The notes under the pieces are model-generated. The model saw only the letters and a list, made by a program, of their open reading frames with translations. It was not told the DNA's origin and did no database searches. Below, piece after piece: positions 1-64,000 of a DNA stretch of 64,000 nt (position 1 is the first letter of the stretch; each line of letters starts with the position of its first letter). The stretch is from NCBI RefSeq assembly GCF_964204645.1, contig NC_134025.1, forward strand, positions 17,459,101 through 17,523,100, written 5' to 3'. This DNA is from Tubulanus polymorphus. Taxonomy: Eukaryota; Animalia; Nemertea. The position numbers and the translations under genes were made by a program.

Positions 1-140
1 GTCTACTAGCTGTTAATCATATTCCTGACTAAAAATTTAGTCCAGTAAAAACTATTTACGGCGACCTACCCACTGATAGAAGAATAACCGATATTTTTTT
101 TCTATACAGAAAATAAATGTCCTACCTACCTACCCATTTT

Positions 141-299
141 GGGATCATTCATTTATTACGTAAGCATAAAATTTGAATTTTTCAACCCCCCTCCGCTCTG
201 TACGCAAAATCGGCCATTTTTTTCATATACACTAAGCATCACAGAACGCAATTGCACTGACCCCTCCCCGAATGCATACGTAATAAATGAATGACCCCC
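141..299. mobile_element. ~160-bp MITE (Tourist/Harbinger-like), copy 1
   Basis: TIRs GGGATCATTCATTTATTACGTA...TACGTAATAAATGAATGACCCC; near-identical copy at 3002-3158 flanked by TTA. Confidence 0.75.
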
Positions 300-1544
300 T
301 TACAGTGCCGTACAGGTATATATATATATATATAATTTGTGAAAACAATTTTTCAAAACTGGCCATCTAGGTTTTTTAATACCTTGATCTCTTCTTTACT
401 CTGTGAGCTTTTTGGAGCCTGACTTTCCTTTACTAAGCAGAGATGATATGACGCTTGGTCCATGACTATAAGGGAAGGTTCCTCTAATGCTGGAATCAAT
501 TGCTCCTCGAGCCATGTTTCGAATATGTCTCCTGAAAAGCACATAGAATATGATTAGTTTCGAAATTGATGATTGATGTAGGCTGAATCGATCAGCATTT
601 TTCATACGACTATTAGAGAGTGATATTTTTGATGGGTATACTTTTTTGAGATATCAGTTGTCACACAATCAGAGCAATTTATGCTATGGAGGGGCTGGCT
701 GCTCAAAGGTTGTTTTAAATCAATTTTTGAGCAACCGGCCCCTGGGCCCAGTTTCACAAAAGTTTCACAGTTTGAGTTTAACTCAAACTTCATGTTTTCA
801 ACGAGGACAATAATTCAAACTTAACCAATAAGACCTTTACCAGATATTAACCACCAAAACTGACTGAGCTAGGCAATCTGATATGCTCTGAAGCCAAGTT
901 GAAATAGACATTAATATGGATATTGAAAACAAAGACTTAATAATATTTACCATCCATTTGGTGATGATAATCTCCAGAACCATTTTTTGCTTCAAAAACC
1001 AGGTTTGCACCTGGCACAAAGCCATTTCGACTTCCTGCATCTAAAATGATTAGGCGTGCACCTTTACCATTTTGCTCTACTCGTCCGCAATCCTAACTTG
1101 GTGGATGGGAAAAGTTGGTCATTCCTTTTTCCCAATTTTCTGTCCATTCGCCTGTTGAAGATTATAGTGATTCCAGGTTTAAAAACAGGTAACATACAAT
1201 GTACTTTGTCTTAGCAGAGATAAGATGCATGTGAAAAATATGGGGAAAAAATTTCTGAAAACTTAATTTCTGTATGAAACTTTTTTTTCGAACATTTTTG
1301 CCTGGTAATTTCTTTATACAGTCAACCCCGATATACCGCCCTCCCATTTACCGCCACCCCCGCCTTCTGCCAGGTTTTCTCAATGTAATGTCTCAATACC
1401 AATACATAGTAATACACCCCCGATACACCCCCTATATTCTCTATACCGTCAATATTGTTCTGCATCGATGTGGGCAGTATATCGTGGGGGTTGACTGTAG
1501 TTTTACTTGTAGGCTGTATATGTTCTTCTATCTGTGGGCTCTAA

Positions 1545-2634
1545 TGCTAAGTTATTCTACTATTCAACACCCCCTGGTGACCATATAGAATAACTAAGGC
1601 TAAAAAAATTGATACCTAGTTTCTCCGCTCTGCTGAGCTTAAATGTTGACCCGGCCGGCCGCATATCTACCCTATACATTACTTTTTTAAAAATTGTGAT
1701 CAATTTTACCATAACAGACCCGGCCGCTATAGAAATGAACTGTTGATAAATTTCATCATATTTTACAAAAATGACCCAGCCGCTGCGGAGAAACAAGGTA
1801 TCATTTTTGTTTAACCTAATGTCCTTAAAACTCACCAAAATCATGGAAGATGTCATGAGCTACAACTTTGTAATTGATTGTGGTAACAAAATATGCATAG
1901 GTACAAATATAATATAGAAATAATAAGTTATTGTATTATTCAACGCCCCCTGGTGGCCACATGCAAAAACCAATGACCTTGAAACTCACCAAAATCATAG
2001 AACACGTTATGGGCTACAACTTTCCAATTGCATATAGTAACACAGTATGCTTAGGTATCAATTTAATGTGGAAAAACTTTTTCCTACCTACGAATGAGTA
2101 CTGATGACACCAAGATGGCCGCCAATTGGCTGATCAAAAATACCTGTCTCAGGTATGAAACATCCCTTTCCAAAGAATATCAATCAGCAATTGCAATGAG
2201 AAATGGCAAACCAGTAGGAAGCTACAGGACTCGGAATTCGGGCCAAAGTTAACATTTTTGGGCACTTAAAAGGTCCTAGGACGGCCATCTTGAGTAAGGT
2301 CGACCCAATTTTTGTTATGCTGATGGGCCCTTGGTAGATTCAAATACAAACGAATGATCAAGGTAATTGATCAAAGCGTCTTCAAAATTTCCCTCGAAAA
2401 CTTTAAAAATGTGTAAAAAGTGCTGATTTTGGCGAACATCAATGGCTGCCAGTCGGCCATCTTGATTGTGACAGGGCTAGTTTTTTGGCTGAAGATGTGT
2501 CTAGGGTAGATACATGTATAAACCAAATATCAAGACATTACCTTGAAGCGTCTTCAAAACTTCCCAAAATAACTGAATTCCGTCTACGGACGGACGACAG
2601 ACGAAAAGTGAACGCAATAGCCCGCTGGGACTAA
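1545..2634 (-). mobile_element. Non-autonomous Helentron-type element fragment with satellite-like internal units
   Basis: Repeated unit CCCCTGGTGACCAT...CTCACCAAAATCATAGAAC...CTACAACTTT and end ACGAAAAGTGAACGCAATAGCCCGCTGGGAC shared with 15991-16968; also homologous to 58117-58725. Confidence 0.65.
1598..1816. mobile_element. ~220-bp MITE, copy 1
   Basis: TIR GGCTAAAAAAAATTGATACC..GTTTCTCC; TAA on both flanks; other copies at 2635-2853 and 3554-3774. Confidence 0.85.
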
Positions 2635-2853
2635 GGCTAAACAAAAATGATACCTTGTTTCTCCGCAGCGGCTGGGTCATTTTTGTAAAATATGATGAAA
2701 TTTATAAACAGTTCATTTCTATAGCGGCCGGGTCTGTTATGGTAAAATTGATCACGATTTTTTAAAAAGTTATGTATAGGGTAGATAGGCGGCCGGCCGG
2801 GTCAACATTTAAGCTCAGCAGAGTGGAGAAACAAGGTATCAATTTTTTTAGCC
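2635..2853. mobile_element. ~220-bp MITE, copy 2 (inverted)
   Basis: Reverse complement of 1598-1816 and 3554-3774. Confidence 0.85.
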
Positions 2854-3001
2854 TTAATATCCATATTTGCACATCCCTCTCAGAAGGGATTCGAAAATGA
2901 TGGCATCAAGACTGCTGCAGTATGAAATCCAGCTTGACTAGCCCTAGTGCACAGCTTTGCTGAAAACTTGCTTACCAATTATCAGATAACCTGATCACTT
3001 A

Positions 3002-3158
3002 GGCATCATTCATTTATTACGTACGCATAAAATTTTAATTTTCAACCCCCCTTCCCTGTGTACGCAAAATCGGCCATTTTTTTCATATACACTAAGCATC
3101 ACAGAACGCAATTGCACTGACCCCTCCCCGAATGCATACGTAATAAAGGAATGACCCC
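3002..3158. mobile_element. ~160-bp MITE, copy 2
   Basis: Matches 141-299; TTA on both sides. Confidence 0.75.
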
Positions 3159-3553
3159 TTAGGCAAATTTTGCGGATAATTATAGTTGAGATAACTTGGA
3201 CAATGGACATTGATAAGCTAATGATGAGCAATGCTTATGTATCCGGGCTACTCTGGCTGGATTTTTGGCTGTGGCGATCTCTTGAAGCAATCATGTTGGA
3301 ATCATTGTCAGGGAGGATGTGTTTTGTCTGGCAGTTGTTGATTCTTACCCATCTATTGTAATGTATTTCTTATCTCTGGTCATATCATGAATTTCTCTTC
3401 GGATTATATCTTGATCAAATTGGTCTAGTTCAGCTATAGATGGACGTCCGGTTTTACTAGGTTCAGTTACTGAAGACTTTTTTTCTGAAAATCCATTGAA
3501 AATTGAGTTCAAGTTCATTTATCGAACCAGCAGGGTTTGCAAAAAAAGAGTAA

Positions 3554-3774
3554 GGCTAAAAAAAATTGATACCTTGTTTCTCCACTCTGCTGAGCTTAAA
3601 AGTTGACCCGGCCGGCCGCCTATCTACCCTATACATTACTTTTTTTTTAAATCGTGATCAATTTTACCATAACAGACCCGGCCGCTATAGAAATGAACTG
3701 TTTACAAAATTTATCATATTTTATAAAAATGACCCGGCCGCTGCGGAGAAACAAGGTATCATTTTTGTTTAGCC
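3554..3774. mobile_element. ~220-bp MITE, copy 3
   Basis: Same TIRs, TAA target duplication. Confidence 0.85.
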
Positions 3775-4659
3775 TAAAAAGTTTGTATTGTATGATTTTC
3801 TATAGGCCTGAATGTAGAAAACCGGTCTTTAATAATATGTTTTGAAACATGTCTTTTTAATCAAGATTTTTTTTGTAATAGGCCTATGAAAAATTATTAC
3901 CTTTGTATTTTTGAAGTGTATATAGTTTATTACTTAAAATGAAATTTATAACAGGCTTTCTCTAGGCCTAAATAATTATATGAAAAATAAAGTGTTTTTA
4001 ATTGATATGATCGCCATCAGTTCTCTTCAAATCAATGTTTTTGTTTTTGTGTAGTGAGAGATCCTTCAGCTCGCGGCTATTTATAATAGTAAATAAACAA
4101 CGCATGACTTCCTTCTATGACATACCGTAATTCCTCTTAATCGAATCTGTGGATACTTTTTTCTTGAGAGCGGCCCGAATTCTTTCGTAGGTGTTGTTGT
4201 TTGGGATATTTCGGCCTGTCCTCTCTTCTCGACGTAGGTGTGATGTGAATAGATTTATGATTTCCCATTGTGGTTTTGAAAAGCTCATTGTGTTGCGCGT
4301 TCGTTTGTACGTGTTTACTATTAAGCGATTAACCTGAATGCATATGCATAAGCGCACTATTGCAACACTGTGATTCGTTGAGCATTAATTAAATTCAAAA
4401 GCTACCACCCCTACGCAGAAATTCCGCATCATAGCGCATGCGCACATGAACCGGAAAAAGACGAACATGGCGGTTGTTTTCGCCGATTTAAGATGCGATT
4501 TCCTACACTTCTTACCAATCCTTCTAAGCGGTGATAAACGGATAAAATATCGGATATTCATATGTCGTCCGCGACTTTTGTGGTCACGATAAGACCTAAA
4601 TGAGGTATGTACTACAAATATTAAGCAAGATATCGCGAAAAAACAGGTCTCATACATTA

Positions 4660-5216
4660 ATGAATAGACTTTAGCAATATTTGGATCACGCGGCCATTTG
4701 AATAACAAGGAATCTTGTGTACTACAATTGTAGTACACACAACGCCGTGGCATAGTTTAAAATCGTTTTAAAATCTTTTTATAATCACTTTATCTCCTGT
4801 TGTTATCGCTATCTGAACGAGGCTGATAATACTTCCGGGTTCTCAACATCTCGCGCTGACGTCACCACAGGGGATTACCCGAGATTGCTGAGCATCGCGA
4901 CTACGTATATTTTGGTTTGCCGTAGCAAGAAAAAACCTCTTAAAAGTATTCGAAATGAAAACAAATATACCTAAGGTCATTAGATTATCATTTATTAGAT
5001 TTTAGATTAGATTAGATTTTATTTTACTTATAATCATCGCTATAATACATATACATTATATTTACGGGCAGAGTCATCGATTTTCAACAAAAAATTTAAT
5101 ATAGTAAATAATAAATTATAGTAAATTTTACCAGCATAATTAACATAGATGGCGATTCACGCATTACATCTTAATGGATTGATTCAAGGGAAAAAACAAA
5201 ATTGTTCAGTAGTCCT
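4660..5216 (-). mobile_element. Possible Kolobok-like element end with a THAP-domain N-terminus
   Basis: MPRRCVYYNCSTQDSLLFKWPRDP from 4753 resembles a THAP start; minus strand reads TTAA|AGGACTAC at 5220-5209, where homology to the viral remnant stops. Confidence 0.4.
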
Positions 5217-5485
5217 TTAAGAATTCATTGTGTATTTGTTAAACTCTGCATTTATTATACATATTTTCATTAAAATTGATTTCATTGATATAATATTCAT
5301 TTATATAATGTTCATATATATGAATATTATTAGAGTAATGGGGTAAGTGTTGTTTCATATCAGAGGTTGAAAGGTTGAGTGAGTGAAAAATAAAAAATAA
5401 ATTCGAGCGTGTGAAAATTTATTTTTTATTTTTCATGAGCTCGACCTTTCGACCTCTGGTATGAAAAGACACTCACTCCATTACT
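5217..5485 (-). mobile_element. Terminal remnant of a third Polinton-like element (hairpin plus start of the MESKQ-type gene)
   Basis: 5217-5333 aligns to 36228-36432; fold-back 5334-5485 AGTAATGG...AAATAAATTC-gagcgtgtga-AAATTTATTT...CCATTACT. Confidence 0.85.
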
Positions 5486-7615
5486 ACAGTCAGTTACGGT
5501 AATAGTGAAAATAAAAAGGTACATTTGGGTGTACAGTGACCACAATATTCCAAGTACCATAGCACTCATACCAGAGACATTTTATTCAGACTAAGGATTA
5601 TAAATAAAACACTGATCTTCATTTCCATTAATTAATGATCTGTTGAATTAATTAGTTATCCAGTTGTCGGTGTTCGAGATGAAATGCCGGCAAAATAAGA
5701 ATCTAACGAACCAGGGCTGACCACAAATTGCCCAACAGATAAATTCTCGAATCGACACAATCCAATCATGTTGGGGGTTTCAAATAAATCGTGGCGTAGA
5801 CCTTGGTCTATTAACTAACCAATGCATCACCAGTACTGGTCATATAATAAATTATCTCTTTTGTAAACAATAAAGTTGTTTGGTGTCAAATAACTAGATT
5901 TGATGTGGACATCAATCTAAAAATTGTTTAACTGACCAAGGCTTGACCAGTACAGACCAGTTACCAGTGCAAACCAGAACCCATCATAAGTAATCTATAT
6001 GTTGAGTATTAGTAGGCCTAAGCAATAAAATCGTGTTTGGGTGTTGAGCAACTATGGCGCGAGCTATGATCTAACAACTATTTAACTGACCAAGTTTTGA
6101 CCAATACTGACCACCTAGCTATATTTATCTGTTTCGGACACAACACTGTCGTGTCTGGTATCAAATAATTTCACATGGCCTAGACGTATATATAGCAACA
6201 CTATTCCCTGAACAAGCTACACCAGTACTGTCTAATTGGCGGTTAAATGTTTTTAGAAATGACACGGGGTATTGCCTGAATCCTTCGTTTGTAGGTAGCG
6301 AGCTAACTTTGGAATTTCCCACTAAATGCAAACGATATTCACGTGGGATTTTGAACGAACAACGTTTCAATTTGTAATTGTAACGTGCGATTTCATACAT
6401 ATGAACGTGGTAAACGTTCTTATTTGAGCCGGTATCGCGCACATTTCACTCGCGTGAACGTGCGTATATTTAACCCCATACGGGCCCCGGGGCACCGGTG
6501 ACTCATACCTTAGATGGGCCCCATTCCCATTGACACTATTCAGACATGCTACGTATCAATAATTATTTTCAAATCATCAGAAATCATGGAAACATATTTT
6601 TTAGATTAAAGGATTAAACCTTTGACAATCTGAATACAGTCCCAAATTGATTAGTCACGATGGTTTATTCAGACTAGAGTTTTACAGGTCGAATATTGGG
6701 ACCAAATTAAGATATGTGCTCAAAAGATTAAACGAATTTCCGACAAATGTGTCTGACAAAAATAAATAGGGTCAAATCCATAGGGATCGAGCAGGGATCG
6801 CGGGAACCTGTCATAACTCATGACTTTATGGACCTCCTCACACACAGAATGAATGACCGAACGAAATAAACTAGAAATCAAATTTATACATCTTTTCTAT
6901 CACCATGAAAAAATAATGGAGATATGAAAATTCATTGATATTTTTTTATTCATTACGGTTTACAAACATGAATAGGTAAAACATATTTGCCGATTATACA
7001 TATTCATAGATGGACGCTTCATTTCAACTTATATGCCGAGTAGAGTATCGTGACTGTCGACTACTTTGATCACTGTTATTGTCTTAGGTTGATGTTACTA
7101 GTTTCGTGCACACAAACACATGTAATATGTTTTAAAACGCCTTAAAAGAATCAAAAAACGTAATCGTCTGTTCGAATCATATTTAAATGCACCCGATCGA
7201 CGACCTTGACATCTATGATGATCGAAAATCTCTCAAGGTCGGAAGGTAACATTTGATCCCTGGATCTTATCAACCGTTCGTCATTGGGTGCACTGTCAAT
7301 GACTGATTTTTGAGACATCCTATTTTACTAATTTGTAGTCAGTGTGGGATGTTTGGTTTTGTAAGAATAGTGAGGGGTGGAGGGTTGACAATTCAATCAT
7401 TCTTCATTAATTCCAAAAAGTACAAAGCTTTATAGGATAAGAAAGGTTAATAAAGAAACAACACTACCGTCAAGATAATAAACCTTGCTGTAGGCGGCTG
7501 TCTTCGTATTTTGCAAACTATGCATTATTCAACGAAGCACTCCCGTGACAGGACAATGGCTGCGTCCATGAACAGGGTCATGGAGTTCATTGTGTCATTG
7601 GAAAACACAAATTTA

Positions 7616-7692
7616 CATCTCAGTAGTCTAGTAAAAACTTGCTACGCTTGTAAACGCTGGCTGACCCGGGTTCGAATACTGCTCTGCCCACT
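7616..7692 (+). repeat. tRNA-derived SINE-like head
   Basis: A-box-like TAGTCTAGT and B-box GGTTCGAATAC; no complete cloverleaf. Confidence 0.4.
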
Positions 7693-8386
7693 TTATTTTA
7701 CTTTTCTTCACACTTTCATTGGATTTTCTAAATTGTATGCTTCAGTTATAATTAACATACATTGTTAACGATATTTTATTAAGTATTAACGTATTGACAA
7801 AATATCACCTGCCACATTGACAGACTATTAATGATCGTTTTGATCGTGTGGTGGCCAAAAATGCACACAGATTACACTACTACCGATCAGACCCCTTGCT
7901 AACAACTGCTTTGCTACCAACCTTCCAATATGTATAGTGTTTCTCCCTCGAGTTAATGGGAGAATTTTAAGATGGAATTAATGATTGCGAGGCCGCGAAT
8001 AAATGAAATTGTCAACTCATTGAATTGAAAGACAAACACACTTCACACATCTCATACAGTTTTAGATTGCACCTGTATACCCACTGATAACACTTAATTC
8101 TCTGACCGAAGATTCGAATGTTATTTAATTTGGCAGTCTATCTTATTTATCTAGCTTTTCAATTGTTATCAGCGATTTAACTGATAAGTAGATATGAAGT
8201 AGACCCCGTGATTCAAAGCTATATAGATTTCGTACCCTAAGAAGTGTCTCAAACAAGACCTTAACACGTTAGAAGAAGCGGTAAGTACGTTACGGGTTTT
8301 CATTAGTTGCTTAATCCATCCAGATATCCTCATAAATGTGGATTAAAGTTCGGTCAACTATTAGACAATCTCTATTAGACATAATA

Positions 8387-8446
8387 GGACGTTTCGTCAG
8401 GTGTGGACCTGACGATGATCTCTAGTGTGAGATCGAAACGTAGTGT
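8387..8446 (+). ncRNA. Degenerate Penelope-type minimal hammerhead ribozyme motif
   Basis: CTGACGA (8409-8415)-t-GATCTC-tagtgt-GAGATC-GAAAC (8435-8439), preceded by inverted partial copy ACGTTTCGTCAGG. Confidence 0.55.
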
Positions 8447-10471
8447 TTTTACATTTTAGAAACAAATTTTCGATTTTAAATTCTTTTAATTTTACATAGT
8501 GGGTTTTTATCCTATTATCCGTTCACCACGTTTGAGTGTGGTTATCGTAACATTCTATTAGATATTTTGCTTTTTTATCATAGCCATACGTACATATCAA
8601 CTAAGTAGCGACTATAATAGAGAAAACGGGGATATTATATCTTCTTCTATTTCATGGTTCACGATGTCTATTACTAGCCTAACTGGAATATTTCGACGTC
8701 TTCCAAGTTAAATGTAAAATGGAGAAAAATGCATTTCTCGCACGTGCAAAGATATTATCTGATATCAGCTGTAAGCAGCTTTGAAAATAGTTTTGAAAGA
8801 GCAGTATGTTCTATGTTTTTGGAGCGAGGTCAATTACTCTTACCAAACCAATTTTGTTTGATGGAATGACAGATATTTTGCAGTGGAAGATGAATGCTTA
8901 CGTCGTTGAACTGCGCAGTATATTATTTCCTATATGGTCGTAATATTGATATTTTAACGCCAAATGTTCTTTTTTGAAAACAATAAGTAATAGTCCTTGA
9001 TTTTAAGTCACACTGGTAGGTTGCATGGAAGGAACAAACTCCCAAAGTGTCTGATTGAAGGCGGATTTTAACGAGGGTCCATCCCACAGCACTTTCCGAG
9101 ATTTCTTATCGAGTTAATCGATACCGACGTAGAGGTTCGGGAATTTCAGAATTCACATCCGTCATCAATAAAGTTCATCAAACGTTACATCTGAACAATT
9201 TTTGGTTTATAAGACATCATAGGTCAATTTGATAATCTAAAGGGAAATATTTTCGGTTTAAACAGTAGATCGCGGGAGGAGCACGATGGACACGCAGTAT
9301 CGAGAAAATCAACAGGCTTTTTATATTAATGCATGGGTTTTCATGATATTCGATTATTAGCTGTTTTTGTTTCTTTACGGAAAACCCTGTTGATATTTAA
9401 TATGTGATGGGTCTCTGTTGCTTACGCATAAATCCATTTTTGACTTCGTCATATATCGACGGAGTCTTCATAATGGCTCTGGAGACCTATCCGGAAATAA
9501 TTTGCTCACATAATTCCGTGTATCGAAACTAAGTCTTTTGAACCGTGCACGTGATCAGTGCCAGGGTTTTTGTTGACGTGAGCCCCGACGAGTGGAAATC
9601 TAACCCTGACAATCGAGGATGAATCACAGATCGTGAAGTGGTGCCACATGATTACAAAATGGCCGCATTTCATTTTCGGCTGTGGGGGGTCGCCATTTTG
9701 TGAATGCACATGATTTCTATCTTGGCGCTGATTGGCTGTTTTTGATTGGATTCGAAGCGATTCGTCGCTAGTAGCCGCACACTACGCGATTTGCTGCCGA
9801 TCCTCGGCGATCTTGTCGCCGAATATCTAGCATGCCAGATACTGAGCGATCTTGTCGCCGGCGACGATTTGTCGGCCGACAATGTTTGCCAGTGACTCGG
9901 ACTGCTCGGACTCGGCGATTTTGTCGCTTGCGACGAAAATCGCCGAGAAATCGCCTAGTGTGCACCCGGCTTAAGAGACCAATAAGCGACCATCTTATTA
10001 TGATGTTGCTAGTACATTGTATTCAAAACAGAATCAGAAAGATAAAGATCTTAAAGAAATACTTTTCTAATACAAACAGATTTCCCAATAATTCAAAATA
10101 ATTCAAATTTATTCTCAAAATGCTTATCAGGTGAGCATCTGAGCCGTTGCAGTTGCCAGTATTCGTAACTGACATAAGCAGAGAAGCAACTGGGAGGATC
10201 TCGTATCCCGCTAGTCGACATCAGTTGCTGCGAATCCGAGCGCAGTCGACATAAGCGTGGCTGCGATCGCGGTTGCTCTCAGTTGCGTTGGTAAGAGTCG
10301 GTAGGCGTCGCGTTGCTTGTCGACATAAGCCAGCCTAAATACTTACGTGGTTTCGATGCCTTACATTACGCTGCGCCCATTCTATGAACATCCGCTTTTT
10401 GCTTCTTTTCGCCAGCGGTCCTATTTTATTACTTTTTTTTATCTGATTCAGCCAATATCGCTTATCTTATC

Positions 10472-10528
10472 AAAACTAAAAATATTTTACTGATGCTTGC
10501 TGGTGACATAGAATCAAATCCCGGTCCT
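10472..10528 (+). other. 2A/StopGo ribosomal-skip peptide
   Basis: KTKNILLMLAGDIESNPGP fits D-[VI]-E-x-N-P-G-P. Confidence 0.8.
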
Positions 10529-12267
10529 CAACCATCGGGAATTAATGTTCTCTATTCAAATATCCGCAATATCTCAGCTGACGACGGTAGTAGATTTGAA
10601 CTACTCAAACATCAAGTGATTATTTCATCAATCGAAATTGTTGCTCTCGCTGAGGTCGGAGACATACGAAACAAATTAGATGAATTTCAAATACCCAATT
10701 TTGATGTACTGTTTTATACTTGGGAATACAGGATCTTATTATTTACGTTAAATCATCACTAAATCCGAGCCTTAGAAACGACCTTAGGACTAACTCATAT
10801 TCTATTTGGATATCTTTAAAAGTCCGCTACAATTTATTCTCCCTAGATTTTTATTATAGATCACCTTCACAAAAGAGAGATATGCGTAAAGATTTTCTCC
10901 TTAATCTAAAAAAAAATCAGTGGAAACAGTCCGCGTTAATCAAGATCCCTCGAAAAGTGGTATTAGGTGACCTTAATAGTAACTAGAAAGAAACTTATTG
11001 ATAGGACGACGACAGAGAATAGAAATTAAAAGTGGAACTCAGGGTGAAGACGAGTTAGGTTGGTTGCTAAGGCTTACACACTGTAGTGCTTTTCAAACAC
11101 ATTTGCAAGTCAGGTCCAAACGAAGTTCCACTGTAGACAAAGAGTTGAACATATAATGCAAGTTTAAGGTATTACAGAGATTTAAGGCAAGACGGAGCAG
11201 TTAGCATCCCTGCAAGTTTGAAAACTAGAGGGAAAAAGGTCCCAAGGCTTGAAATATTGTAAGCTCGATCAACAAAATCGTCGTCGGTATGGATTGATAT
11301 TGCCTTACATACAATTAGAGGGGTTGAGAAGCGAAGGTATCATTTTAGCCATCGGTGCATGTTTAATCAAAGTTATACTTACCATGACCACCGGATACAG
11401 TCTGCTCTCGGCACAATCGCCAAGAACCCATGACATAGGCCAATGACCATGCAGTCCATGGGGTACAAGCTTCACATCCATTTGTTAACGCAGTTATTTG
11501 AAGCTGTTCACAGACTGAACCATAGGCCAACTGCTAACTGTACCCTTAGGCCCTGGAGCTAGTCAAACGATCGACCGAGTGGAACAGAATGAATATTTAC
11601 CAGCAGTCTCATTAGAATTCTTACATGATATCTTAAAGATTGATTATGGGAATCTATGACTTGAAAAATGTTTGATAGATCAGGGAGAATGATACAAAAC
11701 AACTACGATGAGGGTGTAGGCCGGTTACTGACGAGAAGTTACCTGATCGTTGGTGGTTAAAGCTTTTATAATCGGATCGGATTTTTGTGAAAATATCCGA
11801 ACGTGGAACTAATATGGCTACAGTCGAAATTAAAACTAGTTACTGACGAAATTAAGTTTCCGACTTAAAGGTTTTAATGGTTTCACAAAAGGAATTTTTT
11901 ATAGTAAAAGTTATCGTGATTAATATTTCTTCTGCTAATTCAAGACCTTTTTGATAAACGAGCGTGTGGATTGTAGCCTACGCGCGACACGCTCCGTAAC
12001 GCGCATCATCTATTACTAATACATACACGGTGATCGCCGCGTATATAAGGCAATATTGCCTACGGGACTGTAACTAATGTTATCGACGCGCGCTCTCATC
12101 ATCACTGTGCCGCAAACTAGATACACATAATCGGACTCTAAAAACGGATCGCTGACGCGAAAGTCCAAAAGAATTAATGACGATAAATCATTTTACTAGT
12201 AATAGTAAGATAGTTTTCAGCGTTGTTCAGCGTACCGTCGTCATAAAAATTCTAACTGGTACCCTGG

Positions 12268-12375
12268 GTCCAGTTCCACAGTTCGGAGTTAAAATTTGAC
12301 CCTGAGTTAACTCATTGAAAATGAACTAATTTTAACTCAGAGTTGACTCTAACTCACAACTGTGGAACTGGGTCC
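12268..12375. mobile_element. Small palindromic MITE
   Basis: CCAGTTCCACAGTT...AACTGTGGAACTGG with CTG at both flanks. Confidence 0.55.
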
Positions 12376-14603
12376 TGGTGACCAAACTGATACTGCTGGG
12401 CGTGAGCTCAAATCCACAACAGATGACTTATATCTGTGTCAACTGATTAACGAACCAACCCGTATAGCCCGAAATAGTAATTCCTGTATCGATTTAATTT
12501 TCACCGACTCCCCAGGTTTCGTTAACTCTCACGTAGTCCAACCTCCCATTAGTAATACTGACCACTGTTCCGTGACCCTAAATTTATCAGTGCCGACCAG
12601 CAAACGATCAACCCGTAAGAAACTGATTTGGAACTATGATAAATGTAACTTGCCCAACCTAACTGAAGCAATTAACCAAACAAATTGGATTGGTTTATTT
12701 AATTCTTAAGTCCCAAATACTATAGCGAACCAAGTGACTGACATGATCTTTTATTTGTACAGTTCATATATTCCAAATAAGTCTATCCACATACGTGCTA
12801 CTGATAAACCATGGTTCAGGAATGATATCAGAATAGCTATAAATCGTAGGAATAGTTTCTACCGTCGTTTTAAACCCTCAAAACTTAGTTCGTTTTTTTC
12901 GATTTGTACAAATTAGAATCACGAATCGTTAACAACCTGATAGCTGTAGCAAAAAAGAAATATGAATGACAGAATAATCCTAGAAAATCTGGAAACGGCT
13001 GAAAACAGCGGTAACAGTACAGATTACTGGAAAATAATAAAAGTTTTGCTAGGAAACAATTTCTCCTCAGATATCTCAACTATGTTTGACCCTCGAAATA
13101 GAACTTTCTGTGAAAGTGACTTCGACAAATCAAATCTATTCATGCGTTTCATGTCAGCAAAATGCCATAACGATAGTAACCCAGTTGGACTACCCATTTC
13201 CCCTAATAGGTATAACTTTGAGGCCAATATTCTATACTCCACACCCGCCACTATTGAAAAACTCATCAAGTCGCTACCATTAAACAAAGCCTGCGGTGTA
13301 GACAACATTACGAATCGAATGCTGAAAATGACGGCTTCTCCCATTTCTCACGTTCTTTCTAAGCTTTTTAATAAACTGATAAACCATGGCACTTTTCCTG
13401 ATTCATGGAAGAAATGAGTGGTTGCTGTAATATATAAAAAAGGGGATAAGTTTGACCCCAACAACTATCGCCCTGTTACACTACTAAATTATATATCTAA
13501 ACTCTTCGAGAAAGTTTTATATGATTCGATGTACCAACATCTCATAAATTATAATCTTATATATCCTCGACAATCGGGATTTTTAGAGACATAGTACAAC
13601 CGATCAACTTTAGCAATCACTTCCTTCATCCATGAAAATGTTGAGCAAAATCTAGATGTGCGATCTGTCTTTTTGGACACCACAGCTGCATTCGATTCTG
13701 TCCCACACCGGCTTATTCTCCACAAAGTCAAAGCCTACGGTTTTAGAGGTACATCACTTAATTTAATCAGATTATACCTTACAAACCCTAAAATCAGGGT
13801 TCAGATTAATGGGATCCAATCATGCGATTCAGCAGATGACTATATAAATACCCCTGTCCCTCAAGGCTCTTTGATAGGTCCACTTTTGTTTCTCCTCTAT
13901 ATGAATGATCTGCCTGCCCGACAATCCTGAGAGCTCAACCTTCCTATATGCTGACGTTACCTCGCTATACACACCAATAAACCCCAACGACCCATCTGTA
14001 GGGAATCAAACCCTTCAGAGAGATTTAAATAAGATTGGGTATTGGGCATATAAATGGGGTCTTACTTTCAAACCTAGCAAAGAGAACAGAATTTCGGGTG
14101 GAGTATGCTTTCAAAAGCAGTCAAGGTGCTGTTTGGAATCGACAGGTTCAAAATGGCATCTCCATGAAATAACCAATCCGAGTTCGGGTTCCTCCCCAAA
14201 AAGAATTTGAAATTGTAGGTTTCCTCAGACGCTTTCTTAGCAATTTTAAACCAGGAATTACGATAAAAAAGTGGGCAAATTTTAATACGAACCGACCACA
14301 ATGTGCCATGGGATTTTAAGATCAGAAACTATTTTCTCGAAAACATTCAAAATAGCGGCCTCTTTCTGCTTCATTATTTCTTTTCAATAAACTAAAGTCC
14401 ATTCAGCTTCACAAACTAAATCATCTATATTGTAGTACCATACCGTAAGCCCCGAGTGTCTGTGATGCACTCGTTCACTACCGGTTAGGTACCACATGTG
14501 CGAAAAGTATCGAAAAGAGAAACATGATATTTATATATGTTTGTGTGTATAGCCACACGCAGGCAAATTATTTTTGAATATATTTAAAATATTGTTTGGA
14601 AAA

Positions 14604-15071
14604 TCCTCCCTCCCTCCCTCCCTCCCTCCCTCCCTCCCTCCCTCCCTCCCTCCCTCCCTCCCTCCCTCCCTCCCTCCCTCCCTCCCTCCCTCCCTCCCTC
14701 CCTCCCTCCCTCCCTCCCTCCCTCCCTCCCTCCCTCCCTCCCTCCCTCCCTCCCTCCCTCCCTCCCTCCCTCCCTCCCTCCCTCCCTCCCTCCCTCCCTC
14801 CCTCCCTCCCTCCCTCCCTCCCTCCCTCCCTCCCTCCCTCCCTCCCTCCCTCCCTCCCTCCCTCCCTCCCTCCCTCCCTCCCTCCCTCCCTCCCTCCCTC
14901 CCTCCCTCCCTCCCTCCCTCCCTCCCTCCCTCCCTCCCTCCCTCCCTCCCTCCCTCCCTCCCTCCCTCCCTCCCTCCCTCCCTCCCTCCCTCCCTCCCTC
15001 CCTCCCTCCCTCCCTCCCTCCCTCCCTCCCTCCCTCCCTCCCTCCCTCCCTCCCTCCCTCCCTCCCTCCCT
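14604..15071. repeat. (CCCT)n microsatellite, ~470 bp
   Basis: Perfect tetranucleotide run. Confidence 0.98.
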
Positions 15072-15420
15072 AGAACTTGGATTTTAGCGGCAACGGAACT
15101 TAGTTTGTTCATTATTAATACATGATCAACGACCTTACAACGATCTTATAGATAACATATCGGATGACAACTGCTCTCCGCAGTTTGAAAATTCACGATT
15201 TTCATTGGTTCGGTCCTAACTCGTAAACGACGGTCGAATTATTTTTCTGATTATCTAGCAATGGGCCTGTTTGCTCAATTGTAGACATATGATTTGTCAG
15301 TAAAGCTCACCGTTTTGCACGAAACAAATGCACCACGTTACCTATATGCATGATGTCGCCTACATCTGGTCACATAGTTTGTCCGTTCGGTGCTCTGTGA
15401 CTAAATTCGCGGCGAAATTC

Positions 15421-15474
15421 GTATATGTATATGTATATGTATATGTATACGTATATGTATATGTATATGTATAT
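15421..15474. repeat. (GTATAT)n microsatellite
   Basis: Direct reading. Confidence 0.9.
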
Positions 15475-15814
15475 AAGTATAAGTTTTCACTTTTATCAAA
15501 ATAACATTTGGCATTAACATGTAAGGCGAAAACCACCAAAACATGGTTATATGTCATTCGATGATAAAAAGGTTTAAATAGATGATAAAAACATATAAAA
15601 AGATAGTGAAAACATATGAAAAGGTGATGAAAACATGAAACATGATGACAGATGCGTGTGCGTACGTAGTAATCGTATTCAGTCATAGCGTCGAATTTAT
15701 GTAAGCTTACACCCACTATCCGAAAAGGCAGCTTTTATTTAAATGATTTCTTATTTTCAGTGTGAGAAAGTAGAATTTTCATTTAACTTTATATCAATCG
15801 AGGAACCATTTGCA

Positions 15815-15895
15815 ATGTCTTTACCAAAATATGAAGGCAGACGAGGGAGTGCTAAAACTATTGGCCTGATGGGAGTGCCTTTCGCCGGTGGACAG
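15815..15895 (+). CDS. ARG: Arginase coding exon 1
   Basis: MSLPKYEGRRGSAKTIGLMGVPFAGGQ, like the arginase TIGIIGAPFSKGQ segment; acceptor ttttcag at 15760 implies an upstream UTR exon; donor GT at 15896. Confidence 0.9.
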
Positions 15896-15990
15896 GTAAA
15901 TAGTAACTAAACATTACAGTAGAGCAGTCATTTAATGAGACTTTATACGTACATGATTCATATTCGTCATTGTTCAGGTATAAAATGTAA

Positions 15991-16968
15991 ACTAGTGGTC
16001 CATGAAGTGCTTTGAAAAGTTAAAAAATCGGACAATTGCATTATTCAACATCCCCTAGTGAATATTTACTGAAGCCAATGACCTTGACACTCACCACGAT
16101 CAGAGAACATGTCATGAACTACAATTTTACAATTGATTCTGGTAACATAGGTACCATCATATGGAAATACTGAGTTATTCCGCTTAAACGCTCCCTGGTG
16201 ACCATATACAAAAACCAATGACATCAAAACTTACCACAATCATAGAACATGGAAATACATAATTATTGTACTATTCAATGTCAATGGTTTCCAATAGAAC
16301 AATGATCTCGGAACTCACTAAGATAATAGGACATGTCATGAGCTACAACTTCAATTGATTGTGGTTACGAAATATGTATAGGATAAATAGACAAATTGTA
16401 TATGATTCAATATTCAACTCCCCTGGTAGCAAGAACTTAAAACTGGACAACCCGAATTCCATGTGAGGTGATATATCCTATGACAGTGCTAATGCTAATC
16501 AAATATCAAGACGATAATTTTAAACCTGTTGATATTTTCCTTAAAAATCCTTCTTCCAACTTAGGAATGAGGACTGATGACACTAAAATGTCCACGAAAA
16601 TTGTGTGGTATTTTACTGAACCCAAAACCCATTTGATATGCTACTGAGCCCTCCTTATAGAATACCCATCACAAATTTCAATGAAAAATGGCAAACCTTT
16701 AGCAAGCTACAGGTATCTGGTTGCTGATTTCAGCAAACACCTATGGCCGGCCAGACGGCCACTTTGATTCTGATCGGGTCGGTTTTGGGCTGATGATGAT
16801 GATCTATCGTACATACATGTATAAACCAAATATCAAGACTGTCCATAGGAGCGTCTTCAAAATATCCCAAAACAACTGGATTCCGTCTACGGGCCGACGA
16901 ACAAACGGACGGATGACGGACGAAAAGTGAATGCAATAGCCCGCTGGGACTAAAGTTCCAAGTGGGCT
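15991..16968 (-). mobile_element. Non-autonomous Helentron-type element with satellite-like tandem units
   Basis: ACTAG at left (CTAGT end on minus strand); AGCCCGCTGGGACTAAAGTTCCAAGTGGGCT at right; several degenerate internal units; A-rich target. Confidence 0.7.
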
Positions 16969-17027
16969 GAAAAGAAGTTGAAGCAAAGGTCGATTCCTTA
17001 GTCGAGAAAGAACAATATGAATCCTTA

Positions 17028-17492
17028 AGCCTAGCGCACATCGACACTGCGATTGGAGACAACTATTTGCCAGGCAGTTTTCGGCGCATGAGAGCAACTG
17101 GCTGGATACAATCAGTTGCTCGAATTTGTCGATGTGAGCGAGCTTACGACTGGTTAGCGTCCATCTATCTCCAGTTCCACCCAGTTGCTCATGTTCTACT
17201 TTTGAGCAACTAGTTGTACTCAGTTGCTCTCATATCCGTCGATGTGAGCGCTCCATAATCAACAACACATGGTTGTAACTGACTAAAACAAAGCTATTTG
17301 TCACGTGACTTGTGATGCCCTCAAGAATATTTGCTAAACCACATCTCAGTTGCTGTCGATGTGTGCGCTATGGACCTAGCGACCGGCATGAGCCACGCAG
17401 TTGCTGGTTTTTACTAAATTTTCGATGTGCGCGGGGTACTCGCTCACTAGCAACTAGTTGTCTCCAGTCGCTTTGTCGATGTGCGCTAGGCT
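17028..17492. mobile_element. Harbinger/Tourist-like MITE
   Basis: TIR AGCCTAGCGCACATCGACA..GCGA.TGGAGACAACTA, TTA target duplication on both sides. Confidence 0.85.
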
Positions 17493-18248
17493 TTAGAAAA
17501 CAATACAATTGGCCATTCAATTATATACATTTAACGTCGCGTCTATTCACCTTTATTAATTAGTATAAGAAGAGAAATCTAAGGACTGGAGTTCACGAAT
17601 GAGAATACGGACACGGCCTCAGTCCAAATAAACTAAGGATCCGGACATCCTGATTTTTTTCGCACAGAAATCAACCCGATGTTCCCTATTCTGGATACCG
17701 GATTCTTCGGTATGCAAACCGTCGTAATAAACCTCTAAAATACCTTTACGGCAGCTACAACCGCCTTCCACTAGGGCCAACCCATCATGCCAGCGCAAGG
17801 CAATAATCAAGTTTTGCATAATCAGGGGCCTATTTAGGGCAACTAACCCAGGCAGCAGAGGGCAACGTTTTACTATTCAATTGTGCGATAATCCCACGTT
17901 CTGCTGCAAGCCTACAATGAAACAACCCATTTGAAGGGTTGTTATTACGTCTACATATTTAAGGCATGAACGTGGTCAATTTCGACAGATAATGGTAAAA
18001 GTCCCTTAGGAAATTATTTCCAAGGTGAAATTCCTAATTTGAATAACCAGAATGTTCCATGGTAGAAATCCCCTTTTCGGATTTTAAGAACATTCTAAAG
18101 TAGGTTGTGTCTTTTATTCTATTAATTAACTTTGAGTTTGTAATATTTTCAAATTTAAACTGTAATACATAGGTATTTGAAATGTATGCCCTGTATTTCT
18201 TTAAACTCATAAATGCATCATTTTATCAATTCCAATTGTTTTTGATAG

Positions 18249-18321
18249 CCAAAAGGAGGTGTTGATGATGGCCCAGAAGCAATAAGAAATGGAACCTTGG
18301 TCAAGAAGTTGGAATCTTATG
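18249..18321 (+). CDS. ARG: Arginase coding exon 2
   Basis: tag|PKGGVDDGPEAIRNGTLVKKLESY-G|gt; 73 nt, phase 1. Confidence 0.92.
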
Positions 18322-19166
18322 GTAAATACTTTAAAAATATTATCTGGCATCCATGCATAACTATCTTTTTTTAATCGGGCTTCTCTGTCACATTATATAT
18401 AGTCTTAAGCTCCACCGTGTAGGTTGATAGCACTGGAACTGCCCACTAATCCGACGGTTCACAGGTCCGACGGTTCACGAGTCCGAAGGTTAATATAATT
18501 TCAAGCGAAGAAAAAGAACCTTGGTAATTTATCTGTAGGGGGGCCGTGCATAGAGCATAGAGTAAGCAAGCTTGACTTGACGTATTGTTCAGTATTCAAA
18601 AACATCCGCTCACCACAAGCTTGGTTGCAAGATTGGGAAATCGCCAATCGTGTGGTTTTTGGTGTATACTTTCTCAACAGTGACGTTGGTCTTCAGCCGC
18701 TAGTTATCTTCTTTTCTGTAAAAACAACTCGTACGACTTCTCGAGTCTATATATCCATCTTTATTTTTCTCGGCCCAGTATATGCATTATATTTCTTGTA
18801 TAAACTTGTATTTCTTGTATACACATTGTCTTCCACTAGCCACACCTTCCTAGCTACCTTTTATTACTGTTAAGTTACTTGTACAGGCCTTTTGCCTTAC
18901 ATGGTTTGGCGTCCACGGATTGTCAAATTGATATGTCACCCCTTTTGGCAAAAAAGTTAAGTCATGTATCGTTAGAAAAGGTGACAATCTCTACTTTCTG
19001 ATGCTGTTCGAATTTATTTTTCTACTCACTCGACTCAACCTTTGACCTGAACCAACACATTCCCAATTACTCGAATAATTCCATATATATGAATAACACA
19101 TAAATGAATAACATATATAAATGAATAACTCCTAAAATCAATTTTAATAAAAAATATGTTATTAAA

Positions 19167-19516
19167 ATGGAGAGTAAACAAATACACAGTGAATTCTTAA
19201 ATAGAACTAAAGATACTACAAATGTAAAATCTGTAGATTATAAATTTAAAAAGTTAAATGAATTAACAATTCATAAGAAATATTTAATTACTAATATTGA
19301 AACAGTTACTAATAAATATGGAGATAAATTAGTTATCCACTTAGAATATGAAGGATTAAAAGGATTAAAAGAAATAAATATAAATTAAAAACGTATTCAC
19401 CAGACCGATTCCCTAGATTATCTAGTGAAGATTTAGAAGAATTATGTTCAGGTGATTACTATTTCATATATAAAGGTAAGAATGAAAAAGGACACCATGA
19501 TATAGATTTCGAATAA
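19167..19516 (+). pseudogene. MESKQ small protein (possible OB-fold), left inverted-repeat copy, frameshifted
   Basis: Matches intact copies 35920-36261 and 50793-51146; short duplication AAGGATTAAA shifts the frame. Confidence 0.8.
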
Positions 19517-19532
19517 AAAAATTTGTAAATAG

Positions 19533-20289
19533 ATGGTAGAATTAAAAGAATATAGAATATTTGTTGATTCAAGAAGACTTACAAATTATAAATCACATAA
19601 TTTACAAGTACAATTAGATAGAGAGTTTAAAAATTGTGTAGATTTAAAATTAGTAAATATTAGTTTATGTAACTCATTTTACAATATATCGAATAAAACT
19701 TTTGAACATAGAGCCTTTTTAAGTTTTGATAAAAATAAAAATGAATGGTCCTATATATATTTAAAACTAGGGTTATATAATTTAGATACATTATCACAAG
19801 AAATTAAAAGAAAAGCCTGGCACAAATTAGGTAGTAATTCCGGGTTTAATATTAGATTTTTAAAAATGATAGTTCTGATAAAATAAAGATAAGGTTGTCT
19901 AATGGTGAAAAACATAAATTTATGGTAAAAAACCTATAGCTAAACTGTTAGGAATTCCTCCAGATAGATCTTTTACAAATATTGATGCTAAACCAAACTT
20001 AATGCCTTACACACATTTTCATATTTATTGCAATTTAATTGATGCTACAAAAACATTGGAAGCAACTAAAGATACAACTTGTAATTCTAGTATATTAAAT
20101 ATTTTACCACTGAAGAATTTTAAAGAATTTGGAACGCAAATAAATTATAATTTAACTGAATGTGATTTTAAACCTTGTATTCCACAATTCAATAATTTTA
20201 GATTAGAAGTAAGAAATCATCATGGATACTTAATTGATTTAAATAATTTTCCTGTAATTTATGAATTAGTTATAAGATGTAAAGAGTAA
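19533..20289 (+). pseudogene. Minor capsid (penton, single jelly-roll) protein
   Basis: IFVDSR..LQVQLDREFKN..LVNISLCNSFYNI ... HIYCNLID..SSILNILP..FRLEVRNHHGYLIDLNNFPVIYEL, a pattern typical of Polinton/PLV pentons; frameshift near 19860. Confidence 0.7.
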
Positions 20290-20305
20290 TTTTTTCACTA
20301 CATAA

Positions 20306-20646
20306 ATGAATATAACTGTTGGACCGAGCATAAGTTTTGGATTTGATTTTAAACGTGAGAAAGAAATGAAATTTGATATTAATGATGTAATAACACATAT
20401 CAAAAATCTTGTATTTACTAATCAAACAACATTTGATTATAAGACAACAATAAATAAAGAAACTTATAATGTAGAAAAGATCACTGATTTAATTAGAAAT
20501 TCTTTATGATTTTATGAATTAGATGAAGATTTTATCATTGATGATATTAAAAAAAATAACTGAAATATATGAAAATGAAACTAATGATATTATATATGTT
20601 GAAATAATTATAAATATGATAACTAAATATTTTGAAGAAGGTTGAT
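20306..20646 (+). pseudogene. Viral hypothetical protein (MNITVGPS...)
   Basis: Homolog intact at 57058-57417. Confidence 0.7.
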
Positions 20647-20652
20647 TAATAA

Positions 20653-20880
20653 ATGAGTGATAATAAGTGGATAATAAATGGATTATATAATGGTGCCTTA
20701 CTATCAGTTGGAACTGTTGGTTATACAATGGTATTAAAAAAAGTATTCAAAATAGGAAGTATTAATGTTGTGGATTTGATATTAATGATATTTTAAGATT
20801 AACATTAGCAGTTACTTTATCTAATTAAACAATTGATCATTTAGAAAAACAAAAATATATTCCTCCTATAAAAATGCATA
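20653..20880 (+). pseudogene. Small hydrophobic viral protein (MSDNKWI...)
   Basis: Homolog at 57425-57688. Confidence 0.7.
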
Positions 20881-21821
20881 ATTTTTGATAAATAAATGGC
20901 ATGTGCAATTATAACTATTATAGGATCAGCAATTGTTAACGCTTTAGCATTTACAGGTGGTGGTTATTTATTTAAGCATATTGATAAAAATAGTTCATTC
21001 AAGAAGACATAACTTAGCATTAGAGAAATACAATAAAGCTTGCAGAAGAATACAGAGAAAAGGGACAAAACTACTAGGGCGTTCGATTTCCTGATCGAAC
21101 GCGCCCGGGTTTCCCCGAGTTACGGTGGATAAACAAACGACTTTGGGTAAAGTCAATCAATGTCAATAAAACTTTATTGATCCGTATGAATACAAACAAG
21201 GTATACAAAACTAATACACTACACGCAGCAATCATACAGAAAGTGAAAAAAATATTAAAAATACACAAAGCAGAATTATATGTATATTTATGTGATGCCA
21301 CGGCTTATACGCGATATTACGCCTAACTTTCACGGTCCATCTGCTTCCAGATAGTTTAATGTTCGACAATCTGAATCTTAATACTCCATCTATCGGAACA
21401 GCTAATTAAATATTATACCATAGGAATAATTCTAAGTAAAGAAATACATTTTACAATATAGCAATATTCAATTTAGTTGTATTTTTTCTAATGCGATGCG
21501 GTAACATTCAGAGGCCAGATTTTTCATCGCTCAGAGATTTATGTCACTTTCATTAGAGGACAGAAAGAGACACGCTCAGTCTGTATCGATTGCGATTGAT
21601 TAAAATCTGGCAGTACATTGCAGGTTTCCATAAAATAAACTTCTGTGGTTGTTAGTAAGGGTGTAAATCGAATCGGATTGAATTTACTCGGGTATACCCG
21701 AGTAAGTGTCATGGCATTTTTTAGAAAGAAAAAAACTATTCTGGCGCTTGTGCTGTTTCTGAGACAGTATTCTCGTAGACCTTTCGGGCTTTTATCAAAC
21801 AGTGATCACTGATCCTTTTGA

Positions 21822-22955
21822 ATGACAAAGGTGCATCGAATAGAAAATTACGTTGAAGAAACCGTCCCATCCTACTCTTTTGACGATTTCAAGTCACATT
21901 TTCGTGAAAGAACGACGTTTGAGAATATATTACGACAGATTTCGGTATGCGACGAAATGCGAACGGCAGGTCATGGACGTGAACCTATACCACATGAAAA
22001 ACAGCTTCTGTTTCTATGGTACCTAGGTGGGTGTCTCATGCCCATTCATTTACTGTTGTATAAATCTAATAATGTAATAAAAAAATTTAAAAATTTGTTT
22101 TGTTCACCAGGCACTCCAGAGTCCTTCAGATCGTTGGCTGATCGATTCAACGTATCCAAATCCACTGCCCATGGTACTATCAAAAAGCTGATATCAGCCA
22201 TGAAGAATAATTTGATGGATCTGTATATAAGGTGGCCAGATGAACGAAGAAAACGGGCGATATCGGCAGGTTTCGAAAATTCGTGCAGATTTCCCGGCGT
22301 AGTTGGTTGCGTTGATGGATGCCATATACCCATTAAAGCACCACGAAAGAATCCATCATCGTACGTCAACAGAAAGAAATTCCACTCGGTGGTTCTTCAA
22401 GGAATCTGCGACCACACCCTCAGGTTTACTCACGTCTATGCAGGGTGGGCCGGGTGTACACATGACGCGAGAGTACTACGCAATTCGATGATCTACAGTA
22501 ATTCAGACGAATTATTTGACGACGACTTTTTACTTGGAGACTCAGCATATCCTCTTGAATCATGGCTGATCACACCATTTAAGGATTATGGAAACTTAAC
22601 CAACAACCAAAAAGGATTCAATCGTCGCCTCAGTTCAGCAAGAGTGGCTATAGAAAGAGCTTTTGGCCAGTTAAAGGGACGATTCCGAAGATTGAAAGAT
22701 AACTTCCACGTTTCCGACTTCAAACTAATGATCGGCAGCATTTTGTGTGCGTGTATCCTACACAACATCTGTATTGAAATGAACGACGAGAGCATTGATG
22801 TTGCTGAATTCGAAGATGTCAATTACAAACTAGAACGACCATATAACCATGGAGAGCGACGACAACGATTGATCTGTTACAGGCATAAATTCCGCTTGTC
22901 ACTTCTTGACTTCAAGAGAATAATTCGATATTACACTTTTTCAAATTATTTATAA
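21822..22955 (+). CDS. Harbinger (HARBI1-like) DDE transposase with a probable in-frame 84-nt intron (22027-22110)
   Basis: VGCVDGCHIPI, YVNRKKFHS, GCTHDARVL, LGDSAYPL, RVAIERAFGQLKGRFRRL; removing gt...cag restores WYLG-TPESFRSLADRF; N-terminus from 21711 has stops. Confidence 0.9.
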   Translation: MTKVHRIENYVEETVPSYSFDDFKSHFRERTTFENILRQISVCDEMRTAGHGREPIPHEKQLLFLWYLGGCLMPIHLLLYKSNNVIKKFKNLFCSPGTPESFRSLADRFNVSKSTAHGTIKKLISAMKNNLMDLYIRWPDERRKRAISAGFENSCRFPGVVGCVDGCHIPIKAPRKNPSSYVNRKKFHSVVLQGICDHTLRFTHVYAGWAGCTHDARVLRNSMIYSNSDELFDDDFLLGDSAYPLESWLITPFKDYGNLTNNQKGFNRRLSSARVAIERAFGQLKGRFRRLKDNFHVSDFKLMIGSILCACILHNICIEMNDESIDVAEFEDVNYKLERPYNHGERRQRLICYRHKFRLSLLDFKRIIRYYTFSNYL

Positions 22956-23122
22956 GTTTATTATTAACTTCAACATGTAAAATATTTATTCTAAACTTCA
23001 ACAAATAAATGCAAATGCATTGTGTATAAAATTAGACATTATTCCTAAAATAACAAACATTACTTTGAACTAAGTAAAACAATGGTAACATGAAACCATA
23101 TCAAGCCAACAAACTTTGAAAA

Positions 23123-23850
23123 TTACAATTTTTCGGCAATTTTATTCATTACTGCGAGGGTTTCTTGATGCATCCGTTCAAACGTTTCATGGATAGATTT
23201 GTCTCTTATTTCCATGTATTCAAGGATTTGAGACACAGTAGGTTTCCCTTTCTTGCATGGCTTCTCCCCTGATGTAGTAGGATTTTACGCTTTCTAGAGC
23301 CATCAGAATTTGAATCTCCATCATCATCGCCATCATTAACAAGATTATTATTTTCCTCCTCTGTACACGAATATTCATTTCGGAATGAATCTGCTACATA
23401 CTCTTGTACCACACTGGGGTCGTCCCCCATGATATCATGCATTTGATCGGCAAATACAAATTTTGTCGGTTTTGATCCAGTTTTATTATTTAACTGTACA
23501 TAATTCCTATACGCTTTCTTTAAATTCTTCCATTTATCAACACATTTTTCGGATGGAATATTCATCTCCTCTGCAATTTTGCGCCACACCTTTGTTTTGT
23601 TGCGTGCAGCGTTGAGATCATCAAAATTGTCCTTTATCACTGCAAGAAGTTTTCTTGTTGACACAACAGTCCAATCATATCTCTCTGAAAAAAAATTTTT
23701 ACAATCTAAAATACAACCTGTTGTTTTTACCAAAACCACATGCAAATTACCATATTAAATTGATGCTTACCATTATTTTCATTGAACACTGATGGTGATT
23801 TATCTTCCACTTCTGAAACTGCTGTCCGATTATTGCTGGGCGCATTCACT
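23123..23850 (-). CDS. Harbinger Myb/SANT (trihelix-like) DNA-binding protein, spliced, C-terminus frameshifted
   Basis: W-spaced helices DWTVVSTRKLL..KVWRKIAEEM..CVDKWKNLKKAYR; acceptor at 23686-23685. Confidence 0.85.
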
Positions 23851-23996
23851 TAAGAGAAATACAAAAAGAAGTTGCAGGTATAAATTAAAACTTTCATGCA
23901 GTACAGTTTAAAGAAAACAAACTGTTTCTTGCTATGATATGATTGTCAAAGTTCAGATCATTTTTTTAAACTGAACCTTGACTATCTGTAACTTGA

Positions 23997-24090
23997 ACTA
24001 GGGGTCAAGGAACACCATGCGGCCCACTTGGGAAATGGTTTCAAATGCTCAACAAAGTAACAATTTCAACATTAGCCCCAAAGTGGGCTA
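23997..24090 (-). mobile_element. Minimal Helentron-type element inside the Harbinger
   Basis: ACTAGGGGTC...GCCCACTTGGG ... CCCAAAGTGGGCTAAAA; same start at 47086 and same end as 16968. Confidence 0.65.
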
Positions 24091-25037
24091 AAAATGAAAG
24101 GCAAATCATTAAGTTTGAAAAATTTTTTAGAAGGTGGGAAATTGAGGCATAAAAAAACTCACCAGTTCTTGGCAAAATATCTCGGGGTACTTGAATAAAT
24201 ATGTGCTCATTTGTTGGTATATCATGGTATGTAGGGTAATCTGCTTTTATTTGTGCTGTAACCGTGGGAATGTCTGAAATGGCAAGCAATCAAGTTAAAA
24301 TCCATGCATTATTTGTATGAGGTCTGGTATGTATTTCCTCTTCTTAAAACATAAAATGACGCAATACGAATAGCATTATAAAAAAAGTCTGATTCCAATG
24401 GAATTAAGGTATCAGTTTATCAGGTATGATGATTTCGTTATACAATTATTTTCGGTCACAAAGCAACAACCTACTTTCAAGAACTTTTTGCATGTTTATA
24501 TTTATGATCGATAGATGGCCCTACTAGTAGCCTTTAGCAAATGCCAAGCAATAGAGAGAAGCTGACATAGCATGTACAATCCGATTGTAATCCTTAAATC
24601 TCAAGACCAACACATTGCAATCGAAACTTCTAAAAGCAATATAAATATTAAAAGTTGATTTATAAAACGTTGATCGGTGAAAGAAATCGATGAAATTTAA
24701 ATGTTCATTCATTTTCCTTATGTTAGAATATATCAAACGTAAAAAAAATAATGGAATTATGAAAACATTGGACCAAAACATCCTTGAAGACCCGGACACC
24801 GAGGCGCGTGGATGATGGTAATTTGATACCTCAACCCCAGAGTCCTAAACAATTTAGTTCAATTCATATTTCAACATCTAAAAAATGAATTTTCATTGAA
24901 TTGAATTGCCCCGAGCAGTTGAAGAATTAACAAATCACCATTAAATTGGATATAATGTTTTGAAATTTTTGTTTACATATGATACTTACTATCTTTTATC
25001 CATAAATATGCATCATTCGACTCGCATATCGCATTTA

Positions 25038-26274
25038 CTACTCCGAATCCCTTTATATTCAAAGCAAATCGAATAACGTCCATCATCTTGCCCACCATTC
25101 TTTGTCGAAGTAACCCACTCGGCGAGCAGGTTACTTCGGGCTCACTCGGGGAAGGCCGAAAAGAAAAATTACATCTATACAAACCTAAATTATCAGATTA
25201 TTATACACCAAGTAAAGAACAACAGAAATATGAAATAATTTGGATTTTAGGTGGAACAGTTGTAGTTGTTATATTTGTTGCTTAAAAATTTACTAATTAG
25301 TAATTTCTTTTCTAAATAAATGGATGATAAAGTTGATAATATTGATATTATTCCTCATGATATAAATAAAACTATATTAAAATTATATTTTGAAAAACAA
25401 ATATTAGAATTTTAAAATGATTTAAAAGTTAAAAAGAAAAAATGTTTAAAATCTAAAATTAAATATTATTTTATTATTAGTGGTTCAGTTACAATTAGTT
25501 CGGTGATAACATTTTTAGCAATATTCAGTCCATTAACACCTTTAGCTATATCAATTGAAGCTACTCCGAATCCCTTTATATTCAAAGCAAATCGAATAAC
25601 GTCCATCATCTTGCCCACCATTCTTTGTCGAAGTAACCCACTCGGCGAGCAGGTTACTTCGGGCTCACTCGGGGAAGGCCGGAAGTACCACGTGACAGAC
25701 AAAATGAACGCTACTCGGGCTTCCCTGAGTTAACTCCGGGCTACCCGAGTAGGATAATCGAACGCCCTATACATGGATTACATCAATAAAGAATTATATA
25801 ATCAGAAAATTGCACATAGAGATTTTCAATCAGTTGATGAAGCTATGAGTTTATATAACGCAGTAACAAAAAAAGAAAAATTACATCTATACAAACCTAA
25901 ATTATCAGATTATTATACACCAAGTAAAGAACAACAGAAATATGAAATAATTTGGATTTTAGGTGGAACAGTTGTAGTTGTTATATTTGTTGCTTAAAAA
26001 TTTACTAATTAGTAATTTCTTTTCTAAATAAATGGATGATAAAGTTGATAATATTGATATTATTCCTCATGATATAAATAAAACTATATTAAAATTATAT
26101 TTTGAAAAACAAATATTAGAATTTTAAAATGATTTAAAAGTTAAAAAGAAAAAATGTTTAAAATCTAAAATTAAATATTATTTTATTATTAGTGGTTCAG
26201 TTACAATTAGTTCGGTGATAACATTTTTAGCAATATTCAGTCCATTAACACCTTTAGCTATATCAATTGAAGCT
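25038..26274 (+). repeat. Interleaved duplication (A-C-A-B-C)
   Basis: 25038-25158 = 25561-25681; 25159-25562 = 25871-26274. Confidence 0.92.
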
Positions 26275-27582
26275 TTAGGTTTAAGTTCAAGTGTTTTAAC
26301 CGGCATAAGTTCAAAATTGAATATTAAAAGTAATAAAGAAAAAATAAAATCTTATATAAAAGAAATTAATAAATTAAAAAACAAGAAAATTAATTTTAAT
26401 AAATTATTTGACGCCTGCGAGAAAATGTAGAATTTATGGGATAAGCTAATGTGGAATTGCAAATTTGAAATCGAGGTTTTAAGAAATTTGGGGAATTATG
26501 AGATTTGGCGATTGGGTAGATGATACAGGTCTTCGACTGGCCTTATTAAAAAAAAAAAATTGTCAATTCGATTCACTTTTGCCTCTAAGCTGGTCTGCAA
26601 CTTCATTTCCTCCATGGTTGAAGAAAGAGCTCTTCTGATGTCTGCTTCATCATGACTTTGAGCATATCGTGTAGCCAGCCGGCCCGGTCCCGGGGCCCGG
26701 TTTGGCTGTCACTCGATATCCTAGACTTGAGTCTGGGTTGAAGTAGACATTGTCATTTGAATAACTTATTCATGTTATTCTGTATGAATTACCCGTGTGT
26801 CTTGTATTTTGTATTTTCTTATTTTAAAATTTGTACCTTTATTGAATTTGGGAATTTCAATGTAATAAGGATCAATAATAAATTGAATTGAATTGTCACC
26901 TAATACACACGCCATCAGTGGACGTGGAGCCGTATATGACAGCTATGCTATTATAAATTGCCAATCTCATGAAACCTGCTAATATCGAACATATTTTCTA
27001 AAATATTTGAATATTGAAATTATATGTTTACACGTTTTTTTATAGACCGCTTGTAGCCGCCGATGAAATTCACGCTGGCCCTACACAGACCGTAGATAGC
27101 ATCGTCATTCCACCAGTATCCCCATGTCAGGATCTGACTTTTATATCAGACTTCCAAATCGTGTATACATCCGCCATTTAACCGATTAATCCGATTTACT
27201 TATCATTTCAATATATGCCTGCCGCTCCTGATATAATCATACATCCTTTACTACTACAATACGTCTTCTAATGATATTCAATGCAATATAACATTACGAC
27301 GTTCAAATAGAGGTCATTATATAATCACAGGAAGCCATTCTACATCTTTGTCAGTAATATTTTGCAAAATAGCTTGTATGTGTACGCATAGACCTGTGAC
27401 GTTTTGTACATCGATTTACGGTTGTCGTTTGTAAAATGACGCTGAATGGTTAACATTGTTTAGGTTTCAAAATGGTAACGTTTTATAAGGCGGCAAATCA
27501 AGTAGATTATATTATTAGTTTAAATGGTAATATTACAATTGAAGAACAAGATAAATTATTAAAAGAATTAATGAATTATTAA
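26032..27582 (+). pseudogene. Viral two-TM/coiled-coil protein (MDDKVDN...) split by an insertion
   Basis: Homolog uninterrupted at 60982-61411. Confidence 0.75.
26381..27495 (-). mobile_element. Helentron-type insertion
   Basis: Absent from copy 2; starts ACAAGA; subterminal inverted pair TTTGACGCCT / AGGCGGCAAA; A-run target, no TSD. Confidence 0.55.
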
Positions 27583-27600
27583 TTTTTTTAAATTATATTA

Positions 27601-28880
27601 ATGGTAAATAATTTTCCAAAAGCTTTCAATAATAAATCGATTAAATATAATATTCCTGCAATAGATTTTAATAAAAATATCACACATAGAAATGAAGTTT
27701 TAAATTCATTATTTAATTTAGTTATTCATGTTACTGAAAGCAATAATTTTAATGTAAAGATGGAAAATATATTCAATGTTTATGAAATTAATTTTGAAAA
27801 AAAATTAAGTAAAGCAAAATTATGGATGTTAAAATCAAATATGCAATTGTGGCAAAACAAATTAATTTTTGCAGTTTATTGTGCAACAACAGGGTGTGGT
27901 ATAAGTCGGAATAATAATTTAAATGAACCAAATTTACCATTTATATTATCACTCTTTAGATTTCAAAGATACTTTCAAATAAGATTAATATTAAATGAAT
28001 TAGAGTGTCCTTTACCAGGATCTTGATATTTTAAAGAATTAGATAATAATATCAATTTATCAAAGCATTATAAAATATGTAATGAATCAATTATATAGAT
28101 ATAAATAATTCTGATTTTAGATCAAAGATGGGAACAATTACAGGGGGAGATTTATATAAGTAGAGAAAGCTATGGATGCAATGAATAATTCACCATTTCC
28201 AATCGGAGGTTTTGCTCTCCCTTATACTAAAGAATATAGAAAAACAATAAAAAATATTAACTATAATTAAAATAAAACGTTTAAATGGAATGAAATACCA
28301 AAATATTATATTTATATCAAACAACAACTAAATAATGATGGATGGATTAGTTTTGTTTTAGATAATAGTGAAGGTTTTACTAAAGCTGGTATACAAAGAA
28401 TAAATCAATAAATTAGAACTTATTTGATTTGCATACTAGGCGCTCAAGCTGAAACAAGATCCCCAATAATTGGAAATTTAAATACATCATTTGATACACA
28501 GAAACAATTTAAAGTATTATTTGAAGATTCTATTCATAATGATAAAAATAGATCGATTCCAGAAAACATAGTCAGGTACCAAAATTATTTAGAAAAATCT
28601 CATGTAAGATTAATTATTGTATTGGTTCTAATTTAATAATTATTTCGGATGATTTAATATTAAAAATGGGAAAATGTAATTGGTTATAATAATTTGAATA
28701 AAACTGCTACAATAAATAATTCATTTGGATTAAACGATATAAATAAAAAGATTATCACTACTCCAAAACTAATCGAAGGTGAACAAATTAAGAAATCAGA
28801 AAATATAAAAACTGATATTATCCAACATGATATAATTAAAACTAATAATGATAATAAATCACATGAAAATACTAAATTAG
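27601..28880 (+). pseudogene. Conserved viral protein (FAVYCATTGCGIS...ELECPLPG...GFTKAGIQR...ILGAQ)
   Basis: Homolog 61428-62736; stops and frameshifts; deletion junction near 28880. Confidence 0.75.
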
Positions 28881-30021
28881 AGGTGCCAGATATTTAGTAA
28901 GAGAATTAAAATCTTTAGATGGTGAATATTACTATCATTTGAAAGATGATTATTACATTAATATCACTTATAAAAATCAAAATAAAATATTAGCAGAATC
29001 AACTTTGAGTAATTTAGAACCATCTAGAATAAAAAGAATAAGTAATAGTAGTGAAATAGAAAATGTTACCGACACAGAAATAAATCAAACTAAAAGAGTA
29101 TTTAAACAAAGAATTAATGAATTATTTGAAACAATCAATAATAATTTAGAAACAGAAACAACTTCTGAACAGAATATAACTTCCAAAACTAGTAAACTTA
29201 ATTCAAGAGGAGTTCAAACGGTGTTAATTTTACCGAAAGGATTAATAGATGCAACAGATCAACAATTAGAAGATTTAAATATATTTTCTGATAAAGCAAT
29301 TAGAGAAATTATTAGTATAAGAAATAAAGCAGATAAATTTGCGCATGATAAAAGTATAAGAGATTTTAAAATTAGAACTCTAGAAAATGATAGAACTGAT
29401 AAAATTAAAGAAATAGAACAATTACATTTAGATAGAGATAATAAAGTTATTGAAGAAATTGAATTTAAAAAAGAAATGCATATTTAGAAAAAGAAATTGA
29501 TGATTTAAAATATAATATAGAATACAGAAAGAAATTAAATTCTTTAAAAAATCATACGATTATTGTATTAACAGATTAAAAGTTATTTTTAAAGATTTGT
29601 TGATAAAACCAAATTCTGAAATATCATTGAAAGATAGAATAAAATTATTATTTAAATTAGAAGGTATCACAACTCTTTCAATTCTAACAGCTGTTACTAT
29701 GGTATTTACAACAATTGGTTTAGCTTTATCAAATTCATTAAAATCTACACCAAATCCTAAACCACCTGATAAACCACCTCCAAATAATAATTCTATACAA
29801 GATAAAGTGAAAGATGGTTTAAAAAAATTAGCAAAATATCTATGGTAACTATCTAAAAAATCTGCTGCAGCTTTACCCGGAGTTATAGCGTCAATTGTTG
29901 GTTTTGTTTTAAAATCTGCTGGAAACATTATTAGTTTTGCTGCTAAACATATAATTTTATTTTTAATTACAGTTGTAAGTGCAATTATTTTTGGATTAGT
30001 AAACATGATAAAAAATAAATA
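28881..30021 (+). pseudogene. Coiled-coil protein with hydrophobic C-terminus (SLKDRIKLLFKLEG...ALPGVIASIVGFVLKSAG)
   Basis: ORF pieces 28939-29487 and 29597-30021; diverged homolog from 62752. Confidence 0.7.
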
Positions 30022-30960
30022 ATAATGCTATTACAGCAGAAAGATCGCATCATATAATTACTCATAATCCTTCTAATATTGTCCTGATGAAACTTTATAT
30101 ATTAGAATCCCTCGATTGAATCAAAATACTTTTTATGTTCCAAATAGTATTTATTTATCAGCTGATATAAAAGTAACTGGTCATGATAACAATTATGTTG
30201 TCGATAATGTTGGAAGATATTTGATTAAAAAATTAACTATAAAGATTGGACCAGAAACAGTTTTTTCATTAGATGATTATAATTTATTTAAGCATTATAA
30301 AGATTTATGGTTAACTAAAGAAAATAGAAATAATATGATATTTCAAGGCATCCAATCCTTAAATCAAGATAAATTAAGATCAGAAGCTGGTAACGCAATA
30401 GTAGATAATGCTACAGATAATTTGATAAAAAAGATTTATGGAAGTAAATATAAAATTCCATTAGACTTTGAATTGATAAATGATAATGCGCCTTTATATA
30501 AATATGCAATTCAAGAAGATATTATATTGGAAATAACATTTGCCCCTGTTAATGAAATTGTGCTATGAAGTGTAGTTAAAGATATGGGTTATAAATTATC
30601 GAATATGTGTTTAGAATATGATACAGTTACTGATGAAAATATTGCTAACACAATTCAAACTCAATATAATAAAGGAGTTTCATTATCATATGATTATATT
30701 GATAAATCTAAAATTGTAACAATGCAAATGATGAAATAATTGATGAGAATATTAACTTCCCGAGAAGATCTATTAAAGGCGTATTAATATTTTTTACCAT
30801 TGCAACATATTCTAATGGCACAATACAGGTTGATAATTATTATAATGCGGAAATTTCAAAAGTAGAAATAACAATTGAAGGTATAGCAAATAAAATATTT
30901 TGTCAGGGAATGAGAATGATAGATCAATGGCCAGGAATTAGAAAACATTTTATGAATGAA

Positions 30961-32634
30961 ACAAGAGATCCACGGATCTTAATATCTCGGGCGCAGAATG
31001 TTATGTTTGTAATGTATAGGCGCCATCTGATTGATGCATCTTTTTTGGTTTTCCTTGAACACTTCATGCTGATTTCGGTGAACAACATCATCGAAATCTA
31101 ATCAGCAATCATCGCGGCAATACGGGATATCGACAAATTCAAGTTCTTGAATTACTCCTTTGATGTTCACTGAGAACCTTAGTGTCAGTGGTATATCGCT
31201 AACGCCACCCCTGATTCACGAGAGCTGTTTAGTATAGGCAGTATACGGAGCTCCGCGAACCGGCCATTCTCAGGACTGAGTGAAGTTTGATGGCACTAGT
31301 CAGAACCGGAAATTGGAACCTGAATCCACCATGTTCTAGTTCATTTGCAATAAAGATCTCTCGCTTCAAGTTTTTAGTAAGCGATATTTTACTTACTATA
31401 CAACGGCACGCATAATACTTTGAGTATGATATCCTGACAACGTGTTGAATTCGATAAAACCTCACTTTGAACCCTAAAGATCACTAGAAATGTAAAAAAC
31501 TACCAAAAATAAATTTAGCGATGACGCTCGAAGCAGCTAACGGAAATAATGACTGGTGCCGGGTGTCATCACTTTGTTGTTGAGTTCAAGACTCTAAGGT
31601 AAATTTATTGCAGGCAACACTGATAAATATGAAACAATATTATGAAATAAAATTGATTTTAGAAGGACTTAACTCGTAGATTTATAATAAAAAAATATGA
31701 AAAGTACCAGGACTCGAACCAACAATCTTAATTGGGCCGTCAAGTGCTGCCACCAAGTGATACCTGGCAACCAGTCTTCACATCGTCAGCCGTTGCAAAA
31801 TGTTTTTTGATAATTTTCGGACACTTACAGTGATTTCTAGCCTTTGCAGTGAGGTTTTATCATATCAAACGTAGCGGTAGGATAACATATTTCAAGGATT
31901 ACGCGTGACGATATATAGTAAGTAAAATATCGCTCATTGAAAACTTGAAGCGAGAGATTTTCATCGCAAATGAACTAGAGCATGGCGGATGTAGGTTCCA
32001 ATTTCCGGTTCTGACTAGCGCCATCAAACGAGTAATTCAAGAACTTGAATTTGTCGATATCCCGTATACACGAGGTTTGGGCCTATACGATTGTGCGTGC
32101 ATAATCTTCCGTGAAGTAGCGTATCGATTGAATCTTCGGTTATTTGCATAATGAAATAGATATGGGGAGACGGAATCGATACTACGGCTATCAAATTTAA
32201 AATTAACATATACGACTCTCCCATGACTGGGAAATGAGAAACTAGAACCGAGCAGATTAATAGATGAGAAGATTAAAAGACCGGTTTGTCTGCGTCAATC
32301 GAATATGCCCTTATTTGATTGACAGTGGGAGCTCAGCCAACCGCAGGGAGCAGTTATTTTACTTCAATGTAACGTTGTACATCGGCCGTCTAGCCGTTTT
32401 ATGAAACAAAATGCTCCTTAAAATTTCTTTAAAAATGGCCACAAATTCGTCGATTTCTCTTAAATGAACACGATATTCAAAATTCCATTTCCAACAGATT
32501 TTAGCCGCATGATGAAGCTACATTTTGCACATAAACATAGTAGATTGCATGACTTCGTGTCAAAGTTATAACCTCATTTGTTAGCAAAAATTCGATTTTT
32601 GGACCCATTACAACATCTCGGGCTTCACCCGAGT
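30961..32634 (-). mobile_element. Helentron-type insertion in the capsid gene
   Basis: ACAAG + hairpin AGATCC-ac-GGATCT + CTCGGGCG; far end CTCGGGCTTCACCCGAGTAAAA. Confidence 0.7.
31124..32064. mobile_element. Nested fold-back element with long TIRs
   Basis: TA|CGGGATATCGACAAATTCAAG...CTTGAATTTGTCGATATCCCG|TA; 31287-31465 inverted to 31848-32028. Confidence 0.8.
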
Positions 32635-32907
32635 AAAAAAATATACTACCTGAAGATTGTAATATTTATCAGATTATCATACCGGCAATACATATGTATT
32701 ATGGTTAGATTTTAGAACAACTGAAGATAACTTATTACATGGTTCTGGGAAGAAATTACAAAATACAAAAGATGGGATACAATTATTCATGAAAGAGAAA
32801 ACAGGAGGTTTAAATTACAAAATGCACATTTATCTTATATCTGACGCGCAATTAAATATCATAAATTCTCAATTACACAGTTTTAATAAAAATATTATAA
32901 TAAATAA

Positions 32908-33690
32908 TGGAAGGAGGAATATGTGAAATACAATTCCAAGTGAAATGATATTATATATATTATATAATACCTTATGAATATAGTAAGTATTTTGGAGAAT
33001 ACTTTAATCAATTCAAATATAGAATAAATAAAATAGAAAAGAATATTGAAACTAAAAAAGAAGATAATATTGAATCTAAAATAGAAGATACTAATAAAAT
33101 TGAATCTAAAATAGAAGATAATAATGTAAATATAGATGTTATACCTTCTACATAGAATAATGATAATTATAATACAAAGATTGAACCTGATATCAAAACC
33201 AAAAAGACAATGAAAAATATAGTGACGTATGTAAGAAATATATATCATATAAAAATTGGGCATCACATAAGAAATCAAAGAAACATGTTGAAAAAGAAAA
33301 GAATAATAATGATAATAATATATCTGATAATAATATCATAGATAATCTAATAAATAATGTTAATACAATTGAAACTAATGATACCATAGATTATATAACA
33401 GGTAATTTTAATACAATTGAAACTAATGATAACCATATAACAGATAATGAAATAATTGAGGATTCTAAAAAACATTGTAACATTTGTAATTTAGATATTT
33501 CTCAAAGTAATTTTTCTAAACATAAAAAATCTCAGGCGCATATAGAAGATGAAAGGGATTTAGAAGAAAATGAAAAGAAATTAGAAGAAATAGAAAGAAA
33601 GAAAACGTGTCAATATTGTAATAAAAAATTGAGCCTGTTGATGAAAATATTCATTATAAATCAAAATTACATCTAATTAATGTTTATATG
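32908..33690 (+). pseudogene. Viral low-complexity protein with C2H2-type zinc fingers
   Basis: KHCNICNLDISQSNFSKHKKSQAH (~33470-33542), KTCQYCNKK; short internal tandem repeats. Confidence 0.55.
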
Positions 33691-34089
33691 TTTTTTACGT
33701 CGTCCCGTTCCTTTTGTCATGAAATGACTAACTTTAAGACTTTTCTTCAGACTATAGCGATTTATTTAGCGGAGAGACGTGTACAGTCAGGCTTGCATAG
33801 ATGAACTGATTTTACAGGATATTTGTTACGGCTTTTATACAAAATCAGGCTGGGAACTAATTATGATTACAATCTGTTGAGAATGTTACAAACTGTCGAA
33901 ATGTTACCATAAAAAGGACAAAATATACAAACGAGAGAACAGGCACAGTCTTAAACTAGTTAAAAACAAAAATTATACAAGTGTTAACGATTATGATAAG
34001 CGAGTTCACACGGGATCTCGGTGGCAACCAGGTCCACGCGCATTATAGCCATCTGGCTTTGATAAACTGTTGTAACGGTTACAACAACA

Positions 34090-35883
<1,794 letters not shown>

Positions 35884-35919
35884 TTTAATATGAAATTTTT
35901 TATTAAAATTGATTTTATA

Positions 35920-36261
35920 TTATTCAAAATCTATATCATAGTGCCCTTTTTCATTCTTACCTTTGTATATGAAATAGAAATCACCTGAACATATTTCTTC
36001 AATATCTTCACTAGATAATCTATGAAATCTATCTGGTAAATATGTTCTGAATTTATATTTATTTCCTTTTAATCCTTCATATTCTAAGTGGATAACTAAT
36101 TTATCTCCATATTTATTAGTAACTTTTTCAATATTAGTAATCAAATATTTCTCATGAATTGTTAATTCATTTAATTTTTCAAATTTATAATCTACAGATT
36201 TTACATTTGTAGTATCTTTAATTCTATTTAAGAATTCACTGTGTATTTGTTTACTCTCCAT
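35920..36261 (-). CDS. MESKQ small protein, intact right inverted-repeat copy (113 aa)
   Basis: Open ORF; two other near-full copies in the window. Confidence 0.8.
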   Translation of the reverse strand: MESKQIHSEFLNRIKDTTNVKSVDYKFEKLNELTIHEKYLITNIEKVTNKYGDKLVIHLEYEGLKGNKYKFRTYLPDRFHRLSSEDIEEICSGDFYFIYKGKNEKGHYDIDFE

Positions 36262-36334
36262 TTTAATAACATATTTTTTATCAAAATTGATTTTAGAAGT
36301 TATTCATTTATATATGTTATTCATTTATATGTTA

Positions 36335-36337
<3 letters not shown>

Positions 36338-36421
<84 letters not shown>
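36338..36421. repeat. (TA)n microsatellite in the right inverted repeat
   Basis: Only ~(TA)4 at the equivalent left position 19083-19090. Confidence 0.97.
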
Positions 36422-36423
<2 letters not shown>

Positions 36424-36432
36424 AATTATTCG

Positions 36433-36539
36433 AGTAATTGGGAATGTGTTGGTTCAGGTCAAAGGTTGAGTCGAGTGAGTAGAAAAATAAATTCGAGCGT
36501 GCAAGAATTTATTTTTCTACTAACACATTCCCAATTACT
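36433..36539. repeat. Terminal fold-back hairpin of viral copy 1
   Basis: AGTAATTGGGAATGTGTT...AGTAGAAAAATAAATTC-gagcgtgcaa-GAATTTATTTTTCTACT-AACACATTCCCAATTACT; outer arm lacks 27 nt. Confidence 0.9.
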
Positions 36540-36669
36540 CATTTTTTCTTGGCTACAACAATTGGATACAGTTACAGGGCTCAAGTAAAAAATATGGAAA
36601 AGTAGTCCAATGGCCTTTTTACCTGACGTATCAATACGGACAATGCTGACCGAAGATCTGCCAATCTTA

Positions 36670-37075
36670 ACATTCCCGGACATACCGACAATCCGACACT
36701 CCCGACATACTGGCAATCCGACATACCGGCACTCCCGACATACAGGCAATCCGGAATATCGGCTTACCGGCACTCCGACATACAAGCAATCCCTACAGGG
36801 GCGTTCAGTTCCTAGTATTGTCCTGTACAGAGGTTGCTGGGTTCGTGGGGTGTTTGGTTCCTACTATCCACTGCACAGAGGTACTGGGATCGTGAAGCGT
36901 TCGGTTCCCAATATTCCCCTGCACAGAGGTGCCGGGATTGTGGGGCGTTCGGTTCCTAATAATGCCTTGTAGAGGTGCTGGGATCGGTATGTCGGGATTG
37001 TCGGATTGCCGGTATGTCGGGATTGTCGGATTGCCGGTATGTCAGGAGTGTCGGAATGTCGGGATTACCGATGTT
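36670..37075. mobile_element. Fold-back element with arrays of CCGACA motifs and internal ~40-bp tandem repeats
   Basis: CCGACATACCGGCAATCCGA-type units on the left, inverted on the right. Confidence 0.65.
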
Positions 37076-37187
37076 ATAATCAAATACAGAACTACGAACC
37101 GAATCACTTATTCATTTTATCTTAAGCTTTCCAATGAGGCACTATATTACCATACTTCATACTCGATCCAGTTACAGTTTAAAAAAT

Positions 37188-38010
37188 ATACGTCATTTTT
37201 AGGAAGGCGCCTCAAAAATGTGTAATTTTGTGTCATTGACTGTAACTTTTTCATGTTTCGAGATATGATGTAAAACTTTTCATTGAAGATACAGTTTTTT
37301 TATATCGTAAAACTATCTCCATAGAAACGCGCACGGTCACCTGTTAAGTTAAGCGCAAAGCGAGTGGTTGGCTGTCGATTTTCAGCATAAGCGGGTTAAG
37401 CTATTTTTATGGCAATTTTTAAAATTCTAAAGATTTTTTAGATTAAAATCAGATACTTTGCATTGGGATTGGACCTAGTCCAGAAGAAAATGTCAAGAAA
37501 CTTGTCTTATCTCACCTAGAATGTTAAATCGTCGAACGCTAAACATGGGACCGAGCGCGGCAGTGTTGATCAGAGAATAGAGGATAACCGTTACTAGGTG
37601 ACACGACTTTAACACAAAGATGCAGTCTTTCAATAAAAACAAGCGGTCGTTGTGAACTTCAAACATCGTTGCTAATCTGATTACGCTGGGGAGACACCAA
37701 GTACCCCCAATTCAACATGGAAACAATCAAACGATGATTCTAATCTAAAAAAAAATATTTAAAATCTAAATTGCCATAAAAATAGCGCAATACGCGTATG
37801 CAGAAAATCGACGGTCAACCACTCGCGCGTGCTTTGCGCATGAATCTATCTTCAATGAAAAATTCTACATTGTATCTCAAAACATGAAAAAGTTACAATC
37901 AAAAACACAAAATTACCAATTTTCTTGAGGCGCCTTCCTAAAAGTGACGTAAAATGAAATTAACACCATCAGAAAATAGAAATTGTCACCTTTCTAACGA
38001 TACATGACTT
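37188..38010. mobile_element. Fold-back MITE; a matching outermost left TIR segment lies at 18959-19008
   Basis: 37190-37291 inverted to 37847-37950; 37962-38010 is the near reverse complement of 18959-19008. Confidence 0.75.
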
Positions 38011-38699
38011 GAGGCAATCGGGGATTGACTACAATGATTCGCGCAAAAGGTTTTAGTTTAAAAGATGTTAACATCTGTGCAACCTCTGGGACCGCCTCAA
38101 AATGGCGCTTGGTAACTGGAAACCTCCTATTATTTCCTTATTTTAATTCCTTCAATTTTCTCATTAATGAAATGTCATCTAGTCTCATTCATATTTAACA
38201 AGCAGTCTCCATATTCAACTTATTATATTTCTTAAATTTTCCAGGACGAAAACTTTCCAAACGTAGTTAGGGAGAATATAACAAAGCCTTTTTTACTTTG
38301 ATATTATTGTATGATAAGTCTTATTATCTTATCTTAACCATAACTATCTGCTCATTTGTTTGTTAAGTAATCCGTTAATCCGTGCTCAGAAAGAGTCACA
38401 CGTCTCTCTCAGTCTGTTTGTTCTTTTTGTAACCAATATTGTACATAACATGTAAGATTCAGAAGAATCATCACTTGAGTCACTCAGATTTATTCATTCA
38501 ATCTAAAACTTTCGGGAAGTCAGCCATGGAGTCAGTATCAAAATCAGACACGTACCAAGTGTATCTGGAATAAATATTATCGTCAACTGAAAAATCATAG
38601 TCTTAGCCATCTATATCGAATGAGCTAGTTCCCGAACTATCGGGTCGACTCGTAAGCAGAAATAAGCGTTGCTAAATTTGCAGAGTTTCGTGTATGAAA

Positions 38700-39653
38700 T
38701 AGACATTAACCAAATAGAATTAGAAACATTGAGAATCAAGATTATACGATAGACAACAAGGAACATAATTTAGTATCCTCAACATGCTTCCTTGGAATAC
38801 ATTTTGACGAGTTTCTTGATTTGAAATTACACTTAGTAATAAAATCTGCACCAAAATAGCTAGTCAAATTTATCTACTTAACTCTGTTAAACATTAAGTA
38901 CCTACATATTGTTTAAGACAATTTTATTTCAGTTATATCCATTGCCAGTTTACGTACTCACTGATCTCATGGGGTCCTCTTATCTTAAACAAAACCTGTA
39001 TAGAAACCTGTCCAGATTAGAAAATTACGGAGAAAAGCCGTTCGAATTACTTCTAAATCGGTATACAATAGCCCCACAGATCCAATCTTTCCAATTTAAA
39101 AATTCTAAAATTCCAAGACATGATCCAATTAGAAATACTTAAACACGCATATCAACAATGAACTACCAACACCGATCATAGACTTATTTCAAAACAATTC
39201 TGTATATCATCAATACAATACTCGTCAGCACAATCATCGCCGAATTGATCACCATAAGAAAAGCACATATAATAAAAGTTTCCTCAACTTAATTCTAATA
39301 ATGTGGTAAAATTCCAAAAACAACCTTAAATTAAAAAGAAAAAAACAAAACACAAAATTCCTTGAAACAGTCATTCAGCAGTAATAAACTCTTAAAATAC
39401 TGAATTTCAAACAATTATTTGTCTGAAGCATGTTTACTGTACATTATGTGTGAATCTGTGAATGTTTGCATCCTTGTGAAGAATGGGTGTATGTATTGTG
39501 GGTGCCCAAACAAATAAGCATTTGCTTCACTGGGTTCCTTCATTTGATATTGGCACACATTTTTTTACTTGTATTTACATTTTATATGTATATCATATTA
39601 TAAATTGTCTCAATTTCTTTGAAAAATAAAGATCATTATTATTATTATTATTA
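38700..39653 (+). mobile_element. 5'-truncated, degraded CR1-group LINE 3' end
   Basis: Traces FLGIHFDEFL, YFSYIHCQFTYSLISWG, HQYNTRQ; AATAAA followed by (ATT)n tail. Confidence 0.65.
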
Positions 39654-41104
39654 TAAGTGCATTGTATCGTAGGGAAATTAATTATACAAGTATAACATGG
39701 CGGATCATCGAAGTGTGAAAAATATCGTTTATGAATTATAAGACATGTCTCCATTCAAATTCCTGTGCTTCATTGAACAGAAATACCGTGTAAATACGCC
39801 AGCGCTTAAACCAGACTAGAGGACCAACGGTCCTGTGCTCTCGAGGCAAAGTGTTTTTAAATAATATCAATGAAAACATATTACATTGATCATTCTTACT
39901 CTTTTAATTATGCAGATCTGTTCGCTTCACAACTGCCCTTGACACTACGGTGGAACTGGGCGCCTCAAGACAGTGGTAGGCAGGAACAAATACGTCAGAT
40001 CGATTTGTTATGGCCGGTTATAGTACAAAAAGATCGACAAACCAATGTATATCACTTTCAAAGTCTTTTTAGTAATATTGTGACCGATAATAACTTAAAT
40101 GAAAATCTATGATAAAGTTAACTTCATTCAAAAAACTTATTTCACTGTATGAAAAACGCGCGTATTCATAACGCGCGCATCAATATGAGCCTATGCAACT
40201 ATGTCACTGTAGTGTGTACAGTGTGAGATGCTAGTTATCTGCTACGCAATACGTCTGCAGTAAATGAATAAACACACGCCACACTGTCATACAACTCGGT
40301 GATAATTTCGGTCTGCCTGTAAAAATTAGGACTTTCAATGACATTGTCTGCCAACCTTTCGAAGTTAAAGACTCCCACTGATTTTCCCAGCAAAAAACAA
40401 GGAATTTAAGACTGCTACGGTACCGACCCTTGGTGCAAGGTGCCCGTTCACACCCGAGTGATGTAGTCATCCGCATAGTAATTCACCTCGTAAAATAAAT
40501 CTATCCGAATAAATTATTAATAAAATATTATTCAAAAATCTTTTCAATATCAACTTCTATCACCATTCAACCCAATATAATCGGAAATAATCTTGAATAC
40601 AAATTGCCGGATCTATTTTTGCAGCGAATTTAACCTCATTTATCGGATCTTTCGATAATTCAATGACTGTAAAAATGGTGTGCTTTGGTTCGCGGTAAAC
40701 ATACACAATACGATACCGACACGCTCGTAATAGCTCTCTCGTTCCTCGAGAGCTAAAAATGCGCAGTAATGCACACGGTCTGTTTGGTACGGAAACGCAT
40801 CGGGGCATTTGCAAATTATAGTGTATTTGAGATTGATGGGTTAATACAATTGAGATTAATGAGTAAATACAATGTTATATACGGCTTTGCGCCCTATCGG
40901 TGGTAATTGATGATGTAATTTAAGATGGCTGTCAGCCGCTGTTCTGATGAATAAAAGGTGACCCGTTCAGAAGAAGTCGTTGGCGTTTGTGCTTGTGCTT
41001 GAGTTGAGATACCACATAAATGTTACCAAAGAAACTCGCAGCTATCGACCTTTTGAAACAAAATGTCAACATTGCGACTAAAACGTTATTATTTTGATTT
41101 TAAG

Positions 41105-41217
41105 GGTGGGAAGTCGCTGACTTTGGTGACCTTCAATTCCATTTCGACAGTTTCTGCAAGAAAGACGAGAAGAGTTTTGCAAAAAATGTTGATAAAGTCG
41201 CTTCCGCGTGCCATAAG
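41105..41217 (+). CDS. ARG: Arginase coding exon 3
   Basis: aag|GWEVADFGDLQF...AKNVDKVASACHK|gt; phase matches exon 2. Confidence 0.88.
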
Positions 41218-42126
41218 GTAATTATGTTGGATGTCACGTGCGTAATGTTTAAGTTAAAAGTGAGGTCATACAAAATATTTCCTTTACCGAAAGGGAAACT
41301 GCAGCAAATTTGCCTTTTATTTTCAAGTTGGTTGCTGTTCATACCAGGTCGGATTTCCCATTTATCTTAATGAGCTCAGTTACCAGTAGTTTCTATGCGA
41401 CTACTTATTGTTAGCACCTAGAATGGCAGGTATCATAATGCAACCTTTAAGGAAAATCTGAGCACATGTTACCCTGATTTCATAGCAAATATCGGAACCC
41501 AAGAACCAAATGGCATTTACTAAACACACTAGTGTTCACTTATCATGGACAAAATTACGTGTCACTTTTGTCGTTATTCGCGAGAAGGCTAGGATCAACC
41601 AGGCTCGCTAGAAGTTAATTAGTCTTCCGCGTTCGATTTCTTCTACATCTCAATTAAAACTGAATGAATCTTTCTCAAATAATCAATTATCAATGAAATC
41701 TATATCGATATCTGAGTCGAAAAATGAATCTATTATATATTTGGTATGATATTTGGGTGTCTAAAAATTCAGTTCAAAGTTCATTGAAAATGAACCAATT
41801 TTTACAACGTAAGACCGATTGCTCGTAACGCCATCTGGCGGGGTAGCAGATTCCCAATTTTTTCTGCTTTCGAGAAAAGTATTCGTAAATTTTTCAAACG
41901 CATATGAATACACAGGTCCCCATCAATGAACCAGTTCCAAGTTCCATCTAGTTCTGTCAGATGTTCTGGAAGAACCTACAGACAACTCGCGTGAAACTGG
42001 GTGCAGGGTCGTATATTTTTAATCATGAGATGATTACTTAATATTCTGGTTGTCAATTTGTGGAAACTGGTTTTTTGACGATATCTTATGCCCTTCCTCA
42101 TTTTTGTGTGCAAAATTAAATATCAG

Positions 42127-42268
42127 GTCTCGAAGCAAGTTGAAGCCTCCGTCAATGCATATGACCATACGATCGTTCTTGGTGGTGATCATTCTGGAAC
42201 AATCGGCAGTATCCATGGACACGCACAGGCAAATTCGGATATTTGCGTCCTTTGGATAGATGCACATG
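42127..42268 (+). CDS. ARG: Arginase coding exon 4
   Basis: VLGGDHS and VLWIDAH motifs. Confidence 0.96.
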
Positions 42269-42358
42269 GTAGGAATTCTGTCGTTCCTTATAGATGGATA
42301 ATTGAGTTGCGTAGAGGTGGTGTTTCAATTTAACTCATTCGCACTTTTTATATCTTAG

Positions 42359-42485
42359 CCGATTTGAACACGCCACATACTTCATTTTCCGGCAACATGC
42401 ACGGAATGCCGTTAGCCTTTTTACTTCACGAGATGGAACCTTACTTATCTAAACAATCAAACCCGATTGATTGGTGCAAGCCTTG
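42359..42485 (+). CDS. ARG: Arginase coding exon 5
   Basis: ADLNTPHTSFSGNMHGMPLAFL. Confidence 0.96.
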
Positions 42486-42596
42486 GTAAGTTAAACAGGA
42501 ATCGATTTATTTCATGAAACTTGCGCTATGCAGCACCTTTAACGAATAATAATAATAATTATAATTATATTCATAACTCTTAGCCTGTTCTTACAG

Positions 42597-42758
42597 CCTT
42601 AGCGTCAAGAATCTGGCATATATAGGTCTTCGAGATGTCGACCCTGCTGAACGATACTTTCTCGATCATTTGGGGATATGTGCATTCACAATGGAAGAGA
42701 TTGATATATACGGTTTGGGACCAATCGTGAAGCAAGCGTTAGATGTAATAAATCCGAA
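42597..42758 (+). CDS. ARG: Arginase coding exon 6
   Basis: LAYIGLRDVDPAE...FTMEEID..G. Confidence 0.96.
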
Positions 42759-42855
42759 GTAAGCTACTAACTTAGTGCGTAACCATATTTCTACTTACCG
42801 TACGTTTATTTGCATTAGGACTGAATGAATAATTTCATAATTTCTCTTCTTCGAG

Positions 42856-42935
42856 CAATGAGCGACGCATCCACGTGAGTTTTGACATTGATGCGCTTGA
42901 TCCAGTGACCGTTGCACCGAGTACTGGAACACCGG
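42856..42935 (+). CDS. ARG: Arginase coding exon 7
   Basis: IHVSFDIDALDPVTVAPSTGTP; acceptor is GAG. Confidence 0.93.
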
Positions 42936-43004
42936 GTATGTGGATGATCGGATGGCCCATTTTTAACTCGTGTAACCCTTGTATTATATGACATCTTTCA
43001 TCAG

Positions 43005-43231
43005 TTCCAGGAGGTTTAACGATGCGAGACGGTTACTTCATAATGGAAACAGTGGCAAAGACAGGTAGACTTGCGGTTATGGATTTAATGGAGGTGAATC
43101 CTAATATTGGAACCCAACAAGACGTTCAGCGTACAGTTTGGGCAGCGAATGAAATGATTCTTACGGGAATGGGAAAACGGCGGTCTGGTACACTTCCAGT
43201 ACACTTCAAACCACCAGCTAGACTCGACTAA
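43005..43231 (+). CDS. ARG: Arginase coding exon 8 (stop)
   Basis: VPGGLTMRDG...DLMEVNP...; the 8 exons sum to 1005 nt = 334 aa + stop. Confidence 0.95.
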
Positions 43232-43668
43232 TTCTAAAACGCACAATGTTGTTCCCTTTTCTTTTGTTCATTCTTAGATCTGATGGTGCCGTGGTAAATT
43301 GCCACCATCTTGGTATTATGGTGCTGTGTTTAAATTGCCACCATACTTTTTCAGTTTTATGGTGCTGTGTTAAATTGCCACCATGGCGCATTTTATATCT
43401 CATATATCAACAGTTTTGCATTTTAGCGTTTGTTTTATATGGTGCTGGGTAAAATCTTTGCCTAAGTTTCGGAGCCTTTTTGCTTCAAAAAGCAACATTT
43501 TACTCCGAGGCTGCATCGTTAGTACGTTATTTTACTTATTTGAAATACAACTACAACCGAATCGACAATAGATTAAATTCAATAGCAAATATTATGAATG
43601 TTATTTTTCCTACATGTGGTCAACATGGTAGATCTAGATATGTGATGTGTCATATATGCTGTGATCTA

Positions 43669-44262
43669 AGCCGCGTTCACACGACAACTAGTTATACCGG
43701 TCTAAATGGGTCCGTACCTGGTCCGGACCAAATGTGAGCGTTCACACGGCGTTTTGACACGCGTTGATAGAATCACCTGTTACCGGGTCCACAAGATGTC
43801 GCCATCTACTAAACAATAAACTGGGCCTGTATGAAGTCTAATTTCCAGATTCCAGCAGAGCAAGACATTCTTCATTTGACCAATTCGATCCTCTGTCAGG
43901 TTTAGACATTTTTGCGAATTCGATCATACTCTATCACTGAAACGCAAAGTGTCGTTTAAACACGATTCAAAACACGGAAGTAAAACGGATGATGATTGCG
44001 ACATACGAATGCGAATGCGAAAACGAAAATTTGTTACACTCCAAACATTTCCATGGTATAGGGAGGAAAAACAGTACCTGAAATTAATTACATAAACGGT
44101 AAAAAAAAGCATTTAAAACTTAATGAACTGAACTCACACTCTACCGCAGAGGTCGCGATATCTACCGCAGATTCAGGATTACGATTTAGACTGGACCTGG
44201 TACCAGTTTCTGTCCACACACAGATTAAGACCAGTCAAAAATTTAGACCGGATCTGGTTAGC
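43669..44262. mobile_element. Degenerate Harbinger-like non-autonomous element
   Basis: GCCGCGTTCACAC start; repeated CACAC and inverted CCGGTCTAAAT / ATTTAGACCGG motifs. Confidence 0.4.
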
Positions 44263-44785
44263 TCCTTAAGTGTAAACTATACTTTGTTACCATTCGTCGT
44301 GACCTTATCGCTGAATATACGCGACATCTATCGATATTATAACAACATCCACGGGTATAGATGCACATAGATAAACATTGAGTATTTCAACAGAAAAAGA
44401 GCTTAAACCAGAAAAAGAGAAAATGAGAGTTTTCTTGTATAGGGCACTATTCATTATCTATTTATTTTCCCACTCATCAATTTTGACCAACTTGAATAAA
44501 ATTTTGTCTCCGGTTGACGAACTTTTCGTCGGTCAACTGTCCCGGGGATCTTCCTGTCTCTCCAGCATAATATTGTTTTATAAATGAATTATAATTTTAA
44601 AGATTATGAAGGGAAAAATCTGTTGGACTTTTGGGGGAAACCGGCGAAAATTCCACTTTCTAACTCAAAATTGTGCCGGTCCCAAAGTATCCGACTTAGA
44701 AATGGTCTATTGTATAACAACCCACTCTTAGATGTAGAAATGAGGAATGCAGAGCTTGATACCTAATATCACACGCGCAGCAGGT

Positions 44786-45140
44786 ATATATGCATCCTGC
44801 ATTGGCAGGGATTCGAACCTGATTGCATCGCTACACTCAGCCACGATTACAACCCATGCCACAGTAGACCAGGTGCGCAGGTACATGCGCAGCTTTACCG
44901 TGCGAAAACCTGCTGCACCAATCAGATTGCTTGTAGTATAATCGCTCAGGTAAATTTCACGGAAGAACTATGAATAGGAAAACCCGTGTTAAAATAAACC
45001 GGGATGTCTGATTTGCTAATAATGACATCATCTAAGCTGCGCGTGTAGCTGCGCATTCGGTCTAGTGTGGCAGGGTTTCGTACCGTGGCAATCTCGATGT
45101 CATCAGGTTCGAATCCCTGCCGGGGGAGGATTGTGTATAT
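44786..45140. repeat. Divergent pair of tRNA-like (Pol III A/B-box) units forming an inverted repeat
   Basis: 44804-44895 (minus) and 45034-45121 (plus) both read AAGCTGCGC..GGTCTA.TGTGGCA...CAGGTTCGAATCCCTGCC. Confidence 0.7.
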
Positions 45141-45907
45141 GTCTAACGAAGGCAAACTTTTCATCCAGCAAACTATGAGGTCACCGCCACAATACTTGCC
45201 ATCTCTCCCCGTTCTCGACAAACCTTCCACAAGTATATTCTCAACTTAACAATGACACATCCTGTTTGATCATACTTATTCAGACACCACCTATAAGTCA
45301 TCCAATAAACCGGAATCGTGTATCCAAATCAATTTCTTAGATTTTTATATTGGCATAACCTAAAACTTCCATCCTATTCTTTTTCAACCAGCATACTCCC
45401 TCAGAACGAAGCCTCAAATGGTTTGTGACTTTCTCAAAATGTATAAAATGAATTAATTTCTAGTTCATGTGTCCTCAAAAATTAATATGTGAACGGTTGA
45501 TAAAGGACCAATTGTCCAGTGGCTCACCAAACAGTGTGAAGTAATAGTCCGTCACACTGTAGGCCTACCGGTATGCACAAATTCATTTCATTGAAAATTA
45601 AACAAGAGAAAAATCGATCAAAAACGGACTGGATTTTGGTCAGAGTGAACTTTCAATGAAACTTACTTTTAGAAAAAGAATAAAATCTTCGAAAGACTGA
45701 TTATGAGAATTTCAGATCGAACAAACGTTCGCATCAAGACGTCGCACGGAGAGCGATGCCGGCGTTGGTGTCACTGAGGCAGGCTGATGACGATTGCTTG
45801 TTTGTCTTTTTGTTTGTTTACATCGTTTGGACCTTGGTTTTTAACCCTATTGGATCGTTCATTTAACCTCATGATGGGACGGCCTTTGAAGTGTTGCCCG
45901 CACACTG

Positions 45908-46004
45908 TAAGCAGCCAGCAGGACTCGAACCCACTTGACACTCAGCACTGATAGAGGATGCAACAGCATCACGCCTTCCATCTCACTGAGCTACCGAGGC
46001 CGCT
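45908..46004 (-). repeat. tRNA-derived SINE-like head
   Basis: Minus strand GGTAGCTCAGTG...GGGTTCGAGTCC, with overlong box spacing. Confidence 0.55.
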
Positions 46005-46457
46005 CGATTCAATTCCAAACAAGAAATAAATTCTAAAAATGGGCTTGCTGACACGGTTGTACTGAAAGCTTGCTTGGTGGTTTTGCATTTCTGTAGTAGA
46101 ATTAATCGAACTTTGAACTGATTACTTGTTAAAGCGCTAAGAGATCGGTGTTGTTTTACATCGTTACATAAAATGTTACACACGGGGACTGGGGATCAGA
46201 ATGGTTTCATTGAAGATGCGGACCAAGTTAGTGCAAGCTTTTGGATAGTTGTTATTTGAATATTGCAGTGTCTTAACAGAATCTAGCATCATGTTGATAA
46301 TTGCTAGATTACTTATCGGATTGTGTGGAAATGATTTTGCTTTAGAAAAATTTACAGCTGAAAGAAAAAACGTGACTAATTCGAGTGACTTCAGGTGAAG
46401 AGAAGCGAACACGCAAATAGATAAGAGCCACGATTTTTCTTTTTAAAATAATACAGA

Positions 46458-47460
46458 CATTAAGCAAGATTAAGTTACATTTCCTTCAAATGACAATCCA
46501 CTACGATCATCCGATAAAGTTTATTGCCACCATAGACTACCGCCCCCTGGCTCTTTGAAGAGAGAGGGAACCAGTCGTCAATTCAATTCAGAATTTATTA
46601 TACAGAACAGCGGTTTTAAGTTTTATTAGATATTAAAACCGAAAAATATAAATGTTCATACAGAGATTTTTCAAATGGCCACTAACGCAAGCACCCAATG
46701 AAAGTAAAAGAAAATTGAAAGAATTTTTTTAAAGCATATTGAAAAGCATATTGTTATTTGAGCTCTCCCCATTCCAACAAGCTTTCTTTCAGTAAGATTG
46801 GAGCTATTTGAATTTTTCATGGATATAGCTAACTCTGGCATTAGTTTTCAATTTTCCAAGTTTTAACTAAATTAGACTTGATTTAATTTCTTTCATTAAT
46901 TCAATGCTCTTGCCCCGGCAGTACGATTTCAATATGAAATTGGAGTTGATTTTCTTTCCAGTTTCATTGACAACATTATGTTTTCCTTACTACTAGTTAG
47001 TTACCTAATCGTTGGTGGTAAGCTTTTTATAATCGGATGGGCTTATACCAACGTTAGGGATGACAAGGGCCAAAACACGGTTGAAACTAGGGGTCTAGGG
47101 ACACCATGCCCACTTGGGAAGTGGTTTCAAATGCTCAACAATCTAACAATTTTAATATTCAACACCCCCTGGTGACTAGGCTATATAAACATTAAGCAAG
47201 AATAAGTTGCATTTCCTTCAAATGACAATCCACTACGATCATCCGATTAAGTTTATTGCCACCATAGGCTACCGCCCCCTGGTTCTTTGAAGAGATAGGG
47301 AACCAGTCTTCAATTCAATTCTGAATTAATTTTACAGAAAAGCGGTTTTTAAGTGATAGATATTCAAACTGAAAAATATAAATGTTCATACAGAGATTTT
47401 ACAAATGGCTGCTAACGCAAGCACCCAATGAAAGTAAAAGAAAATGAAAAGGATTTTTTA
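46458..47460 (+). repeat. ~270-bp direct repeat pair
   Basis: 46458-46730 approximately equals 47190-47460. Confidence 0.85.
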
Positions 47461-48550
47461 AAAACGTGAAAGTAAATGATTCATTACGAAATTTTGTGTC
47501 AGTAAAGAATGAATTGAATTGCCGGCAGCACTATGCCGCGCAATACCAATACCAATTTCATGCCTGATCACACACGCTCAACCAAGGTTGGTATGCGCTG
47601 TTGAAATAACAAAAACGATTAAACGAAATCATAAAACAATGAAAACGACAACCGTTATAGCCAATATGCGAAAGGAACCTAGATTTTGTTACTGCATTAA
47701 ATGTGTGTAAATACCAGAGCCCAAGAAAGTTCTAACGAAAATAATCGACTCCTCAAGCAAGTTATCAATCCGTGTGATAGCAATATGGGCTTGCAAGCAT
47801 GCAAGCCCATGAAAACTACAGTAGCGGCAAATAACCATCGCGATATTGCAACGCGATATTACGACAAAAAGCGTATAAATTTAACGACCTAGCGTATAAA
47901 TTTAATCACTGTTGTGGTGTTCAACGCATTGAAAAGATACAAGTTATTTTTCCCGGCGCGCATTACAAAGCGAATCCATCTGCCGAGTGCGTTAGGGGCT
48001 GCTTTCGCCTCGTGAGTGCGCAGTAGGCGGGCAGAGCATCTTAAAGTGACAACTTATCGTAGAATATAGCCGAACCGATGGTATTTTACAATAAACTGTC
48101 AGTCAACTGATTGATGATACATCATGGTTATTCTCGGCGTACTTAACAATGATGATATTTTCCTCCAATAAACAACTCTGGTAAAAATTGAATCTTTATT
48201 GGTGATATCGCATGATGGTTGGTTGGTACTGTTTACCGTCATACTGTTTCGTGTCATCATGAAATGGTTTTAACTTAAGTAAAGGTGTTCCTGCGCGATC
48301 ACATAACTTACCTATACTTTACCTTCAGTCATGAGTAGGCCACTCCACTGCTCTAGAAATATGTATTCTGCCGCTGATAATTAATCCCATTAAATCTCAT
48401 TGCTTCTGATAGGAGGAATAACAGTGATATTTAAACACTATATTTATATACCGGGGTTACATAAATTTATGTTTTCCTATTCAAAAGAGGCCATTCCCCC
48501 ATTTTTACCGCCAACGTCATTGCGGACATATCACTACGCGATTGCTTAAC

Positions 48551-48672
48551 AGTAATAGGGAATATGGGGGTTCAAGCCAAAGGTCGAAAGGTCGAAAAAT
48601 AAATTCTCGCACACTCGAATTTATTTTTCGACCTTTCAACCTTTAACCTGAACCCCCATATTCCCTATTACT
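48551..48672. repeat. Terminal fold-back hairpin of viral copy 2
   Basis: 56-nt arms 48551-48606 and 48617-48672 with 4 mismatches; loop TCGCACACTC. Confidence 0.95.
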
Positions 48673-48746
48673 CCCTATAGAATATTCATATGTATGAATA
48701 TGAATAACTTCTAAAATCAATATTAATAAAAAAATTTGATATTAAA

Positions 48747-50690
48747 ATGGAAGCAAATAAGACGTACTACTGTTCAACATGTAATATCAATATAGATAAA
48801 TCCGAAAAATCAAGACACAATAAAACTAAATCCCACTTAGAAAATAGATTAAACTTAGAATATCAAGATGAAAAGATGAAAATAAATTAGAGGAATTGAC
48901 GAATGAAAAAGAAACATACAAATGTGATACATGTAATCAATCATTCAGTGAAAAAAGATATTATGAACAACATTTAAAATCTAAAAGTCATATTAGAAAT
49001 ATTAATAATGATACTTTAGGTGAAGAATATTTTGATAAAGATAATGATAAGAAACAGAAGACAAATAAAAGAATAAACAATAAAATAAACAATAAAAGGC
49101 CATACATGGAAGATGTAAGAAATTATGTTAATTCATTAGATAATAAAAAAGAAATAGAAATAACCGAGGCATTCAAAAGTGATATTGGACCAGCCGCAAT
49201 TGAGTTTAAAGGTAAAACATTAGAAGAAAATAAAAAACATTTAGAAAATATGAAAAGTATAATAAGAATACTTACAGATGTTGAATACCCTAAAATTAGT
49301 ATATCTTCTAAAGTTAAATTTTTAAAATCTGAAGATAAACCAATATATAATATAAATTCTCATTCACAACATATTATTTCAAAACATCATATAGATGATA
49401 AATTGAATAAATGTTATAATGAAATAAAGAGTAAAATAGAAGAGAAATATTTTGAAGGATCTGGTTAAATATTTGATGAAATAATATTTATGACTTTACA
49501 TGTTTATAACACAAAATATAATAAGTTAACTAAATCAAAACCAATAGATGAAAATAATTTATCATATTATAAAGATGATAATATAAATGGATCAAGTTAT
49601 ATCAAATTACCATTTAAAACTAATGCTGTTATAAATGTACAAAATGAAGATGATAAATGTTTTCTATGGACAATAATTAGTTGCTTACATCCAGTTGAAG
49701 ATTATAAACAACATAGTTTTAGATTAACACATTATATTCATACAGAAAAGTTAATGGTAACTCAGGATGATAAATATAATTATGTAGTACATTATAGAAT
49801 GTTGAAGTTTTATTTGAATCAAGGAATGATTCTAAAAAAAGGACATAGATATATTTCGTTCAGTCAATCTAAATGGTTAGAAAAATATATAGATTTTAAC
49901 ACCAAACAGAGAACTAAAGCTAAAACTGATTTCGAGAAAGATTTCTTCAAGTTAATGAATAATGCATTCTATGGTAAGACTTGTGAAAATATTAGAAATA
50001 GAAATGATATTGAGTTAGTTAGCAATGGTAAAAGAATTAGACATTTACAAACATATCCTAAATTCATTGGTAACAGAATATTTGATGAAAATTTAGCTGC
50101 AGTTAAAATGAGAAGAACATCAATGAAATTTAATAAACCAATCTATGTTGGCGCTTCAGTTTTAGAATTATCAAAATTACTAATGCATGAATTCTATTAT
50201 AACGTATTACAACCTCATTTTGGAGAAAAGCACATAGAAATCTTATATTTTGATACTGACAGTTACATATTAAAGATAATAACATAATAGATGATTTAAA
50301 AACATTAAAACATCTTTTTGATTTCAGTAATTATCCAAAAGATCACGAATTGTATAGCAATGAAAATAAAAAGGTGCCCGGTAAATTCAAAGATGAATTA
50401 GGAGGTGAAGAAATGATAGAGTTCATTGGAATTCGATGTATAGTGAACATGAAGCAAAAAAGTTAAAAGGTATAACAAAAAGTGTAGTAGAAAAGAATAT
50501 TCATTTTAAAGATTACATCAATTGTATATTCAATGAAGAAGTTAGGAAACATAAGATGAAATGTTTAAGATCTGAAGATCACGAGATGTTTATTGAAGAG
50601 ATAGAGAAGATAAGTCTAAACCCATTTGACGATAAAAGATATATTTTAGATGATGGAATTCATAGTCGCTTATGGTTGCAATTAAGATGA
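48747..50690 (+). pseudogene. polB: Protein-primed family B DNA polymerase, internally deleted
   Basis: Two CxxC..H..H fingers, EGSG, NEDDKCFLW, then KLMNNAFYGK, KPIYVG, YFDTDS, KKVPGKFKDE, FDDKRY; exonuclease and motif A absent. Confidence 0.92.
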
Positions 50691-50792
50691 ATACTTAAAA
50701 TTTAAAAGGGAGGAAACAAAAGAGAACGAGATTATGAAATGGATTCTAACATGTCGGCTTTAATTCAATTTTGAGAAAAATATGTATAATAA

Positions 50793-51146
50793 ATGGAGAG
50801 TAAACAAGCACACAGTGAGAACAACAAATCATTCCTAGATAGAATTAAATATACTACAAATGTAAAATCTGTAGATAATAAATTTAAGAAGTTAACAGAA
50901 TTAACAATTCATAAGAAATATTTAATTACAAATATTGATACAGTTACTAACAAATATGGAGATAAATCAGTTATTCACTTAGAATATGAAGGGTTAAAAG
51001 GAAATAAATATAAATTCGGAACATATTTACCCGATAGATTTCATAGATTATCAAGTGAAGATCTAGAAGAAATATGTTCTGGTGATTTCTATTTCATATT
51101 TAAAGGTAAGAATGAAAAAGGGCACCATGAAATACATTTCGAATAA
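50793..51146 (+). CDS. MESKQ small protein (117 aa)
   Basis: Intact ORF homologous to 35920-36261. Confidence 0.8.
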   Translation: MESKQAHSENNKSFLDRIKYTTNVKSVDNKFKKLTELTIHKKYLITNIDTVTNKYGDKSVIHLEYEGLKGNKYKFGTYLPDRFHRLSSEDLEEICSGDFYFIFKGKNEKGHHEIHFE

Positions 51147-51550
51147 AAAAATATGTAATATAAATGCAAGATAAATTAAAAGAATATAGAATATATGTTG
51201 ATTCTAGAAAACTGTTAAATTCTAAATCACATAATTTACTAGTACAATTAGATAGAGAATTTAAGAATTGCGTAGATTTAAAATTAGTAAATGTAAGTTT
51301 ATGTAATTCTTATTATAATATAACGGATAAAACTATTGAAGTTAATACTTTTTTAATTCATATTAGAAATATAAATAAATGGTTTCATCTAATTTTAAAA
51401 CCAGGATTATATAATTTAGAAACATTAGCTCAAGAAATTAATCGAAGAGCACGGTTGAAATTTAGAAGAGTTGATAAATTGGTAATTAGATTTATAAAAA
51501 GTGATAGCACAAATAAAATTAAAATAAAGGTATATGATGGAAGTCAAAAT

Positions 51551-54500
51551 GCATTGTTGGAAATGAAATGTTGGAAAAACATGGCCGACGTAGCCAGTTC
51601 ACGTCCTAACGACCTCTGGGAATAATATAGCTTTCAACCTTCATGGCTGTGTAAAATCTCGGATATACGCTATACTGATCATCAAAATTTCAGTTCGAAG
51701 GCTGGATAGATCACCGTGGTCAATTAGGGTATGTCGAATTAACTGATTAAGTTGAAGTAGACAGCACAGTGATTATAAATGGATGTGTAATCAGCAGTTA
51801 CAAAGTTGTCTTTTTTGTTGAAATTAAGTTTCTCTTAGTAACTCCGGATATTGAAATGCTATAAGAGAAATCTGGGATGAGATTAAGAGGAATTGTTTAA
51901 AATTTCGCAAATCGTAAATTGTGAATCGTCTCGTATTTCTACCTGCAATTCCAAGGTCACTATAATGTTTCTACGCGTATACGGTGGTGTCAAATCTATC
52001 TGAATTAAACTGTACTCACGCGTGTTACTCTACAATCTCTACAGCGTAATCCGACAATAATCTGTGATCTTAACAACCATGGCCGATCAAAATAAAACAG
52101 AGCAAGATAAACCACACCTTGCAAATAAATCAACTGATAGCGAGGTTTTTATGGATTCTGGAAGTATTGATGCTACGGACAAAACTGATGAACCTGCCCC
52201 GTCTGCTACCCTATCTGCTGACAAATCTGCTAAACCCCCGCGAAAGAAAAAAACGCAAACAGGCTCCTGTGCCGATACCTCAATTAACAATACGAATGTC
52301 GATGCTATTTTAAACACGGACAGTGTCAGCAATTCTGTTCACACTGATCATCCAAATAGTCCCTCTTCCTCTGCTATTGAAGCTCTAATTATGATTCAAA
52401 AATCCATGGTAACAATCGAAAGTCTTGAAAAATTTAAGCTCTCCCTGGAGGATACTATGGACCGAAAATTAGAATTGCATTACCAACGCGTAGAAAAAAC
52501 ACTAGAACGATATGAATGCCGCCTTTACGATCTCGAACGGGAAAATGATAATCTAAAGAAAGAACTAAAAGATCTTAATTTGTAAGATGACGAGCAAAAA
52601 CTTGAGTTAAAATGTCTGAAACAGGACCTAAATATCTATCAAGCGGAAAACGGTTGAAAATGAACAATATTCCCGCCGTAATAATATTCGTGTTTTCGGA
52701 ATAAAGGAAAATGCCGGAGAAGACTGTGGGCAAATCGTTATCGATAATCTAAAATCTAACATGCCAGAAGAAATCTTTGACAACCTTACGCTGAACGATA
52801 TCGATGTTTGTCACAGGATAAAGCCAAAAGTACCCAGCGTTGACGAGGATGGAGAGTACCTCCCGAATCCAATAATTGTTCGGTTCAAAGACCACCATTT
52901 TCGTAACAGGATATTTTTCAATAAAAAACACTTGAAAGGGAAAAAAATATTCGTGAAAGAACATTTGTCGCCTGAAATTGTCACTTTTATGGCTACTGTT
53001 AGAAAAAAGAGGGATTTCCTCAAAATGTGGACGATCAATGGCAAAATTTATGCTCTTAACAAAGACGGTAAAAAACTGCCAATTAAACTTTATGAATTCT
53101 AATATAAAAACCATTTAGTAATTTTCAAATTTACTGTACTGTGCTTATTTCTATTTCAACTCCTGTTTACTTATTAATGTAAAGTCATGTGTGTAATTCT
53201 ATAATTCTCTCTGCTCCAGTGACGATGACTATCATTGCGCGCGGAGTACAGAATTTATTATAGGTTTACCTCAGCATGCTCGCTTCTTTTCTTACCTTCA
53301 TATATATACTTGTCACACGTCGCGGACTTTGTCATTATTTATGCACTGAGTTCATGTAACGTTTTATCAATGGGTCATTATAATTCCTTCTGCTTGCTAA
53401 TATGATGGAATTTAACAGCATACAGCGTGACTGTTTGTATTATAACAGTTACGACTTAGTAAAAGAATTCTCTGACTCCAGTTATGGCCTTTTTCATGTA
53501 AACGTCGTGAGTCTGAACAAAAATTTTGATAATTTACTTTTAACTTTAGATTCTACTGCATGTAACTTTGACGTCATAGGCGTCACAGAGACTTGGGCGA
53601 GAATAAGCATGGATAATAGATCTTTATATCCAATTCCAGGATATAATTCAATTTTCAAATGCAGAGATCACTCCAGAGGTGGAGGAATAGCCTTTTATGT
53701 AAAAAATTCTATAAATTACAAAATTAGGACTGATCTCGATATACCTATTATCAATTCAATTGAATATATGTTCATCGAAATTAATCTTAGGAACTTCCCG
53801 GAAAAAATTCTTATTGGTCTATTTTACAGACCTCCTCAACTCAAGGTCAGTGACGTTATTAGTGATTTTTTGAAAATATTTGATAAGATATCTTGTCATT
53901 CTAGAGTTTTCCTTATGGAAAATTTCAATATCAACATACTTAATGAGGATCGCGACCTTCATACGACAACTTTTGTTGATACCTTGAGTTGCAATTCCTT
54001 TGCTCCTTTAATTAACAAACCTACACGCATTACTGATAAATCGGAATCTCTTCTAGATATAATTTTCACAAATTGTAATGAAGAGTATTATATCAAATCG
54101 GGCATAGAATTCATATAATGAATGATATGTCGGATCATCTACCTGTATTTTCAATTTTAAATACTAAGTCTAATTCTAAAAAAAAACTCCACATCATGTA
54201 AACTATAGACAAGTTAATGAACGCAACATGCGGATTTTCAAAAGGTATTTAATGGCCGAAAAATGGAATGATGTATATAATAGCACCAATACTGAACTGG
54301 CGTACAATACATTTATCACCTTATTTACTAAATACTATGACAACTCATCCCCAATAACCAAAAGGAAATGGAATCGATTAAAAGATAAGCTAAACCCTTG
54401 GATGACAAGAGGTCTATCAATTTCACTGAAACATAAGGAGAAGTTCTATACAGAGTATCTTAAGAAGAGGTCAGCTGAATGAAAATCAGTGTTTAATAAA

Positions 54501-56543
54501 TACAGAAACTGTTTTCACAAATGTATACGCGTGGCAAAAAAAGATTTCTACATGCAAAAGTTTGAAACTATAGGGACTGATTCCAAGCAGACCTGGGGAT
54601 TAATCAATTCTATATTACATAAAAGAAAAGCGTCAGATTTTCCTTAAAAGTTCAGACATAATGATCAATTCATTACTGACCCCCTCGATATAGCTAATAA
54701 TTTCAAAGACTTTTTTATAAATATCGGTCCAAAACTAGCTGATAAAATGCCAGATACAAACAAAGATTTCAAGAGTTATCTAAAAAACAGAGTTGAAGAC
54801 ACAATTTTCCTTGCTCCAGTGACTAAATTAGAAATAGAAAATATTGTTAAACTTTTTAAATCAAAGAATAGTTCTGGAGTTGATAATATTAGTCAGAAAT
54901 TATTAAAGGAGGTCATCCATCTTATCTCTGATCCCCTAGTATACATCTTTAATCTTAGTTTGGTATCTGGCGTTTTTCCTAGTGCTCTCAAAATTGCTCA
55001 GGTTTGTCCAATTTATAAAACCGGGGATAAGGCAAGTTTCACAAATTATCGCCCAATCTCAATCCTACCATGCCTCTCTACGATTTTAGAAAAAATCATG
55101 TATTGCCGTGTCATTGAGTTTCTTGAATCTCATAATGTAATTTCAGACTCCCAGTTTGGGTTTAGGAAAAAACATTCTACTTCCTATGCCCTAACAAAAA
55201 TAATCGATAACTTAATTGATAAATTGGATTGTGGAGAGACTATTTTAGGTATTTTTTTTAGATTTATCTAAAGCTTTGATACCATATATCATGCAATACT
55301 ATTAAACAAACTTGAACACTATGGTATCAGAGGTTTAGCTAATATCTGGTTTAAAAACTATCTTTGTAACTGACTTCAGTGTGTAAAATATGGAGATAAA
55401 ACATCCAATCGAATGAAAATAATATGTGGAGTCCCGCAAGGATCGATCTTGGGTCCTCTTCTCTTTATTTTGTACATTAACGATTGCCGCAATGCGTCAG
55501 CCATTTTACAGACTATAATGATCGCGGATGATACTAATATCTTTGCTTCCCATAAAGAGTAGAGAATTTTGGAGAAAACTGTCAATTTTGAACTTGCAAA
55601 CTTGGACGTCTGGTTTATGTCAAATAAACGTTCATTAAATCTTGACAAAACACATTTCATGGTATTTAGTAGAGCTAAGAAAAAAAGGACTTCCGAATAT
55701 ATATCGGTGAAGTACCTTTACAAAAAGTAAGTAACACCAAATTTGTAGGAGTCCAAATTGATGATAATTTAAATTGGAAAGCCCATATACAAAATATTGC
55801 GAAGAAAGTGGCACAAGGTATTGGTATCATCCGACGCTTATCACATTATGTTCCACGATCCGTTCTTCTAAAATTGTACTATTCTCTTATTCATCCTTAC
55901 ATTCATTATTGTAACATGACTTGGGAAAATAATAACACTACTAATCTTAACTGTCTTGTGGTATTACAAAAGAAAGCGATTAGAGCGATTAATAGAAGCG
56001 GCTACTTAGTGCACACGTCACCTTTATCAAAAGAGAACAAACTTTTGAAATTAGAGGATATCAACAAATTACAAATTTGCCAGTTCATGTACTTATATAA
56101 TAAAAATGATGTCCCTAAAGCCTTCGATGATTTCTTTTTACATAATTCGCAAATTCACAACCACAACACTCGAAATAGTACTGGTATCAATTTCGTAATC
56201 CCATATTCAAAAACCAACCTTCGTTACAATTCATTAAGATCGAAAGGTCCAAGACTTTGGAACACTTTGAATGCTAAGTTAAAACTATCTAAATATGTCT
56301 GTTCTTTTAAAAGAAATTTAAAGAAGTCCATCATAGACAATTACTAACTCACGTGAACATTGTTTAAATTCAAGTATTGCGCCCGTCTGAAAGTATGTAT
56401 GTGTGTGTATGCATGAAGCGCGTGTGAATATGCGTGTTTTTTTCCTCTTTTTTCCTTATTTTGTTTTCCTTTTAGGGTGCCTGATACTAAAAGCTTTGCT
56501 TTTTTCGGGTTGCCCTGCTGTTATTTTACATCAGCATATATCG

Positions 56544-56630
<87 letters not shown>

Positions 56631-56718
56631 GTATCAGGCACCCTAAAAGGAAAACAAAATAAGGAAAAGAGAGAAAAAAAAACACGCATATTCACACATA
56701 TGATATGATGATATGATA
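51551..56718 (+). mobile_element. Near full-length degraded CR1-group LINE (Crack/Daphne/L2-like)
   Basis: ORF1 52079-53102 (coiled coil, EQYSRRNNIRVFG, DIDVCHRI, PIIVRF); ORF2 53402-56347 (GVTETW, RGGG, YRPP, SDHLP, YRPISILP, QFGFRK, GVPQGSILGP, ADDT, HNHNTRN); TATGA-type tail; absent from copy 1. Confidence 0.9.
56549..56626. repeat. (TA)n microsatellite between inverted repeats
   Basis: Direct reading; 56423-56489 is inverted to 56629-56696. Confidence 0.95.
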
Positions 56719-57057
56719 CATTTATGGAAAAAAAAACCATTAGCAAAATTGCTAGGAATTGCACCAGATACTGTGTTACAGGAAACATAGACGGTAATTC
56801 AAATATAATGCCTTTTACACATTTTTATATCTATTGCAATTTAATTGATCCTAGAAAAACATTTGAAGCAACTAAAGATACAATTTGTAATTCTAGTATA
56901 TTAAATTTTTTACCATTAAAAAATGTTAAAAAATTTGGAAGTCAAATAAATCATAATTTAGCTGAATGTGATTTTAAACCTTGTATTTCACATTTCAATA
57001 ATTTTAAATTAGAAATCATAAAGGATATTTAATTGTTTTAAATAATTTTATATAAAT

Positions 57058-57417
57058 ATGAATATAACAGTTGGACCAAGTATATGTTTTGGATTTGATT
57101 TTAAACGTGAGAAAGAAATGAAATTAAACATTAATGATGTAATAACACGTGTTAAAAATATTGCAAATATTGTATTTACTAATGAACCAACATTTGAGTG
57201 TGAAAAAACAATAAATAAAGAAACTTTTAATGTAGAAAAGATTACCGATTTAATTAGAGAGTCTTTGAGATTTTATGAATTAGATGATGATTTCATTATT
57301 GATGATATTAAAAAAATAATAACTGAAATATATAAAAATGAAACTAATAATGAAATAAATGTTGAAATAATTATAAATAAGATAACTAAATATTTTGAAG
57401 ATGGTAATTTGTTTTGA
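57058..57417 (+). CDS. Viral hypothetical protein (119 aa)
   Basis: Intact ORF with a homolog in copy 1. Confidence 0.7.
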   Translation: MNITVGPSICFGFDFKREKEMKLNINDVITRVKNIANIVFTNEPTFECEKTINKETFNVEKITDLIRESLRFYELDDDFIIDDIKKIITEIYKNETNNEINVEIIINKITKYFEDGNLF

Positions 57418-57424
57418 TAAATAA

Positions 57425-57688
57425 ATGAGTGATAATAAGTGGATAATAACTGGATTATATAATGGAGCATTACTATCAGTTGGAACTGTTGGTTATACAA
57501 TGGTAATAAAAAAAGTACTTAAAATGGGAAGTGTTATTGTTGATAGATTTGATATCAATGATATTTTAAGATTAACATTAGCAGTTACTTTATCTAATTT
57601 AACTATTGATTATTTGGAAAAACAAAAATATATTCCTCTATATAAACGGGTAATTTTTTTACCAAATAAATGGCATCTGCAATTATAA
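57425..57688 (+). CDS. Small hydrophobic viral protein
   Basis: ORF with two hydrophobic segments; homolog in copy 1; the true stop may be earlier. Confidence 0.65.
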   Translation: MSDNKWIITGLYNGALLSVGTVGYTMVIKKVLKMGSVIVDRFDINDILRLTLAVTLSNLTIDYLEKQKYIPLYKRVIFLPNKWHLQL

Positions 57689-60600
57689 CTATTATAGGAT
57701 CGGCAATTGTTAACGCTTTAGCATTTACTGGTGGGGGATATTTATTTAAGCATATTGATAAAAATAGTTCATTAGGAGAACAAAGAAGACATAACTTAGC
57801 GTTAGAGAAATACAATAAAGCAGCAGAAGAATACAGAGAAAAGAGACAAAATTATATGGATTATATTAATAATTAATTATATAACCAAAATATTTTACAT
57901 AGAGATTTTCAATCAGTCGATGATGCAATGAGTTTATATAACGCAGTAACAAATAAAGAACAAGAGCCCCAAGGGGCACAATGGCCAGCCTGTCAGATTT
58001 GCTTTTTATAAATGATGTAATCTGTGGGTTATATTTATCAATATACACTCCCTGCTCAATATCATTTACATAGTAAAATCGTGTGTTAACACAGACAGCA
58101 GGAACGAATGTAATATAGAAATACTAAGTTATTGTATTGTTCAACGCCCCCTGGTGGCCATAAAAAAACCAATGAGCTTGAAACTCACCTCGATCATAGA
58201 ACATGTCATGAGCTACAACTTTCCAATTGATTATAGTAGCAAAATATGCTTAAGTATCAATTATGATGTGGAAAAACTTTTTTTCCACCTACGAATGAGT
58301 ACTGATGACCCCAAGATGGCTGCCAAGTGCGTCATAATTGCCTGGTCAAAAATACCCTCTCGGATATAAAAGATCCCTTTCCAAAGAATACCCATTACAA
58401 ATTGCAATGAAACATGGCGCACCATTAGAAAGCTACAGTACTCTGAATTCAGGCCAAAATTGACATTTTTGGGAACAAAAAAGGTCACAGTACGGCCATC
58501 TTGAGTCCGATCGACTCAATTTTTCTTATGCCGATGAACCCTCGGGGGATACAAATATATACGAATGATCAAGGTTATTGACAAAAGTGTCTTCAAAATT
58601 TCAACAATGGCTGCCAGTCGGCCATCTTGAATCTGACAGGGCCAGTTTTTGGCCTGAAGATTTGTCTAGGGTAGATACACGTATAAAACATATATCAAGA
58701 CATTACCTTGAAGCGTCTTCAAAACTTTGGAACTCTCACGAACTATCTAGATGGTTATCTTTCGACCTCAATAGCTTCGAGACCCATCTCAAAACAACTT
58801 TGTTCCATGCAGCATACCATTAACTCTCGGAAAGCGAATTGTATTTAACATTTTTTGGCAGAATAAAATTTGATTGAATTTGCAATTCGGGCACATGGCT
58901 AATTAGCATATCAAGGTCATACACCCGATTTGGTAAAACCTTTTTTTCGCGAACCTTGCGCAATTGTCAAGGATGAATTTTCTGTAGAGCAAATAAAAAT
59001 TCCTCCCAAACACCAAATCAACTAAAGATTTCATAGAAATCGATCTTGAAATACAATTTTAAATCTTAAAATAAAACCCGGAAGTAAAACAGTAGACGAT
59101 ACCGCGGATTCACGTGAACACCTGATTTCTGTAAACGAAATGTTGGTTGTGACAAAATTGTTCAGACGGTTTTAGGTGGTAATAAGTATGGAAACGTAAC
59201 GACCATGGTCGACTTATGCGATGAAATCAGGCCTATGTGATATCCAAATTTTGACTTCTTTATTCTCCAGACCTACCTGATATAGAAATAAAAAATTTTG
59301 GTGGTACGAAAGTGCAATCACAGCGCCAACGGGGACAGAGCCGTGTCAGAGATCGGCGGAGTGAAAATTGAGATGGACGAACACGAAGAAGTAGGCTATT
59401 GCGTAGTTAGTTACCTAATCGTTGGTGGTAAGCTTTTTATAATCGGATGGGCTTATACCAACGTTAGGGATGACAAGGACCAAAACACGGTTGAAAAAAG
59501 TAACACTTCAAAAATATACTTTCTATTCACTTCAGTCCACAATTAATGGCTTAATTCATAAACTAACACAGGTACCAATTTTTATTTTTGCTGGTTTTCC
59601 AACTTATATTTCAAATCTTTGTGTTTTCCATAGTAAATAATGAAATAATAAATTCTGGTAAAAGAAAAATGTGAATAAGTGTTGATTTCTTATTTTTTTC
59701 AATTTCGTCGTTTCGCTTTGTTAGTTTGTGCTGTTGTCCTCGCCTCAGTCCACAGGTGCCAGCACCTCCAGTAATTTTCAAAATGGCAGCTGTTGACCCG
59801 ACGGAAATTTACTCTCACTTTACGGCCGATTTGCACATGGATTAAGATCGTCAGGTGAGGTGTTATAGGTATCAGACAAACTACGAATCTGTTGTGCGTC
59901 GATTACGACAAAAATTAGACGGATATCTTAAGAGACAATGAAATGCCAGGCAAATTACTCGTCAGTCAAATTGGCTGACGAAGATTTCATACAAAAATGA
60001 CGTTCCCATTCCTGACTGTGTTTTGTGAAAATATCCGATCGTGAAACTAAACCACAGACAGGTTACTGACTAGCTATTGCGCTACTTGAATCACGAAAAC
60101 TCCTGGCGCGGCCCCGACGCTTTTCGTTGATTAAGTAATACAAATATCATGCAATGGGTTTTCACAATCTACCGCTGGTATTTACCGGATTTCAATATCA
60201 CTCCTAAATTCAAAGAAACCTCGAAATATCGAACCGGAACACTTCCGGTAGATCTCCGCGGCTGCCCAACCGGGAAACTTATTTGTTTCAATAGATATTG
60301 ATAGGATCCATCATCTTCACCCGTCAAGGGATTCGAACCCACTAAGCTAAAGCCATGCCAGAATCGGGTAGGGCCAATCACAGCGCTTGTAACAAACCAC
60401 ATTAGGCTTCTGTGGAATTTCCCAGTAAATGGGCCAATCAGCGAACACGTAGCGAACGCGGAAGTATTGTCGCGTGTTGATACATGACGTCATGCGCAAA
60501 AGCGCCAGTAATGAAATCGCGATAATTCACGTGAACAGCTGCTGATATTTTCAGATAAACCAATCACAGGGAAGACACAACTTCCTGATTGGCTGATAAA

Positions 60601-60962
60601 AATTGAAATTTTCCCGATTTAACTTTCGTGAAAAATGCAGAAAACATTTTTATGAGACCCTATTTCAAAATTCTGCTCGCTACGATTCCGAGAATGGATT
60701 ACGCTTAAATACGTGATTTGTTCGAATATGCCCTCACTTGGCAAGCAAAAGAGCCTTTTTCTGTGGAAACCATGTCATTTAAATTCGCTCCATTTGTATA
60801 GTAATAGGCTCAGCCTACGGCTGGCCTAAAAATTACATCTACATAAACCTACAATATCCGATTATTATACCCCAAGTAATGAACAGAAGAAATATGAAAT
60901 AATTTGGATTTTAGGTGGAACAGTTATTGTTATATTTGTGGCATATAAATTTACTAATTAGT
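57670..60962 (+). pseudogene. Viral membrane protein (MASAIITIIGSAIVNALAF...) split by a Helentron
   Basis: 57670-57959 plus 60828-60962 match the copy 1 gene. Confidence 0.75.
57960..60827 (-). mobile_element. Composite Helentron-type insertion
   Basis: ACAAGA + hairpin GCCCC-aa-GGGGC + GGCCAGCC; far end GGCTGGCCTAAAA; inserted in GAA|AAATTACATC with no TSD; contains other repeats. Confidence 0.75.
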
Positions 60963-60981
60963 AATTTTCTTTTCTAAATAA

Positions 60982-61411
60982 ATGAGCGATAAAGTTGATA
61001 ATAATGATATTATTCCTCATGATATAAATAAAACTAAATTAAAATTATATTTGGAAAAACAAATATTAGAATTTGAAAATGATTTAAAAGTAAAAAAGAA
61101 AAAATATTTAAAAAGCAAAATTATATATTATTATTAGTGGTTCAGTTACAATAAGTTCTGTAATAACATTTCTAGCAATATTCAGTCCATTAACTCCTTT
61201 AGCTATATCAATTGGTGTGTTAGGATTAAGTTCAAGTGTTTCAACCGGAATAAGTTCAATATTAAATATAAAAAGTAATAAAGAAAAAATAAAATCCAAT
61301 ATAAAAGAAATTATTAAATTAAAAAATACACTAGATTATATAATAAGTTTAAATGGTAATATAACAATTCAAGAGCAGGATGAATTATTAAATGAATTGA
61401 TTAATTATTAA
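60982..61411 (+). pseudogene. Viral two-TM/coiled-coil protein
   Basis: Homolog of 26032-27582. Confidence 0.7.
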
Positions 61412-61427
61412 TTTTTTTATTATATAA

Positions 61428-62736
61428 ATGGCAATTAGTTTTCCAAAAGCTTTCCAATATAATAAATCAATTAAATATAATATTCCAGCAATAGATTTAA
61501 TAAAGATATTTCATATAGAAATGAAGTTTTAGATTCATTAATTAATTTAGATATTTATGTTACTGAAACTAATAATTTCAACGTTAAGGTGGAAAATATA
61601 TTCAATATTTACGTAATTAATTTTAAAAATTTAAATGAGGCAAACAATGGTTATTAAAATCTAATATGAAGTATTGGCAGAACCAATTAAATTTTGCAGT
61701 TTATTGTGCAACAACAGCGTGTGGTATAAGTTGGAATGATCATTTAAATAAACCAAGTTTACCATTAATATTATCACTTTTTAGATTTCATACATATTTT
61801 CAAATAAAATTAATATTAAATGAATTAGAGTGCCCTTTACCAGGTTCAAAATATTTTAATGAACTGAATAATAATATTAATTTATAAAAGTTTTATAGAA
61901 TACGTAATGAATTCAATATTAATTCAAATAATGATTTTACAGCAAAAATTGGTACAATGGGTGGATTAGGAATATTATATACTAAAGAATTTGGAAAAAT
62001 AATGACAAATACAGACATAAGAACACTAAAGTGGAATGAATTACCATAATATTATAATAATATACAACAACAAAATAATAATGGATGGATTAATTTTATT
62101 TTAGAAAATAGTGAAGGTTTTACTAAAGCTGGAATACAGAGAACTTATTTGATATGTATTTTAGGTGCGCAAGTTGAAAAAAGGTCACCAATGGTTTGAA
62201 ATGATAATACTTCATTTGATACACAAAAACAATTCAAAGTATTATTTGAAGATTCAATTCATAATGATAAAAAAGATCGATTCCAGAAAATATAGTCAGG
62301 TACCAAAATTATTTAGATAAATCTCATGTAAGATTAAATTATTGTATAGGACCTAATTTATTAATTATTTCTGATGATTTAATATTAAAAATGGGAAATA
62401 TAATTGGTTATGATAATTTAATTAAAACTGCAACAATAAATAATTCATTGGGATTAAATGATATAAATAAAAAGATTATTACTGCTCCAAAATTAATGGA
62501 AGGTGACAAAATTAAAAAAAAAACATATTCAATCAACAGAAACTAAAACTAAGAATATTAAATTGGATAATGATTCTAAAATAAAAGATTACAATACATC
62601 AGAAAATATAAAAACTGATATTATTCAACATGAAATAATTAAAAGTAATAATGATAATAAATCACACGAAAATACTAAATTAGCTATAACATGTATAGGA
62701 ATTGTAATAGGAGGAATACTATATTTCAAATTTTAA
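61428..62736 (+). pseudogene. Conserved viral protein (WQNQLNFAVYCATTACGIS) with C-terminal TM helix
   Basis: Homolog of 27601-28880; ends LAITCIGIVIGGILYFKF. Confidence 0.75.
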
Positions 62737-62751
62737 TTTTTTATTATATAA

Positions 62752-64000
62752 ATGGAAGAAGATATTCCAATGGATACTTTTGGTGACGCCCCTGGTATAA
62801 GTGATGAACCACAACCTGATTTTAATGAAACTAATATTGATAATGGTGATGAAACAGCATATAATAATGCTGAAGATGATTCTAGAGGGCCTATATTATA
62901 TGATTATGATGAATTTAAAGATGATACTGAAACAAGTGAAAAATTAATAGATTATTTAAGAACCCGCGATGAGATAATAATTAAAACTAGACCAGAAAGA
63001 AAAGATTCAATTAATAGATTAGAAAGAACAGAAAACCCTGAATTGAAAAAAGAATTATTATACTTAAAACATAGTGTAACAAATACAGTTATTGAAGAAT
63101 TATTACCAAAAAATGTAACAAGATAACATTGAACCAGAAGATATTTCAGAACAAATCTTCACATTTCATGAATAATTTAGAATTTAAAAATGATGCATGG
63201 TATTATAATGTTGAATCAAATAACAAAACTGTATCAATTCAATTATCTTAAATGGGACAAGAAGATCTGTACCATCCTGAAATGCGAGCAGGATCTTCAA
63301 TTGAACATTCAAAAGGTGGTACAATATTTCTCAGAATTATATGGAATGCACTCGATAGAATAGATGAAGAAGAACCAAATGTTGGTATTGATATTAACAA
63401 ATATCCACCATTTAAAAATCCAAATTTAAATCCTACTTATGTTGATCCAGAAATGGAAGAGTATGGGGATCTATTAGATAAATTAAGATCTTCAACACCA
63501 GAAACATCGAGAAGAGATATTCAACAAATTGATAATGGTTCAAGTCAATTACAATTAGTAAAACATTTTGATAGCATGTTAGATACAGTTCATTCATTTG
63601 AATAGTATTTTTGATACACCCGGTACTGAAACTGGAAAAAATCGAATGCAATCTTTGTTAAAAAGGCATTACTTGATTTAAATGAAGAACAATTAAAAAT
63701 ATTTCCTGAACAAGCACGTAGAGAAATTAAAGGTATGCAAGAATCAGCTGGTTAAATTGCCAATATTAAGATGAGATTTTCTAAAATAACCATGTTAGAA
63801 AAAGAATTAAAACAATTAGAATTAAATAGAGATCTTCAATTAATCGAGGAAGCTGATTATGAAAGCAGAAAGTTAGCTTTAGATAAAGAAATTGATGATT
63901 TAAAATATAACAAAGAATTACAGCAAAAAGAATGAGATATATTATTGAAATCATATGATCTCAATCATATCAAAAAATTAAAAGTTATTTTTAAAGATTT
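62752..64000 (+). pseudogene. Acidic/coiled-coil viral protein, N-terminal part
   Basis: MEEDIPMDTFG...; 63700-64000 aligns with 29280-29600. Confidence 0.7.

Follow-up and report, generated by a model that had tools for sequence, protein, structure and literature searches.

Which RNA polymerase reads the genes of a DNA virus that has inserted into an animal genome is the question raised by a 64,000-nt stretch of the Tubulanus polymorphus genome (hereafter, the window). A preliminary description had proposed that most viral genes here follow a poxvirus late-like promoter, which would suggest dependence on a helper virus. Our analysis revealed that the window contains two decayed polinton-like proviruses of the same family (copies A and B; Table 1), both of them defective and with a GC content of 18-29%. 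Copy A occupies intron 2 of the host arginase gene (exons at 15815, 18249, and 39915, one of them 100% identical to T. polymorphus sequence), and its terminal inverted repeat (19083-19364/36064-36345) is 97% identical over 282 nt; its left end is truncated, the outer hairpin arm being missing. Copy B is 82-92% identical to copy A across shared DNA blocks, and its right end falls outside the window, so neither copy shows both of the ends that a target-site duplication would flank. Wherever complete, the element ends read AGT...ACT. The terminal palindrome of copy B folds at -49.9 kcal/mol (z -16, with equal stability in 0 of 200 shuffles), and that at the right end of copy A gave z -10.6 for 36395-36535, a segment that includes part of a TA run. 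The insertion that divides the 139-aa gene of copy B is made of repeats also found in host DNA at 1800-2600 and 16000-16900.

Table 1. Positions of provirus features in the window (strand as + or -; a dot marks features without strand)
Feature	Position	Strand	Remark
Third element-end remnant	5251..5430	-	Hairpin half, TAAATG terminal promoter, start of small terminal gene
Copy A, decayed polinton-like provirus	19010..36539	+	Between terminal inverted repeats
A-rich-box promoter ending TAAAATG, copy A left terminal repeat	19134..19169	+	
Penton-like (putative minor capsid) gene, copy A	19533..20289	+	Broken; predicted by homology to L001
T-tract + TAAATG, orf3 copy A	20291..20308	+	Start 20306
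TAAATG, 75-aa gene copy A	20650..20655	+	No T-tract; copy B orthologue has one
T-tract + TAAATG, 139-aa membrane-protein gene copy A	20881..20898	+	
T-tract + TAAATG, SLATT-like gene copy A	26017..26034	+	Duplicated at 25305-25322
Double jelly-roll major capsid gene, copy A	30024..32881	+	Start and promoter deleted; host insertion ~30960-32660
Zinc-finger-like gene 3' of capsid gene	32886..33676	+	Broken; A-rich-box promoter, near-miss start 32907
PolB orthologue, copy A	about 34100-35883	-	
A-rich-box promoter, PolB copy A	35881..35916	-	
Terminal-repeat A-rich-box promoter, copy A right end	36259..36294	-	Not independent of 19134
Copy A right-end palindrome	36433..36539	.	Inner arm longer than outer
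Copy B, second decayed provirus	48551..64000	+	Runs off window end; contains 57040..62760, the interval of the preliminary description
Copy B terminal palindrome, 122 nt	48551..48672	.	Near-perfect; starts AGT, ends ACT
A-rich-box promoter, PolB copy B	48713..48749	+	Immediately inside terminal repeat
PolB, protein-primed type, copy B	48747..50690	+	Broken, internally deleted
Decayed A-rich box + TAAATG, MESKQ gene copy B	50770..50795	+	
Small terminal gene (MESKQ), copy B	50793..51146	+	Present too in both copy A terminal repeats
A-rich box + TAAATG, penton-like gene copy B	51143..51166	+	Box overlaps upstream stop
Penton-like orthologue, copy B	51164-57032		LINE-split; LINE endonuclease and RT matches
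T-tract + near-miss start TAAATATG, orf3 copy B	57043..57060	+	
T-tract + TAAATG, 75-aa gene copy B	57410..57427	+	Tract within upstream coding sequence
T-tract + TAAATG, 139-aa membrane-protein gene copy B	57655..57672	+	
Host repeat insertion in copy B 139-aa gene	57985..60825	.	Not an intron; tblastn halves 57670-57984 and 60830-60955
T-tract + TAAATG, SLATT-like gene copy B	60967..60984	+	
T-tract + TAAATG, 442-aa gene copy B	61413..61430	+	
T-tract + TAAATG, 485-aa membrane-protein gene copy B	62737..62754	+	

Three features of Maverick-Polintons and PLVs were found in these elements, namely terminal inverted repeats, a PolB of the protein-primed type, and a double jelly-roll capsid, the last from the model of a relative. 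The PolB core fragment is 90% identical to a 1363-aa metagenomic protein and 46-58% identical to named arthropod and oyster proteins; 2277 homologues were recovered at E 1e-20 or better, some of them with PF03175, and the related protein P0216 from the same clade matches DNA_pol_B_2 at 5e-17. The major capsid protein is 75% identical to 415-aa relatives, all capsid relatives being unlabelled sequences. The modelled capsid of one relative, P0001 (pLDDT 65.5), retrieved iridovirus and PBCV-1 capsids with Foldseek (E 1e-12), and virophage capsids matched as well; a PDB sequence search returned nothing for the capsid or the 442-aa protein, the latter ending in a hydrophobic C-terminal segment. We take the label penton-like from polinton pentons. 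The small terminal (MESKQ) protein may possibly be a single-strand DNA-binding protein, a weak lead from an Atlas score of 0.86 to a cluster with 44% Phi29 SSB; a single-sequence fold gave no usable model (pLDDT 38). Since the SLATT matches of the L001 orthologue fell below the cut-off, the corresponding gene is called SLATT-like. Several genes conserved in the clade have no known function. An rve-chromodomain integrase and an A32-like ATPase were found in relatives L001-L005 and, by tblastn, not in the window, beyond whose end copy B extends. No adenovirus-like cysteine protease was present among the 31 relative proteins scanned, which come from partial contigs, and by profile search the capsid did not resemble the PF21738-type capsid of control locus L129, which we take to be a Group 1 Maverick-Polinton. 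In both capsid and protease, the elements appear to fall outside Group 1.

To define the start motif, 20 gene starts in the window were set from element ORFs and homology to intact relatives, independently of the motif. Twelve of these starts read TAAATG, 4 read TAAAATG, and 4 are near misses (19533, 27601, 32907, and 57058), with a T 12 bases before the ATG in 18 of the 20. Every one of the eleven TAAATG positions listed in the preliminary description (20303, 20650, 20893, 26029, 50790, 51161, 57422, 57667, 60979, 61425, and 62749) proved exact, and the twelfth is a duplicated copy at 25317. Most of these 11 are paired orthologues from the two related copies, which brings the independent promoters in the window down to about 8. 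Enrichment over the background composition was evident within the same AT-rich viral segments, where TAA precedes 50 of 648 non-start ATGs (Fisher p 1e-8); with duplicates dropped, 11 of 18 starts carry the motif (p 3e-8 versus non-start ATGs). In addition, the motif derived from the relatives matched the window 19 times versus 4.8 +/- 2.1 in shuffles, and none of the 100 shuffles reached 19. The host or transposon starts in the window (0/4 with TAAATG) are too few to serve as a control. The upstream TAA plus T-tract that had been described was found by pattern at 7 of the 11 sites and by eye at an eighth (60979). As had been claimed, the upstream stop is separate from TAAATG, the preceding ORF ending 4-99 nt before the motif or past it (8 of 11 sites with a listed ORF), and the genes lack introns: ORFs of intact relatives are continuous, and breaks in the window trace to stop codons, frameshifts, or inserted host DNA.

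Further analysis of intact metagenomic relatives found TAAATG at 52 of 61 starts. Under a blind first-ATG rule, it occurred at 57 of 75 closed ORFs from 17 relatives versus 85 of 1576 non-gene ORFs (p 4e-50), and at 9 of 11 in relatives' loci with 36-44% GC; the clade counts exclude the distant, decayed loci L018-L022. Among 53 distinct promoters, position -9, counted from the T of TAAAT, is a T in 50 and position -10 in 41, compared with 328 of 813 at TAAAT sites that are not starts. All 13 divergent promoters listed have the upstream T, two from L012 having been excluded as duplicates of L011. In the 28 PolB-related control loci of polinton type, TAAATG was found at only 14 of 286 starts, and at 7 of 86 in control loci with GC of 0.32 or less; the pooled control excludes L128 (a bacterial bin) and L147, and would be 21/293 with L147. 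Overall, TAAATG starts are rare in 28 of 29 PolB-related loci. The motif maps to one capsid clade (SH-aLRT 95, quick tree), and the window PolB groups with that of L006 (100/99). The sister lineage L015/L016 has the motif at 0 of 8 starts. L147 has it, and its ATPase relatives do not (1/10, 0/8, and 1/11); an AU test does not reject L147 as sister to the clade (p 0.405), so an independent origin of the motif there is not supported. No clade members were found in IMG/VR, and a GTDB search gave nothing beyond one distant ATPase. Collectively, the window, relatives, and controls identify TAAATG as a conserved signal at fixed spacing, independent of upstream stops, kept throughout one clade and rare in other polinton-type loci.

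A second promoter class, with an A-rich box, had been described for PolB and the small terminal genes. Indeed, the ATGs at 19167, 36261, 35883, and 48747 all lie in TAAAATG downstream of such a box, with one G at 36261 and one extra A at 48747, although these four sites are not independent, being one terminal-repeat promoter seen twice and two PolB orthologues. The position of the box is fixed in the relatives (9 cases at -19, -20, or -17), where it precedes penton-like, zinc-finger, ATPase, and membrane-protein genes; in L002, L003, and L005, it precedes the gene after the capsid gene, as at 32886 in the window. The box class is real, and its proposed restriction to replication genes does not hold, which leaves the scheme of two temporal classes weaker than claimed. 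Since the "late" T is usually kept (9 relative starts and 4 window TAAAATG sites mostly have it), the box looks like an addition to a shared core, not like a class of its own for replication genes. Although it overlaps a stop before one penton-like gene, its reading as the poly(A) signal of the upstream gene is not favored because the terminal repeat and one divergent promoter have the box with no gene upstream, and its distance from the ATG is constant.

One account of the vaccinia virus late promoter has TAAAT(G) lying over the start codon and, at the 10th base upstream, a conserved T surrounded by Ts that are less conserved (PMC11980589); another gives a T-rich core separated by a gap of 5-7 bp from TAAAT(G/A) (PMC5294985). 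The elements match this pattern in placing TAAAT(G) on the start codon (52/61 in the clade, 12/20 in the window) and an upstream T in a T-rich tract; the fit of the T at -9 is within one base, a tolerance relative to the wording of the review (PMC11980589), not to poxvirus promoter sequences. Neither the window nor those proteins of the relatives that were scanned gave an RNA polymerase, TBP, TFIIB, or late transcription factor; as all relatives are partial contigs, a divergent element-encoded factor could be missed. An RNA polymerase A' match in P0216 covers an intein and lies far below the cut-off, and a Pox_Rap94 match in L016 (E 0.019, below cut-off) was treated as noise. We found no gene of clear poxvirus origin and, by motif scan, no helper-like contig. 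By coding-sequence tests of cytoplasmic expression, clade and controls look alike. AATAAA is undepleted in clade (L001/3/4/5, 131 versus 132.8 expected) and controls alike (91 versus 87.5; 358 versus 352.6), so that test is uninformative. T5NT is depleted (12 versus 33.6 expected in the clade), and avoidance of a poxvirus terminator was rejected as the cause, since controls are depleted too (21 versus 37.7; 64 versus 96.3), as are long A-runs. Nor are compact spacers between divergent genes peculiar to the clade: in control polintons they go down to 33 nt.

We propose, with a probability of roughly 55%, that the T-tract, spacer, and TAAATG constitute post-replicative promoters from which the RNA polymerase of a co-infecting helper of poxvirus type transcribes in the cytoplasm. 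Transcription would begin within the AAA of TAAAT, where slippage of the polymerase would add a 5' poly(A) leader as in vaccinia, taking the place of the unfavorable T at -3, and the A-rich box (-19 to -12) may let PolB and some other genes fire at the intermediate stage as well. The element would replicate by its own PolB and pack its own capsid, with the integrase-inserted provirus as a resting state between helper infections. Promoters shared with a helper are known from virophages and one PLV (10.1101/2022.07.28.501842), and PLVs are present in entomopoxvirus occlusion bodies (PMC11296320). Thus, of the helper-dependent, pox-like reading in the preliminary description, the conserved signal, the vaccinia late fit, and the failure to find a transcription enzyme stand, the two-class scheme being the weaker part.

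The motif does not single out Poxviridae, since yeast cytoplasmic plasmids, too, have TAAA initiators and poly(A) leaders (PMC6831550). It is conceivable, if rather unlikely, that the helper is another cytoplasmic nucleocytovirus (asfarvirus, egovirus, or Megaviricetes type) or a polymerase-bearing linear plasmid of the pGKL2 type that reads a TAAA initiator. Yeast virus-like elements combine TAAAAT initiators, slippage leaders, and a pox-related polymerase (PMC6831550), marine sediment holds basal egoviruses (10.1101/2024.03.23.586382), and TAAATG is more common in giant-virus bins (9/69 starts) than in control polintons. ASFV late promoters join a T/A-rich upstream motif to a TATA initiator (PMC7458399), and many starts here read TATA-TAAATG; however, in ASFV the TATA of late genes is followed by a short 5' UTR (PMC7458399), whereas the near-universal overlap of TAAAT with the start codon and the single upstream T reproduce the poxvirus late pattern as the review words it (PMC11980589), and TAAATG is marked throughout the salmon gill poxvirus gene table. 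Also against a non-pox helper, among 80 IMG/VR loci fetched with flanks, no locus with at least 5 ORFs exceeded 5/11.

Slightly less probable again is an autonomous nuclear element that uses host RNA polymerase II and an unrecognized factor of its own, with a private promoter and nearly leaderless mRNAs. Its integration in the nuclear genome, the integrase of its relatives, the conserved genes without known function, and coding-sequence signals that are the same in clade and controls would all suit such an element, but neither TBP, TFIIB, nor another transcription factor was found in the proteins scanned. Moreover, at position -3, where eukaryotic start contexts prefer a purine, 53 of the 61 clade starts have T, opposite to the controls (A in 166/286). 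A TATA-like word directly before an ATG would place the Pol II start downstream of that ATG. A by-product of translation or packing, whether the coupling of stops to starts, trans-splicing, or the AT bias of a compact genome, is highly improbable. The low GC content, tightly packed genes, and one exact stop-start junction (in L001) speak for it; against it, only 1 of 51 starts with a neighbor takes its TAA from the upstream stop, the motif is kept in relatives with 36-44% GC and in divergent pairs (a real divergent gene faces 15 motif starts, mostly across 19-30 nt), and the AT-matched controls gave only 50/648 and 7/86. Positions -3 to -1 before TAAAT have G in 0-1 of 53 promoters, hence no AG acceptor precedes the ATG. 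On these grounds, all three variants were rejected as the cause of the motif.

One of the nearest comparisons is vaccinia itself. The elements share with its late and intermediate promoters, as outlined in two sources (PMC11980589, PMC5294985), TAAAT+G on the start codon, a T-rich tract with a conserved T ~10 bases upstream, and, in a subset, an A/T box 15-19 bases upstream. They differ in that the motif lies on a small polinton-like genome in which no polymerase was found, and precedes nearly all genes, PolB included; vaccinia intermediate promoters are said to lack the late T, whereas the A-rich subset here mostly keeps it. PLVs associated with poxviruses have already been described in insects. 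These entomopoxvirus-associated PLVs, proposed to be poxvirus hyperparasites, are likewise small integrating or episomal dsDNA elements with a double jelly-roll capsid and an A32 ATPase (Barth et al. 2024, PMC11296320). According to the main text of that report, they occur physically with insect poxviruses and have an adenovirus-type protease and no rve integrase; the present elements inhabit a nemertean, are linked to poxviruses by their promoter, and have relatives with rve, and neither protease nor helper was found. The words "promoter," "motif," and "transcription" do not appear in that main text, and the literature searched yielded neither promoter evidence nor a lophotrochozoan host for poxvirus-associated PLVs.

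The virophages Sputnik and mavirus and the PLV Gezel-14T also use helper promoter motifs, and mavirus integrates into its host genome; their helpers, as that account presents them, are Imitervirales in protists with other motifs (10.1101/2022.07.28.501842). The capsid here is ~10% identical to those of Sputnik and mavirus and matches by fold only. Animal Maverick-Polintons and adintoviruses share terminal inverted repeats, protein-primed-type PolB related to arthropod and mollusc sequences, rve, A32 ATPase, and double jelly-roll capsid with the elements and their relatives, as well as insertion in animal genomes (PMC8502044; 10.64898/2026.06.19.733378). They differ in the rarity of TAAATG at related loci, and the elements here have several membrane proteins and no detected protease. 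The yeast elements pGKL1/pGKL2 are similarly linear and AT-rich, with terminal repeats and TAAA-type initiators (PMC6831550), and protein-primed PolB ties them to polintons (PMC11071308). Unlike the elements here, as far as the pGKL description in PMC6831550 goes, they have no capsid and do not integrate, and the pair encodes a pox-related polymerase and has early-type upstream elements.

No virions of animal Polintons have been seen (10.64898/2026.06.19.733378). A promoter of 30 bases makes helper dependence testable without culturing either virus. We consider it possible, at somewhat less than even odds, that a widespread animal PLV clade consists of virophages of poxvirus-type viruses recognizable by sequence alone through their late promoters, that the nemertean proviruses mark an undiscovered pox-like virus of marine lophotrochozoans, and that changes of helper left their trace as promoter swaps between sister lineages, L015/L016 lacking the motif and L147 having it. 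Poxviruses were known only from vertebrates and arthropods, as stated in a source from 2019 (PMC6831550), a point against a poxvirus-type helper. If true, this reading would predict pox-like viruses beyond those two groups and extend virophage biology to a third animal lineage, and a simple sequence marker would sort thousands of endogenous Polintons by the machinery on which they rely.

Two AT-rich islands are set in host DNA of ~37% GC in the window, each a degraded copy from a single polinton-like virus family. Exons 2 and 3 of a host arginase gene flank copy A, and a host exon shares 100% identity with the arginase-1-like sequence of the nemertean Tubulanus polymorphus; the integration into an animal genome is therefore real. 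Intron 2 of this gene (21.6 kb) contains copy A, and the introns of its 3' half are very short. Both copies are disrupted by stops, frameshifts, deletions, and host insertions, including a Harbinger-like transposase and a LINE. In addition, a ~400-nt viral segment is present twice, around the point where the Harbinger-like insertion ends, and long TA microsatellites have expanded within the copies.

Coordinates of viral and host features in the window
Feature	Position	Remark
Copy A	19010-36539	bounded by terminal inverted repeats
Copy B	from 48551	runs past the window end
Third element end	~5251-5430	minus strand
End palindromes	48551-48672, 36433-36539, ~5330-5430	
Starts in rearranged end modules	19167, 36261, 48747, 50793	
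Host arginase-1-like gene	15815-43231	
Harbinger-like insertion	21073-25770	
Duplicated viral DNA	25159-25560 and 25871-26270	spacing 712 nt
TA microsatellites	35146-35305, 36340-36421, 56545-56626	copy A PolB and terminal repeat; LINE end in copy B
SLATT-like genes	26032 and 60982	

The long palindromes at the element ends (122 nt, z -16, in copy B) enclose a loop that is short and asymmetric. Terminal hairpins could form from them, and they may have a role in replication or integration. Polinton ends have AG..CT termini. The end modules are rearranged between the copies: in copy A, the small terminal gene MESKQ lies behind the terminal promoter at both ends, and in copy B this position is held by PolB, with MESKQ next.

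A search with the window capsid fragment revealed 27 relatives (370-420 aa; best identity 76%) in a family of 2417 representatives at E 0.001 or better. The model of one relative (pLDDT 65.5) matches the double jelly-roll capsids of iridovirus, PBCV-1, and virophage; no profile similarity was found between the window-type capsid and the PF21738-type capsid of a control polinton. The metagenome scan returned 22 loci, of which 17 belong to the clade or are close to it, and nine genes are colinear between one locus (L001) and the window. The relatives also carry an rve-chromodomain integrase, an A32 ATPase, and a deoxynucleoside kinase, and 5 of 17 L001 ORFs have a hydrophobic segment. The window PolB core falls inside a 15-row clade (support 100/99), outside which the closest named relatives are spider, beetle, leafhopper, mayfly, and oyster proteins. 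Scans of 32 window ORFs and of sets of 31, 23, and 10 relative or control proteins (partial contigs) detected no protease, RNA polymerase, TBP, or late transcription factor; no clearly poxvirus-derived gene was found either.

Several features of the relatives stand apart. Two clade PolBs, P0216 and P0211, carry, in the order listed, an intein with a LAGLIDADG domain and a fusion to the first part of a deoxynucleoside kinase domain. Three clade proteins (P0027, P0206, and P0214) are catalogued in Bartonella and Sulfurimonas assemblies, probably through contamination by animal or environmental DNA, and hint at further hosts. A SLATT-like gene with two membrane segments occurs in the window and in two metagenomic loci (L010:2348-2956 and L001:2541-2975); the L010 protein has N-terminal proline-rich PSAP/PPxP-like words that may be reminiscent of ESCRT late domains.

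The start motifs listed in the preliminary description were exact at 15 of 15 coordinates, and the motif was enriched: among 20 window starts defined without the motif, 12 were TAAATG, 4 TAAAATG, and 4 near misses, versus TAAATG at 50 of 648 non-start ATGs in these segments. Since the window sites are mostly orthologous pairs, relatives give the stronger test. Applying a blind first-ATG rule to closed ORFs of the related loci L001-L017, we found TAAATG at 57 of 75 starts versus 85 of 1576 first ATGs of non-gene ORFs. The motif occurred at 31/35 starts in L001-L005, 9/11 in L006-L008 (36-44% GC), 17/21 in L009-L014 plus L017, and 0/8 in L015/L016. The capsid tree places L015 outside the motif-bearing clade. 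As a sister lineage by capsid, L015 and L016 share the gene set and lack TAAATG, several of their starts lie a few bases after a TATA-like word, and they possibly use a different helper.

A PolB scan of IMG/VR supplied 29 other polinton-type loci as controls. TAAATG was present at 14 of 286 starts in 28 of them, which had A at -3 in 166/286, versus 52 of 61 in the clade minus L015/L016. The exception is L147, a 9034-nt contig with TAAATG at 7/7 starts, a 34-nt bidirectional promoter, a different ATPase, and a protease-like domain fused to an rve integrase with chromodomain. Its placement (p-AU 0.405) is compatible with independent or inherited gain of the motif, and L147 is possibly a second lineage on the same machinery. 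Among 80 further IMG/VR loci fetched with flanks and chosen for one motif match (105 matched), those with at least 5 ORFs reached at most 5/11 TAAATG, and other starts had 40/429. Several controls, among them L129, L131, L135, and L148, show fixed-looking TATAAAA or ATATATA words ~10 nt or less before the ATG; words so near the ATG are unsuited to ordinary Pol II. These loci may depend on other helpers.

By its sequence context, the TAAATG signal behaves like a promoter. Across 53 distinct upstream regions, A stands at -15 in 41, and a T-tract peaking at -9 (50) and -10 (41) is followed by a variable spacer, A at -3 (40) and -1 (45), and TAAATG; G directly follows the ATG in 38. T stands at -9 of 328/813 non-start TAAAT words. 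The upstream stop had been described as separate from TAAATG; indeed, in relatives the TAA is the upstream stop in just 1 of the 51 cases that have a neighbour. Fifteen starts are paired head to head with a real divergent gene, across spacers of 19, 24, 24, 28, 28, 30, 64, and 72 nt. In vaccinia, the late promoter is described as a TAAAT(G) that shares bases with the start codon, and the 10th upstream base is a conserved T (PMC11980589); the clade's T appears to match this published description within one base of counting.

The second class proposed earlier stood in part. Its A-rich box is real, preceding nine TAAATG starts in relatives at -19 (5), -20 (2), and -17 (2), but is not confined to replication genes, since it precedes a zinc-finger-like gene, the ATPase, a membrane protein, and a penton-like gene as well as PolB. 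Nor were the four original sites independent: they reduce to one terminal-repeat promoter counted twice and two PolB orthologues. The spacing is within that described for intermediate promoters of vaccinia (PMC11980589), and starts with the box mostly retain the upstream T. A dual intermediate/late promoter would fit better than a separate replication class.

What reads these promoters can be weighed in several ways. An effect of translation or composition seems very improbable. Eukaryotic starts prefer a purine at -3, and TAAATG places T there; with a TATA-like word right in front of the ATG, Pol II would start past that ATG. A private nuclear promoter is accordingly doubtful. A cytoplasmic helper other than a poxvirus is unlikely, though slightly less so. 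Counting against a pox-type reader, control polintons too have short divergent spacers, coding-sequence tests of cytoplasmic expression gave the same result for clade and controls, and clearly poxvirus-derived genes are lacking among those found. Promoter sharing with a helper is described as established for Sputnik, mavirus, and Gezel-14T (10.1101/2022.07.28.501842), and polinton-like viruses in entomopoxvirus occlusion bodies were put forward as the first poxvirus hyperparasites (PMC11296320). The word 'promoter' is absent from that paper's main text and from the available text of PMC8502044 and two 2026 diversity preprints (10.64898/2026.06.19.733378 and 10.64898/2026.10.13.758929). In open-licence PubMed Central and bioRxiv, no paper among the matches listed combined 'polinton' with 'TAAATG', and 'TAAAT' was absent from related matches. 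Further background came from PMC5294985, PMC7458399, PMC4542343, PMC11071308, and 10.1101/2024.03.23.586382.

Collectively, the motif points to a promoter that resembles poxvirus late ones and is real and clade-wide in this animal polinton-like virus; the pox helper is hypothetical. We give a probability of roughly 55% to the following reading as a whole, in which a cytoplasmic pox-type polymerase reads the clade promoters. Such a polymerase would initiate in AAA and slip, adding an A leader, as described for vaccinia initiation on three template Ts (PMC6831550); the mRNA would therefore lack a templated leader, and the ribosome would not meet the T at -3. The provirus would stay silent until the helper enters the cell, then replicate by PolB and terminal hairpins and build a particle from capsid, ATPase, and several membrane proteins.
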